Assembly (NCBI GenBank): GCA_000002445.1
Contig: CH464491.1
Coordinates: 2,848,001 to 2,912,000, forward strand
Source of the DNA: Trypanosoma brucei
Lineage: Eukaryota
Direction of reading: 5' to 3'
DNA: 64,000 bases
Shown here: piece by piece, positions 1 through 64,000 of the stretch
Numbering within the stretch: position 1 is the first letter of the stretch
Layout of the letters: every line of letters begins with the position of its first letter
The notes under the pieces: generated by a model
Told to the model about the DNA's origin: nothing
The model's input: the letters and a program-made list of their open reading frames with translations, nothing else
The model's database searches: none
Program-made: the position numbers and the translations under genes

Positions 1-941
1 GTGATCTTCATGGAACTTATATGGACATCACAAATATATTTAACGACTTCCGCTGGTAGGTTCAGTCGTGCTTACTCGCTTTTCTTTGCTGACATACGCA
101 CCTCCTGCGCGTTGGTGGTTTTTTTCGTGGTCGTATGTTTCTACCGCGGGCAAGAAGTTTAGGAATGGTATCTGTACCTTATACATGCGCGTGTCTGCTT
201 ACATACACGTGTGCACCTTAGGAGTACGGAGCGAAGAGAGCATTTGTAACTCCAACGACGTTTGAGTTGTAGACGGGAATACATGAGGAAGGTGTGCTTG
301 ATGAAATAGCGGTGGTCTCTCTCTACTTGAATTCCCCTCATAGCGGCTGATCACCTCAGACGGATGCAATTCTTTCTTTTGTGCTTTTCTCCGTCCCGTG
401 GGGAAGGGAGGTGTGCGCGTGAGGAAGGAGGCGGCGAGGCTGAAATTGAGGGTTACAAGAGATGACGGCATTAGTACTAGTAGTAGCAGTATCATTGTTG
501 TTTGAACCCAAATGTATGTCGTGTTTCATGTGTGTGGCGGGAGCGCTATTCTTGGGCTGTTGGGTGCTACCAACAGAAGTGGTGTATGAATTAGGATATG
601 GTTAGTGTTTATCGTCTTGCTGGGTAATGTAGTGGGGGTGCGGTTAGGTACGGATATTCGACAGCTGTGCAGATACACCTCTGTTTGTTTTCTTCCGACT
701 CGTTCGATGAGTAGCGCAGCGCTCGCATTTATCACGATGCCTTTACCCTCAGTCTTTCGACCCTTAACCTTTAGACTTATACGCAACGAGGCAAGAGCGC
801 GTACGTGAATTTTCTATGGGTAAATAACATGTTTCTGCTTCTGCGGGCACACCTTTGTTTAGGTACGGAGAACAGTGTAATATTTGTGTGCTCTTTTCAT
901 ATTTCTTCTCTTTTATGGACTTCAAACCCGATGATTGATGA

Positions 942-2270
942 ATGGGGAAGATACATGAGATTGTAAAGCCACGACAAATGGATACGAGCTCGCCGAACTT
1001 CGGCCTCAAAAGCCCTTATGCCCATCGGGATGCATCAGATGAAATCGACGAGCTTCGAAGTGAGGTAGCCCTCCTGCGGCAACGCCAGGAACAGCACATG
1101 ATGCGGTGGGAAGCCGCCATGAAGGAACAGCGGCAGCATTGCTGTGATTTGGCTGCCGTATATCGGCAATTACAAGAGTTGGTAAATGGCATCCCGGACG
1201 ACAGTTTGGGCGTTGCAAGGAAGAAACCCCTTCGCCCGTCGCCTCCTGATAGCACCTTGCTTGATGAGGTTCGTGAGGTGCTGCTCGACTTCAAAAACTA
1301 CATTGAGCGAGGCAGAATCGTCACCAATCAAAAACTTGAGGATATGTACAATGGCATAGGGGAGGTGAAGAGGGCCTTGGAGGAGGAAGCACAACATCGG
1401 AAGCGAGGGGAAGAACGGCTCAGACGGCTAGAAGAAAAGCAGGAGCAATTGTTCCAGTTGGTAGCCTCTGCTGCTTCAGCTAACGATTTGAGCACGCTAC
1501 GCACTACATTGACTGAGTTGTTCAAGTCCGGACAGAATGATTTGGTAGTCTCCTCATCACGGCAGTACGACAGTGTGAAAGAGAGAATAGCGGACTGCGA
1601 AAGGCAGTTTCGTGCGCTACAAGCAGAGCGTGAGCATAGTGAAAGGAAGTTGGAGTCTCTATGTCATGGGAACCTCCAAACAGCGGAAGTCAGCATTCAA
1701 CAGCTACAGCGGCGAGTGGAGACCCTTTGCCAAGAGCTGCGGGCTCACACAGCGCCGCAAAACGCTGAGAAGCCCAGCGCTCAAACATACACGGCATACA
1801 AGATAGATGAAATGTTGGCGTCGCTTGAGATGCGAATGTCCGAGCGTGTCGATACAACTATCAAGCAATTTGATATGAAGCATGTGCAGTTCGTTGAGCA
1901 CATGGTGGACTCTGCAAAGAAGGCCATTGAGGTGGCGGATAACCTGCCAAAACAAGTAAACCACCTGCAGGACGAGGTTGCAAATATTCAAGAGGCCATT
2001 CAGCGTCATGGTGAGGCGCTGAACGATCAGTTCCTACAGGGCCCGCTGTATGGCGCCTTTGAAGAAGTGAGGGGCTGGCTGCGAGATGTTGAACAACACA
2101 CGGTGAAGCGTGGCGAATTCAACGAAGCGATGGTCAATTTTGATGAGAAACTTGCGTCGCTGAGACGTGAGTTTCTTATTGGTGGGTCGGTGGAGCATGT
2201 TTCGGATGAAAGTGCCGATGACACTGGCGCGTTTAGACAATCAAAATTAGCTATCATAGCGCCCCCATGA
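942..2270 (+). CDS. Hypothetical coiled-coil protein (442 aa)
   Basis: Complete ORF with ATG and stop. Charged E/R/K/Q-rich sequence with a heptad-like pattern. A polypyrimidine tract lies upstream around 880-930. No specific family recognised. Confidence 0.55.
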   Translation: MGKIHEIVKPRQMDTSSPNFGLKSPYAHRDASDEIDELRSEVALLRQRQEQHMMRWEAAMKEQRQHCCDLAAVYRQLQELVNGIPDDSLGVARKKPLRPSPPDSTLLDEVREVLLDFKNYIERGRIVTNQKLEDMYNGIGEVKRALEEEAQHRKRGEERLRRLEEKQEQLFQLVASAASANDLSTLRTTLTELFKSGQNDLVVSSSRQYDSVKERIADCERQFRALQAEREHSERKLESLCHGNLQTAEVSIQQLQRRVETLCQELRAHTAPQNAEKPSAQTYTAYKIDEMLASLEMRMSERVDTTIKQFDMKHVQFVEHMVDSAKKAIEVADNLPKQVNHLQDEVANIQEAIQRHGEALNDQFLQGPLYGAFEEVRGWLRDVEQHTVKRGEFNEAMVNFDEKLASLRREFLIGGSVEHVSDESADDTGAFRQSKLAIIAPP

Positions 2271-2743
2271 CGTTGCTGCGCTCAGATGTGGCTGTTCTTC
2301 GTCGTGTACGTACAAGCCCAGAGACCTTTCGCACTACCGTCGGGGCTCATCCGTATCTGGAAGAAAAAAAAAGGTGTAACGGCAGGGGGACGGGCAGGTG
2401 CCTTCTCGGTGCTGTAGCTTGGCGTATTTATATCCGCACTATTTGGGACACCTGGTACCTTTTGTGTATGTCCCGAATTTACGTAGACTCGCCACCGTGT
2501 GGTAATTCTTTTGGAGCCGAGTACTCATAATGTGTACTATTTCAACCTAACTTCTCTGTGTATTACCTTTGTGGTCTTGTTGCGCTGCGAGTGGGCTTTG
2601 TTAGTGTTCACTTTCCTTTCTTCTTTCCTTCAATGCACCTTCATACGCCTTCTGTTGTATTTTTTAAGTAAACACGCGTGCCCTAGAGGGTGGGATAAAC
2701 TACTACCGTACGCAGGTCCACTGCTGCACAAGGAGTTGGAAAG

Positions 2744-5290
2744 ATGGAAAACGGAAAGAATGACGAATTTACCGTGAGTGATGAGGCCGTGGAGAACCTC
2801 CAGAAGGATTTTGAGGAGGCAATGGCAGCCCTCGCTGAGCATGAAAGCTTCGATCGTTTCCGAATGGAATATGACGTCTTATATCGTGCGCTTCGCAAGA
2901 GTCACGACTCCGAAAAGCGGCTTGTGAAACGGTGCCAGCAGCTCACGCAGGAGCTGATGAGTAATGCGGCGAAGGTGCAGGCCGCACTGAAGTTGTCTCA
3001 GTCAGACCACACTACAATAGATGCACTGAAGAAGGAAATTGAAAAGGCGTGGCGGATGGTCGATTCTGCAAATGAAAAAGATGCCCACGCGAAGGAAACA
3101 ATGAAAAATTTAAAGGAAGAAGTGGCATCACTGCAGGAAATTATGGCCAACGGTGCTGAGCTCACCTCTTCGCAGTCTGCAACCCTAGAGGGACTGAAGT
3201 TGGAGAAAAAAAGGATGGAAATGGAGTATGGTGAGTTGGTGAAGCAGATGGACAACCTGACGAAGGAAATAAAGGAGCTGAACACGAAATCGAAGGAACT
3301 TGAGGTCGAAATTATGAACAATCAAGAAGAGTTTAAGCGTGTTACGGACAGGGAGACCTTGATACAACAGGAGTACGACAAAGAAATAAAAGCTCGGGAG
3401 CGTGCCGACTTTCAGGTGAAAGAGCAGCTGCATTTAGCGCAACAAAGGGCAAAAGAGCTGAAGACTCACGAACAACTGCGTATCAACCTGACAGAGACGG
3501 TAACTAAACTCCGCGCGCAGGTACAAGAGGATAACGAAAAGCGCCAGCTGCTGGAGCAAAAAATCGAGACGGCAGAGAAACAACTGTACCACACGCAGCA
3601 ATCTTACGATGACGCTGTTGATACCACAGAGGCCCTCAACGAGCGACATCGCGCCGTGTGTAAGGAGATTGCAGAAGCTGAGAAAATGGCACACGACCTT
3701 CTTTCAGAGGAAGAGCGAACGCGCGCAGTGTGTGATGGCGATTACAAGAAGCTGCGTCGCCTCATACAGCAGAACGACGACGTAAGACAGGAGTATGAAA
3801 ACCTGACTCGCCAGCAGAGCAACATTCAAAAGCGCATTAATACGGTAAAGAAAGAGAGGCATGCCATGAATAATGCCTACGAGGTTTTGCAGAAGGAACA
3901 GGATACCCTCAAGAAGTATGGTGAACACGAACGAAAGAAGTTGCAAACCATCGAAGGCATTATAGCAAACGAAGTGGAAAGTCAAAAAGATGTAGAAGCC
4001 GCTATTGAACGTGAGCGGGAAATAAGCGTCCGCCTTAGCAAAACAATAGCAAAACTAGAAAGTGAGAGGGAGAAATATACAGCGGAGGTGCTGCAGGCCG
4101 TCGAGCAGCATGCACTCGTGAAGGAAGATCTGAAGGTTGCCACTATAACTTGCAATGAGACACAAAAGGCGATAGAAGAGAGTGAGCAGCGACTAAAGAA
4201 GCAACAGGGACTTTATGAGCAGGCGAGGGCTGAACGTAACCTCTACACAAAGAAATTGATCGAGTCACAGGACGAAGTGATGGAACTGAAACAGGGCTTC
4301 CGAATGATGGACCACCAAATTAGACAATTGAAGGAAGAACTGGCAATGAAAGAGAAGAAATTTCAGGATGAAACATCTGCGCAGAAGATAGCAAAGGAAA
4401 AACTTGCCAAAGTACGCCGCGTTGTCAATGAGCGTACCATAGCCCTCGACGACACGATTCGTAATTGCGAGAATGTCGCACAAAACATTAAACAACTTGT
4501 CAAAGTTGTTAATGAATGTGATAAACAACTTAGCGAGCAGCGTCAAATGTTCTTGTCAGTTAGTAACGAGCGTGACATGCTTGGTACTCAACTAATCCGT
4601 CGTAATGACGAGCTTGCCTTGCTTTACGAGAAAATTCGTATGCAACAAGAAGTACTTAGCCGTGGGTATGCCGCATGCCGCGCGCGCCAGGAAGATATGC
4701 GCCTTCTGCGTTTGAAGACTGAGGACCTCAAGCGGCAGGCCAAAATAGCAGATAGGCGAGCACAGGACACGAAACAGTTGCAAGAAGATATCAAGCAACT
4801 GGTGTACGATCTCACAGTGCAGCGCGCGAAGGTGCAAGCCCTCACCGAGGAGGCCGAGAACCCAAAGAGCTCACTTAGGTGGGAAAAGGTGGATGGCCGG
4901 AATCCAACGGCGGAAGAGCTCAACCGCAAGATATTCCGTCTTCAACGTCGGCTTATCACAAAATCGGAGGAATGTGTTGAAAAGGATATGGAACTGCAGG
5001 AAAAGCAGCGCCTCCTAACGGAGTTGACGAACATACTCGCGCGGCAGCCGGGGCCTGAAGTGGTACAGAGGCTTAACATGTGCCAAAAGGAGCTACACCG
5101 TACTTGCTCCGTAATGAAGCAGAAGGCATCAGAACTCAATATGACAGGAACGCACTTCGCTGAGTTAAAATATGAAGCCGAGCGACTTAGGCGGGAGGTC
5201 AATGATACAAGACGCAAGTACTACGAGATGCGAATGAGTAACGATGAACTAACGAAAGCGATGGAGGCTTCGAGGAGCATTAAGTCGTGA
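2744..5290 (+). CDS. Large coiled-coil protein (848 aa), possibly flagellar or basal-body structural
   Basis: Long ORF with continuous E/K/Q/L-rich heptad character (for example ...LKKEIEKAWRMV..., ...ELKQGFRMMDHQIRQLKEEL...). A strong polypyrimidine tract at about 2560-2690 precedes the ATG. Confidence 0.6.
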   Translation: MENGKNDEFTVSDEAVENLQKDFEEAMAALAEHESFDRFRMEYDVLYRALRKSHDSEKRLVKRCQQLTQELMSNAAKVQAALKLSQSDHTTIDALKKEIEKAWRMVDSANEKDAHAKETMKNLKEEVASLQEIMANGAELTSSQSATLEGLKLEKKRMEMEYGELVKQMDNLTKEIKELNTKSKELEVEIMNNQEEFKRVTDRETLIQQEYDKEIKARERADFQVKEQLHLAQQRAKELKTHEQLRINLTETVTKLRAQVQEDNEKRQLLEQKIETAEKQLYHTQQSYDDAVDTTEALNERHRAVCKEIAEAEKMAHDLLSEEERTRAVCDGDYKKLRRLIQQNDDVRQEYENLTRQQSNIQKRINTVKKERHAMNNAYEVLQKEQDTLKKYGEHERKKLQTIEGIIANEVESQKDVEAAIEREREISVRLSKTIAKLESEREKYTAEVLQAVEQHALVKEDLKVATITCNETQKAIEESEQRLKKQQGLYEQARAERNLYTKKLIESQDEVMELKQGFRMMDHQIRQLKEELAMKEKKFQDETSAQKIAKEKLAKVRRVVNERTIALDDTIRNCENVAQNIKQLVKVVNECDKQLSEQRQMFLSVSNERDMLGTQLIRRNDELALLYEKIRMQQEVLSRGYAACRARQEDMRLLRLKTEDLKRQAKIADRRAQDTKQLQEDIKQLVYDLTVQRAKVQALTEEAENPKSSLRWEKVDGRNPTAEELNRKIFRLQRRLITKSEECVEKDMELQEKQRLLTELTNILARQPGPEVVQRLNMCQKELHRTCSVMKQKASELNMTGTHFAELKYEAERLRREVNDTRRKYYEMRMSNDELTKAMEASRSIKS

Positions 5291-5550
5291 GCATCGGTAC
5301 GGAGCGACGCCGACTGTCAGGCATTTGTTAACCACACTCGTCAACTACCGGAAGGTGAACAGCTGAACACACTTAGACTTCGTTGTCAACATTGCCACAC
5401 ATGTAGAATATACCTTATTCCCTTATTTCACCTCACCTCACACTACCCTTTGTTTGTTGTCTCGCCGCAGATTGTGAGCGGTTTTACGCACAAGTACTGA
5501 ACATTACAGAGGCGAAGCTGACTACAATGACAGAAACATCCCGTCGTGAC

Positions 5551-5591
5551 CTTATTTTCCTTGTGCTTTCACCCTTCTCTCCCTCTCTTAG
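5551..5591 (+). promoter_or_regulatory. Polypyrimidine tract plus AG, candidate trans-splice acceptor for RPSA
   Basis: The sequence ccttattttccttgtgctttcacccttctctccctctcttag sits immediately upstream of the RPSA ATG, the canonical kinetoplastid SL-addition signal. Confidence 0.55.
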
Positions 5592-5625
5592 TTCCAAAGC
5601 ATTACGCAACTCCCACACACGCAAT

Positions 5626-6360
5626 ATGACCTCCGTCTCGTCCGGCGCTAAGGTCCTCCGAATGAAGGAGAGCGACGTGCAGAAGTTGCTCGCCATGCAC
5701 TGCCACCTCGGCACGAAGAACAGCAGCAGCGCCATGAAGAAGTACATCCACGGGCGCACAAGCGACGGCACAAATATCATTGATATCCACATGACGTGGG
5801 AGAAGCTGATCCTTGCCGCCCGTGTGATCGCTGCGGTGGAGAACCCACAGGATGTCACCGTCTGTTCCACACGCCTATTCGGGCAGCGCGCCATCTTCAA
5901 GTTTTCCCAACTCGTTGGGACATCGTTCCTCGGTGGCCGGTTTATTCCCGGTACATTCACCAACCAGATCCAGAAGAAGTTCATGCAGCCACGCGTTCTG
6001 GTTGTCACGGATCCCCGCACAGACCACCAGGCCCTACGTGAAGCGAGCCTTGTCAACATCCCCGTCATTGCTTTCTGCGACACGGACGCACCACTGGAGT
6101 TTGTTGACATTGCCATCCCGTGCAATAACCGTGGACGCCATTCTATCAGCATGATGTATTGGCTGTTAGCCCGGGAGGTGCTGAGGCTCCGTGGCACCAT
6201 CCCACGTAGTGTCCCATGGGAAGTGAAAGTGGACCTCTTCTTCTACCGTGACCCTGAAGAGGCATTGAAGCAAGAGGAGGCCACCGCCGCAGCTGAGGTC
6301 CATGAAGAAGCTGACGAGGGTTATGGATGGGTGGAGCGCGACAACACATGGGAGCAGTAA
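5626..6360 (+). CDS. RPSA: 40S ribosomal protein SA (laminin-receptor/p40 family)
   Basis: The translation [30 protein letters not shown]...[11 protein letters not shown]...[33 protein letters not shown] is the conserved ribosomal S2/SA core. GC3-biased codon usage is typical of a highly expressed gene. The ORF track starts at 5527, but 5527-5625 is the polypyrimidine tract (5551-5589) with AG at 5590-5591, so I take the in-frame ATG at 5626 as the start. Confidence 0.9.
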
Positions 6361-7131
6361 GCGAATTGTTGCCTTGGGACAAGCACAGTTGTTTAACATA
6401 TATGTCTTGGTTGTTACCTCCGTATAATTTTTAATTTTTTTTCTTTTCGGTGACCGCGTGCGGCATCGCTAACTTTAGGGAGGAATGAGGCGCTGCGCAT
6501 TCGAAGGTGCTCTGCCGCTGAACAATGACTGCCTCATGACACTATACAACCAACACCTCATTATTGCCCTAAGCGTCGTTTGACAATATTGCATCTCCTC
6601 TACAATACCTGTTTCTGTGTGATATTTTGTATCTGATGTTATATTTCCTTCTTCTTTTCTCTTAACTTCCTTCATTTCCGTACCATCTATTGCAGCGACA
6701 AACCCAGGGCAGCGCCAACGGGTGGTGAGTGAGCACTGGACCCTGCCTAGAGGCCACTCAAAAGTAACTGTCAAGCGGTCGCGCAGGAAAGGCTAAAAGT
6801 AGGCAAGGAATTGTGCGTGCACCACTGTGTAATTGAAACTCATCGGTACTTGTATCAATCACGTATTGTCAAAGCTCATTTTTAGTGCTCAGGGGACAGC
6901 TGTTGTTAGTTGTTGATACAGATTTATTTGGTGAACTGAAGTGTAGTTTAAAACTATTTTTTTTTTCGAGTGTTAGCGCGGTAACTGAAGCAGTGAGCTT
7001 CACCGATTTTGTTGAGGGCACGGGAAGCTAAGCACCCCCTCCCCACCCTCGGGTCGTGTAATAGCCGAGGGCTATTGTAACAACGGCCCACACTGCACGT
7101 CGTCAAAAGGAGATCGGAGTATTTGGAGTAG

Positions 7132-7150
7132 CCCCCCCCAAAAAAAAAAA
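7132..7150. repeat. C8A11 homopolymer pair immediately 5' of an ATG
   Basis: The sequence gcccccccc aaaaaaaaaaa ga ATG is directly visible. The same C(n)A(n) arrangement recurs at 50216-50235. Confidence 0.9.
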
Positions 7151-7263
7151 GAATGTGGCTTTTCTTTGGAACTTTGTGTCGTGGAGCACTTGTGGTACTC
7201 CTGACCTTTCTTCTTTATTTTGATTCTAGTCGTCTTCCGACGCCTGATTATGTTGCCGGAGAG

Positions 7264-8106
7264 ATGTGTAACATGTTGGAGAGACACGCGGAGTGTTCCA
7301 GCTGTCAGAAGCTTCTGAGCCATTTCGATGTCGATGGAAAAGGCGATGAGTCCCCGATCTGGCAAACTTTGCGACGGTTAGACAAGCCGCGTATGCCTGC
7401 AGTGCAACCATGTGATGGCAAAACGAGGAGTGTGGAGTGTAATCATTTTCTTGAAAATAGTCTCATTGAAAAGTGGAGCATGGTCTCTGCGCTTGTTCAC
7501 GAAATGAAAAAGTTTTACGCCACTACGGATCCGGATGCCGTGGGCATCGTTAACACTCGGCACGATGAACTCGTAGAGTTTATACTGAATGAAAGGGAAG
7601 CAAGAGAAAGTGAACAGCGGGAATTGCAGAAGTGGGAAGATTGCTCTTCTATAGTCGATGTCGAAAGTGACACTTCGGAGCTTTCCACGAACAAATTGAG
7701 GAGGCACACATATGAAAGCAGTGCGTGCAGCATTAGTTTCAGCAACGACCGCCAGCGATCGTTCTGCTGGTGCCACTGCGCGGGAAAGTTGCCTTTCATG
7801 GAGCGGACGCGGATTTGGTTGCTTCATATTTACCTCTCGTACGATATGCGCATGAAAATAATTATTTTACAGCATCAAAGGAACACCCTCTTTTGCCTTC
7901 TGTTGGAATTATGTTTACTTGGAATAGTGATGAGGCACCAGACTGTGGAGGCTGCAGTTGAAGTGGCGGGCGCCGTACATCCCACCAACGGCAAATTGAG
8001 CAATGAACTCACGGATGTTTTTATGTCACAGGTTCACACGGGAAAATCAACCACACGTCGGGTTGCGCCTCCACGATTAAGAGGGTCCAGTCACCGGAAA
8101 GACTGA
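7264..8106 (+). CDS. Hypothetical protein; start uncertain (the ORF opens at 7153)
   Basis: The ORF runs 7153-8106. Its first 37 codons are pyrimidine-rich (ttttctttggaactttgtg...cctttcttctttattttgattctag) and look like a splice-acceptor tract, so I favour the internal ATG at 7264 (MCNMLERHAE...). No recognisable domain. The C-terminal third is low-complexity. Confidence 0.35.
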   Translation: MCNMLERHAECSSCQKLLSHFDVDGKGDESPIWQTLRRLDKPRMPAVQPCDGKTRSVECNHFLENSLIEKWSMVSALVHEMKKFYATTDPDAVGIVNTRHDELVEFILNEREARESEQRELQKWEDCSSIVDVESDTSELSTNKLRRHTYESSACSISFSNDRQRSFCWCHCAGKLPFMERTRIWLLHIYLSYDMRMKIIILQHQRNTLFCLLLELCLLGIVMRHQTVEAAVEVAGAVHPTNGKLSNELTDVFMSQVHTGKSTTRRVAPPRLRGSSHRKD

Positions 8107-9602
8107 GGGAAAGGGGGAAAACAAAAAGATGAGAGCAGGTAAAGAAATACAATGGACCCAGTGTTTATACAGGCATAAAAACATATGAAGAAACGTCTTT
8201 GTGTGTTGTTCTGTTTTCTATTTTATTTTTGTTTTTAAACGAATTAATAAATATATTAAAACGTAATCACCAAGGGGGATCGTTTTTGCAGGGTGGCGTT
8301 TTTTTTCTTACCACACACCATTGAACGGAGGGTGATTTGGTGGGTCTCGCCCGCGCCTTGCCTTTTTAAAAAAAATTAAATATTTCCTCTAATTTACCAC
8401 ACTAATCCCACCTTTTTTTTTTATTTCCCTCTGTCGTTGTTTCTAGTGAAAACTTGAAGCAGGGGAATTTCCCTTTCTTTCACTTCCGTTTATCTTTTTC
8501 ACTTTTACTTAATAAATAAAAAGACTTTATTGTTTTGATTGGAGCTCCTCTTTGAGAGGTTAAATCGGCCTTCCCCACATTGTGCCTAGCTGTGTTACTC
8601 ACTTTACCTGGTGATATTATTTGTTTGTTATTTACTTAGAAACGTCTTTCATGCGGTATGAACCTTGTGTGAGCTTACATATGTGTATTACACAGGGTTG
8701 TATCTGCTCATTTAACATAGATTAAATAATAATGAAATAATATGGTGCATTAGTGGGTATTGAAGGTCGAAAAGTGGGAGGGGGAGGGGGAGGAGGGGCA
8801 AAAACTAATGTGGGATCGACTACATTTAATTGAAAGAAAAAAGCAATTGCCTTGGCAATTCAAATCAGCAACAGGCATTATAGTTTGTAAACGTAGACAC
8901 GTTCCCATGTGTGGCTCAATATATCCACTGTCACTGATACATGCGGGGACGTGTGATTTTTTTTTGAAAATTTGTTTATATTTTGTTTACTTTGATCTCG
9001 TCACTGCCTACCGTTGTTAGTGAAGAGAAGAAAGGAAACAGAGAGTGTCTATACAAAGCATTGAACAGGTATGGATGAAAGGTGAGGCGAAGGGAACACA
9101 GAGCGGAGTTTGTTGGTACATCACGCTGTGCATGCGCAAAGCATCAAGTAAAATACGTTGGCTTCATATATCCGCGAGCCGCTTGACAAGAGGATGTCCA
9201 GAAACATATATGATCCCCATGAATGCGCCTTGTTGCTACATTCTCTTTTTTCTCCTCTTGTCACGATCATTTTAAATTATTACCCGTGTTCTCTTCATAC
9301 GTGCATATAAACTTTTTCCCAAGGGCTGTTCAACCAGGTCTGCTTGCTCCGCCACCCGAAGGAGCTGCGAGGTCCAAAGAGAAGAAGCGGGACCTTGCGG
9401 TTGTTAGATTTCCCCTGGTCCCTGCGCTGGGACGCAGCAACTCACCACTCGCTGTGGTGCCGCAAACCAACGCGAGGTTTTGCTGTGAACAAGTGAAACG
9501 AGCTGGAGAAATAGGGGGAGGAGAGTTGAGAGTGTCGGGGGTGGAAATTGAAATTCTACTTGTACTTGACGCCTCTTCGTCACCCAACCTTTCCCAACAC
9601 TT

Positions 9603-11072
9603 ATGGCATGTGTGCATGTCCTGGTGGGGCAGTGTGGCAACCAACTTGGCGCACACTTTTTGACCGCACTAACAGATGAGGCACGCCGCTGCAGTGATGA
9701 AGATTATGCATCCCAAATTTCGGCTGATCATTTCCGTCCGGCACCAACACAAAAGGGAATCAGACGAGGAGGCGTAAGTAACGGCAACTCCGGTCATCAT
9801 GACGAACCACCACTACCGCGCTCCGTCATGATTGATATGGAACCAAAAGTGGTCGAATCCGTCGTGACAGGCGTTAACGACGGAGGCGCATTCCAGGTAC
9901 GAGCGGAGCAGTGCGTCACCCGGGACGAGGGAAGCGGGAACAACTGGGCGTTTGGATACTATGAGCAAGGAAGAAGTAGATGCGATGAGATCGTGGAATC
10001 CTTACGCCGGCAGAGTGAGGCGCGTGGGGCAGCTCATTCCTTTCATATCGTGCACAGTGTTGCAGGTGGAACCGGCTCGGGGGTGGGATGTTTGGTGTCC
10101 GACGCCATCCGGGTGGAGTTCCCACGAGCGCTTCTCCTCCACACGGCGGTGTGGCCGTTTGCCACCGGTGAGGTCGTAACGCAATGGTACAACTGCGTGT
10201 TGGCTATGAGTGCCCTACGCGAGAGTGCGGATGCTGTTTTCGTGGCGCATAATGATGACTTTGACGTCAGCGCGAGACCTTTGCAGAAGGCTGTCAACGG
10301 CCGAACAAGCGAAGTGAGCTTCGATACTATAAATCACGAAATTGGCCGCCTCCTCCTCGACCTCCATCTTCCGAAGAAATTGTACCCGGTTCCCTCAACT
10401 GCACCCGAGAAAAAACCTCACCCACAGTCAACGTTTCCGGCTTCTAGAACAACTTCCAGTACGGGTGCTATGGCGTCGCTTAGATGCGGAGGCCTCACAG
10501 ACGTCGTGGAAGCGGTTGCACTAGACCCAGCACTGAAGTTCTTCTCTGGTTTAGCCCTTCCCGTGACTCCACCTGACAACCGTGTCGTTGCGCCAGAGGC
10601 AACGTCGTGGTACCCGCTGTTGTGTGAAGCATCTCGTCGAACCAGTGAGTTATTCGTACCGGCACCGTCTGGTGACAATAACACTAGCAACAACCTTTCT
10701 ACCGCATTCATCGAGCAGCGGCCCCTCCTATGGAGTTTGCGTGGGCCAGCTGCATGCAGTGAAGGTCTCGCGCATCTGCGGGAAGTGCTCTCGAGAAGTA
10801 CGCCGACCCCTGACGGACGGGAGTTGTATGTACCGCCCTCTGCACTCCTTCTGCATGAGGAGCGGCTTCTCGGACGGAGAGCCCATGTTTCAGTTTTTGG
10901 TCCTACACATAACATCGGACTTCGACTAGCTTCCGCACTCGAGAGGGCTGAAGATTTACTTCGCGTCAGTGCGTACGTTCACCATTTTAGTCGATACGGA
11001 GTAGGTGAAGAGGAGCTGCGGGACGCCGTTGTGCGTATGTGGGACACTGCTGCCGCATACGGGGCGGCTTGA
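9603..11072 (+). CDS. Delta-tubulin-like protein (tubulin superfamily, 489 aa)
   Basis: Tubulin signatures are present: GQCGNQLG (N-terminal GTP loop), VMIDMEPKVV, GSGNNWAFGY, AGGTGSGVG and WPFATGEVVTQWYNCVLAMSAL...SDAVFVAHNDD. The last block matches the delta-tubulin pattern (WPY.TGEVIVQNYN...SDALLLHENDA) better than alpha, beta or gamma. A polypyrimidine tract lies at about 9551-9598. Confidence 0.7.
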   Translation: MACVHVLVGQCGNQLGAHFLTALTDEARRCSDEDYASQISADHFRPAPTQKGIRRGGVSNGNSGHHDEPPLPRSVMIDMEPKVVESVVTGVNDGGAFQVRAEQCVTRDEGSGNNWAFGYYEQGRSRCDEIVESLRRQSEARGAAHSFHIVHSVAGGTGSGVGCLVSDAIRVEFPRALLLHTAVWPFATGEVVTQWYNCVLAMSALRESADAVFVAHNDDFDVSARPLQKAVNGRTSEVSFDTINHEIGRLLLDLHLPKKLYPVPSTAPEKKPHPQSTFPASRTTSSTGAMASLRCGGLTDVVEAVALDPALKFFSGLALPVTPPDNRVVAPEATSWYPLLCEASRRTSELFVPAPSGDNNTSNNLSTAFIEQRPLLWSLRGPAACSEGLAHLREVLSRSTPTPDGRELYVPPSALLLHEERLLGRRAHVSVFGPTHNIGLRLASALERAEDLLRVSAYVHHFSRYGVGEEELRDAVVRMWDTAAAYGAA

Positions 11073-11342
11073 GCACATCTGTACGTGAAGAGCGTGCACG
11101 CAGAAGTGGATTGTATGATGCAGTGTAATGTGATGTGCTTTCGTCCAGGTGGGTGTCGTGTTGTCATGGCACAGGATGTAGCTAGTGACCAAATGGATTG
11201 TAGAAGGGAAAAGTGACCATAGAACTCCCACAAAGTGATAATAGACCTAAAAGAGGCGAGGTGTGTCGTCTATGGGCTACGGGACAAATCGCTTGTCAGT
11301 AATCAAAGGAGCAAGTAAAGGGGGATATACACGCATGCGTAT

Positions 11343-11368
11343 AGATATATATATATATATATATATAT
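11343..11368. repeat. (TA)n microsatellite
   Basis: The run atatatatatatatatatatatat is directly visible. Confidence 0.95.
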
Positions 11369-11743
11369 TTGGAGTTTTTTAGGGTGCAGCAAGGTGAGAA
11401 GGAGGTTAAATACCCTCCCCTCGTTTTATCCGCATCCGTCATTTTCCCCCTTTTTCTTCACTTCTCTTCGCTCTGTGCCCTCTTCCTTTTACATATGTGC
11501 GTTTACGATAAGCAGCAAAGGAATAATTTACATATCCAAGTTTCAATCACCAAAGAACGAGAAGGTAGAGTAAACGAAATAGGTTTGAGCAGATTAGGAA
11601 AAAAGTTTAAAAAGGAAGTGAGAAGCAGACAAGCTTGCAACGTTTGCGTGAGAAATAGGGGAAAAAGTGAGGTAAAGAAGGGTGCCTACGGGGGGGGAAA
11701 AAAAAATTATATTTACACATATCACCTAGAAACTCCACATATC

Positions 11744-12595
11744 ATGTCAACCACCTGCACCAAGAATGAGCCTCGTGGCTTCCACCATGACCCATATGGC
11801 ACGCCCCTGCTTGATCAAGGGAGCGAGGAGCGCAAGAATAACGCCGCCCTGAACTTCTTCACGGCTGCCACCTACGCTGACGAGCACCAAAAGCAGGAAC
11901 AATACTCTTTAACAAACTTTGACACGTTAAGTTCTGTTGATCAGATGACTTCTACAGAAGGTGAAGGTGGCATATCCGATAACGGAACGGTGGAATCCAG
12001 CGGACCGTTTGTGGTGACACCAGTCCCTCAACCTACTTCTACAGTCGCCCTTGCCATGGCGTCATCAACTGTTATTGCTGCAGCCGCCTCAGTGGTTCGT
12101 TACGCCTCTGTCGACTTTCGCTTCGGTAGCGCATGGTTTGTGGCGCCGTTCCGTACTTCCGTTGGTGAGATCGTTGTGGTAGAGTATCCACATAACGGCA
12201 GTCTCCATGTTGGACTCGTAAGTTGCATCACAACGACGATCCCACCGACCTTCACAACACTGCGAGCAGCAGAGCAAGCGGGCCTTATGCCTACCGAAGA
12301 GGATCTCATGCAATACCCCCGTCTGGTGCGCCATGCTCGTGAATTCGACCGCCACACAAAGTTGGAGTTACGCACGCATGATCTCGCTTCACTCAGGTCT
12401 GCGCGCGAACTGGCTGAGGAAATGGGAGCACCCATCACATTTATCGATGCTGAGTGGCTGTTGGATCTGACAGCCGTAACGTTCCTGGTGCAGGTATGGG
12501 GCAACATGGAGCAAGTGGATCGCCTAGCTGATGAACTTGCCGCGCGCGAAGGAGCGGAGGTTGTGTTTACTTATCCTGCAGTGAGGTATGAGTAG
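11744..12595 (+). CDS. Hypothetical protein with a PSP1 C-terminal-like region
   Basis: The ORF opens at 11369, but 11369-11743 is (TA)n and A/G-rich UTR-like sequence, so I take the in-frame ATG at 11744 (MSTTCTKNEPRG...). The C-terminal half (...FRFGSAWFVAPFRTSVGEIVVVEYPHNGSLHVGLV...LMQYPRLVRHAREFDRHTKLELRTHDLASL...VVFTYPAVRYE) resembles the PSP1 C-terminal conserved domain. The assignment is tentative. Confidence 0.4.
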   Translation: MSTTCTKNEPRGFHHDPYGTPLLDQGSEERKNNAALNFFTAATYADEHQKQEQYSLTNFDTLSSVDQMTSTEGEGGISDNGTVESSGPFVVTPVPQPTSTVALAMASSTVIAAAASVVRYASVDFRFGSAWFVAPFRTSVGEIVVVEYPHNGSLHVGLVSCITTTIPPTFTTLRAAEQAGLMPTEEDLMQYPRLVRHAREFDRHTKLELRTHDLASLRSARELAEEMGAPITFIDAEWLLDLTAVTFLVQVWGNMEQVDRLADELAAREGAEVVFTYPAVRYE

Positions 12596-12654
12596 AAGCG
12601 GCAATCGTTGCATCCACATATTTTTCTCTTTGTTAGGTGTAGGTTGTTTCACTG

Positions 12655-12686
12655 TTGCTGTTGGTGTTGGTGTTGGTGTTGGTGTC
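12655..12686. repeat. (GTTGGT)n microsatellite
   Basis: The run gttggtgttggtgttggtgttggtg is directly visible. Confidence 0.9.
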
Positions 12687-14204
12687 TCTTCCTCCCTTCT
12701 TCGCAGTGATGGCTGTCCGATAATTTCCGCTCTCATTACTGTAAAGAAGTGGGTTTCTGCATCTGCATATATATATATATATATAAAAGGGCGGCAGAAA
12801 GAGCTAAGCGGAAAGGCATCACATACCTTTCTTTAAGGGGGGAGGGGGCTCACGCGAATGTTGGCAAGCAGGAGATACGTGTGAAAAAGAGCACACAGCT
12901 ACGTTTATACATGTATATTTATATAAATATGTGTTGCTTACATGCACAAAAGTGTACGGATTGAATTGCAGGAATAGCCGCGAAGGTAGGATTTAGGTGC
13001 GCGCCGGCCTCTAGAAACGGGAATTAGAGACGTTTCTTTTTTTTTTCAGTGAACAACGGTAAGGAACACGAATAAGATGCTCGCACGATGCGTGTGTGCT
13101 CGTGCGTCTAAATGCGTATGTATGCATATTTAACTGTGTAGCGTCGAAAGGAATGAAGAAAAAGGTAACGTGGGGCGAAGGTAAGAAAGTAATAATACCA
13201 CACTTTTATTCTTCCTCGATTTTGATGTCGTTGGTGTGCTTTGTTTGTTTGTTTGTCTTTTTTTTTTCTGTTGTTTGTTTGTTTTCCCATCTTAACTTTC
13301 TGACTTCACCAAATGGGGCCCACGTACGCTCCGCGACCAGACTTTCTTTTTTTTTTCTTTAGAGTTCGTTTAGGGCAGCGGTGGCGCCTCTTCATTTTTT
13401 TTTCTCCTCTTGTATTATTATTTTCCTTTTGTTTTCCTTGTCTGTGTGTTTTGTTTTTGTTTTATCTTTTTGGATTCATTCACTTGTTTCTCATTTCAGT
13501 TGTGCTTTGGTGGCGCCCACATCCACTGCAGGACGAGATGAGATGAATCATTAAAGTGAAAATGGTGAGGATTCGAGGAAAGGAGTTATAATAATAATAA
13601 TAATTGTTGTTATTATTATATTCCCAATGTTATTATTAATATTATTATTATTATTGTCATAATTATTATTGATGTTGTTTCCGGTTCAGGAAAAGGTAGC
13701 AATGAAAGGGATGTGAAAGAATGGTAGTAGAAGAGTGCTTCAGCTTGTTTTGTTTTGTTTTCTTTTCTTTTCTTTTTTTTTTTTGCTGTTTGCTCTCAAT
13801 ATATAATAGAGAGGGGAGGGGAGGGAAAAAAAAAAGAGGTAAAGAGGGAGGAACAACGAAAGAAAAAGGAATAACAAAATAAGGTGAGCAATTAATGAAC
13901 CACGGAATGAAGCAAAAAATAAAAAAACAAAGAAGTGAAAAGTGAAAAGGAAAGAAAAAGAAAAAATGACGTTCACGAAATTATTTACTCCATTGAGTGG
14001 GTCACATGATATATAAATGGATAAATGAAAAAGAGAGAAGTAAGGCGTAGCGATCAGCACATGCCTTCGTAGAGGTGCTGTGTTATATTAATTTATTCCC
14101 GCACAGCTCCACACAAGAACGGAGAGAAAAATGAAAAGAAAGGAAGTAGATAATAAAGAGGAAAAAGAAAATATTAATTTTGTGGTAAAAATAAATAAAT
14201 AAAT

Positions 14205-14208
<4 letters not shown>

Positions 14209-14246
<38 letters not shown>
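14209..14246. repeat. (TA)n microsatellite (about 19 units)
   Basis: Directly visible. Confidence 0.95.
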
Positions 14247-14250
<4 letters not shown>

Positions 14251-16009
14251 TATAATTAAATAGAGGTGGGATCGGGGGGAAGAACAAAATGAATAAATTC
14301 CCAAAACATTTTCTTTTATTTACAATACTGCACTGCACAAATTTACAAAAATTATATATGTATTGATGTATATTTAATTATTCGCATCTGCAAGCAAAAA
14401 AAAAAATCACAATAAAGTGAAGAAGAAGAAGAAAAGTGGGCCAGGAAAAAAAGAAAAAGAAAAGAAAAGAAGGGTGGGAGAAACTGATGCCCATTTATTG
14501 TTGGAAATGTAGAAAGTAGAAAAGGACAAAGAAAAAAAAAAGGTAATATACATGTGTTTATATTTATATATGTCTTTAGGTACATTTTCTTTTCGCCCAC
14601 TTGTGTTCTTCCTTTCTTTCTTTATTTGCTGTGTTATGTGTGTGTGTGTGTGTGTGTGATTGTTGTGTTGTTGTTTGTTGTTGTTGTTTTTCCGGTTTCA
14701 CACTTATGCGTTTCCTGTCCCCTCCACTCAGTCCCTTTTTTTTCTGTGCGGTAACAAAAAAAAAAGAATAATGATTAAATAGTAAACAAATACAAAAAAG
14801 AAAAAAAAAGAAAGAAACTTACAATTGAGCAAAGACAAAAAAAACAAAAAATGGGGGATGCCAGTGAAAGGAGGTGGAAACTGAGAAATGAAACGAAAAA
14901 GAATTTGTTTTTTTTTTCAATAACTAACTAATTAATTAATTAATTAATTTTTTTTATTTGCTTTCGTGTAATAACGGAAGAGAAAGGAAACAAACAAAAA
15001 AAGAATGAGTTAATCAATCAATCACACACACATGCACACACATACACGCGGAAAAAGGGAAAGAAAGAGGGGGGAAAATGTGGAAATAATAATAATTTGT
15101 GATGATGACGACAATTACTATTGTTTATTACTAAAATCAACAACAACACGATGAACTAATGGATGAATGAATGGATGAATGAATGAAAAAGGAAAAAGAA
15201 AATGAAGGCGTGAGGAAAACACGTAACGGACAGAAATGTAATCGGAACCCACGAGTGAAGGTTTTGGGAAAGGAAAAAAAAATGAAAAAAATAAATAAAT
15301 TAGCACAAAAGGGGGGAAACGGAGATCACAAAAAAACTTATCATTTCTGTTTTTTTGTCATGTCACCAAAACACGAAGCGTGAGGAAATATTAACTCCTC
15401 TTTTTTTTCCCCCCTCCACCCCTTTTCTCTTTTGTGCATATGTGTTATATTATTTATTAATTCATTTACTGTTCCTCCTCTTCCTGTTTTATTCTACACA
15501 TTGTGCTCGTCCGTGTGTACTCTCGTCAACAGCTCACATCCACCATTTTCATCACCAGCCGGTTTCCTTTTTTTTTTTCCTTATCCCTTCGGTTCTTTTT
15601 GCTTGGTTTTATCTTTATTCCATTTTTTTTGTTTTGTTTTGTTTTCTTTTAGAGCAGCTCACCTGGACGCGTCTTCCAGTTTTCATTTATTCCTTTTAAA
15701 TCCCTTCGCCTTTTTTTTTGCTCGATTTTGTCCGTACTGAATTGAACTAGATTTTGCATTAATCCGTTGCTAAGATGAAAAAACAAAACAAAACGAAATA
15801 AGGAAGTGGATGTGATAGGGGAAAGGGGGAAAGGGGATCCAACGAGACGCGCATGGCAGCCGTAAACACAATTGAAGGGAGGTTGAATGGATAATAAATA
15901 ATAATAAAAAAAAGAAAGGAAGAAAGGAAGGAAGGAAAGGAAGTGCAAGTATAAGTGAGTGGGTGGGGAGAGGAAGGGAAAAAGAAAAAGAAAAAGGAAC
16001 AGTGAGGAT

Positions 16010-16024
<15 letters not shown>

Positions 16025-16042
<18 letters not shown>

Positions 16043-16079
16043 TGTGCGTGCGTGCGTGTGTGTGTGTGTGTGTGTGTGT
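16025..16079. repeat. Compound (TA)n-(GCGT)n-(GT)n microsatellite
   Basis: The sequence tatatatatatatatatatgtgcgtgcgtgcgtgtgtgtgtgtgtgtgtgtgtgtg is directly visible. Confidence 0.95.
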
Positions 16080-17893
16080 TTGCGTAATAAACGCATGTCT
16101 CACCCAATTCGTTTCTTTTTTCTTTTTTTATATCCTTTTCTTACAATCTACGCGTAACACATGCCAAGGTGTTCATATACTCATTCATGTATTTACTCTT
16201 ATTTATATTGATTCGTTTATATGACCCACTCCAGCACTCCTTTCATCCTTTGAGTTTAACACGCTGCTCTTTGGAGTTCACCCTTTCTCTCTCCCCCCCC
16301 CCTCCCCCTCCCACACACTCACACACACCTTCTTTTTTTTTTAAATTTGCGTGTGTGGTTTCCTTTTATTTTCCTATATATATAAATAAATAATATCTTT
16401 GTTGACAATAACAGTCGGTGGGGTAGGTTTCCCGTTTTGTTCGGTATGAGAGGCGCCGCTGTAATGTCTGTTGCGCATTCTCTTTCTTTCTCTCTCATTT
16501 GCTCTCGCAACCACCAGGCTTTGTCGTCATTGTTGTATTTTTAGTTTAGTTTAGTTCTACGACGCTTTTTTTTTTCTGGTTTTTGTTTCATTACTGCACT
16601 CTGATATGTGTGCATTCGTATATGCGTGTAATGTTCGATACCGGACGCTGTTGATTTAAAGTGTATTTGTTATTTTTTTTTCTTTTAAAAAACCTGTAAT
16701 GTTCCTGGCACTTCCCGCATCCTAATGCCCTAACCCTGCCAATGATAGAATGTTGGCGGCAAGGTGTAGGGGAATGAAGAAATAAAGAAAAGGGAGAAGA
16801 AGAAGGAAAAGAAAAGAAAAGGAAAAGGAATAGAGGTCTACGGGGAAGGGAAAACACTCATATGTATATAAATAAACACAAACGAATATATTCATATTTA
16901 TTTACATGAAGGTGTATAGAGAGGGCTTTGGTCTGATCATTTGGAAGAAATGAATGAAAAGACGTTTTGAGAGGTATCCTTCTCCCTTTTCTTTTTTCGT
17001 TTAATTTCTTCTTCATAATTCTGTCGGCGTTCTCTCCTTCTCTTTTTTTCCGGTTCCTAACGCAGATACGCGCCATAATGAAACTGAATTAGCATCGGCT
17101 GCACATAAGGAACAACGGTGAAAGGAGGCGAGTAAGAATGAGTGAATGAGAAAGCAGAATGGAGGCGTTGTCACGCGGATCTGTGTAGACCTCATTCTTT
17201 CCTTTCTTTTGTTTTGTGTTTGTTTGTTGTTGGTGATGATGTGGTGACGTTCTGCTCCCTTTCGTTTGTTTCATCACCTGTTTTTGTCACGGTCACTTTC
17301 TCTCTCTTTTTTTTTTGCTTTTGGAAGACACCACCGCCAAATCACGCCGCAAATATGGCAGTTTTGTATCGAAAACACCCGGGCGCGAGAGAATGTAGAA
17401 CCCCTTCCCCACAGTAGGAATGAATTTGCAATATGTGGAAGAAGAAAATTTTCCTCGAAAGAGGAAGAGATATTGAGTAAAAGAATGCAGAGAGAAGGAG
17501 AGATAGAGGGAGAAAAGCGAAAAAGAAAAAGAAAAGGGCAGCTTCAGCCGGTCAATAACACTTTCGCACACCGCCACAAACCCACAAGCGCAGCACATAC
17601 ACGTGGCTTCAAGTATGTATAGGAAATGCGTGTGACGCTATTTTACAGTTGAAGCCCCGGGTGAGCGGCGGGGGAGGTATTTTCATCCTCTCCCTCTGCT
17701 GTTTTCTTTTTCATTTTTTCCTGTTATCTTTGCTTGTGCTTTACTATTTATAAACCCTCTATTACTTGACTCACCACCTATACTTCTACAGCAGTTGCCT
17801 CTGTTGTTGCCGTCGGTGGGCCCGCATACAGAAGAAACGCACTCGCCAACCGCAGTGTCAATCTCCTCACCATCTGTTGTTTGCCTTCCAGGC

Positions 17894-17927
<34 letters not shown>

Positions 17928-18078
17928 ATCAATACCCGTACGCATGTGCATTTGTGCACCGTTTAGATGTTACCTTTACCTCATTCCTTTTACTTCTGTT
18001 GGGTTGCCTTGCCTCATCCTCACTCTTTAGCGGGGCGGCTACTGAAGCAGAGGGTACCGTAGTACATATCATAGCCGA

Positions 18079-19068
18079 ATGTTTCGTTTCAACCAAACCC
18101 TCCGTGCAGCACTGGCAACGCCAAAGGATATCGCAGCTGCTCTCCGTGTACTAGGATTGGACACCAACAGCGCGAATATCAGTAGCGAGGCAGTAAGAGC
18201 ACAGTATCTGAGACTTGCGCGGCTCCATCACCCAGATATCAGCAGTGGTGATGATCAGAAGATGAAGATTATCAACACAGCGTATGAGATGCTTCAGAGC
18301 AGCGGCGCTTTAAACCCAAAGGCCGCCAGTACGTCAGGTACGGCGGATGAAGACAAGGAAACAAAACCAGGCGACACTGTAGAAAATGCAAATGGTGGTC
18401 GGTTCTCCCCTAAGGCTGGACGACGACGGCGAAGGGTGCCGGATGATTTTGCGGACGGTGACAGGTGGGACATGAAGTCGACGCTCGAGTGGCGTGCTAT
18501 GACAATGATGGGAGCCGGGTCCGTGAGCGAGGAGGAGCTCCGCAACCCCGCAAATCACCCGTTCAGCCACAGTAAATTTTTTTCGTTCGAGGAGGACGTA
18601 ACGATCTACCGTATGATACGCGGCGGCGCGACGATACGCCAAGTGGCTCGTACACTAGGGAAGGCCCCAACATTTGTGGAGCGGCGCCTGCAGAACGCGC
18701 AGTTCAAACAGCGGGTGCAATATGTCATGCGGCATGAGAAGCGTCAAGGGCTGAAGGAGCGAGCTTCGGGGACGGGGGCGAACTCTGGTGGCTTTAACAT
18801 GACAGAGCGGCTGTTTGGGACAACTACCGGCGGGAACAGCCGCGGGCGGGAAGGTCACCGGAAGAAGGAGTGGGAACCAACCGCTCTCGATGGTGAGGTT
18901 CCTGCTCACTTCGCGGATATGAGTCTCGAGGAGAAGGGCCTCCACGCCCGACTAATGCAAGAGGAAAGGCGGCAGCAGCAACTTCCCTCCTGGGGCGTAG
19001 TGGCGTCGAAGGTGGGAAGGTCGTATTCAAATTACGCGCGATTCACTGGGAATTACAAAAAGACGTGA
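18079..19068 (+). CDS. DnaJ/J-domain protein (329 aa) with a possible C-terminal HTH-like segment
   Basis: The N-terminal J-domain has the invariant HPD tripeptide (...AQYLRLARLHHPDISSGDDQKMKIINTAYEMLQ...). Downstream, ...EEDVTIYRMIRGGATIRQVARTLGKAPTFVERRLQ... looks like a helix-turn-helix. The tail is basic and G/R-rich. Confidence 0.75.
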   Translation: MFRFNQTLRAALATPKDIAAALRVLGLDTNSANISSEAVRAQYLRLARLHHPDISSGDDQKMKIINTAYEMLQSSGALNPKAASTSGTADEDKETKPGDTVENANGGRFSPKAGRRRRRVPDDFADGDRWDMKSTLEWRAMTMMGAGSVSEEELRNPANHPFSHSKFFSFEEDVTIYRMIRGGATIRQVARTLGKAPTFVERRLQNAQFKQRVQYVMRHEKRQGLKERASGTGANSGGFNMTERLFGTTTGGNSRGREGHRKKEWEPTALDGEVPAHFADMSLEEKGLHARLMQEERRQQQLPSWGVVASKVGRSYSNYARFTGNYKKT

Positions 19069-19558
19069 CACAAAAGTAGTCGGTGTCACAGTGGCATTTC
19101 TCTCTTTATTTCGATGCTTTTAAACCAGCGTCCAGGGCAAGCAGCAGGAACGGCCTTAACAACACAATTCAGGGCTATCCCTAACCCCTCTCGTCTTACT
19201 CCATAATTGTTGCATGTTAGGTTTTATGTTGTTCCTTCCAACGCGTACTTGTACAAGTTTGCCCAGTTTTCTGAGTACTCTTATCACTTTCCCCTACTTA
19301 TTCTTGGATCCCTTAAACTTCGCATTTTCTGCGCCCGTTACGGACGTTCAAAGAAAAAAATAGTGTGTTCCCGGGTGTAGCAAGAGCGACGACAACCGAG
19401 GGGCCAGCGGGGGAGCTCTATTTAGGCTGCAGCACTTTGGATTTCCTCTCTGTTCCAGCTTCCTTTGACTAACTGTGCTTGTCCAGGCAGGGCGGTGTGC
19501 CCTGTTTGTTCGGTATAGACACAGGCAGTAGAATTCGGGTATAGATAATAACGACAAA

Positions 19559-22500
19559 ATGAGTGCACAGTTCAAAAAAGAAAATATTAAAGGGGAGGAA
19601 GGGGAGGGAAGGAAGGGAAAACCATTGCACAAGATGGCTCCCGGTGGCTGCGATGCGATCTTGCAGGAGGCGCTATTGTTGGGTTCATATGCTGATTTCT
19701 GGAAACTTGCCACCGGTTATACAAAGGCGCTATGCAATGTATACGTCGCCCCAAACCCCTATCCAACTCCTGGTGGAGGAAATGCAGCCGATGGACACAA
19801 CCCGAACTCAGCTACCCAAAATATGGTAAAAGTGACGACGACGGTACCTTGTAGCCTTAGGACCTTTGCCACGTTCATCACAGCGCCACGAAGCGTGCGA
19901 TACTGCGAGGACAACGTCATGTTTTGCGATATCATTGAAAGAGATAACAAGACAAAGTTGTTTCACACCGCATACGCAGGCGATCCTCCATGTGATGTGG
20001 TTGCCGTGCATATAACGGCGGCGTACAAAGTGCCGGAGAACACCACCGAAAACAATCCCTTGTGCAAGTTTGTGGCAAGCCTTCGTGACGATAAACGCCG
20101 GGGCCACGTGCCACAACCCTCGTCAACGATATTCGTTTACGCTATGAAGAGTGCTGAGCACCCCAAGACACCTCCTTCGCCGCCGTACGTGCGTATGCGC
20201 TTTCACTTATCTGCCTTTATCGCCTATGAAATACCAGGGCCACTCGTTCGAGTGGTGTTCGTTCACGCACCAGGAGATCGTACTCCAAAGATGGTTGACC
20301 GGTGCATAACAAAAATGGTCTGTGTGCGGAACTTATGCCAAATGCTTGAGTGGCTTAACACAGGTGGCCCTCTCACGGAACCTGTCATCTGGGAGAATCA
20401 GCGGCCACAAGAAACGCCAAATGCACACTCCGTTGGGGCCGAAAACACACGCGAGCCCAATCCTCTCGTTGAGGAGCCATCAGATGTAGTGTTACAAGGG
20501 GACAACCCATCCTCTGCTCCAGGCCGTGTATTTCAAACATTGTTTGCCCTGCATGCTTCAGCCGCGTGGCGTTTGGTCCTTCAACATGAAGGATGCACGG
20601 TGGAGGAATGCGAAGCACGATGTTGCTTTCCTGCACCGGCTTTTCTAAAGGCTTACCGTTTCGCGACAACTATCGCATGTTCTCTGGATATTTTCCGCCG
20701 ATTAGTGAGCGACCCGATGCAGTTGCACAGGTACGACCCGAGTGTAGAGAAAGTAGAGCTCCTCCACTCACAAAAGGGTGAGGATACCGTTCACATACAT
20801 TTCAAGCAACTGTCTCATTCTGCTCCCAAGCAGGATGCCTGCATTCTAACATCTAACGCACTCTTGCAACCCGACGAGGCACACCGATGGCGTTTATACC
20901 AGCTGACAGACAACATAAATGTTGTTTACGTGCAGAATGGTATTCAAAGCACTGAAATTCCTGCTGCTGGCGCGTGCGACCGACAGGTAGTGTATGCAAT
21001 GGGATACGTCGCCATCCCATCAGTGAAGCGACAACCCACGGGAGCTGGGGATGGCAATGAAGGCAGTGAGGCGCTGCGGGTCTACCATGTCGTCTGCGTG
21101 GACAACAACACTGCTTCATTCGCGGATAAGCAGCTTGTGACTATTCGTCAGCATTTTTTCCGCCTTACTGGAATACGAAATTTGTGCGATGAAGCGAAGA
21201 GCAAACCTCCTACCTGTTCTTTACCTCCTCACACAACTCGGGATGTTAATGATTTCTTCGAGAGCGGTACGTTAGCAGGATTTACAGAGGTGGAAACGCT
21301 TGAAGACGCCTCCCTTGAAAGAACAAGCAGCACGAATAATGTACGTAGACAGCTCGATTTAGTCGATGGGATGGAAGGCTACACCAGCCACGCGACTGCG
21401 CATGTGGACACCATGATGAACTCTTCTTCATTGGAGAAGCTTCACCAGTTTCTCTTGCACTTTGCACCCCATTATTGTATAGAGCACAAACAAAGTGAGC
21501 TCGACAACAAACTTGTTCCAGCAGCTGCTGCACTGCAACCCTCACCATTCACCGAGCAACAGCAAATATCCCCTTCAGTTTGGCAAGCACACGCGCCAAC
21601 ACCCGATCAGCAGAAACAGGAAGTGCAAACTGCTCAACTGGTGCAGCGTGGAAAAGTAAGTGCACCTCCAGCTATTCAGCAGAGTGGAGGAAAGGCAGCT
21701 TTGACATGGGACACCAGTGTGGAAGAGGTAGTGCCTGACAAGCAGAAACAGGAAGTGCAAACTGCTCAACTGGTGCAGCGTGGAAAAGTAAGTGCACCTC
21801 CAGCTATTCAGCAGATTGGAGGAAAGGCAGCTTTGACATGGGACACCAGTGTGGAAGAGGTAGTGCCTGACAAGCAGAAACAGGAAGTGCAAACTGCTCA
21901 ACTGGTGCAGCGTGGAAAAGTAAGTGCACCTCCAGCTATTCAGCAGATTGGAGGAAAGGCAGCTTTGACATGGGACACCAGTGTGGAAGAGGTAGTGCCT
22001 GACAAGCAGAAACAGGAAGTGCAAACTGCTCAACTGGTGCAATGTGGAAAAGTAAGTGCACCTCCAGCTATTCAGCAGATTGGAGGAAAGGCAGCTTTGA
22101 CATGGGACACCAGTGTGGAAGAGGTAGTGCCTGACAAGCAGAAACAGGAAGTGCAAACTGCTCAACTGGTGCAACGTGGAAAAGTAAGTGCACCTCCAGC
22201 TATTCAGCAGAGTGGAGGAAAGGCAGCTTTGACATGGGACACCAGTGTGGAAGAGGTAGTGCCTGACAAGCAGAAACAGGAAGTGCAAACTGCTCAACTG
22301 GTGCAACGTGGAAAAGTAAGTGCACCTCCAGCTATTCAGCAGAGTGGAGGAAAGGCAGCTTTGACATGGGACACCAGTGTGGAAGAGGTAGTGCCTGACA
22401 AGCAGAAACAGGAAGTGCAAACTGCTCAACTGGTGCAACGTGGAAAAGTAAGTGCACCTCCAGCTATTCAGCAGATTGGAGGAAAGGCAGCTTTGACATG

Positions 22501-25500
22501 GGACACCAGTGTGGAAGAGGTAGTGCCTGACAAGCAGAAACAGGAAGTGCAAACTGCTCAACTGGTGCAGCGTGGAAAAGTAAGTGCACCTCCAGCTATT
22601 CAGCAGATTGGAGGAAAGGCAGCTTTGACATGGGACACCAGTGTGGAAGAGGTAGTGCCTGACAAGCAGAAACAGGAAGTGCAAACTGCTCAACTGGTGC
22701 AGCGTGGAAAAGTAAGTGCACCTCCAGCTATTCAGCAGATTGGAGGAAAGGCAGCTTTGACATGGGACACCAGTGTGGAAGAGGTAGTGCCTGACAAGCA
22801 GAAACAGGAAGTGCAAACTGCTCAACTGGTGCAACGTGGAAAAGTAAGTGCACCTCCAGCTATTCAGCAGATTGGAGGAAAGGCAGCTTTGACATGGGAC
22901 ACCAGTGTGGAAGAGGTAGTGCCTGACAAGCAGAAACAGGAAGTGCAAACTGCTCAACTGGTGCAACGTGGAAAAGTAAGTGCACCTCCAGCTATTCAGC
23001 AGAGTGGAGGAAAGGCAGCTTTGACATGGGACACCAGTGTGGAAGAGGTAGTGCCTGACAAGCAGAAACAGGAAGTGCAAACTGCTCAACTGGTGCAACG
23101 TGGAAAAGTAAGTGCACCTCCAGCTATTCAGCAGAGTGGAGGAAAGGCAGCTTTGACATGGGACACCAGTGTGGAAGAGGTAGTGCCTGACAAGCAGAAA
23201 CAGGAAGTGCAAACTGCTCAACTGGTGCAACGTGGAAAAGTAAGTGCACCTCCAGCTATTCAGCAGAGTGGAGGAAAGGCAGCTTTGACATGGGACACCA
23301 GTGTGGAAGAGGTAGTGCCTGACAAGCAGAAACAGGAAGTGCAAACTGCTCAACTGGTGCAATGTGGAAAAGTAAGTGCACCTCCAGCTATTCAGCAGAG
23401 TGGAGGAAAGGCAGCTTTGACATGGGACACCAGTGTGGAAGAGGTAGTGCCTGACAAGCAGAAACAGGAAGTGCAAACTGCTCAACTGGTGCAATGTGGA
23501 AAAGTAAGTGCACCTCCAGCTATTCAGCAGAGTGGAGGAAAGGCAGCTTTGACATGGGACACCAGTGTGGAAGAGGTAGTGCCTGACAAGCAGAAACAGG
23601 AAGTGCAAACTGCTCAACTGGTGCAATGTGGAAAAGTAAGTGCACCTCCAGCTATTCAGCAGATTGGAGGAAAGGCAGCTTTGACATGGGACACCAGTGT
23701 GGAAGAGGTAGTGCCTGACAAGCAGAAACAGGAAGTGCAAACTGCTCAACTGGTGCAACGTGGAAAAGTAAGTGCACCTCCAGCTATTCAGCAGAGTGGA
23801 GGAAAGGCAGCTTTGACATGGGACACCAGTGTGGAAGAGGTAGTGCCTGACAAGCAGAAACAGGAAGTGCAAACTGCTCAACTGGTGCAACGTGGAAAAG
23901 TAAGTGCACCTCCAGCTATTCAGCAGAGTGAAAAAGGGGCTATCGACAGAAAAGAAAAGAACGTTCATATGAAGAATTTTATGCAGGCGATTCACACTGA
24001 AGGCGAGCCCGTTCATAGGAGAAGAGATGATGAAAGACTGGGGTTGCAACCATTACAGAGAAAGAAAGGTTTCCAATCCATCCCAACCAATCTTGAAGAG
24101 GAAGCATCCCCAGTACAGGTGATCGGTGAAGAATCAAAACGCAATAGTGGGGAACCGCAACCAGTTGGGGGGCAAGGGGATTGCTTGGCGCGAGCAGTGC
24201 GGGAGGGACAGGAGAAATTAACACGACTTACGGGGGGTTGGTGTAAAGGACGCATAGAGAAAACTTCTGCTTTCGGAGAAAAAGATAGCCCCGTACAAGA
24301 AGTTCAGGTAAAGGAGAATATCCCGCAAGTAACCTGTGGCTTGAGTGTGTGGCCCACGCCAGATGCATTGAAAGTTAGGAGGGAAGGAATGAGCGTCTTG
24401 AAATTGTCACAGCGGCTGGAGCTTCGCCCCGCTCGGCAGGAACCACGGCGGCAGGAAGAGTTGATATGGCCCATGAAGGGAGGATGGCAAGGATCTTCGG
24501 GTTCAGTAAGTGATGGGAATGAAGGATTGTTATTGCCGATGGGATCGCGGTCTGTGGATACAGATGACGTATGGGAAGAGCGCGTTAAATTATCTGACGG
24601 AACGTTCGGCCGGAAGGTGAACAACAAAATTCAGGTAAACGTCCGGGCGTGTCGTAACATGCCAGCGGCAACGCAAAAAAAACATATGCTGTCTATTCAG
24701 ATCAGCACATCTTCTACGGAGGCGCAAACATGGTTGGTACCTCTGACCCTCAATCCCATCTTCCCCCATCAAACAATTTTACTGGACGAACCAGAAGATG
24801 ACACGGTCAACGTTACAGCGATAGTAAAAACTGAAGATGATCGCATGAAGCGACTGGGGGAAGCAGTTGTTTCGCTGCGCTATTTGCATGTGTTAGATTC
24901 GTATACCCGCTGGATTTCGCTGATATGTAATGTAGGCACAAGCGATGCTTTCGAATGTGGTGACGTTTGCATTACTTTCCGTCGCGGTACAGAAGAAGGA
25001 CCCAATGGTGTCGTCTCAATTAATGGAAAGCAATGCGAACAGCAGCAACTGCAGTGGGGGGAAGCCGAAAGGACACAAGAAGAGGAGAAACTGCGGCGTT
25101 ATGTCCGTGATGTGCTTGTATCCGCGGGGAATGCAAACCTCCACTTGTTGGAGTGGTTAGTAGGGAACTGCTACCGTAAAACACCAGGGGAAATAGATGC
25201 GTTTATTAGGCGGTATAGGAAAGATGATACAATAATGCTAACTGTGTTTGAGGTGTGCGGACTTAGAACGGAAGTCGGGGTCCCACTACTGCGTCCGGTG
25301 CCTTGCCACGTTTTGGTTGAAACAAGCAGAGGATCGTGTACAACATCCCCCGTAAACCTTCAAGGACAAGCAGCTCCGCTGAACATGGTGTTTCACCTGG
25401 TAATAGGGGTGAACGAACCCATTCGTCTCATCGTATTTACCGGCGACACCGCGGTTGGTGAAACGGTTATTACCACTGCCCAAGATGGCACGCGCACTCG

Positions 25501-28030
25501 CGTGTTGGTTTCGCGGGCCGGCACGGAGGAAGCGGTACCTTGTGGTACGATCACTGTAGGTACGAGGCGCGGTAGCGTATCTGAATTGACTGAAAGCCCC
25601 AAACCACTTCGAGTGGAAGTAAATGAAGAGAACAGCAAGCGCATGGCGTACCTACACCACATATTATGGATGAACGCCCGAAGCTCACTTCACAAGCTGG
25701 ATGTAATTGCCGCTTCCCCACTGGAGTCGGGCCGTCTACTGGAAAAGTTTGGACCGACAGCGAAGTGGTACGATCTTCGAGTTTCCTTGAGGCACTGGAG
25801 GCCCACATCTGCTGCGTGGGATAGCCCAATAGTTGACAATACACTTGGCACTCACAAGAGAGAAAAAGACGGCGATGAGTTGCTGCAACATGTACAAACG
25901 GTATACCGCAGGGTATTCGCTGTGGTTCACATTGGGTTGCAGTACCATAAAACTTTTGAGGTCCGTACCGACTGTGCTGGTGAAGTGCACTTCAATGAAA
26001 CCTTCACTTTCAGTGGTGTTTGCCCTCGGCGGGATGAGGTTTTTGTGTCTGTCATCGGGAAGGGTCTCACTGGCACCGAGGATCATGATCTGGGAGTAAC
26101 CGTCCTTTCCATGAAATCACTGAAGTTACAACAGCGAACCCACATGACTGTTCCGTTGGTGCGCCAAGCGGGAACTCGTGGTGCTCGCTTCCAAGGATCA
26201 CTGTACTTGGAACTGTTTGCGGTTAACTTTGACGGTGTTGCCGCTAACGACTACGAGGCAGAAATGTGTCGGCCTTCTATTCGGAGCATTCTTTACCACC
26301 ACGCACCTAGAGAGTTGCATAAGGCAGAGTGCTTCCTTGGTAGCTACGCAAGCCGTGAAAAGGACTGCCTACGAGAGCTACGAAAAACCTATGGGCCGGA
26401 CATTCTCAAACTACCCATGGCGATACGGCTAATGAGCCTGAACCAACTGACACCTTATCCTAACAGTTACTTGAAAGTGTACCTCAATGATACCCCAGTG
26501 ATACGCACTGAGAAGCTATCCACCGATGATCCTATTTTATTCGACCCAGAAGACAGCAAAAGTAGGGCAAGGGTACTCGTTGATGATGTCTATGACGTTA
26601 GGTTACGGTTCAAGGTGAAGCAAACGCGATTTTTACTAACAAAGACTCTTTGCACGGGTGATTTTTCCTTACGAGGTATGGTGGTATCGCAGGAGGGCGT
26701 ATACTGGATCCCTTTGGTTGACAGTGAGGGTGTGAGTGTCGGGAATCTCTGTGTTGAACTGAAGTCAAGTGCTTTTGTCTACAATGATACTGTGAAAAGG
26801 GCTAAAGATTTTGTGGAGGACGACGTCGTGTCGTTAATTCGGAGGTACAGACCGTCTAAGGTGCCCATCATGCATATGATAATGGAAAAAGTCTCAAATC
26901 GGGAGGCAGCCCACTCCGAAATCAGAAGGGAGGTCGTTACCGAACCGGTTGCAGCTACAGTGTTTATATCTGTAGAACTCCTTTCCATTCATCGTGTGTT
27001 TTTCGAGCAAACCGAGGAAGACGATCAGCAGGTGTGGCCAGAAGGTGAGACGGAATATGTTGTGACAGCAAAATACGGTGGCGATGAAAGTAGTACTACA
27101 ACCAAAAACTTCACACCACAAGGGAACAGCAGCACCATTCGCCTAGACGTGCGCACCTTTCGCGAACGGAAAGCACACAAGCTCATCATCACTGTCCGAC
27201 GTCAGCGCACCCTTCCACCGCCTTGCCCTGCGAAATCGTCGGAAGCGCAGAACGGCAAGATTCCGCGTTTTGGTCCATTTTGTAAAGCCACCCCTGTTGT
27301 GTCGAAGCAAAGGCCGCGTGTTATAATGCCCCAGCCTCCCTCCCTTTTACATGAACCTGAATATGTAGGTTGCGCAGTCATCTCTCTCCGTGCGCTTTTC
27401 ACCCCTTTGCTCTACAGCACCGGGGAGCTCGTGACGGTACCGCTGCTTTACCTTCCACCGAACGCGAATGGAGGGCCGGTTGTACCGGACGGCCGGGACC
27501 ATACCGGCAGTGGTGTACATTCTGAAGGGGAAGTTGTCGGAAACATTGCGTTCAGGGTGCGCCTTCCAGCGTATGAGCAGATCCCTTCATGGTTGCAATT
27601 CGACGCCACAACCCTCGAAAAAGAAATTAAGCTGGACCGAGCGGCCATTCGATACTATGAGGAGCGCATTCGCAATATTTTAGCTGAGCACAAATCACAC
27701 TGTTTGTGGAATATGCACTACAGATTGTATGAAAAATACGTTGCCAGTGGCCACTGGCATCGACTGCTGCGTGGCTGGAGAAATGCGTTGCTGCGGCAAT
27801 TCCCCTCAGCAAATAACAGCAACGACGTTCCAACATCTTCCATGTGGTACGCCCCCTCGACAGCATCCGATCGCGACTTGAGGAGCGATAATATGAACAG
27901 CATCTTGGAAAGACTGAAAGGAGAGTTTAGCAGTGACGACAGTTTGATGGGCGATGTCGCGGAAACAGAAATGGCAGGGGGAGAAAACTCGATAGAAACA
28001 GGAAGCGGGAGCGAAAGCGAAAGTGACTAA
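19559..28030 (+). CDS. Giant repeat-containing protein (2823 aa): unique N-terminal region, about 18 x 44-aa tandem repeats, then a C-terminal region with several C2-like domains
   Basis: A single uninterrupted ORF. The central block repeats VPDKQKQEVQTAQLVQRGKVSAPPAIQQ[S/I]GGKAALTWDTSVEEV. Three C-terminal segments have C2-domain-like beta-sandwich patterns: ...KIQVNVRACRNMP...LDEPEDDTVNVTAIV...; ...FEVRTDCAGEVHFNETFTF...; ...YLKVYLNDTPVIRTEKLSTDDPILFDPED.... The start could instead be the internal Met at 19634 (MAPGGC...). A pyrimidine-rich tract lies at 19190-19350. Confidence 0.8.
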   Translation: MSAQFKKENIKGEEGEGRKGKPLHKMAPGGCDAILQEALLLGSYADFWKLATGYTKALCNVYVAPNPYPTPGGGNAADGHNPNSATQNMVKVTTTVPCSLRTFATFITAPRSVRYCEDNVMFCDIIERDNKTKLFHTAYAGDPPCDVVAVHITAAYKVPENTTENNPLCKFVASLRDDKRRGHVPQPSSTIFVYAMKSAEHPKTPPSPPYVRMRFHLSAFIAYEIPGPLVRVVFVHAPGDRTPKMVDRCITKMVCVRNLCQMLEWLNTGGPLTEPVIWENQRPQETPNAHSVGAENTREPNPLVEEPSDVVLQGDNPSSAPGRVFQTLFALHASAAWRLVLQHEGCTVEECEARCCFPAPAFLKAYRFATTIACSLDIFRRLVSDPMQLHRYDPSVEKVELLHSQKGEDTVHIHFKQLSHSAPKQDACILTSNALLQPDEAHRWRLYQLTDNINVVYVQNGIQSTEIPAAGACDRQVVYAMGYVAIPSVKRQPTGAGDGNEGSEALRVYHVVCVDNNTASFADKQLVTIRQHFFRLTGIRNLCDEAKSKPPTCSLPPHTTRDVNDFFESGTLAGFTEVETLEDASLERTSSTNNVRRQLDLVDGMEGYTSHATAHVDTMMNSSSLEKLHQFLLHFAPHYCIEHKQSELDNKLVPAAAALQPSPFTEQQQISPSVWQAHAPTPDQQKQEVQTAQLVQRGKVSAPPAIQQSGGKAALTWDTSVEEVVPDKQKQEVQTAQLVQRGKVSAPPAIQQIGGKAALTWDTSVEEVVPDKQKQEVQTAQLVQRGKVSAPPAIQQIGGKAALTWDTSVEEVVPDKQKQEVQTAQLVQCGKVSAPPAIQQIGGKAALTWDTSVEEVVPDKQKQEVQTAQLVQRGKVSAPPAIQQSGGKAALTWDTSVEEVVPDKQKQEVQTAQLVQRGKVSAPPAIQQSGGKAALTWDTSVEEVVPDKQKQEVQTAQLVQRGKVSAPPAIQQIGGKAALTWDTSVEEVVPDKQKQEVQTAQLVQRGKVSAPPAIQQIGGKAALTWDTSVEEVVPDKQKQEVQTAQLVQRGKVSAPPAIQQIGGKAALTWDTSVEEVVPDKQKQEVQTAQLVQRGKVSAPPAIQQIGGKAALTWDTSVEEVVPDKQKQEVQTAQLVQRGKVSAPPAIQQSGGKAALTWDTSVEEVVPDKQKQEVQTAQLVQRGKVSAPPAIQQSGGKAALTWDTSVEEVVPDKQKQEVQTAQLVQRGKVSAPPAIQQSGGKAALTWDTSVEEVVPDKQKQEVQTAQLVQCGKVSAPPAIQQSGGKAALTWDTSVEEVVPDKQKQEVQTAQLVQCGKVSAPPAIQQSGGKAALTWDTSVEEVVPDKQKQEVQTAQLVQCGKVSAPPAIQQIGGKAALTWDTSVEEVVPDKQKQEVQTAQLVQRGKVSAPPAIQQSGGKAALTWDTSVEEVVPDKQKQEVQTAQLVQRGKVSAPPAIQQSEKGAIDRKEKNVHMKNFMQAIHTEGEPVHRRRDDERLGLQPLQRKKGFQSIPTNLEEEASPVQVIGEESKRNSGEPQPVGGQGDCLARAVREGQEKLTRLTGGWCKGRIEKTSAFGEKDSPVQEVQVKENIPQVTCGLSVWPTPDALKVRREGMSVLKLSQRLELRPARQEPRRQEELIWPMKGGWQGSSGSVSDGNEGLLLPMGSRSVDTDDVWEERVKLSDGTFGRKVNNKIQVNVRACRNMPAATQKKHMLSIQISTSSTEAQTWLVPLTLNPIFPHQTILLDEPEDDTVNVTAIVKTEDDRMKRLGEAVVSLRYLHVLDSYTRWISLICNVGTSDAFECGDVCITFRRGTEEGPNGVVSINGKQCEQQQLQWGEAERTQEEEKLRRYVRDVLVSAGNANLHLLEWLVGNCYRKTPGEIDAFIRRYRKDDTIMLTVFEVCGLRTEVGVPLLRPVPCHVLVETSRGSCTTSPVNLQGQAAPLNMVFHLVIGVNEPIRLIVFTGDTAVGETVITTAQDGTRTRVLVSRAGTEEAVPCGTITVGTRRGSVSELTESPKPLRVEVNEENSKRMAYLHHILWMNARSSLHKLDVIAASPLESGRLLEKFGPTAKWYDLRVSLRHWRPTSAAWDSPIVDNTLGTHKREKDGDELLQHVQTVYRRVFAVVHIGLQYHKTFEVRTDCAGEVHFNETFTFSGVCPRRDEVFVSVIGKGLTGTEDHDLGVTVLSMKSLKLQQRTHMTVPLVRQAGTRGARFQGSLYLELFAVNFDGVAANDYEAEMCRPSIRSILYHHAPRELHKAECFLGSYASREKDCLRELRKTYGPDILKLPMAIRLMSLNQLTPYPNSYLKVYLNDTPVIRTEKLSTDDPILFDPEDSKSRARVLVDDVYDVRLRFKVKQTRFLLTKTLCTGDFSLRGMVVSQEGVYWIPLVDSEGVSVGNLCVELKSSAFVYNDTVKRAKDFVEDDVVSLIRRYRPSKVPIMHMIMEKVSNREAAHSEIRREVVTEPVAATVFISVELLSIHRVFFEQTEEDDQQVWPEGETEYVVTAKYGGDESSTTTKNFTPQGNSSTIRLDVRTFRERKAHKLIITVRRQRTLPPPCPAKSSEAQNGKIPRFGPFCKATPVVSKQRPRVIMPQPPSLLHEPEYVGCAVISLRALFTPLLYSTGELVTVPLLYLPPNANGGPVVPDGRDHTGSGVHSEGEVVGNIAFRVRLPAYEQIPSWLQFDATTLEKEIKLDRAAIRYYEERIRNILAEHKSHCLWNMHYRLYEKYVASGHWHRLLRGWRNALLRQFPSANNSNDVPTSSMWYAPSTASDRDLRSDNMNSILERLKGEFSSDDSLMGDVAETEMAGGENSIETGSGSESESD
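21599..23926 (+). repeat. 132-bp (44-codon) tandem repeat array, about 17.6 copies, over 97% identical
   Basis: The period was measured directly: gtgcctgacaagcagaaacagg recurs at 21731, 21863 and onward, every 132 nt. The only variation is a few SNPs, giving R/C (cgtgg vs tgtgg) and S/I (agtgg vs attgg). Confidence 0.95.
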
Positions 28031-28602
28031 TAGAAAAACAAAGTTATGTAGAGAAGGGAAATTAAAAATAAACATCCGAAAAGTAAATGAATAGATAGCC
28101 ATAAAAAAAAATTTTTTTTGAAAAGCGCTGTCCTTTCCATAAGGACTTTTTTTTGATCTAAATGCACAGTTATATCAACGTTTTTTACTCCCTCTATATA
28201 TACTCACGAACAGCCTTTAGATAACGCTGTCAGGCTTCTTTTTGTTTTCAACCACGTAGTTTTCCCTATATCTCATATTTATTTGCCCGACAGCGGTGAG
28301 GAAGATGGTTTGTTTTGCTGTGAGTAGTGTTCTTGATTAGTTACTGTTTTTGCTTCTGCGTTTGTATACTCGGCATTGCGTTCTACCCGTCGCGCGGTCC
28401 TTCCTCAATCCCCATTGTTCGATACCTCGCGCTTTTTGTCGTCATTATCACTGAATCCCTCACTTCTGTCGTTTTGCGTTTTTGGTGCTTCTCCCTCAGT
28501 TTAACCTACGGAACCTGAGGTATCTGTCAAGTGGTTTACCGACAAAGGGGGTAAAAGCACTGCCTCTATTGAGGTGAAGAACCAACAACAGATAAGGAAA
28601 GG

Positions 28603-30555
28603 ATGCGCAGGTGCCTTATTTTGCCTGTTTTGACTACAGCGAGCAAAAGCAGCTTTGCTTCGTGCCGCCACAGCAGCAGCGGTGATGGAAGAAATGGCGG
28701 TCTCGGCAGCAGCGCTAGCAGCAGCGCTACCACCATAAGAGAAAGCATGAAGTCGGCAGGATTTAACTTTAACACCCCCAACTTCTGCCTTGAGGGCGCG
28801 ACTGAGTCAGATGTTGCCGACACGGCAGGTGAACTTATCACAAGCCCAGTGACTTCCCTCAACTTCGTGCGTGACATGTACGGCCCGTGGTTGGTGCTGA
28901 CGGAGGAAATACAGGGTGAATTGTTCATTGACCACGACAAGATGGTGTACCTCCGCCCTGCAAACGGCCTTGGATTCGGTGTTGGTCGCATAGACACTGG
29001 AGAGCCGTGTTCGTCAGGCACAGCCTTTCTCATGAGCCTAGAATGGTACACATATCCGGCAACAACGTCAATGCCCCCAAATAACGCCTGTAAAACCGAA
29101 GTCACTGGCGTGGTGAAACATGTACACTCATCTTCCATGGATTACAGCACATTCACCCTAGTCGCCTCGTGGCGAAGCAGCAGCGGCACTAGTGGGAAAT
29201 TCAACGCGGCAAAACTCTCGCCTTGGGACCCAGTGGGAGGCGTGAAGCGCTGGACACCTAACGGTGACCTAATGCAAGTATTCCATCAGGTATTCCCCAC
29301 CCCACTGAGGCTAACCTCTCATATCAAACGGGCGACAGCAGCCCGTCAAGTGGGAAGCCGGTCTGGTGGTTTAGGCGAAGGGGAATTGGGTTCGTCCCCG
29401 CACCACTTATCGTTAGAACAGTATCGCGTCGGAGAACTACCCGACTTGTACTACATTCCCAACTATATTTCAGAGGAAGAGGAACAGGAAATGATGGAAG
29501 CTGTTCGTAGCACACCACGCGAACTGAAAACGCAGCTTACCAAGCGCACTGTACAAGAATGGGGTTGCAGTATGTGCGAGACATGCAATAAGAGCTTCGT
29601 ATCCGATCGTAACATGCCCCCTTGGGTGGAGGCTTGTACCGACATGCAGGTGTACGATGGTATCTTCACACCCTCCGTGTTCCCTAACAGTGTACGAGTG
29701 CATGAATACCACCCACACGAGGGCATCGCCCCGCATTGCGATGGTCCCATTTATGTACCGCGCGTGTCGGTGCTTTCGCTTGGCACTCCGTGCGTGATGT
29801 TTTTCTACTCCCGCCGTGAGCCTTACTCCGAGCCAATGGAACACTACAACGATACTTTCCGCTTCAAAGAGGGTATCGCCAAAGAATCACCGATTCAATC
29901 GGTGGTGTTAGAGCCCCGCTCCCTTTTGGTGTTTGCCGGTGATGTCTTTCACTACTATCCACACGGAACCTGCGACAGGAAAATAGTCCCCTTAACAACG
30001 GAGGTGGCGGGTCGGGTAGTGAATAGACATCTTCTTCAGGATCCAGACATAAAGGAAGTGCACAAAGGTTTCCGCGTGAGTGTCACTACGCGCAATCTCC
30101 TTCCACGGTGCAACCACCAGCCGGAACGGACTGAGTACGGGATGAAACGCGCATGGTTTATTTACAACCAACTGCCCGTGCCGCAGCAGCTGTTCACTTC
30201 ACCGCCTTTGGCTCCGGATGCTAAGACTGGAAATGCGGGGGGTGAAGAGAAAGCGAAGCCATTTGACGCTTCAGCAGGAAAATCAGCAGCAGGAAGTGCA
30301 CACCCGGGCACTGATGAGAATATGGCAAATATCGAAAAGAAGTTGGACCAGTTACTCAAACAGCAAAACGCGTTGTCACAGCAGTTGGACGAAGTGCGGC
30401 AACTAATAGCGGGAGATGCAGGTTTCCGTCACGAGGTATCGACTGTGTTGGGTCATCTCACCTCAACTGTCCTGCAGATAGAAAGCAAGTTGGAAGAGTT
30501 GGAGGATAATCGCGCACGTGAGATGGGCGAAACCGGCGGCCAGCCAACTGCGTAA
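28603..30555 (+). CDS. AlkB-family 2OG-Fe(II) dioxygenase (ALKBH6-like core) with long N- and C-terminal extensions and a C-terminal coiled-coil (650 aa)
   Basis: The core VRVHEYHPHEGIAPHCDGPIYVPRVSVLSLGTPCVMFFY...LEPRSLLVFAGDVFHYYPHG carries the HxD...H iron-binding motif and closely resembles the ALKBH6 block (V.EY.PG.GI.PH.DGP.Y.P.V...SLG). A polypyrimidine tract at 28380-28500 precedes the ATG. The C-terminus (...NIEKKLDQLLKQQNALSQQLDEVRQLIAG...) is coiled-coil. Confidence 0.7.
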   Translation: MRRCLILPVLTTASKSSFASCRHSSSGDGRNGGLGSSASSSATTIRESMKSAGFNFNTPNFCLEGATESDVADTAGELITSPVTSLNFVRDMYGPWLVLTEEIQGELFIDHDKMVYLRPANGLGFGVGRIDTGEPCSSGTAFLMSLEWYTYPATTSMPPNNACKTEVTGVVKHVHSSSMDYSTFTLVASWRSSSGTSGKFNAAKLSPWDPVGGVKRWTPNGDLMQVFHQVFPTPLRLTSHIKRATAARQVGSRSGGLGEGELGSSPHHLSLEQYRVGELPDLYYIPNYISEEEEQEMMEAVRSTPRELKTQLTKRTVQEWGCSMCETCNKSFVSDRNMPPWVEACTDMQVYDGIFTPSVFPNSVRVHEYHPHEGIAPHCDGPIYVPRVSVLSLGTPCVMFFYSRREPYSEPMEHYNDTFRFKEGIAKESPIQSVVLEPRSLLVFAGDVFHYYPHGTCDRKIVPLTTEVAGRVVNRHLLQDPDIKEVHKGFRVSVTTRNLLPRCNHQPERTEYGMKRAWFIYNQLPVPQQLFTSPPLAPDAKTGNAGGEEKAKPFDASAGKSAAGSAHPGTDENMANIEKKLDQLLKQQNALSQQLDEVRQLIAGDAGFRHEVSTVLGHLTSTVLQIESKLEELEDNRAREMGETGGQPTA

Positions 30556-31201
30556 AGAACAGGGGTAGGGTGCTCCAAAAAAAAAAAAGGCAAAAAGGGC
30601 ACCCATTTGGTGTGCAACTTGGTTGTTTCTGTTTTTTCTTCCTTTGGTGCAGAGTGAGGGCAGACAGCACAGTAGGCTATTTGGTTTGTTTCCATCGCTT
30701 GTTGGAATGCTACGCAGAGCGCGAGGTTGATGGTATTTTTCGGGGGTTCCCATTTATCTTCGGGTAGTCACGGGCCCCAATTATGTGTGTGGTGCATTTG
30801 CATACACATGTATTGGGAAAGTTTGGTAGCGACATGAACGTATCGGAGCGACGCATCGGTTTTGTGCAAAAGAAATGAGGCAAAGCCACGGCGTGGGGAA
30901 GGCACATAGGAATTATCTCTTTATGATTTTATTTCTTACCATTATCATAAATGCTTTCCACTTTCGCTGCCCATCTCTCACACACACACTCTCTTCAGGG
31001 GAGGTTGTATATACGTGAGGCATTAATACCCTCCACCTCCTGCCCCGGGGCTTTCCTCTGCTTCGACGTGTTTGGTGCATTGTCGTTTGCTCATCTGGGT
31101 TCTTTTTAAAAAAAAAACGGGATGCACATGTTCATAGTAGTAGCGGCGCCCACCTCCGCCTTCATTTGGTGAGAAAGTGGCGCTTTGCACTCAAGCAGGG
31201 A

Positions 31202-31984
31202 ATGGAAAATGATGTGGATGAAGAGGTTCGATTGCTATTGGCCGTGTTCCCTGACGAAGTAAAGAGGGATCCTGGTCATGCAGGGACCCTCATCGTTTCA
31301 CTGCCGTTCCGCTTTGAATTGCAAATAACACTCCCCCCGCATGGGTACCCTTCCACATCGCCTCCGTCATTGTTCGTCGCGTCTGGACCAAACGTAACTC
31401 TCATTAGTGAATACTCTTCCCAACTCTTGCGGCTCGTGCGGGAGGAGATTCCGCTCGGTGGGCCGATGCTCCTTCATATTGTAACACTTGCCCAAAACCT
31501 CGCCACCGAGCTTCAAGTGACGCGCGAAGCGCAGCGACAGGCAAAAGAGGAACAGCAGGCGAAACATAAGCTTGAAGCCGCGGCGAAGGAAGAGGAACTG
31601 CAGGTTACAGCAGTGGAAGTGTGGAGCAGTGATCCCATCACCGACCGGAAGTCCAAGTTTGTGGCGCACATGGCACGAGTAAACTCTGAGGCAGGTGTAC
31701 AGGAGGTGGTGCAGCATCTGCGGCGGCAGAAGCACATCGCGGAAGCTACGCACCCCACCATTTACGCCTACCGGTTCACTGACACTGCTGGAGTCTTGCA
31801 TGCCGATTGCAATGACGATGGTGAAACGGGGGCGGCGTCGCGGATTATGTTTCTGTTGGAGCAGAAGAAAGTGGACGGATACGTGGTGGTGGTGACACGC
31901 TGGTTTGGTGGTATATTATTGGGACCCGACCGGTTCAAACACATCATGGAGGTGGTGCACAATATTCTCTTGACAATGCCGTAA
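31202..31984 (+). CDS. IMPACT/YIH1-family protein (RWD domain plus UPF0029 domain)
   Basis: The N-terminal segment has an RWD-like pattern (EVRLLLAVFPDEV...SLPFRFELQITLPPHGYPSTSPP). The C-terminal IMPACT domain reads SKFVAHMARVNSEAGVQEVVQHLRRQKHIAEATHPTIYAYRF...DDGETGAASRIMFLLEQKKVDGYVVVVTRWFGGILLGPDRFKHI. The ORF opens at 31166, but I take the in-frame ATG at 31202 as the likely start. Confidence 0.75.
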   Translation: MENDVDEEVRLLLAVFPDEVKRDPGHAGTLIVSLPFRFELQITLPPHGYPSTSPPSLFVASGPNVTLISEYSSQLLRLVREEIPLGGPMLLHIVTLAQNLATELQVTREAQRQAKEEQQAKHKLEAAAKEEELQVTAVEVWSSDPITDRKSKFVAHMARVNSEAGVQEVVQHLRRQKHIAEATHPTIYAYRFTDTAGVLHADCNDDGETGAASRIMFLLEQKKVDGYVVVVTRWFGGILLGPDRFKHIMEVVHNILLTMP

Positions 31985-32306
31985 CTCAGGTGATCGTGAA
32001 AGGTCCGACGGAAGTGCAGCGCTATTGTTCTGTTCATTTAACATGGTGTGCTTCCTCACTCGATGGTGATACCACGGGGCCTTACTGGCGGTATCTCAAA
32101 GATCGCAAGTCGTCCAGGTTACTTGGAGGTCTGTGTTTGCAGGAGTACCTCTGAGACTGGAGGTCAATTGCGTAAATCTAAACTTCTCGTGGTCCTTTGA
32201 GTCGCTTGAACAAACACGAATATACTTGGGCAACCGATCTGCCTGGGCTCCTGTGCACTCTCGTACAATCACTCTGTTTTTCCTCTTACTTGTGTGTGTG
32301 GGGGGG

Positions 32307-32321
32307 GGGGGGCAGGCACAG
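32307..32321. repeat. Poly-G homopolymer (about 13-14 G)
   Basis: tgtgtgtggggggggggggggcaggc, directly visible. It could be a sequencing or assembly-sensitive site. Confidence 0.85.
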
Positions 32322-32429
32322 ATAAGGTAAAGTGCATCTATATCGCCTCCACCACGCGCTGTGTCGGTGGAAATAAGCATAACTAAACAGATACATATAT
32401 ATATATATAGGTGAAGTACAAGAAAGGCG

Positions 32430-32957
32430 TTGACGATGTCGAAGTACGTGAATTTAGACTCTCTGATGGGAAAAACGACGAGCGTACCTATGACAAACTT
32501 TGAGATTAGTGGAATGGTCCAAATGGAACAAGAGGGCGTGATGGAAGACAACAGTTTGTTTCCCTCTTTGTCCTTCAAGGAACGAGTGTCCGGCTACATC
32601 ATAGCGTTCATAGTTAGTTTTCTTCTCTCTACCATGTCTTGGATTGCCCTCCCACACTCGCTGCGGAAATATGCTGCATTGAACACTATGGCGAATATTG
32701 TGTCCGTAGGTGGAACAATGTTCCTCTGTGGCCCTTCTGCACAGCTCAAGCGTATGTTTGATGAAACTCGCAGGGGGGCCACCACCGTGTACCTCACGTC
32801 ACTGCTAATGACATTAATCTCCGCGCTGATTCTGAAATTTGTATTGTTGACAGTGCTACTCATGTTGGCGCAGTATCTAGCTATGATATGGTACACGCTC
32901 AGCTACGTACCATTCGGTCGCTCTGCAGTCCTAAAGGTGCTTTCACGTTTTACGTGA
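32430..32957 (+). CDS. SFT2/Got1-like vesicle transport protein (4-TM, 175 aa)
   Basis: A small protein with four hydrophobic segments in Got1/Sft2-like order (...YIIAFIVSFLLSTMSWIAL..., ...MANIVSVGGTMFLCGP..., ...TTVYLTSLLMTLISALILKFVLLTVLLMLAQYLAMIWYTLSYVPFG...). The actual start may be the second Met, at 32436. Confidence 0.55.
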   Translation: MTMSKYVNLDSLMGKTTSVPMTNFEISGMVQMEQEGVMEDNSLFPSLSFKERVSGYIIAFIVSFLLSTMSWIALPHSLRKYAALNTMANIVSVGGTMFLCGPSAQLKRMFDETRRGATTVYLTSLLMTLISALILKFVLLTVLLMLAQYLAMIWYTLSYVPFGRSAVLKVLSRFT

Positions 32958-33371
32958 GCAGGGCGTCAAGATTTGTGAGCTGAGGGGGGGGACTGGAGGT
33001 GCATCATCTTTCTTCCCAACGTCGTGTATCTGAGGAGAATGGAGCAAATGAGGAACCACGACGGGGGGGGGCGGGCACCCGTGTCCAACTGCAGCGTTTG
33101 AAACTACTGTTAATAATCTGGTGGGGCAAGCGCTTCTGGAAGCTCAGTGATGGTTGTGTGCTTCATTTTCTTTGTTTTTGCTTGCTTTGAGCGCGTGGTG
33201 TGCGCTAATAATGTCGTCATCCTTTGGTCCTATTACCCTCCCGTTGGTGAGGGGTGGCCCGCTACCCTTAACAACACTAGTTTCCAAATTGTGCTCCACC
33301 ACACATTGCACATTCCAGTGGATATCACAAAAGCTACCGTGCCTTTTTGTTCGTAGGGGTCGATAGAGGCG

Positions 33372-34532
33372 ATGAGCAGTGCGCACAACACTCTGGAGTC
33401 AATCAAGTATCGTCGGGGAGTGCTACAGCTGCTCGACCAGCGTCGACTTCCACTGGAAACAGTATACTGCGACATAACCAGTATTGACGACATATGTTGC
33501 GCCATTAAGGAGATGCGTGTTCGTGGTGCGCCCGCCATAGCTGTCAGCGCCGCCCTTGCACTTGCTGTGGTAGCAGAGCGGGAACTAAAGGAGCAGCGGC
33601 AAAACTCGGTGTGGAAAACCGCTGACGATATGCGGCAGTTTTTGCTGATGAGCTGTGACAAAATGATGTCTGCCCGTCCTACTGCGGTTAATCTATCAAA
33701 GGTGCTCATTCAATTGAAGAAAGATATTGAAACGGACAAGGCTAATACGATGGAAGCCGTGTTAGAGACTTGTGTTCAACTTGCCGAAAAAATATACGCC
33801 GCCGATGTTTCCTTCAATGAGAGAATTATGCGCCACGGTGCTGCCCACCTGTTGAAACTGGCGTCAAAAGAACGGGTGAACATTTTAACCATATGCAACA
33901 CGGGGGCCCTTGCCACATCCCGCTATGGGACCGCTCTTGGCATTGTGCGGCAGCTCTTCTACGAGGGTCACCTGCAGCATCTGTATGCCTGCGAGACGCG
34001 GCCGTGGAATCAGGGGGCGAGGCTCACCGTCTACGAATGCGTACAAGAAAATATTCCATGCACACTCATCTGCGACAGCGCCGTTTCGGCCGTCATGAAA
34101 ACGCACGACATCGACGCTGTTGTTGTGGGAGCCGACCGCATATGCAAAAACGGCGATACAGCAAATAAGATTGGCACGTACAACCTTGCGGTAGCGGCAG
34201 CATATCACAAGGTGCCCTTTTTTGTCGCAGCGCCTTCTACAACACTCGATCCGCTAACACCAGATGGTGAAGGGGTTGTCATCGAGGAGCGGGAAGCGAC
34301 GGAAATAACACATATCGCCAGCGGTGGCGGGGGCCTACAGAGTGACAAAAGCAATTCCGATTACGGGAGGAAGCGTGTGGTGGCAGACGGGCCCCATCTG
34401 AAAGTGTGGAATCCCGTGTTTGACATCACCCCCGCCTCTCTCATCACTGGAGGTATTATCACAGAGCACGGTGTCTTTCCCCCTGCCACAGCGGGTCCGC
34501 TCTTTGACATATCCCGTATTGTTGAGCCTTGA
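33372..34532 (+). CDS. MTNA: Methylthioribose-1-phosphate isomerase (eIF-2B alpha/beta/delta-like family)
   Basis: The protein [44 protein letters not shown]...[21 protein letters not shown]...[43 protein letters not shown] is collinear with Mri1/MtnA across the substrate-binding Cys/Asp region. Confidence 0.85.
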
Positions 34533-35271
34533 GTTTTGGTGCTTGTGAGATGACGTTTGTGCGGTGGAGGAGTCAACTTGGGGCCAAATGGTGCGGTAAA
34601 TTAACCATCAAAGGACACGTATTATTTAGTGGTAACTGGGACCGGGCAAGACGTATGTCGTGGCGCCCACTGCGCCCCGCAGTTTTGGTCGTCGCGCCTG
34701 CGAAAAGATCGTTAGTGGAGTGTGTGTGATGCGGACACCTCAGTCAGGAAGAGGTGTATTGGAAAGGGGTGGAAAGATGCCGCAAAGCCTGCTGCGTCAG
34801 GGAACGCACTCATTCTTCACCTTTATTTGTCTTGGAGTATTAATAATTCTAAAGTTCCGATTTTTTAAAGTTTTTTCTGCGCGGTTAGCTGCAGAGAATG
34901 GGGGGTTGGGAAAGGTTTGCCTTTACACCACCCGCCAGTGCTAGCTAGGACAAAACTGGTGGTGTGTGTTCTCGCATAATGTATTTTCGGGGTTTGTTAT
35001 TCTCCCCTCTCACCCAACTCTACGGCCTCAATCTTCCACACTCTCCACCCCGTGACAAAACATTCCATGCTCTTCTCAACAGGTGTTCTTCAAGCGCGAC
35101 AAAGTGGGGGAAAACGTGTCGCCTGCTCAGAGAAATACATACACGCACAAGGAAGAAGAATCTCTCTCACAGTGCCTGCAGGTGTCGCGTGGCGGTGAGC
35201 TCACGGGAACCCCTGCCTCCAGAAGGGAAAAGCCACCGCAAGGACGGTGATATTTTACTAAAGTTCTTCCA

Positions 35272-36753
35272 ATGACTCTTGAACACAATGATGAGTTCGC
35301 TACAGAAGGAGCAATGCATTCTGTTGACGATCCAGCGACGACTTCCAGTAACGGCAACACACATAGGAAACCTGTGGAGCTGAGTAGCAACGCCGTTCAC
35401 GGAAAAGCGAGCGGCGCCGACGTTTTGGATGGCAATGCAAGCGCTTCGACTGACGGTAGGACCAAGCCGCTCAACTCAGGACCCACGCGTGAGGCAGTAG
35501 ATGACGTCATGATGGACGAGTGTCGCCGATGGGTCGCGGACGTTGTGGGCGATGCGTACAATGCCGAAGTGCTCCAGAAGGAAAATTTTGTGGATTCCCT
35601 GCGAAGTGGAGTGGTGTTGCTGGTGTTGCTGCAGAAGCTTGACGACCCCCCAGTACCCGATTCGGAGCTCCGCGTACCGAAGCGAGTTGATGGTTTTTTT
35701 GCCCGTGACAATGTCGCGAAGTTCCTGCGGCAGGCCGCAAAGAAGTTCAACCTAACGGAAATAGAGTTGTTCACTGATTCAGACCTGTGTGATGGGAAGA
35801 ACGACCGGGCTGTTATTACGTGTCTCCTTTCAATCGCGCGCACAGCCTACAGTCGCGGTAATATGGAGGTCGCTCCGGCGAGCATAGTCCAACAACAGGA
35901 GTTGAGCGTAAGAATAAAGCAGGCGGCGCTGAATCAGCTAAGGAAACATCTGGCAGAAGAAGGGGAAGAGGATGGCAAGGGTGAGATTTCAAAAAAGTTG
36001 GAACCTGTGGCACAGGAAGAAGTGTCTCACACACCGTGCGAAAACATACCAGAAAGTGGTGAGCCCATGAAGGAAATTAAAAACGAGGTGGACGTGGAGG
36101 CAGTGGTCAACGAGTCACTTGCTGATACAGAAGATTATCGGTCGGTGGAGGAAAGTGAAGAGGCAGACTTGCCCGATGTGCCCCAGCACGGGGAACAAAT
36201 GAGAGTTGGTGAAGTGGCGGACGATGACAAAAGTAGGCCCTCAGGTACATACGAAACGACAACAAGACATGCACCAGTTCGCGTACGGATTGAGGGCAGG
36301 GCCTCAGACACTATAAAGCTGCCACAACACCGCACGATTCGCGCCACAAAAGAGTCACAAGGCGTTGCGATAACCCCCGTGCCCCATCAGGTGGAACAAG
36401 AAGTGAATGCCCCGCAACCCAGGGGAATGGAGACCCAGAGGCACGGTCCCACAGCACCCCCGGCATATCGGCCGCGGCGTTGGGACAAAGTAGATATACT
36501 TCTAAGTGTAGTTGTCAATGCCCACTTCACTCAGCATCCGGATACCAACATTCGCTTCCGCAGACTCTCAGGGAACACCGGTGAGTATATGGTCTTCCAC
36601 AAGGTCACAGGCGGAAAAAAACTTTTACACGCACGTACAGAGCTTGGGAAGGTTGTGGTTGGTGAGCAGAGGAAAAAAGGTAATATAGAAGATCTCGTGT
36701 GGACGGATCTTTCGCACTGGTTGGAGCGGCATGAGCGTGACTTCTCTAACTGA
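35272..36753 (+). CDS. Calponin-homology (CH) domain-containing protein (493 aa)
   Basis: The segment DECRRWVADVVGDAYNAEVLQKENFVDSLRSGVVLLVLLQKLD...VAKFLRQAAKKFNLTEIELFTDSDLCDGKNDRAVITCLLSIARTAY fits the CH-domain helix pattern. The rest is acidic and low-complexity. Confidence 0.5.
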   Translation: MTLEHNDEFATEGAMHSVDDPATTSSNGNTHRKPVELSSNAVHGKASGADVLDGNASASTDGRTKPLNSGPTREAVDDVMMDECRRWVADVVGDAYNAEVLQKENFVDSLRSGVVLLVLLQKLDDPPVPDSELRVPKRVDGFFARDNVAKFLRQAAKKFNLTEIELFTDSDLCDGKNDRAVITCLLSIARTAYSRGNMEVAPASIVQQQELSVRIKQAALNQLRKHLAEEGEEDGKGEISKKLEPVAQEEVSHTPCENIPESGEPMKEIKNEVDVEAVVNESLADTEDYRSVEESEEADLPDVPQHGEQMRVGEVADDDKSRPSGTYETTTRHAPVRVRIEGRASDTIKLPQHRTIRATKESQGVAITPVPHQVEQEVNAPQPRGMETQRHGPTAPPAYRPRRWDKVDILLSVVVNAHFTQHPDTNIRFRRLSGNTGEYMVFHKVTGGKKLLHARTELGKVVVGEQRKKGNIEDLVWTDLSHWLERHERDFSN

Positions 36754-37860
36754 TGACGTGTCGATAGGTAAAGAGGTGTGCACTTCCCCGTACACACGAG
36801 AGGCCGCCGCACACGGGTTGTATGTTGGATGGGTTAGATACTTACAGATATGTGTGTGTATGAACAGGCTTGTGACCGCACCTTTTCTCCTTTTGGTTTT
36901 CCACACTCAATGTCAGTGTGAAAAATTTGGGCATACTTGCGTCCTAGCTTGTCACCGCACTGCATCCGGGTTAATATGGTGCATGCACAAACATTCATAA
37001 AAGCTCAGTAGCGATCTCACAACTGCGGTCTACGCGACTAACTATTCGATGCATCCAGTACGATTCGTCATCGTTCATTGTATGTCAGTACAATATAGTA
37101 CAAAAGAGGGAACGGGAGGTAATGAAGGGGGGGAGGAGTGTAACCCCTTGAGAACTTTTGCTATTCGACTTGGTTGAGTCTGGCGAGCAGAAGGAAGAAA
37201 GAAAAGATTGTGTATTAACTGCAAGTTGGCGCGGCGTAAATTGTTGGCAAGTTAGGGAGAGGAGGGATAATTTCAAGTGCTGCCACAGGTTTTGAGTTCA
37301 CTCTTCTTTTTACTCCGGTTTCTTCCCCGGGGACATCCCTTAATTTTCGTTTCTGTTTATTCGTTCGAGTCGTTTTAACGTAGGAACTTGTGGGAACGAA
37401 CTGGCGTCAGCAGGGAGGTGGCGACATGCTCCTGTGGTTCCTTCGCCTGTCGCGAAAAAAGAAAAATGGCTGGGTGGGGTGACAAAATCAGCAGCGAAGG
37501 GAAAGGGGAACAGGTAGTTTTCTTACGGTGCGGCTCTCACCGTAAAATCTTAGACTATTTTCCATTTTCTCCTTGCTTTTTTTATGTCTTTGATAACATA
37601 ATCCGGCTAGTGCTCTCACAGCGAGGATATCTGAGTAGTTTCTCCGGCTTACATTAGTATGTATGTGGACATGTGCACATTTTTTCTGGTTGTTTCTTAC
37701 CCCATTTCCCTGTTTTTCCCATCGTGTACGGACGTAAATATTATTGGCTGAGGGTCGAAAAGGCTGTTTACGATATTTCAGAAGTAGCACCGGTTGTAGC
37801 GGTTAGCATCGCCACACGCGCAGTTAATATACATCCATATTCAAAAAGGGAAGGGAAAAA

Positions 37861-38907
37861 ATGCCTTTACCGCCTGTTGAGGACGCCCCGAACTCAATGG
37901 CACGCCGCCATTACCTCGTGGAACGCAATCGTCTACGCGTAAAGAAGTACGAGCCTACGCGACAGGCGTTTGAGGAGGAGACCGTTAAGCTTTCAAAGCA
38001 GAGGGTGGAGCAAAGGGTGGCAATGCTGAACAGCTGGAAGAGTTCCGTTCCTCTCCACACCGACACGACCCGCCCACTTCCTGGTGCCGCACGGCGCCAG
38101 AAAGAGAAGGATGAGCCGGCGGCGAAGCACATAAACCTCCAAATTTTGGATGAGGATGCAGCACTGAAGCGGGAGCGCAGGGCTTTGCTGAGGGCCGATA
38201 TTTTGCAGCAGAAGAAGGACCGGGAGGAATACCTCGCCAAGTGGAGAGCAAACGAAAAGGCGTACGACAGCGCGCTCCTAGCAACCAACGCTGAGTTCGC
38301 CCGCCAGATGCAGGAGCAGGAGCGCCAAGCTGCGGTGGCCACGAAACAATACATGGACATGATGCGTGCCAGCAACCTGAAGGAGCTGGAAGCGAAAAGG
38401 GCAAAGCAAAGAGAAAAAGAAGAGGCTGATGTCGCTGCTCTTCGCACAATGCAGGAGAATCTAAGGCTGAAGATGGAGGCCGACGAACGCAGGGCTAAGG
38501 ATATGAAGCGCCTTATGCAAATAGAAAACGAGGAGAATCACTCGCTCTTCAAGAAAAAGCAGGCGGAGGACAAAGCACGTGAGGATGCTTGGATCCGGAC
38601 CATGATGGAGCACAACGCTGCCCTTGCGGAGCGCGAAAGGCGGGAGGCCGAACAGAAGCGTCAACAGTTCAAGGCGGACTTTGAGGACACCATCGCAAAG
38701 CAGAAGGAGTTCCGCCGCACCCATGACTACGACGAGCCGCAAGAGTTAATCCGCAAGCGAAACGAAGAAGCCGCAGCCTCTGCGGTACTCATCAGGCAGG
38801 AAGAGCGCCTCCGCAACAACGAGCAGCGGAAGCAATACCGTGAAGAGCTCATGAAGCAAATGCGCGAGAAATACGAATGGCAACTGAGCCACTTAGATGG
38901 TGTGTGA
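37861..38907 (+). CDS. Charged coiled-coil protein (E/R/K/Q-rich, trichoplein/TPH-like character; 348 aa)
   Basis: Composition is very biased (...ERRALLRADILQQKKDREEYLAKWRANEKAYDS...RREAEQKRQQFKADFEDTIAKQKEFRRTHDYDEPQELIRKRNEEA...). A polypyrimidine tract lies at about 37670-37700. Confidence 0.5.
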   Translation: MPLPPVEDAPNSMARRHYLVERNRLRVKKYEPTRQAFEEETVKLSKQRVEQRVAMLNSWKSSVPLHTDTTRPLPGAARRQKEKDEPAAKHINLQILDEDAALKRERRALLRADILQQKKDREEYLAKWRANEKAYDSALLATNAEFARQMQEQERQAAVATKQYMDMMRASNLKELEAKRAKQREKEEADVAALRTMQENLRLKMEADERRAKDMKRLMQIENEENHSLFKKKQAEDKAREDAWIRTMMEHNAALAERERREAEQKRQQFKADFEDTIAKQKEFRRTHDYDEPQELIRKRNEEAAASAVLIRQEERLRNNEQRKQYREELMKQMREKYEWQLSHLDGV

Positions 38908-39813
38908 GTGAGCCCGGAGGGGCACATGCAGATGTACTGCCCTGGCCAAGCCTCCCACGCGCGTGTTCCCCTTACGTTGTGGTCCCAGTGACCCCTTGTT
39001 TTCACTCACTTCCCCCCTCTGATGTTTGTTCTTTTTTCGTTTGTTTGGTGTACTTTTCGTTCACACATATGTATTTACTATAACACAGGTGCGGAAACCC
39101 CCAAAGGAGGGGAAGGGGTTGATTCTCGGGGCTTCGTGCAACTACGCAAACTAACGACGTGTCACCTCCTGCTCAATTCCTTCGCAACTTTTCACTCGAC
39201 AAGGAAAGACGGGCACGGTAACGCTTTTTTGATGGGCGAGACGTGTGGGCTAAAACTTGAAGATTGAAAGGGGAAAGCAAGTTTATCTCCCAACTAAATG
39301 CAACTTGCCCCCAATGAATGCGTATGTAGAAATTGGAGAAAGTGGCTAGAGGAAGAGTGAGAAAGGGGAATGAAGCAAAAGAAAAGAGGGGCAAGGGGAA
39401 ATTGTCACACGTTGGGGTTGCGTATATGTAATCAGACGCGTTGTAGAAGTCATAGCCTTGAAATAGTTGTGTATGTACTTAAATCTCGCTAGAAAAGGAG
39501 CTTAATTTTTTTTCAGAAAAGAAAAAAAAGGGACTGCAGCAGCGCTAGTCACCGTAGCAAATTGTTTCCCGGGCACGAGAGCGGTCCGACAGCTGTCATT
39601 GTTTTCCCTTGTGTGTATATACCTTTTCCAAGCGTCTCTGATCGACTGGCGCTTCACCATCATGAACCCTACTTTCCGCTTTCCTTCTTGGATTCGCATT
39701 CACTGTCTCGTCTGGGTGTGAGAGCAGAGAGCGCATCTGAAAGAGAATAAAATACATAAGCCGCGTCACCTAAAGGTCCGCGGCAGAACATTTTATGCGT
39801 AACACCCTTAGGA

Positions 39814-42800
39814 GTGAAATCAGAAGAGAAGGAAAGGGGCATTAACCAGTTTACCAAGCAAAAGGAAGCGATGGAGACAGATGACGACTTGTTCGCCGAA
39901 CTGCTCGCCGCCGAAATGGAAAGGACGAACGTACTCGCAGTTGAGAACTGTGGGTTTGTCCTCCAAAGCGGGGCAATGAATTCTGCTCCCGATCCGGCAG
40001 ACACGAATAGGATTGGAGGAACTGGTCAACTGGTGCCCCAACGGTTGAGAGTGGACTTATCGTCTCCCCCTCACGGTGCGTTGTCGCGGGTTACGAGATC
40101 TGGTGGGAAGGACAGTAATGTCGGCACGAGGCAGTGGGAAGCAAAGGATACAAACGAACTGTTGTCCTCGTACACCACGAAGGGAAGCGGTTGCCACAAA
40201 GAGACGTGCGCGTGGAGAAGGGCGACGTACCTTTCAGACACAGGAGGAAACGAAGACGAGTTGCTCATAGAAACCCTACTACAGCTTGCGAATGAAAAGA
40301 TCTCATCATCTGCTGAACGGGAAAGTGGGGTGCAACCGCCTTCGGTCTTTATGGGTGTCACCTCTGCGGCAAGTACGAAGGGCAGCGGCCAAGTGGTCCC
40401 GGCGTCCTCTGCAGACCCGCTGGATGACGCAGTGTTTTGGGCTGCGCTTCCAAGCGGGCCGCCCGCAACTACTGCCGGAGTTGCATCAACCTCTGCGCAA
40501 TCAATCGGAATGGGTGCAGGACCAAGGAGCGCCTCGTCTATCGCACCTCAAAATGGACATTGTCAAGAAAACGACGCACAAGTGCTTACCGCTGTATTGG
40601 ATGCCCTCGCCGATGGCCAGTCCAGCGTTAGCGGTGACTTTCTAAGTGAAGAGGACTGCAACATGGATGAATTGCTGGAGCGCGCAGAGCACGTCGCTGC
40701 CTCGGCAATCCGTGTAGAAGGGAAAAAGGGAGTCCGCCTGGTGCGTATCCACGAGCACGTGGGTATGCGGGAGGAGCTTCATGGAAACAGAGAAATCGTG
40801 GGATGGCCTTCCTGCGTGTGCGCTCGCCCCTCTCCTTTCGACAAAAACGCCCAGGAGTGCACCAAAACCGTCTCGCCACCTGCACCGAGAAGAGTGACAC
40901 TGTGTGTTGGAACTACGCTAGGCTTTGTTTTGCTTTTCGACGAAAGGCGCCGACCCATCGGTAAATTCGGTCCGCCAAACTCCATACTTACCACTCTATC
41001 AAAACCACTAGGGGCTGTCGTCTCAATTTCGTTGTCTCACGAGGCGTCGACGATGGCAGTGGGCTATCAGCATGGCACCGTTAAGATGGTAGAAGCGAGC
41101 TCGCTATCTACGCTTCGTGAAGTTACCGATGAATTCACCACTCCAATCATCCGATTACGTCATTGCCAGGAGGAGGCCTTTCGGATTCTTGCGTTGGGAA
41201 GTTGTGGCAGTATCAAACTGCTCTCCTTCTCGCGCGTTTTGGGCATGATGAGTCACCGTGTGGTGAAAGTTGCTTCTCCCGGAGGAAGCGCACCTTTCAG
41301 CGATGTGGACCTTGTATTTATGAAGGAGGACAGAGTTCACGTCGTGGCTGCAGCTTCATTTGAAGTATTAGTTGTCCTTGCAGTGGACTGCGGAGCACAA
41401 GGTGTCGTTACGCCACTATATAAACGAAAGCAACAAACAAAAGGCACTAGGCACCATTTACAACTTCAGTTTGTACCAGTGCCACTGGAGCACGAGCTTC
41501 TTCTTTGCCTCGTGCAGAACACGGATGTGGAAGTGTTTAGGGTGGCGAATGGTGGCGTTGTGACAGACGTGCAGAAAATCACAGGCGCGCGTCTTGAAAG
41601 GTCACTGCGCGCAATGACTCACATGGATAGTTGTTGTCTTTTCCTTGATGAAGACAACTTCCTACACCTTTTTGACGTCAGCGCAGGTGTCGTTGTGGAG
41701 TCCCAGCAAATGCACGAATTGGAACCAGCGTATTTTTCCACCGATGGCCGTACGAATCGCTGCAATGCAGCACTTACGTGTAGCGGAAGAAATGCCCTCA
41801 TTTTGGGGCGGACCACCGCCTTCAGCTGCACGTTGATGTCATGGTGGGAGCGCCTAGACGACTTAGTTAGCAAAAATAGGTTCCTCGAAGCACTGGATCA
41901 GCTAAAGGACTTCGCTCTCAATGTCGCCCTTGCCGTCTCGGGTCTGGAAAGTGACCCAGTGGCGCGTCGCACTAGCATTCATGCCTACCTTTCCATACTT
42001 GCTAATAAGTTCCTCGCGTACATCTTGAAGACAGCGAATTCCACGTCTTTTATTGTTGGGAGTATCACTTGCCTTATTAAAGCCTGTGCAGATGTTGATG
42101 CAATGCATGTGTTTTTTGACTCCTCAATGGTGTACCTGCGTGATGCCAAAGGCAGCGGTGCGCTCGCACTCTACGCTCTTGGGCACTGCATCAATTCGGG
42201 GGTGGTGACCTTCCTGCCGGAAGCCTACGTAGAGCCTCTTTTTACTCTTCTCGCGGACGATGAATCGGATATTGCGTTGGAGGTATTGCACACACTAACC
42301 ACACAGGGGGAGGGGGAACCCCTTCATGGAGTGTCGCGAGCGGAACGGGTGCTGATGAAGCTGGAAGGGGGTCACGAGTGTCTTTTGCCCCTCTCCGAGA
42401 AGTACAACTTGGTTCGTCTAAAGGTTTTCATTCTCTGTCGCTGGCACCATGGATATGCAGATGCGCTCCAGTACGCCCTGAGAGAGTGGCGCCGCGTGAA
42501 CAAAGTTAACGGAAGGGACAATGAGGTAGCAGTTGACCTTTTTGAGTGCACTATGAGAGGGGCCACCGTCATGGATGGCGTTCATATTCCCGAGCAGTGC
42601 TGGCGTGAGGCAAAGGGGCAAATGTGGAGGCACCTGCTTAACACACCAGGTGAGTTCGAAACGCTTCTTCGTGTAAATGCTGAGCGTGTTGTGATGGTTA
42701 CGCTGCCCATTTTGCAGGAAAGTGGACCATATTCGCCATGGAGTAATCCAGAGGAGCGAGACGACTGCGCCGCCCAGCTTCTTTTACACCTCGCTGGGGT

Positions 42801-44988
42801 GGACTTTGCATCTGGGAAACCGTTTAGGCCATGGGAACTGGTGCAGCGCGACTGGCCGCCGTACTCGGTTGTGCAACAACTTTTCGCAGGGATCATACAC
42901 CTCGTTTTGGGTGGTGCAGTGGTGCTGACTCCAGTGCAGTTATTCTTTGATCACGCCTGTACGCATCTAATATATCAGTTCCAAATGGCCAGGGACAATG
43001 TGCAGAGGCGCAGTGCGCAGACGGACGTGATAGCACTTCTTACCAGCCCACACATGGAAGGACTTAACTTCGCATTTGTCGAGGCAGCGCTACATCAGCA
43101 ACGAATGGGCCGTGCCTTGGCAGAACTTCATTACATTCGTGGGGAGTTGGCCGAGGCCATCGAGTGCTACCTTTGTAAAGAATACAACCGTTTTGACGCT
43201 ACACTTGCCAAAGACGTGTTCAACTTTATCTGGAGGGTAAGCCGCATAGAAGGTGAAGGAAAGAGGGAACGGAGCAGGCGGCTCCGCGATGCCGTGATGC
43301 ATCACATTGCTGCACTAGCTGACGCAGACCCCACAGCACTAGCGCGGTTTGTGTTTGAGCACCTTCGTGATGACCACGAGGAGGTGATGAGCATTATCCG
43401 CAAGTCTAGTAAGACATTTCTCCGCTATATTGACGAGTTGGTTGCGAAAGCAGAGCCAAAAGTTCTGGGGGATGTAATGCTGCAAAACGCGTATATTGGC
43501 CTTCTTTGCTCTGAAGATCCGGAGCGGGTGTATCCGTACATGCGGGCATACGAGGCCGCGTTGGCTTACGACTGCGACACTGTCTTATGCTCCATGAAGA
43601 AGTACAAGGTGATTGACGCCGCCGTTTACTTGCTCGAAAAGAGGTTCCGCGTTGAGGAAGCCGTTGAAGTGTTGATGGACGCCATTACAAGTAAACTTCA
43701 TGAGGTGCAGTTGGAGCTTATACGCGAGGTCCAGTCTCCAGAGATGAGAAACGGAAGTTTTGTATCAGGTTCCGCACAACGCAAGCATTCGTCTCCACAG
43801 CGCCAAACCATAAGAGCAGCTCAATCGGGGTCCTGTGAGGAGGCTCTTCAACACGTGGTGAGGCACGCAGTTGATCTATGCGCTAGGCATTACGCCGCGG
43901 AGGAAGCTCGGTCGTATAAGGTGTGGATGACATTGTTTGGTCATTTCGCAAGTCCGCAAAGAAGTCTAGGCGACTGTCTAGAACGGGAGGGAGCGCTGCA
44001 AGAATCAGGTTCCATCTCCGAAGCTCTTGACGAAAGAAACGGAGGCCCCGCGGAGTTCGGGGGCTCAACGAAGAAGTCTGGTACACCGTTAAGCCTTACG
44101 CCCGAAGAGCGTTCCATTGTGGTTAAGAGATTGCTTCCCTTATTCACCGATTACGCGTCATACATCTTGATGTGTATGATCAAGGTGCTCAACCTTGCCG
44201 ACGTTATTACATTCATCGTGGGAAGTTGCAAGAGGGAGGGTTTAAAAACTCTTGAGTCGATAATTTCCCGTACGGTGGGTTCGCTGCGATTTGAGTGCGA
44301 AGTTAACGAAATTTGCAATGATTCCCTTCAGCAGGATGCTATAAATTTAAGCAGGGAACATTACCGCCGCTTAAATATGGGTGTGATGCCCGTGGCCAAC
44401 ATGTGTTATGTGTGCGGTGGGGACCTTAACTTTGCTCGTGGCGTGGGGGCCGAAACAGCCGTGAGGATATACGCATGCGGTCACGCGTATCATGAGAAAT
44501 GTATTGTGGGTGGTGCTAGTGAACACCTAGGCAATACGTGTATCCAGTGCAGCAGGTCGCGATCAGGTGTTGTTAATTCATCAGCGCTGAATATGGGAGT
44601 AGTCCAACTGGGCGAGGGCATCCCTGGAAATGTTGGACCCAACCAACGCGGCTGTCACTTAGAGGAGGAAGAAGAAGAGGGTGGGGAAGCCGCGGAAGTT
44701 GACAACCCACAGATGATTTTGCGGAGGTTAAGGCAAACACGAGCGAAGATGAGCTGGTCTCGGGAATGCAGAAACAGGATACAAAGTTTCCTCCGCAAGA
44801 AATGTGGTGAACAGGAAACTCTTTCCATGGCTCCAACGGTGGAGAGGCCTCTTGTAGTGTTACCGGGCGTCACTGGCACAACCTCAGCGGCCGCATCGGA
44901 AGAAGGGCCAGAAGCCTTGCCAGAAGTGGACAACGCGCTTCCAATGACACTGACTGATGAGGAGGTTCTCGAGTTATTCGACACCTGA
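39814..44988 (+). CDS. Vps8/Vps41-type (CORVET/HOPS-like) protein with a C-terminal RING-H2 finger (1724 aa)
   Basis: The C-terminus CYVCGGDLNFARGVGAETAVRIYACGHAYHEKCIVGGASEHLGNTCIQCS is a C3H2C3 RING-H2. The protein is large with a beta-propeller-like N-terminal part (...LCVGTTLGFVLLFDERRRPIGKF...MAVGYQHGTVKMVEA...) followed by a long alpha-solenoid-like region. This is the Vps8/Vps41/Vps18 architecture. The start could instead be the METDDDL Met at 39874. Confidence 0.55.
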   Translation: MKSEEKERGINQFTKQKEAMETDDDLFAELLAAEMERTNVLAVENCGFVLQSGAMNSAPDPADTNRIGGTGQLVPQRLRVDLSSPPHGALSRVTRSGGKDSNVGTRQWEAKDTNELLSSYTTKGSGCHKETCAWRRATYLSDTGGNEDELLIETLLQLANEKISSSAERESGVQPPSVFMGVTSAASTKGSGQVVPASSADPLDDAVFWAALPSGPPATTAGVASTSAQSIGMGAGPRSASSIAPQNGHCQENDAQVLTAVLDALADGQSSVSGDFLSEEDCNMDELLERAEHVAASAIRVEGKKGVRLVRIHEHVGMREELHGNREIVGWPSCVCARPSPFDKNAQECTKTVSPPAPRRVTLCVGTTLGFVLLFDERRRPIGKFGPPNSILTTLSKPLGAVVSISLSHEASTMAVGYQHGTVKMVEASSLSTLREVTDEFTTPIIRLRHCQEEAFRILALGSCGSIKLLSFSRVLGMMSHRVVKVASPGGSAPFSDVDLVFMKEDRVHVVAAASFEVLVVLAVDCGAQGVVTPLYKRKQQTKGTRHHLQLQFVPVPLEHELLLCLVQNTDVEVFRVANGGVVTDVQKITGARLERSLRAMTHMDSCCLFLDEDNFLHLFDVSAGVVVESQQMHELEPAYFSTDGRTNRCNAALTCSGRNALILGRTTAFSCTLMSWWERLDDLVSKNRFLEALDQLKDFALNVALAVSGLESDPVARRTSIHAYLSILANKFLAYILKTANSTSFIVGSITCLIKACADVDAMHVFFDSSMVYLRDAKGSGALALYALGHCINSGVVTFLPEAYVEPLFTLLADDESDIALEVLHTLTTQGEGEPLHGVSRAERVLMKLEGGHECLLPLSEKYNLVRLKVFILCRWHHGYADALQYALREWRRVNKVNGRDNEVAVDLFECTMRGATVMDGVHIPEQCWREAKGQMWRHLLNTPGEFETLLRVNAERVVMVTLPILQESGPYSPWSNPEERDDCAAQLLLHLAGVDFASGKPFRPWELVQRDWPPYSVVQQLFAGIIHLVLGGAVVLTPVQLFFDHACTHLIYQFQMARDNVQRRSAQTDVIALLTSPHMEGLNFAFVEAALHQQRMGRALAELHYIRGELAEAIECYLCKEYNRFDATLAKDVFNFIWRVSRIEGEGKRERSRRLRDAVMHHIAALADADPTALARFVFEHLRDDHEEVMSIIRKSSKTFLRYIDELVAKAEPKVLGDVMLQNAYIGLLCSEDPERVYPYMRAYEAALAYDCDTVLCSMKKYKVIDAAVYLLEKRFRVEEAVEVLMDAITSKLHEVQLELIREVQSPEMRNGSFVSGSAQRKHSSPQRQTIRAAQSGSCEEALQHVVRHAVDLCARHYAAEEARSYKVWMTLFGHFASPQRSLGDCLEREGALQESGSISEALDERNGGPAEFGGSTKKSGTPLSLTPEERSIVVKRLLPLFTDYASYILMCMIKVLNLADVITFIVGSCKREGLKTLESIISRTVGSLRFECEVNEICNDSLQQDAINLSREHYRRLNMGVMPVANMCYVCGGDLNFARGVGAETAVRIYACGHAYHEKCIVGGASEHLGNTCIQCSRSRSGVVNSSALNMGVVQLGEGIPGNVGPNQRGCHLEEEEEEGGEAAEVDNPQMILRRLRQTRAKMSWSRECRNRIQSFLRKKCGEQETLSMAPTVERPLVVLPGVTGTTSAAASEEGPEALPEVDNALPMTLTDEEVLELFDT

Positions 44989-45572
44989 TGATAGCATTGG
45001 AGAAATGGTATGAAGAAGAGGAATGTGCCAGAGGAGATGTTGCGCAGGTCGCTACCACCTTCGTGACGCCGCCGAAAATTCGGTTATAACGTTTCATGGC
45101 TACTGAAGTACAAAAGGGTCCGGGTTTGGGCCAACGGTTAGCGTATGGGAAAAGTGAGTGAACCCATGAGTGGTTTCCCATCTTGTATAGCACGTACTCA
45201 AATCGCACATGGGGGGGGCACCAGTAAATGCTGTTTATGGGGTCTCTAGCACTATCTTACATGCATTGTATAGTGCCCTGGAAAATTGAGTGTTTTTTGT
45301 TGCTGTTGGTGTTGGTGGTGCTTGCTTTGTTGCTCTCTTTCATGATCGTTCACAGAATGGTCAACTGCAGTAACGAGTACGGTGGATTATTGTATGGAAG
45401 TCCGTCATCAAGGGCGCTATCACTTGCTTTCGCCTTTTTCCCCACCCCACCTCAAAAATAATAATAATAATCCTCTGTTCCTCCCCTTCTGCTCCTTTCA
45501 TAACAAACTGATAAACACGTGTAATCATTCGGAACTTCACACACGCACAAAAAAAAAGGACTTGAGGTTTAA

Positions 45573-46271
45573 ATGGGGGTGCCAACAATGGAACGAAGCC
45601 ACGGTCGTCGCTCACCCGACGAGGTCCGTTACCCTCACATTGTGCTCAACGTGCTTGGACAGAGTTACAGTAGCGCATGCATCGAAGTCGGAAGCACGCG
45701 GGTCGTTTGCGCCGTACATCACCCACAACAACTAATTGATGAGTACCGCGGGAGTCGAGGACGTGTTGCCTGTACAGTGCGAAGGTCCTCTCGCGCGCAA
45801 AAGCATGAATTAGCATTTCGAGCAGACGTCACACCAGAAAAAGACCTGGCCTTGGCGTTAGAAGGTGTAGTTGAGCAGGCAGTTGTGTTGGAGAAAATAC
45901 CGCAGCTGTTGGTGGAGGTTGCGGTAGAGATCCTCGCAGAGGATGGCGGGCTTTGGGACGCGATAGCCACGGGTGTGTGTGCCGCACTGGCGAGTGGGGG
46001 ATTTGAAATGTACGACACTTTTTCCGCCTGCGGTGCCGCGCTCCTGCCCGACGGCTCCATCGTGACCGATCCCAGCGCCACCGAGTGGAACACTGCTAAG
46101 GCCACGGCGGTCACGTGTGCCATGTTGAACTCAGGAAATATGTGCTTCACCGCGCAGCGGGGGTCGTGTGAGCCGACCACTGCACTCGACCTTGTGATGG
46201 CTGCTTTGAAGGGAACCTTGGCGCGTAAGAATGTCATCTCATCTCAGTTGTGCGAACAGTTTGCATTTTAG
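45573..46271 (+). CDS. RNase PH-like exosome subunit (RRP41/RRP46 family)
   Basis: The protein HGRRSPDEVRYPHIVLNVLGQSYSSACIEVGSTRVVCAVHHPQQL... matches the RNase PH N-terminal pattern (DGRRxxELR...G.ADGSA.IE.G.T.V.C.V.GP). At about 25 kDa it is typical of kinetoplastid RRP41-type subunits. An alternative start is 45588. Confidence 0.5.
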   Translation: MGVPTMERSHGRRSPDEVRYPHIVLNVLGQSYSSACIEVGSTRVVCAVHHPQQLIDEYRGSRGRVACTVRRSSRAQKHELAFRADVTPEKDLALALEGVVEQAVVLEKIPQLLVEVAVEILAEDGGLWDAIATGVCAALASGGFEMYDTFSACGAALLPDGSIVTDPSATEWNTAKATAVTCAMLNSGNMCFTAQRGSCEPTTALDLVMAALKGTLARKNVISSQLCEQFAF

Positions 46272-46512
46272 GAGATAAGTGTTTCGCTATAACGATAAAA
46301 ATTTTCCATTCCACCTTTCATTTGCAGGACCAGTAAAAGCATGAGTGCGGTGCGGGGGGGAGAAGTTGCGCCCGCACGAATAAATTTGGTTGCAGACCTC
46401 AGCACTCACTCGTTTTTTTTTGCCAGAGGTGCCGCTTCACGATGGCTGTTCTTTACTTCTGACTATGTCTATCCTTTCCCCCACGCCCCTCCCTTTTCCA
46501 TAGCTGAGGCAT

Positions 46513-47373
46513 ATGGCAACGTCGGAATCTGACGGGCTTCTCATGACGGAAGAAGTAGTTATACAACAATGTAAGAAACATCACGGGTATTCCACACCGG
46601 AACTCAACCGAAATATATACCTTAACCACTTGGGACTTATGAACATCTCATCCCTTAACGCATTCCACCAATGCAGGGTGTTGTACCTCAACAATAATGC
46701 CATCGATAACTTGGAGGGGCTTCACCCACTTCAAAATTTGCACGCGCTTTATATTGGTAATAACGCTATTCGAAACTGTAAAAGCTTTCCGATGTTGCCT
46801 TCGCTGCGACTTGTAGACATTTCCTCAAATTTTATTGAAAGCTTGGAAGGCCTTTCGAGCATCCCCAACTTAGAGACTTTACTTGCCTCACGGAATCGGG
46901 TGAGGAACCTTAGGGGAGTAGAGGGGAACAGAAAGCTAATGACGATCGATGTTTCAAAGAATGCTATTGAACGTGAGGAAGACATCGTGCCGTGGATTCT
47001 CGAAATGGAAGGACTTCGCAGTTGCATGTTTCAAGGCAACCGCTTTGTAACTTCAATGCAAAGCTATAGAAAAAAGATAATTGCGTGGGTGCCGTCGCTG
47101 CGCTTCATGGACCAATGCCCTGTGTTCCCCGAGGAGCGGAGCTGCGCTGAAGCGTATGCTCAAGGAGGAACAAGGGCAGAAAAAGCGCAGCGTGACGAAA
47201 ACAGACGTCAGGAGGAGCAGGAAAGGCAGAGACAGTTTGAGTTCTTCGGCAGCCAACGTCAGGAGGCTCGTGAAAGTCGAGACACCAAGGGCCCAACATG
47301 CACCAATACCGCCTATTATGACGATAACGATTTGCAGTGTATATATGTGCCAAACAGTGTGGGACGTGTGTAA
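46513..47373 (+). CDS. Leucine-rich-repeat protein with a C-terminal coiled-coil (LRTP/SDS22-like LRRs)
   Basis: Tandem 22-residue LRRs of the form L..L.L..N.I..LEGL (...CRVLYLNNNAIDNLEGLHPLQNLHALYIGNNAIRN...LRLVDISSNFIESLEGLSSIPNLETLLASRNRVRNLRGVEG...). The C-terminal segment is charged and helical (...AQRDENRRQEEQERQRQFEFF...). Confidence 0.65.
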   Translation: MATSESDGLLMTEEVVIQQCKKHHGYSTPELNRNIYLNHLGLMNISSLNAFHQCRVLYLNNNAIDNLEGLHPLQNLHALYIGNNAIRNCKSFPMLPSLRLVDISSNFIESLEGLSSIPNLETLLASRNRVRNLRGVEGNRKLMTIDVSKNAIEREEDIVPWILEMEGLRSCMFQGNRFVTSMQSYRKKIIAWVPSLRFMDQCPVFPEERSCAEAYAQGGTRAEKAQRDENRRQEEQERQRQFEFFGSQRQEARESRDTKGPTCTNTAYYDDNDLQCIYVPNSVGRV

Positions 47374-47741
47374 GAAACTCGATACCTCGGTGGGTTCAGT
47401 AGCCCCTTGTCGCACAACCGCAGAAAAGCAGCCGGTTGCCCATGCGCGTGCCCGATAGGTCGCGTTGACGCGCGTGCAGAGCCTATCTTGAGGACGGTCT
47501 GGGGCTTCGGCTGCTGAGACATGCTTGCGAAAACGAAAAACAGGCAAGTCCCCTCAACCAATGGGCCAGAGGCGAGTATGTTTTGTGCTAAATCACTTTT
47601 CCTACCACCACCCCAAACAAGCACGCGAGGTGCACTACTTTCTTCGTATCGGTTGTTGGTGGCTTCTTTAGTCAGATACACCAGGCACAAGGGACATAGA
47701 AAGTTAGTGGGGAAGAAAGGGGCATTCTTTGGAGAAGAAAA

Positions 47742-48746
47742 ATGACGATTGTTGCGGACTGTGGAAACTCACAGGCAGTGACATCCGTGTGCACAATGGG
47801 AACGCCTGAGTGCGATGAGGAGCTCAGACTCTTTCTGCGTTGTTTGCGCGCCCTTCATCCGCATGTGCAAGTGGTAGTGGGATGCACATCTGGCATGATC
47901 AGCCCTGGTCGAAGTGCGAGCAGTGCCTTCGCTGACTTCGGTATGGATGAAAAAATCGAGTGGGTTCCCTGTCTCGATCCTTACCTACCCATCAACAGGG
48001 GCACAATGGAACAGCAGCACGGGGTGTGGTACCCCTCGCGCCATGCAGACTTCATGATGGAAAAGGCAAACTTGATGGAGCGCGCGATGATGCTGCACAG
48101 TCCGCAGAAGCCTTGCGGGGGCGGTCCAGAATGCGTTGTGGCGTTCCTCGACTGTGACGTCGTCTTGCTGGGAGAGCTTCCGTGCATCCCATTTGGCACG
48201 CAAGTGGCGTTGTCACCGCATCAACTGCGTACTCGAGACGAAGCTCTCTTCGGCAAGTATAACGGTGGATATGTTGTTGCTACCACCCCTTCTGTTATCT
48301 ATGAGTGGAGGCGCGCAACACAGTACTCGAGGTACTTTGACCAAGCCTCGCTAGAGTGCGTGGCCAACAGTTTCTCATCCACTCTATACGAGTTGCCACC
48401 GCAACACAATTACGGATACTGGCGGCTCTTCCAGACTTACCGAGTAGATCCACTTGCTGAAGCGAAGCAGTTTTCTATTAAGCCAATGGGCAGCCCCCGC
48501 CAATGGACCCTCTGCTACGAGGGAGCCCCGCTCAGATCCATTCACACGCACCTTCTCACATCAACATGCCGGCAAGGGCGGGACGTTCAGGCATTTAACA
48601 CGCTCATAAGAAGATGGATACAAAGGTGCGTTCAACCTCCACACCGGGTGACAACCGCAGCAGTTGCGGCCAACCGGCTCTATGAGGTGTGTCTCGGTCC
48701 TTACCTGAAAGTGGCTGGTCAAAAGTTGTCCAAAGCGCCGCCATGA
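47742..48746 (+). CDS. Hypothetical protein (334 aa), possibly GT-A-like (DxD) nucleotide-sugar transferase fold
   Basis: A complete ORF with non-repetitive composition. ...VVAFLDCDVVLLGELP...YNGGYVVATTP... resembles the DxD motif region of GT-A glycosyltransferases. This is speculative. Confidence 0.4.
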   Translation: MTIVADCGNSQAVTSVCTMGTPECDEELRLFLRCLRALHPHVQVVVGCTSGMISPGRSASSAFADFGMDEKIEWVPCLDPYLPINRGTMEQQHGVWYPSRHADFMMEKANLMERAMMLHSPQKPCGGGPECVVAFLDCDVVLLGELPCIPFGTQVALSPHQLRTRDEALFGKYNGGYVVATTPSVIYEWRRATQYSRYFDQASLECVANSFSSTLYELPPQHNYGYWRLFQTYRVDPLAEAKQFSIKPMGSPRQWTLCYEGAPLRSIHTHLLTSTCRQGRDVQAFNTLIRRWIQRCVQPPHRVTTAAVAANRLYEVCLGPYLKVAGQKLSKAPP

Positions 48747-51700
48747 GGTTTCTACGACACTTTGCTCGGGTATCGTTACTGCGTTGTAGCTGTGTTCTTT
48801 TTCGTTCCTTTACTTCATCTGCAGTCCTTTCAACGCCGTAGATTGCACGGCACATTTTTACATCCCCAACGATGGAGTGTGACATGACCCTTTTACAAAA
48901 GTGTAAGGCCTCTGCAGAGCGGCATGCTCAGCTTCGTAAGGGACCCTAATGGTCCCCTAGAAAGGTTAGCGTCAAAACTCACAAAAAAAACAAGTAGGGG
49001 TTTCGGCTGCTTCCCTTTTTTGACACGGAAACCCTGATGGCCCTCTCCTCCCCATTATCCCCCTTAAGTTGAGTATGCATTGTGGCTGCAACGATGCCAC
49101 ACTTCTTTCCACTAGCTGTCTATTTTTCCCCTTGTCTTTGCCCCAAACGGGTGCGCGCATACACAACCGTACGAGTCGCCACCCGAGGAAACTGCTGACC
49201 TCTATGGCACTCTTGCATCCGACAACGGTACAATGTTTGCATGTGAAAAATGGAAAATGAGGGGAGAGAAATAGAAAAGGAAGTGATGTCATACAACCAA
49301 AGCACCCGCCGACGCAACGAGAGCGGTGAGTACGGTTGAGGCAGGGGTACTCACAATTGGCTCGAAATAACAAAGCCCACAAAATCCCACCCCAGTTTGC
49401 TTTGATGCCCATTAGCCCAAACACTGGACAGATCTCTTTATATATACGACGGGCACGAGACGATTAGTCAAAAACGTCTGTTCCGTCAAACGGAGAATAC
49501 ACTCGCTCCCCCCCCCCTCCCTTTAACACGAGTGTCCTCCGAAACTCAGTAACGTGAGAGTGTCGAGAGTTGAGGCAGCAACCTCGTAGGGATCTTCCGG
49601 TTGGAGGGGAGGCGCACCAAAACACTCTTTGCGTCATCGCACTGAAAGGTCAGATTTCGGCGTAAACGCTGCGGAAGTTGCCAATACATACATACGGTCC
49701 ACAGCACAGGACCTTCTATTTTGCGTCGGAACCACCAAAACACAGCTGCACCACCAACGACTCAGGTCAATGAGAGGTGCGACGTCGGAGCCGTTGATTC
49801 TAAACACGGGAGTACCTTTTTTCCACAGCACAAAGCTGGGACCTTTCCACATCTGGGGGCACCGAACTCTTTGGAAATATATTGGTTTATCCCCTCACGT
49901 TGTGCGTGCCACGCGCCGTTACTCCTAGGATCGGCCAGAGACCTGCACTCCCCCCCTTCCCCGCCCTCCAGCAAACTTCACGACAAGGACGTACTTTCCA
50001 TCCCTCCTTTGAACCAAGGAGACGCTTGAACCGCCGTGGTGTGGGACGCCCGACTGCCCGTTTCTCATCCATTCTGGACAGTCAGCGCCACACTTGCCCC
50101 TTCAAGGTTGGGCACCCACGCACACACCTCACGTTGGGATGTTTATTATCCCTGCCTCCGTCACCGCCATATGCGGCACCATGCGCTCCCTCTCCTGCAA
50201 CGTGCTCCCCACCCACCCCCCCCCCAAAAAAAAAAGCCACGCAACACACCAACTTTAGGTTTAAGGAAGAGCGCAGCGCCGCCTCCGCTATCGGTGGTGG
50301 GCAGCGTCTGACCCCGGCGCCGGAGGGGACCCGCCATCCATTCCATTCCGACTTTACCCAAGTGTATGGAACCGCTGCGCCACAACCCCAAACCGGTTAA
50401 CCTCAGGGGAACCGAGTAGAGAGGCGGGTCCGTTTCCCCTCGCAATCCTTGAGGTCACTTCACGAGTCGTTGCGCAGGAAAAAATAAAAGGAACTTTGTG
50501 AACCGGTGAGCCTTTGAATGCATGTGGAGACGCGGTGTTTCCTTTGGACCCAGTGCTAAGTGGGGAAAGGCTAATACCGTCAGAAGGGGGAAATATCAGC
50601 CCGCTCCGCATTCTTGCCGTGGCGCCGGGCGCCCTTGGTTAAGGCCATGTCTCACTTCGACCGTCTGAACGGCATCGGCAGCAACCCCCTTGGTTTGAGG
50701 TCTGGGAAGAGCTGTCCCCTACAAAGTGCCTTTCCACCTCGTTTACTTCCCCAACTTTTGCGACATCGGGAATTTAAACAGCCAACTGCGACCCCCGATA
50801 TTCCGATTTCGACCGAATGCGGGTATCCTTTGATTCCTAAACCCTGTAGCTGGCGAGGCCAACCTCCTTGACGTAGTGCTTGGGTTATGACGAATGGTTG
50901 CTGCACTCCTTTGTCACGTTCAACTTCTCCGACTCTCCACATGGAAACTTTCTAACAACCCCGCCACTGACAGGATGATTCCGCCTGCCGCATCCGTGTC
51001 AGCCGCTTCGCCCTATAGGGTTAACCTTGTCCACTGCGCTTTGCGGGGCTTGCTGGGAGGGTGTCTGGGAGTGTCATCGCTGACTCTCCATTTTGTAACC
51101 ACTTCGGTTGTTTTTTTCCCCTCTCCTTGTATCCGCACTTGCTGCGCGGATGGTCAGCCACACGTTTGTTCACGCTGTGTGGCACAGGGACCGCGCCTCT
51201 CATTAGATGCTCCTCGAAGTTTCCAGTTGGCAAGCGTCCCGCAACAAGTCCCCTCCCGCGTGTCAGATTCGCCATCCTTGCAACGGCAATACTTCCTATC
51301 TGACAGACTTTTCTCGCGTCTGCCTGTTTTGTGTCTTCCTATTCCTCCACGGGCTCCCTCCTTAACTTTCTTCGCCAGTTTTCAACCCTATTCCCCCTTT
51401 TCAAATGGGCACGGGGTAAGTCCTCTCTCGAAAATGCGCGGTTGCAAGCAAAGCGCCTTCGAGCCTCACCACCACAGGTTATGGGTTCGCTTTGCCCTCT
51501 CCTTTTCTCTGTCTAGGAGTTTGTGGCCTTCGATCCCACCCATTGCCTCGAGGCGATGCGAGTATTTTTCATATCCTCATCACCATCTGGGGTCCCGAAC
51601 AGGGTAATTGAATATTGCCGCAGGGTGCTGACTTCCCACTTTTAGCCAAATGCACACCCCCATTTCGCAATGTTCGCGCGGCCAACCTACAAAATTTTCC

Positions 51701-54700
51701 CTTTCTCTTAGTCGCGATCTACGCTTTAGCGCCGTTGTCAACCCCCCTTCCCCGAAGAAACCGTGGGCTCAGGTATGCACACGCTAAGATTGTTGTCTTT
51801 TGTCCTGTTTTCCATTCCCCGCAGCAAGGAGTTCACGTTTTCAGCGTTTCGTCCGCCACTGCCCCAGGGGAAGATGCGGTTGGGCACCGTACAAACCACC
51901 AGATTGCAGTGTCCTAGCCCCAGTTTCAGTAAGTGGAAACGGTGTGCCTAATCCGCTGGTTGGCGCCACTAAGCTTTGCTTTTGCCGTTTCTGCCTTCGA
52001 AAGCACTCCTATTTACACTCATTCCCGCATTTGTTTGTTTGGGGGGGGAAGGGAAGGGAAGTGCCACGCAGTGTCACCAAGAGTTTTTCAAGGTTTTGGC
52101 ATAGACATGAACAAAGATGGCATCCCTCACCCGTGGTGGGCGGTTCTTCTTTGCAACGAACCGAATACCGACGGGAAGGTCACTCGTGCGTGTATCTGCC
52201 TAGCCTTGAGCAAACCCCCATACACAGCACATTCCTCGTCACACCCCCGCTCAGTGGGACCGGCCGAAAAACCAACGATACATGCTCAGTAAGCTGGCGG
52301 CTGATTATTTCCCTCATCATAATATCGTGCACCAACTCATTCATCTATGCGGAGGTTGATGCGTGCATAACGCGTCGGGATCAGGTCATCTTCATGACCA
52401 AACGAACGAAGCACGCTCTGCGCACGGTAAAAGATTTCATATTCCACCCGAGTGTGGTCGGTCACGTTTTTCCTGGAAAGAAGATGAAATTGAGTAACCG
52501 CCTCAATCTGGATCTGCCCTCCCCTTTGTGTTTTATCATTTTTAGGAACCGTTTGACCACAACATCCTCAGTAGTTTTTGACACCCGTCAGCTGCTGGCA
52601 CGGCCTTTCGCTCAGAATACCATAGCCGCTATGACGCTGCTTGGCTCAATCCTATTTTTTTTTTGGAATTTTCTTCGTGCCTTCGTGAGAGTTTCCCCCC
52701 ACTGGCGCGGCTATCAGCCATCACCGTAGAGCCCTGAGATGCTATCGGTCTGGCGATTGTGGCAGAGTCTCCCTTTTTCATTCATCCTAACACACCCTCT
52801 ATAATTTTTTGTTGTAGCTCCGCAGATGAACGGAATACAGCAGATGGGGCGAGAAGCCCCCCACCCCAGACTCTCCCAAAGATGTCAATTGGCCATCCTT
52901 TTTTGGAGTTCCACATCACCGGACAGCAGCATCTTAGTGCGGATGATACTGCTGATGGCACGCTGGCACGTGCCCAGGGACCGACAAATGAAAAACGGTG
53001 TCCCAGCAAGACGCTGCTGATCCCTGTGCTGTATGATGCCGTAGCCGGAGCACAGCAGTGTTCCCCATGAAAGGAACTCTGCTGGCTCTTGGCTTCCCCC
53101 GATGATACGGGGTACTGGACCATGGCACCACGTTGAAGTGTCTGGCATCGCCAGGGGGCTCAATCCTAAGCCCCCCGCGCGAAGACACACGCCTCACCGC
53201 GACGCCCGGGGAAGCCATATCATGTTTTGATGGAAGCCAAAAATCGGCGGCGCTACCATCAAAGAAACCCTTATAACTGGCGTGCTTCTGCTAAACGTCG
53301 TACTTTGGAGTTCACCGCCAACATCGATATGATGGGTTGTGGCACATTTTTTTTTCCGAAAACTCCTTTTAGAGGCTCTGTTTTTCGACAGTATTTCCCA
53401 AACCTTTAATTTCCCCGTCTTCCCGACGGGCGAAACCACCAACTACTCAATACTTTGTGTCAGGGCGCCCTTCTCGAAAAGTTCCGGAAGGGGAAAAATG
53501 ACGGTGAAACGGGCATCCGAACCAGTGACATGAATGAAAAGGCGAACAGAGCACATTAGCGCCCTCGCCGCTGACAAAACTTTTTCTGTGCCAAGAATAT
53601 TTTGTGTTCATACTTTTTTTTTAGTAGTTTGGAGAAGAAAGCGCGGCTGGGGCGCGTGTATTTTCGCGCTGGTGGCCAAGCGGATTGTGTGTCCGTCCGC
53701 CCTTTTCCGACCTTTGCGGAAACAACATGCTTTACTAAACGCCCATTATCCTGCACTATAATTCCAGTTTTCAAGCCTTCGCCCGCATGGGAATCGAACG
53801 CTGAAATCTTGCTTTTAATAGGGAGCAACGACTGTTGTGTCACGGCAGATGGCACGAGCGGCCTCGCGCCACACCAGTGGTGTTCCGAAAGAGGGTTCAG
53901 CTGTTTAACGCGCGGCGTTCGAGAGCAAACCTATATTTTCACTCCGCACCTGCTAACACCTGAGTTTCACAATTGTCCTGGACATTCACTAAGGGAGAAA
54001 TACATGCGTACGGCTGGAAAATGTAGAGAAGGTAAGTAAAGAAGAGCTTTCACCTCACGGGCCCCTCTCCCATTGTCCTTACTTTAACAGCGCACGTCGG
54101 GAAAGGAGAGGTTCCGTGCCCCCCGCCCGTTTTAGTTTCCTTTAGCTTAAAGACCTCAAATAAATTACTCCCACGTAAACGCTCTCGATGAATAATCTAC
54201 GGGCGGCTCTCTTTTCTACGAATTCCCCGTGGGCCCCGTCGGATTATAACGTTTAGTAGGCCTCCGGGGTTGGGAAGCCCAATCAAAGGTTACATTTTCC
54301 CACTACCCGTTTTAGAAGGGGTGGCGTCGCTCCACACACCGCCATCGACTGAAGAAACCCTTGTGTGTTGGCGAGAACTTTGATGAGCACAACTGGAAAG
54401 TGTTCTCTCTGCTTTCTTGGCTACATTTTATACGGCAGCCCGACCTCGACTTTATAAGGTTGTCGGAGACCCTTCGAGTCCACCAGCGGTGTTGCGCGTA
54501 CGTGGTGTGGATTCACGCCGACCCCCATTGCCATGTGTTCCTTCCCTTACTGAGGAGGTTCTGAGTTTCACCGTTTTGTGTGTCCAGAGCCGTATTGTGG
54601 AGCAGAACCCCTCCCTACATTTGGAGCCCCCAAAGTGTATCCGGACAGTCTCACTCGCGAGGGTGTTCCGCGGCAAGTTTGTCACGGCATTTGGCTAAAC

Positions 54701-57700
54701 GGTAAAGGTCGCGCGTCTATGTTGGTCTTTTAAACCCAAAATATTAGCGCTCTTGCGGCATAATCGCATCCATTCTCCAAGTTCCCAATTTGTGTTCTCC
54801 CATTGCCGATGGGCTGTGCTCTGTTCCACTGCCGCTGCTCATGTAGAGGCCGTTGTGTAACTTTTCCCAGTGCGTGGAGAGTAAGGTCCCTTTTCGGTTC
54901 GGCCATGGGTCCGCAGTACGGGAAACGAGGTATTTGAGATGCTGCAGTCTTGGCTGCGTCTGGGGGCTCCCAGTGTGTTGCTGTGCTCGAGCTTTTGTGC
55001 TTCGTTCTTTTTGTATCCCTCCAGAACGGGCTGTCCTTTACTTCACCGAAACAGCGTTTTGGAGACACAACCACGTCACAAACGGCAAGAGTCCGTTTCG
55101 TGGGAGACCGAAACCCAGAGATTTCACACTTCAGATTTTTTTTTTGAGTGTGAACAAGGGGTAATGGTTTTGTCGGCGGAGGGAAACGCCTCTGGTTTCA
55201 GTATAGGGTTCCCCCACCATCCTTACCGATGGCAAACCGCTGGCAGTTTTTACCCCGTAGGAATGCAGCACGAACCCGCGTCCCCTTAACACACATTCTT
55301 CACCCTGTGCTGCAGCCTGCATGCTCCCTATTCGTCTCTAAGGGTGTCTTCTGGCGACTTTTGTCGACGCATTGTATGGGATATTCCTCGAGGTCACTGG
55401 GAACGTTCCATGGGCGCGGCTTTGATACGCGAGGAGGGGTCGCGGGTGCGACTTGAGTTGTGTTCCCGAGTTGTGTGCAGTACTTAAACTGTCGCGGCGC
55501 CCTCCCACAGGACTCGCCGCGCGTCCGGGCTTGACGGCACTCTCGCGCTACTTCCTTACGAATGGTTGTAGATTGCTGTTGCAGCTGTTATATTCTTGCA
55601 AAGGAAAACAAGCACCAACCGCACCTGTTTTGAAGTTCCTTTTTCAATTCTTCAGAGCGGTTGCTCATGAAAAATAAAATCTCCCTCGTGGGGCTGTGGA
55701 GTCACGCCGTCTCTCTTGCTGAGGTTGTGCAATGTGGAAAGCAGGCTCGATGACTCTTGAAGTCAAATCAGGATGGAAGCACCTGCTCTCAAGGACGACC
55801 GGGTGTTAAGGAAGGCTCGCCTCAGCACTTGGGGTCTCGTTTGAACCGTTGTAGTCGGGCGCATCGTCGTTCCGCCAGAAGTCGGATGCTTGTAAGTTGG
55901 AGGAAGGGCTGTGGACAGGCAACGTGCGCGCGGCACCAATATATATCGATCCGTGTCCACCGATTGCTACTTGGCAAACTTGTTGTACGTGTGTGTGTGG
56001 CAGGAAGGCGAGGGAGGTGTCGCAGCCCCAGAAAAACCTGAAGCATCCTCACGCCTCTCCAAAGTGGGAGTTCACAGTTTCGTTCTCGACTGTTGTCTTG
56101 CCGCCATGATCTTACATTTGATGGGGGACAGAGATTTCAGTGGAACAAACTGCGGGTCTTCTGCGAATGAAGGACGCCTGGGAGCCCGGCTCCACTGCAC
56201 TGCCGCCTTTATGCAGTGGTGCGGTGTCTCGTCGCGGCCCTAAGGGTTGGCAGTTGCGGTGTCTGAGCCCGCTGCAAGGGGGGGGGTCTTGACATTAATA
56301 GCGCAATACTCCTTGGCGATTTGGGCCGCTTGAATGTGACGGGGGTATTCACTGCCTCGTGCTTTCGGGGGAGGCCGGAGCCAAGCGGCGTCCCCGGCCC
56401 GGCAAGCCTTGTGGCGTCCACTAAGATTGAGGTGACTCAAAACGGGATGATGCGCCGTTTTCACTTGAGCCGCCGTCTCTTTTCCCGGGTGGCGTATAAA
56501 CGCGCGCCGACGTACCGTGGAGTATCACGCTAACCGGGATACTGCCGCTGTGGTCCGTGCTTCTAGGTGTATTCCGCACTGATGCAGGGGATGGGTGGGG
56601 ATGAGGGTTGTCTCACATGAAGGAGCGAAGAAAATTAGAAGAATTCAGAGGTCTTCGACAAGCGGGGTTGCACATGGGCGCGGTGCACAAACTATGAGGT
56701 TCCTGCTACGTTACCTGTAGTTTCACACGTTCCGCCATGCGAGCAGTGTTACCATTCGAATGAAGGACGGTGCGGTGTTTGAGGCTCTGTTTACTTTAAA
56801 TACGAATATAAGGACATGAAGGAGAGTGCATTTGTTGCGGAACCTGGTGGAAGGCACCACTGTTTCAACAAAGTGACCAAGCATTTAAAGTTGAGTGTTG
56901 ACCGCATAAAACGTAAAGGCAGGGAGCCGTGCGCCGGGCGGACGTCCATCGTTTCAACTGTAAAGGATGAGTGAGTATACTATTTTGCTTCGATATGCAT
57001 GATTAAAGAAAGTGCTTATTGTGTTGATGTTGCTGTCATGAATGTTCAGGTGGTGTGATGATAGTGATCCACAAAATTTTAATTCATCGCATCCCCATAG
57101 TATTCGGGAGTTCTGGTGAACCGGAGCGTATGGCTAACGCCTTCCCCCTTTTTGGGTGAGTTGATCAAGTCAGTCTTGCGTTTATTTTGCTTAGTTTGCG
57201 GTAGGGAATATGTATTTTCCGGGCACCAGAAGTACTCGGGTGCTTTTAGCGCTTCGTGGCGTATGAGGGTTATTGGAGAAGGGCGGTAACTCTTCTGAAA
57301 TAAATAAGTGGTTGAATGTGTTTAAGTGATGCCTGCCACCACAATTGAAACTCAGCCGATGCGAATCATGTGTGATTTTTGTTTATATGCCTTATGTATT
57401 TTGTACTGATGTGTCTGCGTTTGCTGTACTAAATTTCCCCGCTGATGCTGCACTTGCTGCAGAAGGGGTGGTAGATAGGGCGATGGCTTATGTGATGTTG
57501 CTCCTGAGAGCGGTGGGTCATGATGCGGTTTAAGCCCATTTTGACGGAAAAGAGCGACGGGATTTTCAGTTGGAAAAGTTATGATATTTAATTGTGCATG
57601 TGCTGCATCTCGTGGGAACGGCTCATTCATTATCCTTCGTGGCGTTGTACTGGATGTTTTATCTATGACGGAATGGATAAGGGAAATAAATCATCTGCCT

Positions 57701-60511
57701 TTTCCCCCTTTTCGCTTTGCAGCTACAAATCTAGAGGTAGTGCACCTGAAGTGTTGAAATATTGTTTAAAGAGCGGTTTTAGCATAAGTTTGCGTCGAAG
57801 CAATTTGCTTTTGTGGCACCGAGATCTCTTCATCTTATTTTTGGTCCCACGCTCTTTAATAAACATTCGAACTTACAGTTGCTTGAAGAGAGGCAAAAAG
57901 GATGCTGAGAGCAAAACCTATTTACAGACTTGGTACCAATGCTCATAATCACTTATAATATTACCTAACACGCAGGGAAGGAGATGAACTGTGATTATTT
58001 TGTTTTGCAATGCTGTGCTTTGTGAAGGCAGATGCTTTTCGCTTTCGGTGGCGTCTAAGAAAAGTAATGCAACTGGACAACAGGTATGATTTTGTTCTTT
58101 AATACCCAACGAGTGCTTGCTCGTGTGCTAATGCGTGGTGTCCCGTGATGCTTTCTTAATGTGACCTCAGAGGGGTTGCTGTAGGGAGCAGGGTTTCTCC
58201 TCTTTGCTGGTCCATATCGCACTGTACGCATTGGTTTCAGCTAAGGTGCGTACCTGGAGTAAACAATGCACATCAAAGTGGCTGACGCGGTGCGTGCATA
58301 TATGTGTGTGATGAGGCGGCATCCCTACTGCCTTTGTCCGGAGGTGTTTCCGCGATTCGAATACATGGTCATAATTCTTGGAGGAGGTATGGGAGAGTTT
58401 TTCAAATATTACAAACCCCCATTGCACGTAGAATGTCTGCATATCGTTCTTTTGTAGCAACCGGGGTTCCTTTTTTCTTTTTTTTTTTTGTAAATTTCCC
58501 TGACAGGTCTTGCGTCAGGTTGGGTGGAGACACTGACCCTCCGTTGGACGGGATTTGCCTTCCACCAGCCAAAGGGCGACTCCGTAACCGTTTTGTCGTT
58601 TTTTTTTTTCCAAGAGTGCAATGTTGCACCCTTGTCACCCAGTTTTGTGTGCACTGGAGCGCTCCTTCTTTTGAATGAATAAGCGGCGTACGTCTTGTGA
58701 TTTCTTTGACACAGATGAAAATCACATACCTTAGCTTCTACCATAAACTTCAAGTGGTCTTTTACACTTTCCAACTGTCAGCATTTCCTCTTTTAGTTAT
58801 TACCCGCGTGTCGCACCGTACCGTTACAAAAAAAATAATTGCTGTTTGCTTCAACATCAAGGCATGGTTGTTCGGTTCTTTTATTAGTTACCGAGTGTCA
58901 TCATTGAAAAAACATTAAGTTTTTCATGATGTTTCGTGAGAGAAGGTAGCGTGGCTTATTACTGTGTACGACATGTTTTTTTTTGAGATGGATTGATCTC
59001 ATAGTAAGGGGCACTGTTCCCTGGTTTACGGATGTTATCCCTCCTGAAATATTGTCAGCAACCTGAATTTTTCTTGCGAAGTTATCTCCAGGTGTGTTTC
59101 TGCTGTTGTCATCATTAAAAAAAATTATCCATCGTGAACCCACCGCGCGAATGAAATTACCTCCGGTGGTCATTTTTTTTTTGTACTTCTACCCATTTTC
59201 AGCATTCTATGCGATGGGAGGGCTTACAAACTGAGATGGTACGTTGACAAAATGGATCCAACGAATGTGCTCCTCACGTTTCGTTCAGCGGATATCTTGC
59301 ACGTGTGTTTGTAAAGGTGCACAACCGCATGCCCGTATAGTTAACGTTCACTGACTGCCACGCATCTACATGGCGTTAACAGTGCGCGAACATTGGACTC
59401 CAATATATGCAACTGCATAATAACATGCGTGTTCTTGGTCTTTAAAAGAAAAACTACACTTTTCTGTGCAAGATGTTCTGAGCTGCGGTGTCGGGCGTGG
59501 CCCTTAACTTATTTCTAAAGGGGCATCTCTACCTCCATTTTTTAACCTTAAAAATAACGCGGCCCACCTGCGGCTCCATCGAACAAGCGTTTATTTGTAT
59601 CTGTTTTGCGTTGGAAGACTTCTACTTTAAATATTTTCGGCAAGTGCCATTATTGACTTGACACGTGTTTTTTTGTCCGCGCACTGGGTCACATCCATAC
59701 ATACCTAGGTGGCTGCGTTTTTATGAATGACCATTGTTGTGGTAGTTGCTGACGTGAAAGTGTTGGTAATTGTGGAGGTCGGTATCTGTGTAATATAGAT
59801 GCTGGACGCCGTCGTTGTTATCAAGCATTATATTTCTCTCGTTTTGTTAGTAGCTAAATACCGTTGCGTAGGCCTTACCGAATGTTAAAAATTTTGTTTG
59901 AGTGTATTCAGCGATCCCTCCCTTTACGTTTCCTGTTGTTTTGACATGCTTACCACTGGGTGGTTCGGTGCATCTAGTTGTGTGCTACCTCTGTTCAACC
60001 TTATTGGGATGTATTTTGTACTCTTCGTTCCAGCGCGTGAGGAGCAAGTGGAGAAGGGATTGTAACCGTTCGCTCTCACCAAGGTGGCACAGATTTTGTC
60101 CGGCCAATGTAGTGGGTACGCTAGGGTTTACTGTCTTTTGCACATGTGCGCGGTTTTATTGAGAAACTAAGGGATGCAGACTCGTCAAGTATGTGAATGC
60201 TTTCTTGCAACGCGGGGTGTATTACTGCATTCGTATGGGGTTCCTCTCCACACAGCTTGATGTCTCTAACGTTCTTTTTTGCTTTTGACCCGAAATACCT
60301 GGGTAGCTGTTCTTCCTCTCCAGAGATTTGGGTTAAATAACGAGTTTGGCGGAGATGCGACCATATGCATCCGTACATGGTTCTGTACGTACGCAATGTC
60401 GCTACTGCGTTTAACCAAATAGCATTCACTTGCCCATGCTTACTTTCTTTGCGATGAGAACCACGAAAGCGACCTGTTACTTTTCTATTTAAAAAAAAAA
60501 TATGAAGAGCA
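48747..60511. other. About 11.7 kb with no credible ORF on either strand; + strand pyrimidine/C-rich at 49.5-52.3 kb, AT/T-run-rich at 56.5-60.5 kb
   Basis: The longest ORFs here (51800-52729, 50894-51607) translate to C/R/S/P-rich low-complexity sequence unlike proteins. The region holds the C10A10 homopolymer at 50216-50235. It is flanked by same-strand genes on both sides. Confidence 0.6.
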
Positions 60512-60904
60512 ATGCCTCACCGCTCCACTGTGAGTAAAAAGAGGTCTAACAGTGTAAGTAGACCGACTGCTGCACAAAAATGCGCTGCACAGCCTCGTCC
60601 AACAGCCACCGCAAGCGAAGGGAGATTCCCAATATACGGAAGAAAGCCAGCTGTCACCGAGCCCCACCAACCGCAGGCAATTTGGAACAACACTTCTACG
60701 CGTGAAGATGTTGGAGGACGTGCATTGTATGATAAAGAACTTGCCCATATTGCACAACGACTACACGAGGAGCTGTGCTCTTTTCGACAGAGAACTCAAC
60801 GGGCGCGGATGCGGGAGTGCCTGGCTTACAGTCGGCTCCGACAAATCCTGACCACCCGACTCAGTGTACGAAATATAGTTGAAGAACAATCAGAGGGACG
60901 GTAG
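60512..60904 (+). CDS. Small hypothetical protein (130 aa)
   Basis: An ORF with basic, mildly helical character (...LYDKELAHIAQRLHEELCSFRQRTQRARMRECLAYSRLRQIL...). It is the only protein-like ORF between the gene desert and the repeat gene. Coding status is uncertain. Confidence 0.3.
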   Translation: MPHRSTVSKKRSNSVSRPTAAQKCAAQPRPTATASEGRFPIYGRKPAVTEPHQPQAIWNNTSTREDVGGRALYDKELAHIAQRLHEELCSFRQRTQRARMRECLAYSRLRQILTTRLSVRNIVEEQSEGR

Positions 60905-61285
60905 ATAATGGAGCAGGTACAAGTGCAAGAACCCACACACAATAACAGCAGCAAAGAACACAATAATCCTTAGGCTAATAAAGTACCAAAGTTAAGCCAT
61001 GAGAACTTGCACTTTTCATTATTAACAATTTTTTAACCTTTCCATTTCTCATATATAAATATACACGTATAAAAAAAAGAAAGAGGAGAGCCAACGACGG
61101 CAGCAGCCGCACCGAACAAAAGACGCCTACAACCAAGCACAATCAAACAATAGACGACAAAATACCGGCATCACCACTAGAGAGTATACTAGTGGAAGCA
61201 GCAGAGTGTGGAGGCCAAAGCACCACCGTTGGATTTCTGTGATTTCGTTAACAGCGTTGATACTAAGCAAACTCGTGCTGCAATC

Positions 61286-64000
61286 ATGTCTGAAATAGCT
61301 CACTCTGCGGTGGGTGACGTGCCGATTGACTCTTTTAAAGCAGACAGTCACAATGGTGGAAAAGATGCATGGGTGTGCACCCGATGTGGTAAGGTGAAGG
61401 ATCTTCGGGGTGATCATCTTCGAGGCAAGATGGAGGTCCGTTCTGATTGTTGGCCCTGTGGAAAGAAGGCGACATTCAAGTTGCAAAGCAGGCTCTCGGA
61501 TGACGGTAGTAATAACAACGTCCCTGCAGCTAGCACTGTCGATGATACGCATCAACCAAAAGGCGTCGGGAACGCAACAATAGTTGGAGGATTTCGTGCT
61601 CCTGTCGTTCCTTCAACCGGTGACGAGCACCAGTTTCTTTTCCCTGCTCCCGTACTCCAGTGCTCAACCCCAAGCTTATCAGCAGACTGCTCCTCTGTAT
61701 GGAAATGCTCTATCTGTGGAAAGGTGAAGCCACTTTCTGGTGATCATTTGCGGGGGAAAACAGAGGTGCGAAGCGATTGCTGGCCTTGTGGCTGCAAGAG
61801 AACGTTTGTGTTGAGTCCTGTTGACGGTGAATACGGATGCTCCGCGTTGCCGAAGGAGGATGCATCGAAGACTATTTCAAAGGCCAGCGAGAACGTTAAG
61901 GAGCAAGCTACCACTGGCGCACAAATACCAGTACAACCCGCAGCAATACCATTTAAGAGTGTATTTGATACACAGAGCAGTGGAGATGCGAAACCACCCG
62001 CAGCAACACCATTTAAGAGTGTATTTGATACACAGAGCAGTGGAGATGCGAAACCACCTGCAGCAACGCCATTTAAGAGTGTGTTTGGTACACAGAGCAG
62101 TGGAGATGCGAAACCACCTGCAGCAACACCATTTAAGAGTGTGTTTGGTACACAGAGCAGTGGAGATGCGAAACCACCCGCAGCAACACCATTTAAGAGT
62201 GTATTTGATACACAGAGCAGTGGAGATGCGAAACCACCTGCAGCAACGCCATTTAAGAGTGTATTTGATACACAGAGCAGTGGAGATGCGAAACCACCTG
62301 CAGCAACGCCATTTAAGAGTGTGTTTGGTACACAGAGCAGTGGAGATGCGAAACCACCCGCAGCAACACCATTTAAGAGTGTATTTGATACACAGAGCAG
62401 TGGAGATGCGAAACCACCCGCAGCAACGCCATTTAAGAGTGTGTTTGGTACACAGAGCAGTGGAGATGCGAAACCACCCGCAGCAACACCATTTAAGAGT
62501 GTATTTGATACACAGAGCAGTGGAGATGCGAAACCACCTGCAGCAACACCATTTAAGAGTGATTCCATTAATGGCTTTTTTATTAAGCAAACTCGTGCTG
62601 GAATCATGTCTGAAATAGCTCACTCTGCGGTGGGTGACGTGCCGATTGACTCTTTTAAAGCAGACAGTCACAATGGTGGAAAAGATGCATGGGTGTGCAC
62701 CCGATGTGGTAAGGTGAAGGATCTTCGGGGTGATCATCTTCGAGGCAAGATGGAGGTCCGTTCTGATTGTTGGCCCTGTGGAAAGAAGGCGACATTCAAG
62801 TTGCAAAGCAGGCTCTCGGATGACGGTAGTAATAACAACGTCCCTGCAGCTAGCACTGTCGATGATACGCATCAACCAAAAGGCGTCGGGAACGCAACAA
62901 TAGTTGGAGGATTTCGTGCTCCTGTCGTTCCTTCAACCGGTGACGAGCACCAGTTTCTTTTCCCTGCTCCCGTACTCCAGTGCTCAACCCCAAGCTTATC
63001 AGCAGACTGCTCCTCTGTATGGAAATGCTCTACCTGTGGAAAGGTGAAGCCACTTTCTGGTGATCATTTGCGGGGGAAAACAGAGGTGCGAAGCGATTGC
63101 TGGCCTTGTGGCTGCAAGAGAACGTTTGTGTTGAGTCCTGTTGACGGTGAATACGGATGCTCCGCGTTGCCGAAGGAGGATGCATCGAAGACTATTTCAA
63201 AGGCCAGCGAGAACGTTAAGGAGCAAGCTACCACTGGCGCACAAATACCAGTACAACCCGCAGCAATACCATTTAAGAGTGTATTTGATACACAGAGCAG
63301 TGGAGATGCGAAACCACCTGCAGCAACACCATTTAAGAGTGTGTTTGGTACACAGAGCAGTGGAGATGCGAAACCACCTGCAGCAACACCATTTAAGAGT
63401 GTGTTTGGTACACAGAGCAGTGGAGATGCGAAACCACCCGCAGCAACACCATTTAAGAGTGTATTTGGTACACAGAGCAGTGGAGATGCGAAACCACCCG
63501 CAGCAACACCATTTAAGAGTGATTCCATTAATGGCTTTTTTATTAAGCAAACTCGTGCTGGAATCATGTCTGAAATAGCTCACTCTGCGGTGGGTGACGT
63601 GCCGATTGACTCTTTTAAAGCAGACAGTCACAATGGTGGAAAAGATGCATGGGTGTGCACCCGATGTGGTAAGGTGAAGGATCTTCGGGGTGATCATCTT
63701 CGAGGCAAGATGGAGGTCCGTTCTGATTGTTGGCCCTGTGGAAAGAAGGCGACATTCAAGTTGCAAAGCAGGCTCTCGGATGACGGTAGTAATAACAACG
63801 TCCCTGCAGCTAGCACTGTCGATGATACGCATCAACCAAAAGGCGTCGGGAACGCAACAATAGTTGGAGGATTTCGTGCTCCTGTCGTTCCTTCAACCGG
63901 TGACGAGCACCAGTTTCTTTTCCCTGCTCCCGTACTCCAGTGCTCAACCCCAAGCTTATCAGCAGACTGCTCCTCTGTATGGAAATGCTCTACCTGTGGA
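61286..64000 (+). CDS. Nested-repeat protein: repeated modules each with two Cys4 zinc-ribbon motifs plus arrays of 20-aa FG/FD repeats (nucleoporin-like); 3' end beyond the window
   Basis: I translated frame 2 by hand. It is open from the stop at 61190-61192, the first ATG is at 61286, and it stays open to position 64000. The ORF track does not list it, presumably because it has no stop within the window. Motifs are W-V-C-T-R-C-G-K-V-K-D-L-R-G-D-H-L-R-G-K-M-E-V-R-S-D-C-W-P-C-G and W-K-C-S-[IT]-C-G-K-V-K-P-L-S-G-D-H-L-R-G-K-T-E-V-R-S-D-C-W-P-C-G, both C-x2-C-x17-C-x2-C. These are followed by [PAATPFKSVF(D/G)TQSSGDAKP]n. Confidence 0.65.
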   Translation, partial: MSEIAHSAVGDVPIDSFKADSHNGGKDAWVCTRCGKVKDLRGDHLRGKMEVRSDCWPCGKKATFKLQSRLSDDGSNNNVPAASTVDDTHQPKGVGNATIVGGFRAPVVPSTGDEHQFLFPAPVLQCSTPSLSADCSSVWKCSICGKVKPLSGDHLRGKTEVRSDCWPCGCKRTFVLSPVDGEYGCSALPKEDASKTISKASENVKEQATTGAQIPVQPAAIPFKSVFDTQSSGDAKPPAATPFKSVFDTQSSGDAKPPAATPFKSVFGTQSSGDAKPPAATPFKSVFGTQSSGDAKPPAATPFKSVFDTQSSGDAKPPAATPFKSVFDTQSSGDAKPPAATPFKSVFGTQSSGDAKPPAATPFKSVFDTQSSGDAKPPAATPFKSVFGTQSSGDAKPPAATPFKSVFDTQSSGDAKPPAATPFKSDSINGFFIKQTRAGIMSEIAHSAVGDVPIDSFKADSHNGGKDAWVCTRCGKVKDLRGDHLRGKMEVRSDCWPCGKKATFKLQSRLSDDGSNNNVPAASTVDDTHQPKGVGNATIVGGFRAPVVPSTGDEHQFLFPAPVLQCSTPSLSADCSSVWKCSTCGKVKPLSGDHLRGKTEVRSDCWPCGCKRTFVLSPVDGEYGCSALPKEDASKTISKASENVKEQATTGAQIPVQPAAIPFKSVFDTQSSGDAKPPAATPFKSVFGTQSSGDAKPPAATPFKSVFGTQSSGDAKPPAATPFKSVFGTQSSGDAKPPAATPFKSDSINGFFIKQTRAGIMSEIAHSAVGDVPIDSFKADSHNGGKDAWVCTRCGKVKDLRGDHLRGKMEVRSDCWPCGKKATFKLQSRLSDDGSNNNVPAASTVDDTHQPKGVGNATIVGGFRAPVVPSTGDEHQFLFPAPVLQCSTPSLSADCSSVWKCSTCG
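61940..62590 (+). repeat. 60-bp (20-codon) tandem repeat, about 10.4 copies (FG/FD repeat array, module 1)
   Basis: The motif gcagcaa(c/t)(a/g)ccatttaagagtgt(a/g)tttg(a/g)tacacagagcagtggagatgcgaaaccacc(c/t) starts at 61940, 62000 and every 60 nt up to 62480, with a partial copy at 62540. Confidence 0.95.
63260..63550 (+). repeat. 60-bp tandem repeat, about 4.8 copies (FG/FD array, module 2)
   Basis: The same unit at 63260, 63320, 63380 and 63440, with a partial copy at 63500. Confidence 0.95.

What the first reader, a model, noticed from the sequence alone, without database searches (positions are those of the whole stretch)
19559..28030. 2823-aa protein with about 18 near-identical 44-aa repeats embedded between a unique N-terminus and a multi-C2-domain C-terminus
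The 132-bp unit is over 97% identical across about 17.6 copies, which implies recent homogenisation (gene conversion or unequal crossover). The only coding polymorphisms are R/C (QRGK vs QCGK) and S/I (QQSGG vs QQIGG), and they occur in runs. Copies 4 and 14-16 carry Cys, and the S/I copies are also clustered, which suggests block duplication. The C-terminal 1300 aa has at least three C2-like modules, suggesting membrane or cytoskeleton attachment. In trypanosomes, giant repeat-plus-C2 proteins are typically flagellum-attachment-zone or cytoskeletal and are often immunodominant antigens. The 824-aa ORF on the opposite strand (21575-24049) is a repeat shadow, not a gene.
Basis: partly seen in the sequence, partly recalled or inferred. 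Interest (0 to 1): 0.65.

Follow-up and report, generated by a model that had tools for sequence, protein, structure and literature searches.

The report
Giant START–repeat–C2 protein of Trypanosoma brucei
This is a real 2823-residue Trypanosoma brucei gene whose "unique" N-terminus is in fact two START lipid-binding domains, joined by a repeat spacer of variable length to a row of membrane-binding C2 domains, so it looks more like a lipid-transfer tether than a purely structural antigen.

Summary
ORF 19559-28030 (+) is intact. It contains a 132-bp array (21609-23930) of 17.6 copies, with only three variable nucleotides: R/C, S/I and one silent site. The antisense 824-aa ORF is a repeat shadow. 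The window is T. brucei TREU927 chromosome 11, and the protein is XP_829160/Q383I3, annotated as hypothetical. By gene counting I infer it is Tb927.11.10960.

C2 domains are confirmed: two by Pfam in this protein, a third by Pfam in orthologues, a fourth probable and a fifth unproven. Each is followed by a helical linker.

The array is length-polymorphic, with 17.6, 10.6 and 8.6 copies in three T. brucei-group assemblies that share identical flanks. T. congolense has about 13 34-aa units at the same site, and T. cruzi has none.

My best reading is a peripheral lipid-transfer or lipid-sensing tether. The START domains would handle lipid, the C2 array would anchor to a membrane, and the repeats would act as a fast-evolving spacer. 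The FAZ/cytoskeletal/antigen idea is untested, because I found no localisation data. I rate it a moderately interesting new variant of a known kind.

The parts
19559..28030 (+). Complete ORF of 2823 aa plus stop. It is identical to T. brucei TREU927 XP_829160.1 / EAN80048.1 / UniProt Q383I3. I infer the gene ID Tb927.11.10960.
   Evidence: The gene ID comes from counting + strand genes between delta-tubulin (Tb927.11.10930, ORF at 9603) and NUP149 (Tb927.11.11080, ORF from 61286).
19634..19636 (+). Second in-frame ATG (Met26), a possible alternative start that aligns with the N-termini of the orthologues.
   Evidence: Alignments. A polypyrimidine tract at 19442-19451 followed by AG lies upstream of both ATGs. 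The question is not resolved.
19640..20368 (+). START domain 1 (aa 28-270), helix-grip fold.
20522..21202 (+). START-like domain 2 (aa 322-548), a diverged duplicate of domain 1.
   Evidence: hhalign of D1 against D2 gives probability 94.7%, E 6e-8, over 190 columns end to end. The order of secondary-structure elements matches D1. There is a weak Pfam Polyketide_cyc2 (SRPBCC) hit at E 0.13. AF2 confidence here is low (<50).
21281..21307 (+). Short linear motif F-T-E-V-E-T-L-E-D (aa 575-583). It is conserved in all five Trypanosoma orthologues just after START2.
   Evidence: Invariant columns F575, V578, T580, L581, E582 and D583; alignment. Function unknown. An FFAT-like reading is only an idea.
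21609..23930 (+). Tandem array of 17.6 x 132 bp, encoding 44-aa units (aa 684-1458).
   Evidence: Copy number is 8.6 in L003 and 10.6 in L004, with the same flanks.
21575..24049 (-). Antisense 824-aa ORF, a repeat shadow and not a gene.
   Evidence: it is 44-aa periodic and its frame is one of two stop-free frames of the unit. It has a TTG start. All neighbouring genes are on the + strand.
23933..24619 (+). Non-repetitive charged linker (aa 1459-1687) with no detected domain.
   Evidence: Pfam finds nothing here. There is a short conserved patch, VWPTPDALKVR, shared with T. congolense.
24620..24994 (+). C2 module 1 (aa 1688-1812).
   Evidence: Pfam C2 covers aa 1690-1788 at 19.5 bits alone. 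The whole protein scores 31.8 bits against a gathering cut-off of 22. The orthologous module scores 27.8 bits in T. cruzi and 24.5 bits in T. rangeli.
25070..25228 (+). Helical linker H1 (aa 1838-1890).
   Evidence: Conserved among orthologues. hhalign gives H1-H2 83.5% and H1-H3 66%.
25229..25576 (+). Module 2 (aa 1891-2006), a probable C2.
   Evidence: hhalign to module 1 gives 69% over 89 columns. The only Pfam signal is a weak C2_SYDE hit in T. congolense at E 0.14.
25616..25759 (+). Helical linker H2 (aa 2020-2067).
   Evidence: H2-H3 88.5%.
25760..26236 (+). C2 module 3 (aa 2068-2226, with an insert).
   Evidence: Pfam C2 covers aa 2118-2199 at 20.7 bits, E 4.9e-4. hhalign M1-M3 gives 95.6%.
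26252..26404 (+). Helical linker H3 (aa 2232-2282), of the form ...ILYHHAPRELHK...LRELRKTYGPD.
   Evidence: The same motif occurs as three stand-alone tandem copies in P0033.
26405..26782 (+). C2 module 4 (aa 2283-2408).
   Evidence: The orthologous module is Pfam C2 in T. grayi at 23.2 bits, above the gathering cut-off, covering profile positions 4-104 of 104. P0016 gives E 0.0019 and T. cruzi E 0.022. hhalign M1-M4 gives 85.6%.
26792..26941 (+). Helical linker H4 (aa 2412-2461).
26942..27634 (+). Module 5 (aa 2462-2692), beta-rich with a long basic insert. It is C2-like only by pattern and is unproven.
   Evidence: There is no PDB sequence hit with the profile. hhalign to other modules gives at most 32%. 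Its second half plus H5 is the part best conserved in paralogues across kinetoplastids.
27650..27838 (+). C-terminal helical module H5 (aa 2698-2760), of the form ...YYEERIRNIL...HYRLYEKYVASGHW...
   Evidence: It is shared with many paralogues at their C-termini.
27839..28027 (+). Low-complexity Ser/acidic tail (aa 2761-2823).
   Evidence: Translation. It is not conserved in T. cruzi.

Best explanation
The locus is one protein-coding gene of T. brucei. It encodes a soluble 2823-aa protein with no transmembrane segment, and its parts run in this order:
- two START-type lipid-binding domains;
- a short acidic motif conserved across Trypanosoma;
- a tandem array of 44-residue units;
- a charged linker;
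- three to five C2 membrane-binding modules, each followed by a helical linker of about 45 residues;
- a low-complexity tail.

Most likely mechanism (inferred from the architecture, not shown): the C2 array docks the protein on an anionic membrane surface. The START domains take up, deliver or sense a lipid at that membrane or an apposed one. That would make it a lipid-transfer or lipid-sensing tether, in the manner of CERT or the extended synaptotagmins.

The repeat array would be a spacer rather than a catalytic part, for two reasons:
- It is absent from T. cruzi and T. rangeli, where the two halves are joined by about 164 residues.
- It grows and shrinks by unequal recombination, so the distance between the START end and the C2 end differs between species and even between T. 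brucei-group strains.

What is shown: the gene, the array and its length polymorphism, the C2 modules, and the START fold of domain 1.

What is inferred: lipid binding, membrane docking, the spacer role, and which membranes are involved.
For: Gene and identity:
- The protein is 100% identical to XP_829160.1/Q383I3 of T. brucei TREU927.
- The context is a polycistronic + strand unit.

START domains:
- An AF2 model built from a 5-orthologue alignment has pLDDT 70-86 for aa 30-268.
- In Foldseek against PDB, 47 of the top 50 hits are START/StAR-related domains; the other three are di-domain ARO/CYC cyclases of the wider START (SRPBCC) superfamily (best E 4e-9).
- Domain 2 matches domain 1 end to end (hhalign 94.7%).
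- UniRef names a T. cruzi N-terminal fragment 'START domain-containing protein'.
- Pfam START is the top, sub-threshold hit in orthologue P0001.

C2 modules:
- Pfam C2 scores 31.8 bits for the whole protein, above the gathering cut-off of 22, with two stretches.
- Module 4 is Pfam C2 in T. grayi.
- Module-to-module hhalign gives 69-96%.
- 45 homologues across kinetoplastids are multi-C2 proteins.

No transmembrane segment: there is no 19-residue window with mean hydropathy typical of one.

Spacer:
- 17.6, 10.6 and 8.6 units in three assemblies with identical flanks, while the C-terminal 1369 aa differ at only 12 residues between TREU927 and L003.
- T. congolense has about 13 x 34-aa units at the same position.
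- T. cruzi and T. rangeli have none.
Against: - Pfam START does not hit the T. brucei protein at all, so START membership rests on a predicted fold from a 5-sequence alignment.
- Domain 2 is modelled with low confidence.
- I found no second membrane-targeting element: no transmembrane segment, and only a by-eye FFAT-like string that is not conserved. Which two membranes would be bridged is therefore unknown.
- By eye, the C2 modules lack the canonical calcium-binding aspartate clusters, and I did not test lipid binding in any way.
- Paralogues with the same C2/helix scaffold lack START domains, so the scaffold has a function of its own, which could be cytoskeletal.
- The 44-aa unit shares a motif (LVQ.G..KVS..QQ....L.W) with the T. 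congolense unit. Only 29 of 2000 shuffles score as high. This hints that the unit is more than an inert spacer.
- I could not retrieve any localisation, expression or phenotype data.
Confidence: 0.5

Rival explanations
1. This is the first reader's view: a structural cytoskeleton- or FAZ-associated linker and repetitive antigen. The C2 modules would hold the plasma membrane, and the repeats would bind microtubules or FAZ filaments. The protein's main roles would be mechanical and, incidentally, immunogenic. This is partly compatible with the best explanation.
For: - There is a trypanosome precedent. WCB is a C2-domain protein proposed to attach the subpellicular array to the plasma membrane (PMC8168904).
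- Large tandem arrays are typical of trypanosome cytoskeletal proteins (established knowledge: MARPs, FAZ1, GM6).
- The repeat unit keeps a motif between T. brucei and T. congolense, as a binding repeat would.
- START-less paralogues share the C2/helix scaffold.
Against: - I found no localisation or serology for this gene.
- The repeats are absent in T. cruzi and T. rangeli and replaced by acidic repeats in P0001, so a conserved filament-binding role for them is unlikely.
- A purely structural role does not explain two conserved START domains.
- I did not run a coiled-coil predictor, so that feature of cytoskeletal proteins is untested.
Confidence: 0.3
2. The START-like domains are degenerate, ligand-free modules used for protein interaction or autoregulation. 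On this view the protein is a multi-C2 membrane-trafficking or signalling scaffold and has nothing to do with lipid transport.
For: - The sequences are too diverged for Pfam START.
- Domain 2 is poorly modelled.
Against: - Both domains are conserved over their full length in five Trypanosoma species.
Confidence: 0.15
3. The array, or its copy number, is an assembly artefact.
For: - A short-read assembly (CZPT02001451.1) breaks 39 nt inside the array.
- The array in L004 carries 1-nt indels that break the ORF there.
- The three copy numbers come from three different sequencing technologies.
Against: - The same unit, the same partial last unit and identical flanks are present in three independent assemblies.
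- The differences are whole multiples of 132 bp.
- T. congolense has an array at the same site.
- The existence of the array is therefore secure. Only the exact counts are open.
Confidence: 0.03

Closest known systems
CERT / STARD11 and other multidomain START lipid-transfer proteins (human STARD family)
   Different: There are two START domains in tandem. Targeting is by 3-5 C2 modules instead of a PH domain plus an FFAT motif. The linker is a 17.6-unit tandem repeat of variable length. The sequence is too diverged for Pfam START. I did not find this architecture described in the literature I could search.
Extended synaptotagmins / tricalbins, including T. brucei E-Syt (PMC8093936)
   Same: A lipid-transfer module is joined to a C-terminal row of C2 domains. 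In E-Syts, the C2 domains dock to the plasma membrane at ER-PM contact sites (abstract).
   Different: The lipid module here is START, not SMP. There is no N-terminal transmembrane hairpin and no Pfam SMP hit. This is an analogue, not a family member.
GRAMD1/Aster/Lam sterol transporters and plant C2-GRAM-VASt proteins such as VAD1 (from established knowledge)
   Same: A StART-like domain is combined with lipid-binding targeting domains, and the plant forms carry C2 domains.
WCB, the T. brucei C2-domain protein of the plasma membrane-microtubule corset (Baines & Gull 2008, cited in PMC8168904)
   Same: It is a trypanosome protein with C2 plus repetitive sequence, and no transmembrane segment.
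   Different: By my recollection, WCB has a single N-terminal C2 domain and no START domain.
Kinetoplastid multi-C2 paralogues, for example T. brucei Q38A06 (P0015, 1837 aa), Leishmania 'C2 domain protein' (P0009) and T. conorhini 05766/05767
   Same: They share the C2-helical-linker modules and the conserved C-terminal module.
   Different: They have no START-like domains (hhalign <1%) and no 44-aa array. All are uncharacterised.

Membership tests
C2 domain (Pfam PF00168) | The sequence profile score reaches the curated gathering cut-off. | tested here: met
   The whole protein scores 31.8 bits against a cut-off of 22, with two stretches at aa 1690-1788 and 2118-2199. The orthologous modules score 27.8 bits (T. 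cruzi M1), 24.5 bits (T. rangeli M1) and 23.2 bits (T. grayi M4).
C2 domain (Pfam PF00168) | An eight-stranded beta-sandwich fold in each of the five modules. | not tested
Modules 2 and 5 rest on hhalign alone (69% and at most 32%). A profile of module 5 found nothing in the PDB.
C2 domain, calcium-dependent subtype | Clusters of aspartates in loops 1 and 3 that bind calcium. | not tested
   I only read this by eye on the translation. No D-x-x-G-x-S-D-P-Y-like loop is visible, which suggests the modules are calcium-independent. I made no residue-level alignment to a solved C2 domain.
START / StARD lipid-transfer domain | The sequence profile (Pfam PF01852) reaches the gathering cut-off. | tested here: not met
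   There is no START hit in the T. brucei protein at E<=1 for the whole N-terminus, or at E<=10 for the sub-domains. The best result is E 0.049 (13.4 bits against 22) in orthologue P0001.
START / StARD lipid-transfer domain | A helix-grip fold that superposes on solved START domains. | tested here: met
START / StARD lipid-transfer domain | A hydrophobic cavity that binds one lipid molecule. | not testable with these tools
   This needs model coordinates and cavity analysis, or biochemistry.
Lipid-transfer proteins of membrane contact sites | Two separate membrane-targeting determinants, or localisation at a contact site. | tested here: inconclusive
   One determinant, the C2 array, is present. 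There is no transmembrane segment. The only FFAT-like string (DFFESGT, aa about 562-568) is not conserved, while the conserved FxEVETLED motif is of unknown function. Localisation is unknown.
Extended synaptotagmin family | An SMP domain and an N-terminal transmembrane hairpin. | tested here: not met
   Pfam finds no SMP domain, and no hydrophobic segment compatible with a transmembrane hairpin is present.
Trypanosome repetitive cytoskeletal/FAZ antigens | Retention in detergent-extracted cytoskeletons or FAZ localisation, and recognition by infection sera. | not testable with these tools
   No literature was found by accession, inferred gene ID, old-style IDs or repeat peptide. The stored TrypTag supplement tables are cut.
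Trypanosome repetitive cytoskeletal/FAZ antigens | A long, near-identical in-frame tandem array. | tested here: met
   17.6 x 44 aa, with 99% nucleotide matches.

The most novel reading that the evidence does not exclude
This would be a Trypanosoma-specific class of lipid-transfer tether: twin START domains fused to a multi-C2 membrane anchor. A tandem-repeat spacer sets and rapidly retunes its reach, expanding and contracting between species and strains (164 aa in T. cruzi, about 830 in T. congolense, and 744-1140 in the T. brucei group). It would work at a parasite-specific membrane interface such as plasma membrane-subpellicular ER or the flagellar-pocket/FAZ ER.
Probability: 0.3. Interest if true: 0.6.

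Novelty: new variant of a known kind. Interest (0 to 1): 0.45.

Why it matters
Surveys based on Pfam find very few START proteins in trypanosomatids. One for L. donovani found a single one (PMC10341546). Non-vesicular lipid traffic in these parasites is poorly mapped.

A hidden twin-START protein with a C2 anchor would add a candidate lipid transporter that profile searches miss, in an architecture I did not find described.

The length-polymorphic repeat also gives two practical things:
- a natural experiment on linker length;
- a strain-typing marker, and possibly a serological marker, for the T. brucei group.

If the protein turns out to be cytoskeletal instead, it would link lipid-binding domains to the membrane skeleton, which would also be of interest.

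Tried and rejected
- **Word-indexed homology search.** The C-terminal 1369 aa gave no hits. The N-terminus gave only one. I got past this with the exhaustive representative search and an alignment query.
- **AF2 with a 2-sequence alignment.** It failed (pLDDT 28.8) and I did not use it.
- **PDB sequence searches.** The C-terminus, the N-terminal profile and the module 5 profile found nothing meaningful.
- **Fold search against afdb50.** The library was not available.
- **Module 5 as a C2 domain.** Not supported.
- **Literature searches.** I searched by accession, T. congolense ID, repeat peptides, the inferred new ID and plausible old IDs. All gave zero relevant hits.
- **TrypTag supplement.** The stored tables are truncated and the gene was not found.
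- **Tb11.01.2730.** This is a TbPLK BioID hit localised to the bilobe, and I considered it as a possible old ID for this gene. I rejected it as improbable. It is 15 ID steps before NUP149 (Tb11.01.2880), whereas this gene is 12 genes before NUP149. The supplements that could settle it are not held.
- **Exact-protein look-ups.** The giant protein and the upstream DnaJ gene are not on record. The strain comparison was obtained through the Got1 neighbour instead.
- **FFAT motif.** I judged this by eye only. The best-looking string is not conserved, so I do not claim it.
- **Rfam and tRNA scans of the window.** Nothing found.
Full report
**Observation.** The ORF 19559-28030 (+) is open for 2823 codons. 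Tandem Repeats Finder reports one array at 21609-23930 with period 132, 17.6 copies, 99% matches and no indels. A unit-by-unit comparison finds only three variable positions:
- Position 38 is A/G and silent.
- Position 39 is C/T and gives Arg/Cys. The Cys form is in units 4 and 14-16.
- Position 76 is G/T and gives Ser/Ile. The Ile form is in units 2-4, 7-10 and 16.

The haplotype string of units 2-7 nearly recurs in units 8-13, which points to a 6-unit block duplication. All four allele combinations exist for site pairs 38/76 and 39/76, so exchange within units has also occurred. The antisense ORF 21575-24049 is 44-aa periodic and exists because the unit has two stop-free frames of six. It has a TTG start and runs against a + strand polycistron.

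**Identity of the locus.** An alignment-based search returned a 2823-aa protein that is 100% identical over the N-terminal region used as query, and whose length equals the ORF's. It is XP_829160.1 / EAN80048.1 / UniProt Q383I3 of T. brucei brucei TREU927, annotated 'hypothetical protein, conserved' or 'C2 domain-containing protein', on a 5.26-Mb record.

Two anchors in the window fix the gene ID by counting:
- The ORF that runs off the window end from 61286 has zinc fingers and VFGT/VFDT FG repeats. This matches TbNUP149 = Tb11.01.2880 = Tb927.11.11080.
- I take the tubulin ORF at 9603 (Pfam Tubulin) to be delta-tubulin, Tb927.11.10930; this assignment rests on the counting fit, not on a sequence match.

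Three genes after the first anchor and twelve before the second both give Tb927.11.10960. This is an inference and I did not read it from a database.

**C-terminal half.** Pfam C2 scores 31.8 bits for the whole protein, above the gathering cut-off of 22. The two stretches are aa 1690-1788 and 2118-2199.

An exhaustive HMMER search with aa 1647-2823 found 45 homologues:
- Orthologues are present in T. congolense, T. cruzi, T. grayi, T. vivax and T. rangeli.
- Multi-C2 paralogues are present in T. brucei (Q38A06), T. conorhini, Leishmania, Leptomonas, Phytomonas and Angomonas.

The orthologue alignment resolves five beta-rich modules, each followed by a conserved helical linker of about 45-60 residues:
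- Modules 1 and 3 are Pfam C2 and match each other (hhalign 95.6%).
- Module 4 matches module 1 at 85.6%. Its orthologue in T. grayi is Pfam C2 above the cut-off (23.2 bits, full-length match).
- Module 2 is probable (69%).
- Module 5 is not demonstrated.

'At least three C2 modules' is therefore confirmed.

**N-terminal half.** Pfam finds nothing at E<=1. An AF2 run with a 2-sequence alignment failed. A second run with five orthologues gave pLDDT 70-86 for aa 30-268. That domain is a canonical START fold:
- In Foldseek against PDB, 47 of the top 50 hits are START/StAR-related domains and the other three are di-domain ARO/CYC cyclases of the wider START (SRPBCC) superfamily; best E 4e-9, and the START-domain hits have target-normalised TM 0.57-0.75.

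Residues 322-548 are modelled poorly, but they have the same order of secondary-structure elements and match domain 1 end to end (hhalign 94.7%, E 6e-8, 190 columns).

Three independent hints agree:
- UniRef names a T. cruzi N-terminal fragment 'START domain-containing protein'.
- Pfam START is the top sub-threshold hit in orthologue P0001 (E 0.049).
- Polyketide_cyc2 (SRPBCC) is the top weak hit for domain 2.

Only the orthologues carry these domains. Paralogues do not (hhalign <1%), except for a weak 21% signal in the unidentified P0019. No transmembrane-like segment exists. Just after START2, the motif F-x-E-V-E-T-L-E-D is invariant in five species.

**The repeats in evolution.** Using the Got1 neighbour as a handle, I retrieved the locus from two other assemblies:
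- L003 is FN554974.1. I recognise this as T. b. gambiense DAL972 chromosome 11, although the tool does not print the organism. It encodes a 2427-aa product, which is 2823 minus 9 x 44, with 8.6 units.
- L004 is GCA_003543875.1. I believe this is a T. b. equiperdum long-read assembly. It has 10.6 units, with 1-nt indels that break the ORF there.

The flanks are identical in all three, and the motif counts are 18, 11 and 9. The C-terminal 1369 aa differ at only 12 residues between TREU927 and L003, so the array evolves far faster in length than the rest of the protein does in sequence. The same R/C and S/I sites are polymorphic in L003, where Cys is the majority. A short-read assembly breaks 39 nt inside the array.

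Across species the picture is as follows:
- T. congolense has about 13 units of 34 aa at the same position. They share the motif LVQ.G..KVS..QQ....L.W with the T. brucei unit. The similarity is suggestive only: 29 of 2000 shuffles score as high.
- P0001, of unknown species, has acidic repeats.
- T. cruzi and T. rangeli have no array, and only about 164 residues lie between START2 and the first C2.

**Interpretation.** The architecture is START-START, a conserved motif, a variable spacer, then (C2-helix) x 3-5. It has no transmembrane segment. This is the logic of a multidomain lipid-transfer or lipid-sensing protein such as CERT, or of E-Syts with START in place of SMP (PMC8093936). One end binds a membrane and the other handles a lipid. 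I give this reading 0.5.

The cytoskeletal/FAZ/antigen reading remains possible and is partly compatible with the first. Its precedent is WCB (PMC8168904). I give it 0.3 because I could obtain no localisation or serology.

The remaining weight goes to two further rivals:
- The START domains may be degenerate, ligand-free modules (0.15).
- The array, or its copy number, may be an assembly artefact (0.03).

**Novelty.** The gene is in the databases as hypothetical, and its C2 content is auto-annotated. I did not find the twin START domains of the T. brucei protein, the START plus multi-C2 architecture or the strain-level copy-number variation in the searchable literature. A Pfam-based survey of Leishmania lipid-transfer proteins lists only one START protein with no anchoring domain (PMC10341546). 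I rate this a new variant of a known kind, with interest 0.45.

Noticed in passing
window 61286-64000 (+), arrays 61936-62561 and 63256-63521: An ORF running off the window end has CxxC zinc-finger motifs and 20-aa FG repeats (PAATPFKSVF[G/D]TQSSGDAKP). It matches TbNUP149 (Tb927.11.11080 / Tb11.01.2880, 'FG (VFGT) 267-388'). About half the units in the first array read VFDT rather than VFGT, so they have lost the FG dipeptide.
   Followed up: partly
window about 12600-17000: An AT-rich stretch (GC 0.33-0.43) is packed with microsatellites (TA, AT, TG, TTTG, TTA and purine-rich 12-24-mers). It lies between the 11369 gene and the DnaJ gene, with no long ORF. It is an unusually long intergenic or UTR region for this polycistron.
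   Followed up: no
window about 48000-61200: GC skew turns negative at 48-54 kb. The stretch 52.7-61.2 kb has no ORF above about 145 aa on either strand, and no tRNA or Rfam hit. I did not establish what occupies these 8.5 kb.
   Followed up: partly
window 21281-21307 (aa 575-583) and aa about 562-568: The acidic motif F-x-E-V-E-T-L-E-D is invariant in five Trypanosoma orthologues. In T. cruzi and T. rangeli it is preceded by an acidic tract. T. brucei alone also has DFFESGT nine residues upstream, which resembles an FFAT core. A possible VAP-binding site was not scored.
   Followed up: partly
P0003 (T. congolense TCIL3000_11_11660) aa about 676-1120; P0001 aa about 700-900: Orthologues carry different arrays at the same site. 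T. congolense has about 13 x 34 aa (GDNDKGILVQAGQQLKVSSTKGTQQCEDGTTLAW). P0001 has acidic EEVEEGEGEEL-type repeats.
   Followed up: partly
L004 1-5600 (GCA_003543875.1, CM010682.1): The array in this assembly is 6 nt short of 10 full units plus the partial unit. The gene is called as two products (865 aa and 881 aa). These are probably uncorrected long-read indels rather than a pseudogene.
   Followed up: partly
literature: Tb11.01.2730 (possibly within window 1-12000): A TbPLK BioID hit localised to the bilobe/hook complex is still cited under an old-style ID (PMC4551316, PMC4695855, PMC12222847). By ID arithmetic it should lie three or more genes upstream of the finding, near delta-tubulin or CFAP58. 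The mapping is unresolved.
   Followed up: partly
P0033 (227 aa) and linkers H1-H3 (window 25070-25228, 25616-25759, 26252-26404): The helical linker motif (..Y.P..L.....LL.KY.G.E..L...L..KYGPEP) also occurs as three tandem copies in a small protein with no C2 domain. It therefore seems to be an independent module with no Pfam family.
   Followed up: no
P0019 (2491 aa, unnamed Logan assembly) aa 236-300: This is a distant homologue of the C2 region. It has a weak START-like signal at the same spot for both domain profiles (hhalign 21% and 10%). It may be a more distant orthologue with one START domain.
   Followed up: no
window 39871-44988 (+): A 1705-aa ORF whose copy in related assemblies carries a Beta-prop_VPS8 Pfam hit. 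It is a probable VPS8/CORVET subunit, four genes downstream of the CH-domain gene.
   Followed up: no

What the first reader, a model, noticed from the sequence alone, without database searches (positions are those of the whole stretch)
28603..30555. ALKBH6-like dioxygenase core embedded in a 650-aa protein with extra N-terminal domain and C-terminal coiled-coil
The 2OG-Fe(II) oxygenase block (HEYHPHEGIAPHCDGPIYVPRVSVLSLG...) is very close to the ALKBH6 signature, but typical ALKBH6 proteins are about 240-270 aa. Here it is preceded by about 330 aa (S-rich N-terminus, then a unique folded-looking region) and followed by a coiled-coil (NIEKKLDQLLKQQNALSQQLDEVRQL...). This lineage-specific domain fusion could target the demethylase or hydroxylase to a structure or complex.
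Basis: partly seen in the sequence, partly recalled or inferred. Interest (0 to 1): 0.5.

Follow-up and report, generated by a model that had tools for sequence, protein, structure and literature searches.

The report
Mitochondrial ALKBH6-like dioxygenase with extra domains
This Trypanosoma brucei gene (Tb927.11.10960) encodes a mitochondrial version of the poorly understood enzyme ALKBH6, extended in all kinetoplastids by an import signal, a domain unknown elsewhere at sequence level and a coiled-coil tail; it is real and uncharacterised, but it is a variant of a known enzyme family.

Summary
Window 28603-30555 (+) is one uninterrupted 650-aa ORF, identical to T. brucei TREU927 XP_829161.1 (Tb927.11.10960).

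- **Core (residues 270-521):** an ALKBH6-type Fe(II)/2-oxoglutarate dioxygenase. The family profile matches human ALKBH6 in the PDB at E=3.5e-38, against 2e-3 for the next AlkB. The Fe triad (H378, D380, H454), the 2OG residues (Y369, R491, S493) and the substrate tyrosine (Y384) are conserved.
- **"S-rich N-terminus" (about residues 1-44):** a basic, acid-free segment that looks like a mitochondrial presequence. Published proteomics places the protein in the ATOM40-dependent mitochondrial importome.
- **Residues 45-255:** a confidently modelled eight-stranded streptavidin/calycin-like beta-barrel. It has no Pfam or PDB sequence relatives and occurs only in this protein family among 1.84 billion representatives.
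- **Possible zinc site:** C325, C328 and C503 are invariant and H505 is usually His. This suggests a zinc knuckle in the Flip2 lid.
- **Residues 571-643:** a conserved heptad coiled-coil hairpin.

More than 60 orthologues across Kinetoplastea, including Bodo and Trypanoplasma, share the whole architecture. Canonical ALKBH6 proteins are 203-321 aa.

The substrate is unknown. I infer a mitochondrial oxidative demethylase acting on methylated nucleotides or nucleic acids. It is a new variant of a known kind and of moderate interest.

The parts
28603..30555 (+). Complete gene Tb927.11.10960: 650 codons plus the stop codon at 30553-30555.
   Evidence: ORF list. 100% identity to XP_829161.1/EAN80049.1. 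Computed mass 71,772.0 Da equals the 71.772 kDa listed for Tb927.11.10960/Q383I2.
28603..28734 (+). Residues 1-44: probable mitochondrial targeting presequence.
   Evidence: pLDDT is below 50 for residues 1-37. Across orthologues the first 30 residues carry 4-9 K/R, 0-2 D/E and many S/T, and R3 is at least 90% conserved. Median pI is 11.8 and net charge +6, while every other domain is acidic. An R-[HG]-x-S-[ST]-like motif recurs. Import depends on ATOM40. Caveat: the TargetP and MitoFates columns are blank for this protein in Peikert et al..
28735..29367 (+). Residues 45-255: family-specific N-terminal domain. It has an N-terminal arm (45-93), an eight-stranded up-and-down beta-barrel (strands 94-204) and two helices (221-254).
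29410..30165 (+). Residues 270-521: ALKBH6-type Fe(II)/2OG dioxygenase core (double-stranded beta-helix) plus a conserved C-terminal helix (507-521).
   Evidence: Pfam PF13532 scores 28.0 bits, below the 31.2 cut-off.
29734..29742 (+). H378-C379-D380: the HxD pair of Fe(II) ligands.
   Evidence: Aligned with human ALKBH6 H114-E115-D116. H378 and D380 are invariant in 64/64 orthologues.
29962..29964 (+). H454: the distal Fe(II) ligand.
   Evidence: Aligned with human H182. His in 62/63 orthologues.
30073..30093 (+). R491-V-S493-V-T495-T-R497: the 2OG-binding RxSxTxR motif.
   Evidence: Aligned with human R218/S220/R224. The 2OG contacts of R218 and S220 are from PMC8892091. R491 and R497 are at least 90% conserved and T495 is invariant.
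29575..29586 (+). C325-E-T-C328: an invariant CxxC in a 3-residue-longer Flip2 lid. Putative zinc knuckle.
   Evidence: C325 and C328 are present in 64/64 orthologues, and C322 in 54/64. They lie in the turn between strands 322-324 and 332-334. Human ALKBH6 has no Cys here. The metal site is inferred, not shown.
30109..30117 (+). C503-N-H505: the putative second half of the metal site.
   Evidence: C503 is present in 63/63 orthologues. Position 505 is His in 56 and Asp in 7.
30166..30312 (+). Residues 522-570: variable, disordered linker.
   Evidence: pLDDT 40-56. Mean majority-residue fraction is 0.27 and length varies from 27 to 174 aa.
30313..30531 (+). Residues 571-643: two long amphipathic helices (571-602 and 608-643) forming a coiled-coil hairpin or oligomerisation module.
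   Evidence: AF2 helices. Heptad a/d positions are 85% and 70% hydrophobic, against 24% and 22% at other positions, across the alignment. The helices are present in 60-61 of 64 orthologues. Only generic coiled-coil matches were found.

Best explanation
**Shown**

- The gene encodes a single 650-aa protein, T. brucei Tb927.11.10960.
- Its catalytic domain is an orthologue-grade relative of ALKBH6, with a complete Fe(II)/2-oxoglutarate site.
- The protein is imported into the mitochondrion.
- The whole architecture is conserved across Kinetoplastea.

**Inferred**

- The basic N-terminal ~25-44 residues are a cleavable presequence.
- The mature, acidic enzyme works in the mitochondrial matrix as an oxidative demethylase or hydroxylase. 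It would use Fe(II), O2 and 2OG to hydroxylate an N-methyl group, which then leaves as formaldehyde.
[quoted passage not shown] The most likely substrates are therefore methylated mononucleotides or short or terminal nucleic-acid moieties of the mitochondrial pool, rather than long duplex DNA.
- The family-specific eight-stranded barrel packs on the core and acts as a ligand- or substrate-binding or gating module.
- A Cys3-His/Asp metal site stiffens the Flip2 lid by tying it to the C-terminal extension.
- The C-terminal coiled-coil hairpin oligomerises the enzyme or docks it to a partner.
For: - **Identity:**
- **ALKBH6 assignment:** phmmer 2.3e-27; family profile 3.5e-38 against 2e-3 for ALKBH8; Foldseek E 6e-16 with TM 0.78-0.82; 27-36% identity to hundreds of proteins named ALKBH6.
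- **Active-site residues:** H378/D380/H454, Y369, R491/S493/R497 and Y384 align with human H114/D116/H182, Y105, R218/S220/R224 and Y120, and are invariant or nearly so. Their roles are taken from PMC8892091 and PMC12494543.
- **Mitochondrial location (Peikert et al. 2017):** SILAC ratio 0.285 in purified mitochondria after ATOM40 RNAi (P=0.003), 0.61 in the organellar fraction, 0.82 in whole cells, and unchanged (0.98) after SAM50 RNAi. The protein is also in the Panigrahi/Mach mitochondrial proteome and in the Zikova 2017 mitoproteome table.
- **Presequence character:**
- **Barrel:**. Its restriction to this family.
- **Putative metal ligands:**
- **Coiled coil:**
- **Acidic mature domains (pI 4.8-5.9):**
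Against: - No enzymatic, genetic or localisation experiment specific to this protein exists in the searchable literature.
- TargetP and MitoFates did not flag a presequence in Peikert's table, so the signal could be atypical or internal.
- The 2OG-contacting Asn of human ALKBH6 (N103) is His here (H367, 63/64 orthologues). The effect on cofactor binding is unknown.
- The nucleotide-demethylase activity of human ALKBH6 rests on a single 2025 study and may not transfer to a protein with 32-37% identity and three extra modules.
- I could not inspect model coordinates. The barrel-core interface, the barrel pocket and the metal-site geometry are therefore unverified.
Confidence: 0.6

Rival explanations
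1. The same mitochondrial ALKBH6-type enzyme works on polymeric nucleic acids specific to kinetoplastid mitochondria. One option is erasing or oxidising methyl marks (m1A, m3C, m7G) on tRNAs, all of which are imported from the cytosol. Others are acting on rRNA, mRNA or guide RNA, or repairing alkylated kDNA. In this view the barrel and coiled coil provide RNA or partner recognition.
Against: All mature domains are acidic, with median pI 4.8-5.9 and net charge -5 to -6 each. This is unusual for a polymer-binding nucleic-acid enzyme. There is no RRM, zinc-finger RNA-binding or other nucleic-acid-binding Pfam domain. The protein is not listed in the RNA-editing, MRB1 or mitoribosome columns of Peikert's reference table. 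It does not match any chain of solved trypanosomatid mitochondrial complexes in the PDB.
Confidence: 0.25
2. The protein acts on a protein substrate as a hydroxylase or demethylase, as proposed for ALKBH4 and ALKBH7, or serves mainly as a scaffold or regulatory subunit of a mitochondrial complex. The barrel would bind a peptide, as in Gid4, and the coiled coil would anchor it.
Against: The nucleotide-contacting Y120 equivalent and all cofactor ligands are invariant, which argues for a catalytic, ALKBH6-like nucleotide pocket. The avidin-like hits are stronger than the Gid4-like ones. There is no match to any solved mitochondrial complex.
Confidence: 0.1
3. The long protein is an annotation artefact: separate genes fused by a missed stop or frameshift, or a wrong start codon (true start at M49).
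For: Two metagenome gene calls of the same 90% cluster are 602 aa long, which corresponds to a start at M49.
Against: The reading frame is continuous. The N-terminal MRR and the basic extension are conserved in most orthologues. The barrel, core and coiled coil are collinear in more than 60 species. The barrel is never found without the core, apart from fragments. pTM 0.78 indicates one packed unit. Mass spectrometry gave 20 peptides and 41% coverage of the 71.8-kDa product. There is no ATG between the upstream polypyrimidine/AG region and 28603.
Confidence: 0.02

Closest known systems
Human ALKBH6 (PDB 7VJS/7VJV) and canonical eukaryotic ALKBH6 proteins
   Same: Same double-stranded beta-helix core, with 32-37% identity over about 200-230 residues. 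The Fe triad HxD...H, the 2OG-binding Tyr, Arg and Ser, and the substrate Tyr (Y120 = Y384) are all present, as are the Flip1, Flip2 and Flip3 positions.
   Different: - Canonical proteins are single-domain, 203-321 aa, and have no reported mitochondrial targeting signal.
- This protein adds a presequence-like N-terminus, a 210-aa barrel domain, a CxxC...CxH putative metal site, a conserved structured Flip3 in place of a disordered Pro-rich loop, a C-terminal helix and a coiled-coil hairpin.
- N103 is replaced by His and E115 by Cys.
AlkB domain of human ALKBH8 (PDB 3THP/3THT), a tRNA mcm5U hydroxylase
   Same: It is the second-best AlkB relative by sequence and fold. It is also a multi-domain AlkB protein in which accessory domains select the substrate.
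   Different: The similarity is much weaker (E 2e-3 to 7e-3, against 1e-27 to 1e-38 for ALKBH6). ALKBH8's accessory domains are an RRM and a methyltransferase, and neither is present here.
Human mitochondrial AlkB homologues ALKBH7 and ALKBH1
   Same: They are AlkB-family dioxygenases that work inside mitochondria. Per the literature cited, ALKBH1 makes f5C in mt-tRNA-Met and ALKBH7 is reported on mt-RNA.
   Different: They belong to different subfamilies: the ALKBH7 Foldseek E-value is about 1e-7, against 6e-16 for ALKBH6. T. cruzi has a separate ALKBH1 homologue, C4B63_7g420, whereas the orthologue of this gene is C4B63_40g156. Mitochondrial targeting of the ALKBH6 lineage appears to be independent.
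Streptavidin/avidin-like and calycin eight-stranded beta-barrels (including Cap15, Gid4 and the cathepsin C exclusion domain)
   Different: There is no detectable sequence relationship. The biotin-binding or lipocalin signature motifs were not identified. The barrel is fused to an enzyme core and flanked by an N-terminal arm and two helices.

Membership tests
ALKBH6 subfamily of AlkB Fe(II)/2OG dioxygenases | The catalytic domain is most similar, by sequence and by fold, to ALKBH6 rather than to other AlkB or 2OG oxygenases. | tested here: met
   phmmer against PDB: ALKBH6 2.3e-27, ALKBH8 6.7e-3. Family profile: 3.5e-38 against 2e-3. Foldseek: 7vjv/7vjs E about 1e-15, TM 0.78-0.82. The best non-kinetoplastid database hits are proteins named ALKBH6.
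ALKBH6 subfamily of AlkB Fe(II)/2OG dioxygenases | HxD...H Fe(II)-binding triad (human H114, D116, H182). | tested here: met
   H378, D380 and H454 are aligned. They are present in 64/64, 64/64 and 62/63 orthologues.
ALKBH6 subfamily of AlkB Fe(II)/2OG dioxygenases | 2OG-binding residues Y105, R218 and S220 (PMC8892091). | tested here: met
   They correspond to Y369 (invariant), R491 and S493 within RVSVTTR.
ALKBH6 subfamily of AlkB Fe(II)/2OG dioxygenases | 2OG-binding Asn (human N103). | tested here: not met
   The aligned residue is H367, which is His in 63/64 orthologues. This is a conservative family-specific substitution whose consequence is unknown.
ALKBH6 subfamily of AlkB Fe(II)/2OG dioxygenases | Substrate (7me-GMP)-binding Tyr120 (PMC12494543). 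| tested here: met
   Y384 in GPIY aligns with human GPLY and is invariant. The role of Y120 is described.
ALKBH6 subfamily of AlkB Fe(II)/2OG dioxygenases | Single-domain protein of about 220-290 aa. | tested here: not met
   This protein is 650 aa with three extra modules. Canonical proteins among the best 120 hits are 203-321 aa.
ALKBH6 subfamily of AlkB Fe(II)/2OG dioxygenases | 2OG-dependent demethylation of N-methylated nucleotides. | not testable with these tools
   This needs recombinant enzyme assays.
Pfam PF13532 (2OG-FeII_Oxy_2) | Score at or above the gathering threshold of 31.2 bits. | tested here: not met
   The score is 28.0 bits (E 3.1e-6) over residues 282-460. Many orthologues carry a precomputed PF13532 hit, so this is a borderline miss and not evidence against the fold.
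Mitochondrial matrix-targeted (presequence) proteins | Import dependent on the outer-membrane translocase, and presence in purified mitochondria. | tested here: met
   This comes from published data, not my own experiment. The ATOM40-RNAi SILAC ratio is 0.285 in purified mitochondria. The protein is in the Panigrahi/Mach proteome and in the Zikova 2017 table.
Mitochondrial matrix-targeted (presequence) proteins | N-terminal basic, acid-poor, hydroxylated presequence recognised by predictors. | tested here: inconclusive
   The composition fits: 5 K/R, 1 D/E and 9 S/T in the first 30 aa, conserved in character across 49 orthologues, with median pI 11.8. However, the TargetP and MitoFates columns are blank for this protein in Peikert's table.
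Streptavidin-like / calycin eight-stranded beta-barrels | Eight antiparallel strands in an up-and-down closed barrel. | tested here: met
Streptavidin-like / calycin eight-stranded beta-barrels | Sequence signatures of avidins or lipocalins, or a demonstrated ligand pocket. | tested here: not met
   No Pfam hit in any of 25 N-domains and no PDB sequence hit. Identity to structural neighbours is 6-20%.
Coiled coil | Long helices with heptad a/d hydrophobic periodicity. | tested here: met
   Helices 571-602 and 608-643. The a/d positions are 0.85 and 0.70 hydrophobic, against 0.24 and 0.22 elsewhere, and this is conserved in 60-61 of 64 orthologues.

The most novel reading that the evidence does not exclude
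Kinetoplastids moved their ALKBH6 into the mitochondrion and equipped it with a nucleotide- or RNA-end-binding barrel and an oligomerising tail. This created an organelle-specific 'eraser'. It would strip or oxidise cytosolic methyl marks (m1A, m3C, m7G) from imported tRNAs, or act on guide or edited RNAs or kDNA. If so, it would be a mitochondrial epitranscriptomic step with no counterpart in other eukaryotes, and a clue to the still unclear physiological role of ALKBH6.
Probability: 0.15. Interest if true: 0.75.

Novelty: new variant of a known kind. Interest (0 to 1): 0.45.

Why it matters
- **An open enzyme question.** ALKBH6 is the least understood human AlkB homologue. A substrate (methylated mononucleotides) was proposed only in 2025.
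- **A natural experiment.** A lineage in which the ALKBH6 core is constrained by three conserved accessory modules and confined to one organelle could help define what the enzyme recognises.
- **Parasite biology.** This is one of the 'hypothetical conserved' mitochondrial proteins of T. brucei, T. cruzi and Leishmania. It has a complete oxygen-, iron- and 2OG-dependent active site. It could therefore link mitochondrial metabolism (2OG and succinate levels, oxygen) to nucleotide or RNA quality control.
- **Possible selectivity.** Its parasite-specific domains were found only in this family among 1.84 billion representative proteins, and no canonical ALKBH6, human included, carries them. In principle they are selective handles.
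- **Limits.** None of this is established. The present result is a precise, testable domain map.

Tried and rejected
- **Foldseek against afdb50** for the barrel domain: the library is not installed.
- **Core-only word-indexed protein search:** it returned only 8 hits and missed the parent protein itself. I repeated it with a small profile.
- **Pfam, NCBIfam and PDB sequence searches** for the N-domain and C-terminus gave nothing specific. The hits to Myosin_tail, EzrA and a GCN4 fusion are generic coiled-coil noise.
- **Three extra hits of the N-domain profile** (P0097-P0099) are bacterial Ig/cadherin-repeat adhesins with 9-12 short matched stretches. I rejected them as compositional or beta-strand noise.
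- **Literature searches** for ALKBH6 plus Trypanosoma, AlkB plus Tb927, the gene ID, the UniProt ID and the old locus tag found no paper text that discusses this protein.
- **Supplements held for the TrypTag paper and for a 2026 kDNA screen** do not contain the gene ID. I therefore found no microscopy localisation and no kDNA phenotype.
- **Stable subunit of a solved trypanosomatid mitochondrial complex:** I considered this and rejected it. Neither the single sequence nor the family profile matches any PDB chain other than the AlkB proteins.
- **Taxonomy of the most divergent metagenomic members** could not be resolved. Their contigs show dense, same-strand gene arrays, as in kinetoplastids, and one keeps the IMPACT neighbour.
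- **Gene-fusion artefact:** I considered this and rejected it; see the rival explanations.
Full report
**1. Observation**

No ATG lies between the upstream polypyrimidine/AG region and 28603. The product is 100% identical to T. brucei TREU927 XP_829161.1/EAN80049.1, annotated 'hypothetical protein, conserved', and to the T. equiperdum protein annotated '2OG-Fe(II) oxygenase superfamily, putative'. Its computed average mass is 71,772.0 Da. This equals the 71.772 kDa listed for Tb927.11.10960 (old Tb11.01.2740, UniProt Q383I2), a chromosome-11 protein with a 2OG-dioxygenase GO term, in the supplement of Peikert et al. 2017. That gives the gene its identifier. The window is therefore T. brucei chromosome 11, in a long same-strand gene array.

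**2. The catalytic core is ALKBH6-like**

- Pfam finds only PF13532 (2OG-FeII_Oxy_2), at 28.0 bits. This is just under the 31.2-bit cut-off.
- A sequence search of all PDB chains gives human ALKBH6 (7VJS) at E=2.3e-27 over residues 270-465, and ALKBH8 at only 6.7e-3.
- With a profile of 64 orthologues the gap widens: ALKBH6 3.5e-38 over the whole core, ALKBH8 2e-3, ALKBH5 5e-3.
- The AlphaFold model matches 7VJV/7VJS best. Foldseek gives E 6e-16 and 1e-15, target TM-score 0.78 and 0.82, and 32-33% identity. ALKBH8, Ofd2, NMAD-1 and ALKBH5 trail by at least six orders of magnitude.
- A profile search of the 5.8-billion-protein collection returns 1,927 proteins at E<=1e-10. Apart from the three alignment members, a few unnamed metagenome proteins and two fragments of the kinetoplastid type, the best 120 are animal and fungal proteins. 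Many are named ALKBH6. They show 27-36% identity over about 70-90% of the core and are 203-321 aa long. The only other long protein is a 389-aa one carrying an extra helicase-C domain (PF00271), whose origin I did not examine.

Residue mapping onto human ALKBH6 uses the roles reported in PMC8892091 and PMC12494543:

| Human ALKBH6 | Role | T. brucei | Conservation |
|---|---|---|---|
| H114, D116, H182 | Fe ligands | H378, D380, H454 | 64/64, 64/64, 62/63 |
| Y105 | 2OG binding | Y369 | invariant |
| R218, S220, R224 | 2OG binding motif | R491, S493, R497 | R491 and R497 at least 90% |
| Y120 | 7me-GMP binding | Y384 | invariant |
| N103 | 2OG contact | H367 | His in 63/64 |
| E115 | between Fe ligands | C379 | Cys in 44/64 |

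The last two rows are the differences from the human enzyme. The site looks catalytically competent.

**3. The N-terminal ~44 residues and mitochondrial location**

Residues 1-37 are modelled with pLDDT below 50 and are poorly conserved in sequence, but they are strikingly conserved in character. Almost all of the 49 orthologues with an intact N-terminus start with MRR, MR or MK. They carry 4-9 Lys/Arg and 0-2 Asp/Glu in the first 30 residues and are rich in Ser/Thr. Median pI is 11.8 and net charge +6, whereas every downstream domain is acidic. Many contain an R-[HG]-x-S-[ST]-like motif near the end of the segment. This is the signature of a mitochondrial presequence.

Independent experimental support comes from published proteomics. 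In Peikert et al. 2017 the protein falls to a SILAC ratio of 0.285 (log2 -1.81, P=0.003, four replicates, 20 peptides, 41% coverage) in gradient-purified mitochondria after ATOM40 RNAi. It falls to 0.61 in a crude organellar fraction and only to 0.82 in whole cells, and it is unchanged (0.98) after SAM50 RNAi. It is also ticked in the Panigrahi/Mach mitochondrial proteome column. In the Zikova et al. 2017 mitoproteome table it appears under 'unknown' function.

There is one caveat. The TargetP and MitoFates columns are empty for this protein in Peikert's reference table. The presequence assignment therefore rests on my composition analysis plus the import data, not on those predictors.

**4. 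The 'unique folded-looking region'**

Residues 45-255 are modelled with pLDDT mostly 90-98 in the full-length model (pTM 0.78) and 81 on average when modelled alone. The domain consists of an arm (45-93), eight consecutive beta-strands (94-204) and two helices (221-254).

It is thus a streptavidin/calycin-type up-and-down barrel. At sequence level it is an orphan. There is no Pfam hit in any of 25 orthologous N-domains and no PDB sequence relative (best E 0.65). A profile search of 1.84 billion representative proteins finds 23 proteins. Twenty of these are members or fragments of this same fusion family. The other three are bacterial Ig/cadherin-repeat adhesins matched in 9-12 short stretches, which I regard as noise.

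Conserved polar residues sit on alternating strand positions: E106, R118, E147/Y149/Y151, Y181/T183, K204, and a G124-x-G126-x-G128 face. This would suit a polar ligand pocket or the interface with the core. I could not inspect coordinates, so it remains an inference.

**5. Other family-specific features of the core**

- **Flip2 and a possible metal site.** Relative to human ALKBH6, the Flip2 lid is three residues longer and contains an invariant C325-x-x-C328 at a beta-hairpin turn. C322 is Cys in 54/64 orthologues. Just after the last core strand lies the invariant C503, followed by position 505, which is His in 56 orthologues and Asp in 7. Three invariant cysteines plus a His/Asp in a CxxC...CxH arrangement suggest a structural zinc site tying Flip2 to the C-terminal extension. 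This is inferred and not shown.
- **Flip3.** This region is Pro-rich and disordered in the human crystal structure. Here it is replaced by a longer, nearly invariant segment (PMEHYNDTFKF-G-I) with helical elements and high pLDDT.
- **C-terminal helix.** A conserved helix (507-521; RAEYxMKRAW) follows the core.

**6. The C-terminus**

After a variable disordered linker (522-570) come two long helices, 571-602 and 608-643. Across the 64-sequence alignment the best heptad register puts hydrophobic residues at 85% and 70% of a/d positions, against 24% and 22% elsewhere. The helices are present in 60-61 of 64 orthologues. Database matches are only generic coiled coils. Whether it forms an intramolecular hairpin, an oligomer or a docking element is unknown.

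**7. Distribution**

Full-length orthologues, mostly 600-830 aa, occur in many lineages:

- Trypanosoma species: T. congolense, T. vivax, T. cruzi, T. grayi, T. theileri, T. rangeli and T. conorhini.
- Leishmania, Porcisia, Leptomonas, Novymonas, Strigomonas, Angomonas and Phytomonas.
- The free-living Bodo saltans, plus a partial Trypanoplasma borreli transcript.
- Many unnamed metagenome contigs.

Three divergent metagenomic members sit in dense, almost entirely same-strand gene arrays. One keeps the same downstream neighbour as in T. brucei, an IMPACT-family gene. The architecture therefore dates at least to the common ancestor of these kinetoplastids. I found no member outside this family context, but I could not assign taxa to the unnamed sequences, so its presence in diplonemids or euglenids is open.

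**8. Mechanism**

The following points are shown:

- The protein has an ALKBH6-type catalytic domain with an intact cofactor site.
- It is imported into mitochondria.
- It has a conserved multi-domain architecture.

The following points are inferred:

- It is an active Fe(II)/2OG oxidative demethylase or hydroxylase in the mitochondrion.
- Mononucleotides or small or terminal nucleic-acid moieties are the most likely substrates, for three reasons. [quoted passage not shown] The Y120 equivalent is invariant here. All mature domains are acidic, with pI 4.8-5.9.
- The barrel would act as a binding or gating module, the putative zinc site as a lid brace, and the coiled coil as an oligomerisation or docking device.

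The main rival is action on polymeric mitochondrial nucleic acids such as imported tRNAs, other RNAs or kDNA. A protein-directed or scaffold role is less likely. A gene-model artefact is excluded.

**9. Novelty and verdict**

No paper in the searchable library mentions the gene by any identifier, and I found none that discusses a kinetoplastid ALKBH6. The gene is, however, already in public databases, is machine-annotated as 'alkB like protein 6' in several species, and is known from proteomics to be mitochondrial. What is new is the domain dissection and the observation that the ALKBH6 lineage has been re-targeted and elaborated in kinetoplastids. I classify it as a new variant of a known kind, of moderate interest (0.45).

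Noticed in passing
window 19559-28030 (+), repeats at 21609-23930: The upstream neighbour is a 2,823-aa protein. It contains 17.6 tandem copies of a 132-bp (44-aa) unit at 99% identity, and a C2 domain near residue 2,150. In a syntenic metagenomic kinetoplastid contig (L003), the large protein two genes upstream of the orthologue carries START domains.
   Followed up: partly
window 31166-31984 (+) and 33372-34532 (+); L003 7920-8867, L004 3223-4170: The immediately downstream gene is an IMPACT homologue (RWD + UPF0029/Impact_N), followed by an IF-2B-family protein. The ALKBH6-like/IMPACT adjacency is conserved in a divergent kinetoplastid-like metagenome contig. The listed TTG start at 31166 is probably not the true start.
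   Followed up: partly
window about 12000-18000: A stretch with markedly low G+C (0.33-0.43, against about 0.50 elsewhere) and no ORF of 200 aa or more, lying between the genes at 11369-12595 and 18079-19068. It was not examined.
   Followed up: no
window 61936-62561 and 63256-63521: Two arrays of a 60-bp tandem repeat (10.4 and 4.4 copies, 95-97% matches). They are overlapped by long ORFs on both strands. This is also where the long ORFs switch from the + strand to mainly the - strand, so it may be near a strand-switch region. No tRNA genes were found anywhere in the window.
   Followed up: no
window 9603-11072 (+); also 2744-5290, 39814-44988, 45573-46271: Other genes in the array: a 489-aa tubulin-family protein (probably a non-alpha/beta tubulin), a CFAP58-like coiled-coil protein, a Vps8-like beta-propeller protein of 1,724 aa, and an RNase PH-domain protein.
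   Followed up: no
not in the window: Tb927.5.980 (supplement of PMC5436138): A second 2OG dioxygenase is in the T. brucei mitochondrial importome. It is 35 kDa, has an ATOM40-RNAi ratio of 0.22, and its best human hit is listed as ALKBH8 at 8e-12. T. brucei mitochondria thus seem to import at least two AlkB-like enzymes.
   Followed up: no
P0105 (241 aa, JGI metagenome): This is the closest canonical-length ALKBH6-like protein, with 36% identity to the T. brucei core. It shares kinetoplastid-type motifs absent from human ALKBH6: PHCDGP, SLGTPC, LLPRC and a Cys-rich C-terminus. It may represent a short relative of the lineage that gave rise to the fusion. Its organism is unknown.
   Followed up: no
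P0068, P0069 (Logan assemblies, same 90% cluster as the window protein): Two automatic gene calls of 602 aa correspond to a start at Met49, which would remove the presequence-like segment. Conservation of the MRR N-terminus argues for Met1, but the start has not been verified experimentally.
   Followed up: partly

What the first reader, a model, noticed from the sequence alone, without database searches (positions are those of the whole stretch)
48747..60511. 11.7-kb stretch without protein-like ORFs inside a unidirectional gene array
The rest of the window has roughly one gene per 2.5 kb, but this 11.7 kb has none on either strand, so it is the window's prime candidate for something non-protein-coding. 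The first half (49.5-52.3 kb) is strongly C/pyrimidine-rich on the + strand, with C10 runs at 49508 and 50216 and C-rich blocks at 49920-50010. The second half (56.5-60.5 kb) is AT-rich with many T-runs. Candidate explanations are: (a) a head-to-tail polycistron boundary, that is Pol II termination and re-initiation, which in trypanosomes lack defined promoters but show GT/C-rich asymmetric sequence and may host tRNA or snRNA genes; (b) a degenerate retroelement (DIRE/ingi-type) or decayed pseudogene array; (c) an unusually long UTR or lncRNA locus. I could not recognise reverse-transcriptase, RHS or VSG-like peptide fragments in any frame, nor a convincing tRNA.
Basis: partly seen in the sequence, partly recalled or inferred. 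Interest (0 to 1): 0.7.

Follow-up and report, generated by a model that had tools for sequence, protein, structure and literature searches.

The report
Gene-free boundary between two trypanosome transcription units
This 12-kb stretch of Trypanosoma brucei chromosome 11 really has no working protein gene and is most likely the ordinary, already-known kind of spacer where one long multi-gene transcription unit ends and the next begins, littered with old and recent insertions of the parasite's common mobile elements.

Summary
From 48747 to 61285 there is no credible protein gene, tRNA or Rfam RNA. It is the longest intergenic gap in the window: 12.5 kb, against a median of about 0.6 kb.

The locus is T. 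brucei chromosome 11, between Tb927.11.11050 (a sugar-transferase-like gene) and TbNUP149 (Tb927.11.11080).

- An intact RIME retroposon on the minus strand (52655-53156) with a perfect 12-bp target duplication.
- A decayed RIME-like relic on the plus strand (56311-56650).
- An empty target site (55589-55600) that holds a full ingi element in two other T. brucei subspecies.
- A 1.6-kb low-copy repeat (50668-52264). Its second copy lies about 86 kb downstream at another transcription-unit end.

Synteny with other trypanosomatids stops just upstream of the gap. The last gene before the gap is followed by a strand switch in Leishmania and, by called ORFs, in T. vivax. Base composition flips across the gap: G-runs on the minus strand on the left, GT-rich with G-runs on the plus strand on the right.

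Best reading (about 0.6): a head-to-tail boundary where Pol II terminates and re-initiates, doubling as a retroposon landing pad. This is a known kind and of low interest. No chromatin or transcript data could be checked.

The parts
47742..48746 (+). Last gene before the gap: nucleotide-diphospho-sugar transferase / glycogenin-like, 334 aa (Tb927.11.11050, Q383H3)
   Evidence: 100% match to the TREU927 and T. equiperdum proteins. In Leishmania orientalis its ortholog is followed by a 7.3-kb gene-free stretch and then a minus-strand gene. In T. vivax it is followed by a 5-kb gap and then a minus-strand ORF. In other species it sits in a different synteny block, DHHC-TYW3-prefoldin.
48747..50667 (.). 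Unique C-rich left flank with G-runs and G-quadruplex motifs on the MINUS strand; candidate termination zone and latent antisense-promoter-like sequence
   Evidence: C10 at 49508-49517, C7 at 49950-49956, C10A10 at 50216-50235. Three of the window's five plus-strand C-runs of 7 or more lie here. Minus-strand G4 motifs at 49032, 49950 and 50207. GC skew about -0.14 over 49-51 kb. A T. equiperdum OVI contig breaks exactly at the C10 run at 50225.
50668..52264 (+). 1.6-kb low-copy repeat with sharp edges. It contains the annotated but non-coding-like ORF Tb11.01.2860, inferred to be Tb927.11.11060 (50894-51607), a weak Pr77-like 36-mer (50850-50885) and a G8 run (52041-52048)
   Evidence: 98.2% identical to L013 9775-11387, about 86 kb downstream on T. 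b. gambiense chromosome 11. There it lies 3.1 kb after the last plus-strand gene and before a minus-strand trans-sialidase-like gene. Paralog divergence of 0.75% is close to strain divergence. ORF substitutions are 7 non-synonymous to 1 synonymous. The Pr77-like hit scores 18 against a shuffle maximum of 17.
52643..53168 (-). Intact RIME retroposon (52655-53156, minus strand) with poly(A) tail and a perfect 12-bp target-site duplication GGCTCAATCCTA (52643-52654 and 53157-53168)
   Evidence: 53156-52909 matches ingi nt 1-248 at 97%. 52902-52655 matches ingi nt 5006-5253 at 94%. The duplication and T10 tail were read from the sequence.
55589..55600 (+). Empty target site TATATTCTTGCA. It is occupied by an ingi retrotransposon (sense on the plus strand) in T. 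b. gambiense DAL972 and T. b. equiperdum
   Evidence: L007 17915 onward is the ingi 5' end (CCCTGGCG...). L006 14415-17579 is the ingi 3' part plus poly(A), followed by the duplicated target. The two partial copies join into 5,266 nt.
55988..56286 (+). Plus-strand CGTGTGTGTGG (55988-56000) and a G9 run (56278-56286). Both are 10-mer types reported as most enriched on the coding strand at the 5' edge of T. brucei transcription start regions
   Evidence: Wedel et al. 2017 Dataset EV1 gives G10 at 132 against 17, and GTGTGTGTGG at 18 against 1.
56311..56650 (+). Decayed RIME-like relic: a Pr77-hallmark-like 5' end (56311-56394) and a RIME 3'-end-like tail (56612-56643)
   Evidence: The local alignment to ingi nt 1-85 scores 23, against 12.6 +/- 1.2 (maximum 17) in 200 block shuffles. 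The 3' end was found as inverted repeat I1 with the RIME tail. The collinear alignment is A1.
56651..60511 (+). AT-rich, G+T-rich (0.57) stretch with long T-runs; candidate body of the transcription start region for the downstream unit
   Evidence: GC 0.44, T 0.33, G above C. GC skew +0.19 and AT skew -0.15 to -0.23. T-runs of 9-12. Wedel 10-mers are more frequent on the plus strand here.
60512..60904 (+). 130-aa ORF restricted to the T. brucei group; whether it is a real gene is uncertain
   Evidence: It is the only gap window with mildly gene-like codon usage. Among 1.84 billion representatives the only meaningful hit is itself; the one other hit is marginal (E 4e-4, 33% over about 50 residues). 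It is annotated in T. equiperdum and T. b. equiperdum. No Pfam match.
61286..64000 (+). First conserved gene after the gap: TbNUP149 (Tb927.11.11080), with zinc-finger-like modules and 20-aa FG-type repeats; runs off the window
   Evidence: Translation and 60-bp tandem repeats. The gene ID is inferred from gene order and UniProt numbering, not from a sequence match.

Best explanation
The gap is a head-to-tail boundary between two RNA polymerase II polycistronic transcription units on T. brucei chromosome 11.

**Inferred mechanism**
- Transcription of the upstream unit (..VPS8-like, EAP4, LRR protein, sugar transferase) ends in the left part of the gap, roughly 48.7-55 kb.
- Transcription of the downstream unit (TbNUP149 onward) starts in a broad, dispersed start region in the right part, roughly 55.6-61.3 kb.
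- The 5' edge of that start region is marked on the plus strand by a GT-repeat, a G9 run and sense-oriented ingi/RIME sequences.

**Shown**
- The interval carries no selected coding sequence and sits at an evolutionary synteny breakpoint.
- It has served repeatedly as a landing pad for ingi-clade retroposons and for a 1.6-kb duplication.

**Not observed**
- Termination and initiation themselves. These are inferred.
For: 1. **Size.** The gap is 12.5 kb with genes on the same strand on both sides, about 20 times the median spacer and more than twice the next largest. Start regions in T. brucei are described as broad 5-10 kb zones. About 40% of termination regions lie between head-to-tail units. 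Dubious hypothetical ORFs are typically annotated inside start regions (PMC9566855).
2. **No constraint.** The gap diverges 2-3 times faster than coding sequence, and its ORFs evolve neutrally.
3. **Synteny.**
   - 36.4-47.4 kb is collinear with T. theileri and T. rangeli up to the LRR gene and then stops.
   - T. melophagium and T. conorhini show the same gene order in their annotation.
   - Contigs end or are gapped soon after the LRR gene in T. conorhini, T. rangeli and T. theileri.
   - T. melophagium has a GC-rich stretch after it, with a short retroposon 5'-end-like match (28 aa, E 4e-4).
4. **The sugar-transferase gene ends a unit elsewhere.** Its ortholog is followed by a 7.3-kb gap and a minus-strand gene in Leishmania, and by a 5-kb gap and a minus-strand ORF in T. 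vivax.
5. **Strand-asymmetric composition.**
   - Cumulative GC skew has its local minimum at about 54-55 kb.
   - The plus-strand G+T fraction is 0.45-0.46 at 50-51 kb and 0.55-0.58 at 57-60 kb.
   - G-runs and G4 motifs lie on the minus strand at 49.0-50.2 kb and on the plus strand at 51.0, 52.0 and 56.3-56.6 kb.
   - G10 and GT-repeat 10-mers are the ones most enriched on the coding strand in the 5' fifth of mapped start regions (Wedel 2017 Dataset EV1).
6. **Retroposon 10-mers in published start regions.** Nine of Wedel's 157 start-region 10-mers are sense-strand RIME/ingi sequences. Sense-oriented RIME/ingi therefore recur at the 5' edge of mapped start regions. Here the plus-oriented ingi site (55.6 kb) and the RIME relic (56.3 kb) sit exactly where the plus-strand GT-rich zone begins.
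7. **The repeat's second copy.** The 1.6-kb repeat's other copy also lies just past the last gene of a plus-strand unit.
Against: - No chromatin, Pol II, primary-transcript or run-on data could be consulted. Searches of five papers' supplements found no entry for this locus.
- Head-to-tail termination regions often coincide with Pol I or Pol III genes, and none is present here.
- The T-rich 10-mers are not specific. The 12.6-18 kb AT-rich spacer in the same window has more of them.
- The plus-strand G-runs are G8 and G9, not G10, and similar G-runs occur in ordinary spacers elsewhere in the window.
- The strongest G-runs (two G10) are on the minus strand, which points away from the downstream genes.
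- The T. theileri 'gap' after the LRR gene is partly an assembly gap of Ns.
- A 5.2-kb ingi inserted at 55.6 kb is tolerated in two subspecies. This places no constraint on where initiation occurs.
Confidence: 0.6

Rival explanations
1. There is no boundary. The gap is an oversized intergenic spacer or 3' UTR inside one continuous transcription unit. It was inflated by retroposon insertions, a segmental duplication and the rearrangement that brought the sugar-transferase gene here. It is transcribed through and processed into unstable non-coding fragments.
For: - Genes on both sides are on the same strand.
- Part of the sequence demonstrably arrived by insertion or duplication: RIME, RIME relic and the 1.6-kb repeat.
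- Plus-strand polypyrimidine tracts occur throughout.
- The window has another 5.5-kb gene-free spacer.
- There are no Pol III genes of the sort that often mark head-to-tail boundaries.
Against: - Identified insertions account for only about 2.4 kb of 12.5 kb.
- The left 7.5 kb has GC of 0.52-0.54, above nearly every ordinary spacer in the window.
- Its skew is inverted relative to the window's other transcribed sequence.
- The synteny-block end and the unit-terminal position of the upstream gene in Leishmania and T. vivax fit a boundary better.
Confidence: 0.22
2. The gap hosts a dedicated non-coding transcription unit. One form would be an antisense, gene-less unit that fires leftward from about 53 kb, making the region a divergent-type start region with a vestigial leftward arm. 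Another would be a long non-coding RNA with a function of its own.
For: - The layout is a mirror image. On the minus strand there is a RIME plus two G10 runs and three G4 motifs over 53.2 to 49.0 kb. On the plus strand there is an ingi site, a RIME relic, a G9 run and a GT-rich zone over 55.6 to 61.3 kb.
- GC skew is negative on the plus strand over 49-55 kb, as expected for minus-strand-sense sequence.
- 14 of 54 unidirectional promoters become bidirectional without SET27 (PMC9566855).
Against: - The gap is the fastest-diverging class of sequence measured across subspecies.
- There is no Rfam hit.
- The minus strand has only one long polypyrimidine tract within 48.7-60.5 kb (52041), so processing signals are sparse there.
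- Nothing shows that a transcript exists.
Confidence: 0.12
3. The gap is mostly a decayed coding array: a DIRE-type degenerate ingi, other retroelement bodies, or pseudogenes of the ancestral neighbours.
For: - The GC content of the left 7.5 kb (0.52-0.54) is like coding sequence and like ingi (0.54).
- One frame is unusually poor in stop codons from 50894 to 52729: 4 and 2 per kb, against 10-18 in the other frames.
- A weak Pr77-like match sits just upstream of that frame.
Against: - No reverse-transcriptase, endonuclease or any other Pfam domain at E <= 0.01 in six frames.
- No tblastn similarity to the ingi protein outside the RIME.
- No similarity to the genes that flank the orthologs in T. 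theileri, T. rangeli, T. vivax or T. melophagium.
- Codon usage is not gene-like.
- The low stop count is largely explained by pyrimidine-rich composition.
Confidence: 0.05

Closest known systems
Non-divergent (head-to-tail) transcription start region paired with a single termination region in T. brucei (Siegel 2009; Wedel 2017; Staneva 2022)
   Same: - Same-strand genes on both sides.
- A gene-free zone of more than 10 kb, matching the 5-10 kb start region plus a termination region.
- A GT-rich, G-run-bearing coding strand on the downstream side.
- A dubious lineage-specific ORF annotated inside.
- Sense-oriented RIME/ingi sequence at the presumed 5' edge.
   Different: - The defining chromatin marks and primary transcripts were not examined.
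- No Pol III or Pol I gene is present.
- The strongest G10 runs are on the opposite strand, giving a divergent-like sequence layout.
RIME / ingi non-LTR retroposons of T. brucei (ingi clade, Pr77 hallmark)
   Same: - 52655-53156 has every RIME feature: ingi 5' and 3' ends, poly(A) and a 12-bp target duplication.
- 56311-56650 keeps the Pr77-like head and the 3' tail.
- Other strains carry an ingi at 55.6 kb.
   Different: These elements cover under 1 kb of the 12.5 kb in this strain. They are passengers in the gap, not an explanation for it.
GC-rich strand-switch domains of degenerate retroelements that act as centromeres in T. cruzi, and retroelement-flanked centromeres in T. brucei (Obado 2007)
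   Same: A GC-rich, gene-free interval between directional gene clusters, at a synteny break, containing retroposon remains.
   Different: - There is no strand switch.
- There is no AT-rich ~147-bp repeat array.
- The chromosome 11 centromere is reported to be subtelomeric (PMC11739655).
- The chromosome 11 synteny break matched to the T. cruzi chromosome 1 centromere involves a contig whose TFIIH p34 gene corresponds to Tb11.01.7730, far from Tb11.01.2850-2880.

Membership tests
RIME retroposon (feature at 52655-53156, minus strand) | About 0.5 kb made of the first ~250 nt and last ~250 nt of ingi | tested here: met
   ingi nt 1-248 at 97% and nt 5006-5253 at 94%, adjacent and collinear. The ingi sequence was rebuilt from loci L006 and L007.
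RIME retroposon (feature at 52655-53156, minus strand) | Pr77 hallmark at the 5' end, a 3' poly(A) and a ~12-bp target-site duplication | tested here: met
   CCCTGGCGATGCC... begins at 53156 on the minus strand. The tail is T10 at 52655-52664 on the plus strand. GGCTCAATCCTA occurs on both sides.
Head-to-tail Pol II transcription-unit boundary (termination region plus start region) | Same-strand gene arrays separated by an unusually long gene-free interval | tested here: met
   12,539 bp against a median of about 0.6 kb. Coding potential, Pfam and substitution tests are all negative.
Head-to-tail Pol II transcription-unit boundary (termination region plus start region) | H2A.Z/H2B.V/H4K10ac/SPARC enrichment with a Pol II peak and 5'-triphosphate transcripts on the downstream side | not testable with these tools
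   No ChIP or RNA data are available here. Supplements of five papers held no entry for this locus.
Head-to-tail Pol II transcription-unit boundary (termination region plus start region) | H3.V/H4.V/base J enrichment on the upstream side | not testable with these tools
   None.
Head-to-tail Pol II transcription-unit boundary (termination region plus start region) | GT-rich, G-run-bearing coding strand across the start region (Wedel 2017) | tested here: inconclusive
   The plus-strand G+T fraction is 0.55-0.58 at 57-60 kb, with CGTGTGTGTGG and a G9 run at 56.0-56.3 kb. The runs are G8 and G9 rather than G10, the T-rich 10-mers are commoner in another spacer, and two G10 runs lie on the minus strand.
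DIRE (degenerate ingi-related element) | Multi-kb element with recognisable, if broken, endonuclease or reverse-transcriptase coding remnants | tested here: not met
   No Pfam hit at E <= 0.01 in six frames. No tblastn hit to ingi frames outside the RIME.
T. brucei centromeric domain | Array of AT-rich ~147-bp (or ~30-bp) tandem repeats | tested here: not met
   Tandem Repeats Finder reports nothing between 47000 and 61935. The literature places the chromosome 11 centromere in the subtelomere.
Protein-coding gene (annotated Tb11.01.2860, inferred Tb927.11.11060, 50894-51607) | Gene-like codon usage, purifying selection, and homologs outside the species group | tested here: not met
   Codon-usage score is negative. 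Substitutions are 7 non-synonymous to 1 synonymous. No Pfam match. The sources name it 'T. brucei spp.-specific', and the cluster members seen are its own paralogous repeat copy. No search for homologs outside the species group succeeded (one search failed its control).
tRNA / snRNA / snoRNA or other described RNA gene | Match to ARAGORN or to an Rfam covariance model | tested here: not met
   (E <= 1). Even the intact RIME's Pr77 gives no Rfam hit, so that family is not in the library.

The most novel reading that the evidence does not exclude
The gap is not a simple one-way boundary. It would be a divergent-type promoter region with a vestigial, gene-less leftward arm running from about 53.2 to 48.8 kb, carrying a minus-strand RIME, two G10 runs and three G4 motifs. 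Antisense transcription from that arm would collide with the incoming upstream unit and help terminate it.

The rightward start region would be seeded by sense-oriented ingi-clade 5' ends: the Pr77 relic at 56.3 kb, and the ingi at 55.6 kb in other strains. Retroposon internal promoters would then have been co-opted to launch a polycistron.

The 1.6-kb repeat found just past the end of two consecutive plus-strand units would be a termination-associated module.
Probability: 0.1. Interest if true: 0.55.

Novelty: already known. Interest (0 to 1): 0.2.

Why it matters
Little is new here.

- T. brucei transcription-unit boundaries have been mapped genome-wide, and RIME/ingi are its commonest repeats.
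- The useful outcome is a clean dissection of one boundary. It is gene-free and unconstrained, it sits at a synteny breakpoint, and it has been hit repeatedly by ingi-clade retroposons.
- The ingi insertion differs between subspecies, so it offers a natural test of whether 5 kb of inserted retroposon shifts initiation of the downstream unit.
- A side observation may interest specialists. Several published 'start-region' 10-mers are simply RIME/ingi sequence.
- A 1.6-kb repeat sits just past the end of two successive units.

Tried and rejected
1. **Hidden protein gene or frameshifted ORF.** Rejected by the codon-usage scan, six-frame Pfam, and the non-synonymous to synonymous ratio.
2. **tRNA, snRNA or any Rfam family.** None found.
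3. **DIRE or another retroelement body.** No RT/EN signal.
4. **Pseudogenes of ancestral neighbours.** tblastn with all ORFs from the T. theileri, T. rangeli, T. vivax and T. melophagium loci found nothing in the gap.
5. **Internal or window-wide repeats.** None apart from short chance matches and the RIME-tail echo.
6. **Centromere.**
   - Rejected.
   - The link to the T. cruzi chromosome 1 centromere synteny break points to a different part of chromosome 11.
7. **Concatenated-ORF protein search.**
   - A 4.6-kb version returned nothing.
   - It also missed a 97%-identical annotated protein known to be in the collection.
   - That negative therefore carries no weight.
8. **Literature look-ups for direct TSS/TTS evidence by gene ID.** Nothing found.
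9. **T. theileri as evidence for an ancestral strand switch after the LRR gene.** Weakened because 3 kb of that gap is Ns.

Full report
**Identity of the locus**

The window is from the Trypanosoma brucei group. A T. equiperdum OVI contig matches 37742-50225 at 99.95%. The flanking proteins are identical to TREU927 or T. equiperdum entries.

- The RNase PH gene at 45573-46271 is EAP4 (Tb927.11.11030).
- The large repeat-containing ORF starting at 61286 is assigned to TbNUP149 (Tb927.11.11080). This rests on gene order and UniProt numbering, not on a sequence match.
- UniProt numbering places the 334-aa sugar-transferase-like gene (47742-48746) at Tb927.11.11050.
- The same numbering places the 237-aa ORF inside the gap (50894-51607, Tb11.01.2860) at Tb927.11.11060.

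Yes. The interval is 11.8 kb up to a 130-aa ORF, or 12.5 kb up to TbNUP149. Other spacers in the window have a median of about 0.6 kb and a maximum of 5.5 kb.

ORFs of up to 309 aa exist, so 'none' is not literally correct. None looks coding:
- Codon-usage scores are far below those of real genes.
- Six-frame Pfam finds nothing at E <= 0.01.
- Substitutions against two other subspecies are mostly non-synonymous in the gap ORFs, 7:1 in 50894-51607.
- The gap diverges 0.95-1.21%, against 0.41-0.43% for coding sequence.
- The 130-aa ORF at 60512 is the only mildly gene-like piece. Its only meaningful hit among 1.84 billion representative proteins is itself.

There is no tRNA and no Rfam match, even at E <= 1. 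The compositional claims (C10 runs, C-rich left half, AT-rich and T-run-rich right half) are correct.

**What is actually in the gap**

Comparison with the orthologous loci of T. b. gambiense (L006) and T. b. equiperdum (L007) was the most informative step.

- **Polymorphic ingi.** Both subspecies carry an ingi retrotransposon, sense on the plus strand, inserted at window 55589-55600 with target duplication TATATTCTTGCA. The window has the empty site. Joining the two partial copies gave a 5,266-nt ingi.
- **Intact RIME.** With that ingi as probe, the window shows an intact RIME on the minus strand at 52655-53156. Its ingi 5' end matches at 97% and its 3' end at 94%. It has a poly(A) tail and a perfect 12-bp duplication GGCTCAATCCTA.
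- **Decayed RIME-like relic.** It lies on the plus strand at 56311-56650. Its Pr77-like head scores 23, against 12.6 +/- 1.2 in shuffles. Its tail echoes the RIME 3' end.
- **Marginal Pr77-like 36-mer** at 50850-50885.
- **1.6-kb low-copy repeat.**
  - The annotated ORF Tb11.01.2860 has a paralog of over 90% identity, Tb11.01.3220.
  - Fetching that locus showed that window 50668-52264 is a sharply bounded 1.6-kb repeat. Its second copy is 98.2% identical and lies about 86 kb downstream.
  - The two copies differ by 0.75% within one genome, no more than strains differ from each other.
- No reverse-transcriptase or endonuclease remnant exists anywhere in the gap.

**Evolutionary context**

- Upstream of the gap, 36.4-47.4 kb is collinear with T. 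theileri and T. rangeli as far as the LRR gene, and collinearity ends there. T. melophagium and T. conorhini show the same gene order in their annotation.
- Assemblies of several species break or are gapped soon after that gene.
- T. melophagium has a GC-rich stretch after it, with a short retroposon 5'-end-like match (28 aa, E 4e-4).
- The sugar-transferase gene belongs to a different block (DHHC-TYW3-prefoldin) in T. theileri, T. rangeli and Leishmania. Its position here is therefore derived.
- In Leishmania it is followed by a 7.3-kb gene-free stretch and then a minus-strand gene.
- In T. vivax it is followed by a 5-kb gap and a minus-strand ORF, and it has an ingi-like relic just upstream.
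- The sequence downstream of this gene is thus a transcription-unit end in distant relatives too.

**Sequence asymmetry**

- The window's genes lie on a strand with positive GC skew. Over 49-55 kb the skew is negative, and it turns positive from about 55 kb.
- G-runs and G-quadruplex motifs lie on the minus strand at 49.0-50.2 kb, and on the plus strand at 51.0, 52.0 and 56.3-56.6 kb. Six of the window's ten G4 motifs are in the gap.
- The plus strand is G+T-rich (0.55-0.58) over 57-60 kb.
- In Wedel et al. 2017, G10 and GT-repeat 10-mers are the ones most enriched on the coding strand in the 5' fifth of start regions.
- Here CGTGTGTGTGG (55988), G9 (56278), the plus-oriented RIME relic (56311) and the plus-oriented ingi site (55.6 kb) cluster where the GT-rich zone begins.
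- Nine of Wedel's 157 enriched 10-mers are RIME/ingi sense-strand sequences. Sense-oriented RIME/ingi at the 5' edge of start regions is therefore a recurring pattern.
- These cues are suggestive, not specific. T-rich 10-mers are commoner in another spacer of the window, and the two G10 runs are on the minus strand.

**Interpretation**

The best reading (about 0.6) is a head-to-tail boundary. The upstream unit would terminate in the left part. The downstream unit would start in a broad region from about 55.6 kb to TbNUP149.

This fits published descriptions: start regions of 5-10 kb, about 40% of termination regions lying head-to-tail, and hypothetical ORFs annotated inside start regions. It explains the gap's size, its lack of constraint, the synteny break and the retroposon accumulation. 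Termination and initiation are inferred, not shown.

Rivals:
- An oversized spacer that is simply transcribed through (about 0.22).
- A non-coding or antisense unit, which would make this a divergent-type region with a vestigial leftward arm (about 0.12).
- A decayed coding or DIRE array (about 0.05).

A centromere was considered and rejected. There is no AT-rich repeat array. The chromosome 11 centromere is subtelomeric. The chromosome 11 synteny break linked to the T. cruzi chromosome 1 centromere maps elsewhere.

**Limits**

- No chromatin or transcript data could be examined, and literature supplements gave nothing for this locus.
- The one broad protein search of gap ORFs failed its positive control and is uninformative.
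- Copies of the 1.6-kb repeat beyond the two annotated ones, and highly degenerate repeat families, could not be searched for in trypanosome genomes with the tools available.

**Verdict**

The feature is of a well-known kind, so interest is low.

Noticed in passing
window 50668-52264 and L013 9775-11387: A sharply bounded 1.6-kb segment is present twice on chromosome 11, about 86 kb apart and in the same orientation. Each copy lies 1.9-3.1 kb past the last gene of a plus-strand transcription unit. The copies differ by only 0.75% within one genome. There is no target duplication or poly(A) at the edges. Its nature (segmental duplication, gene conversion or unknown mobile element) is unresolved.
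   Followed up: partly
Wedel et al. 2017 Dataset EV1 compared with ingi/RIME: Nine of the 157 published 10-mers 'enriched on the coding strand of transcription start regions' are sense-strand RIME/ingi sequences. Examples are CGAAGAAAAT, GGGGGGAAAC, GTGATGGCTG, TAGCATCTCA and TGGGCACGTG. Part of that published signal therefore reflects retroposon copies at the 5' edge of start regions.
   Followed up: partly
window 47742-48746; loci L002, L005, L014, L003: The sugar-transferase-like gene sits in a DHHC-TYW3-prefoldin block in T. theileri, T. rangeli and Leishmania. In T. brucei it follows the VPS8-EAP4-LRR block instead. In T. vivax it has an ingi-like reverse-transcriptase relic directly upstream. 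The gene seems to have been moved by a rearrangement between transcription-unit ends.
   Followed up: partly
window 12596-18078: A second gene-free stretch of 5.5 kb, very AT-rich (GC 0.29-0.37). It has many T- and A-runs, a dinucleotide repeat near 14210-14245, and the window's highest density of T-rich 'start-region' 10-mers on both strands. It could be a long UTR or another boundary.
   Followed up: no
window 61286-64000: TbNUP149 is built from large in-frame modules. Each restarts with MSEIAHSAV and carries two CxxCG...DCWPCG zinc-finger-like motifs plus a variable number (10.4 and 4.4) of 60-bp / 20-aa PFKSVFG(T/D)QSSGDAKPPAAT repeats. Long spurious ORFs appear on the opposite strand of the repeats.
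   Followed up: no
window 50216-50235; L001 end; L006 14315-14414: Public assemblies break inside the gap. The T. equiperdum OVI contig ends at the C10 run of the C10A10 homopolymer. The T. b. gambiense chromosome has a 100-N gap from window 52125 up to the interior of its ingi copy, so about 3.5 kb (including the RIME) is missing there.
   Followed up: yes
L011 12000-15200 (T. melophagium): Downstream of the orthologous LRR gene there is a 3-kb island of higher GC (0.51-0.54, against 0.35-0.42 around it). It has a short retroposon 5'-end-like match on the minus strand (15152-15069) and two small minus-strand ORF calls. This boundary may have held retroposon debris in distant trypanosomes too.
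   Followed up: partly
The search for homologous proteins with a 4.6-kb concatenation of ORF pieces joined by X returned no hit. One piece is 97-100% identical to proteins that are in the collection. Long concatenated queries appear to defeat the word-based candidate step.
   Followed up: yes
window 21575-24049 (minus strand): An 824-aa ORF lies antisense inside the 2,823-aa plus-strand gene (19559-28030). That region has strong purine skew, so this is probably a compositional artefact.
   Followed up: no
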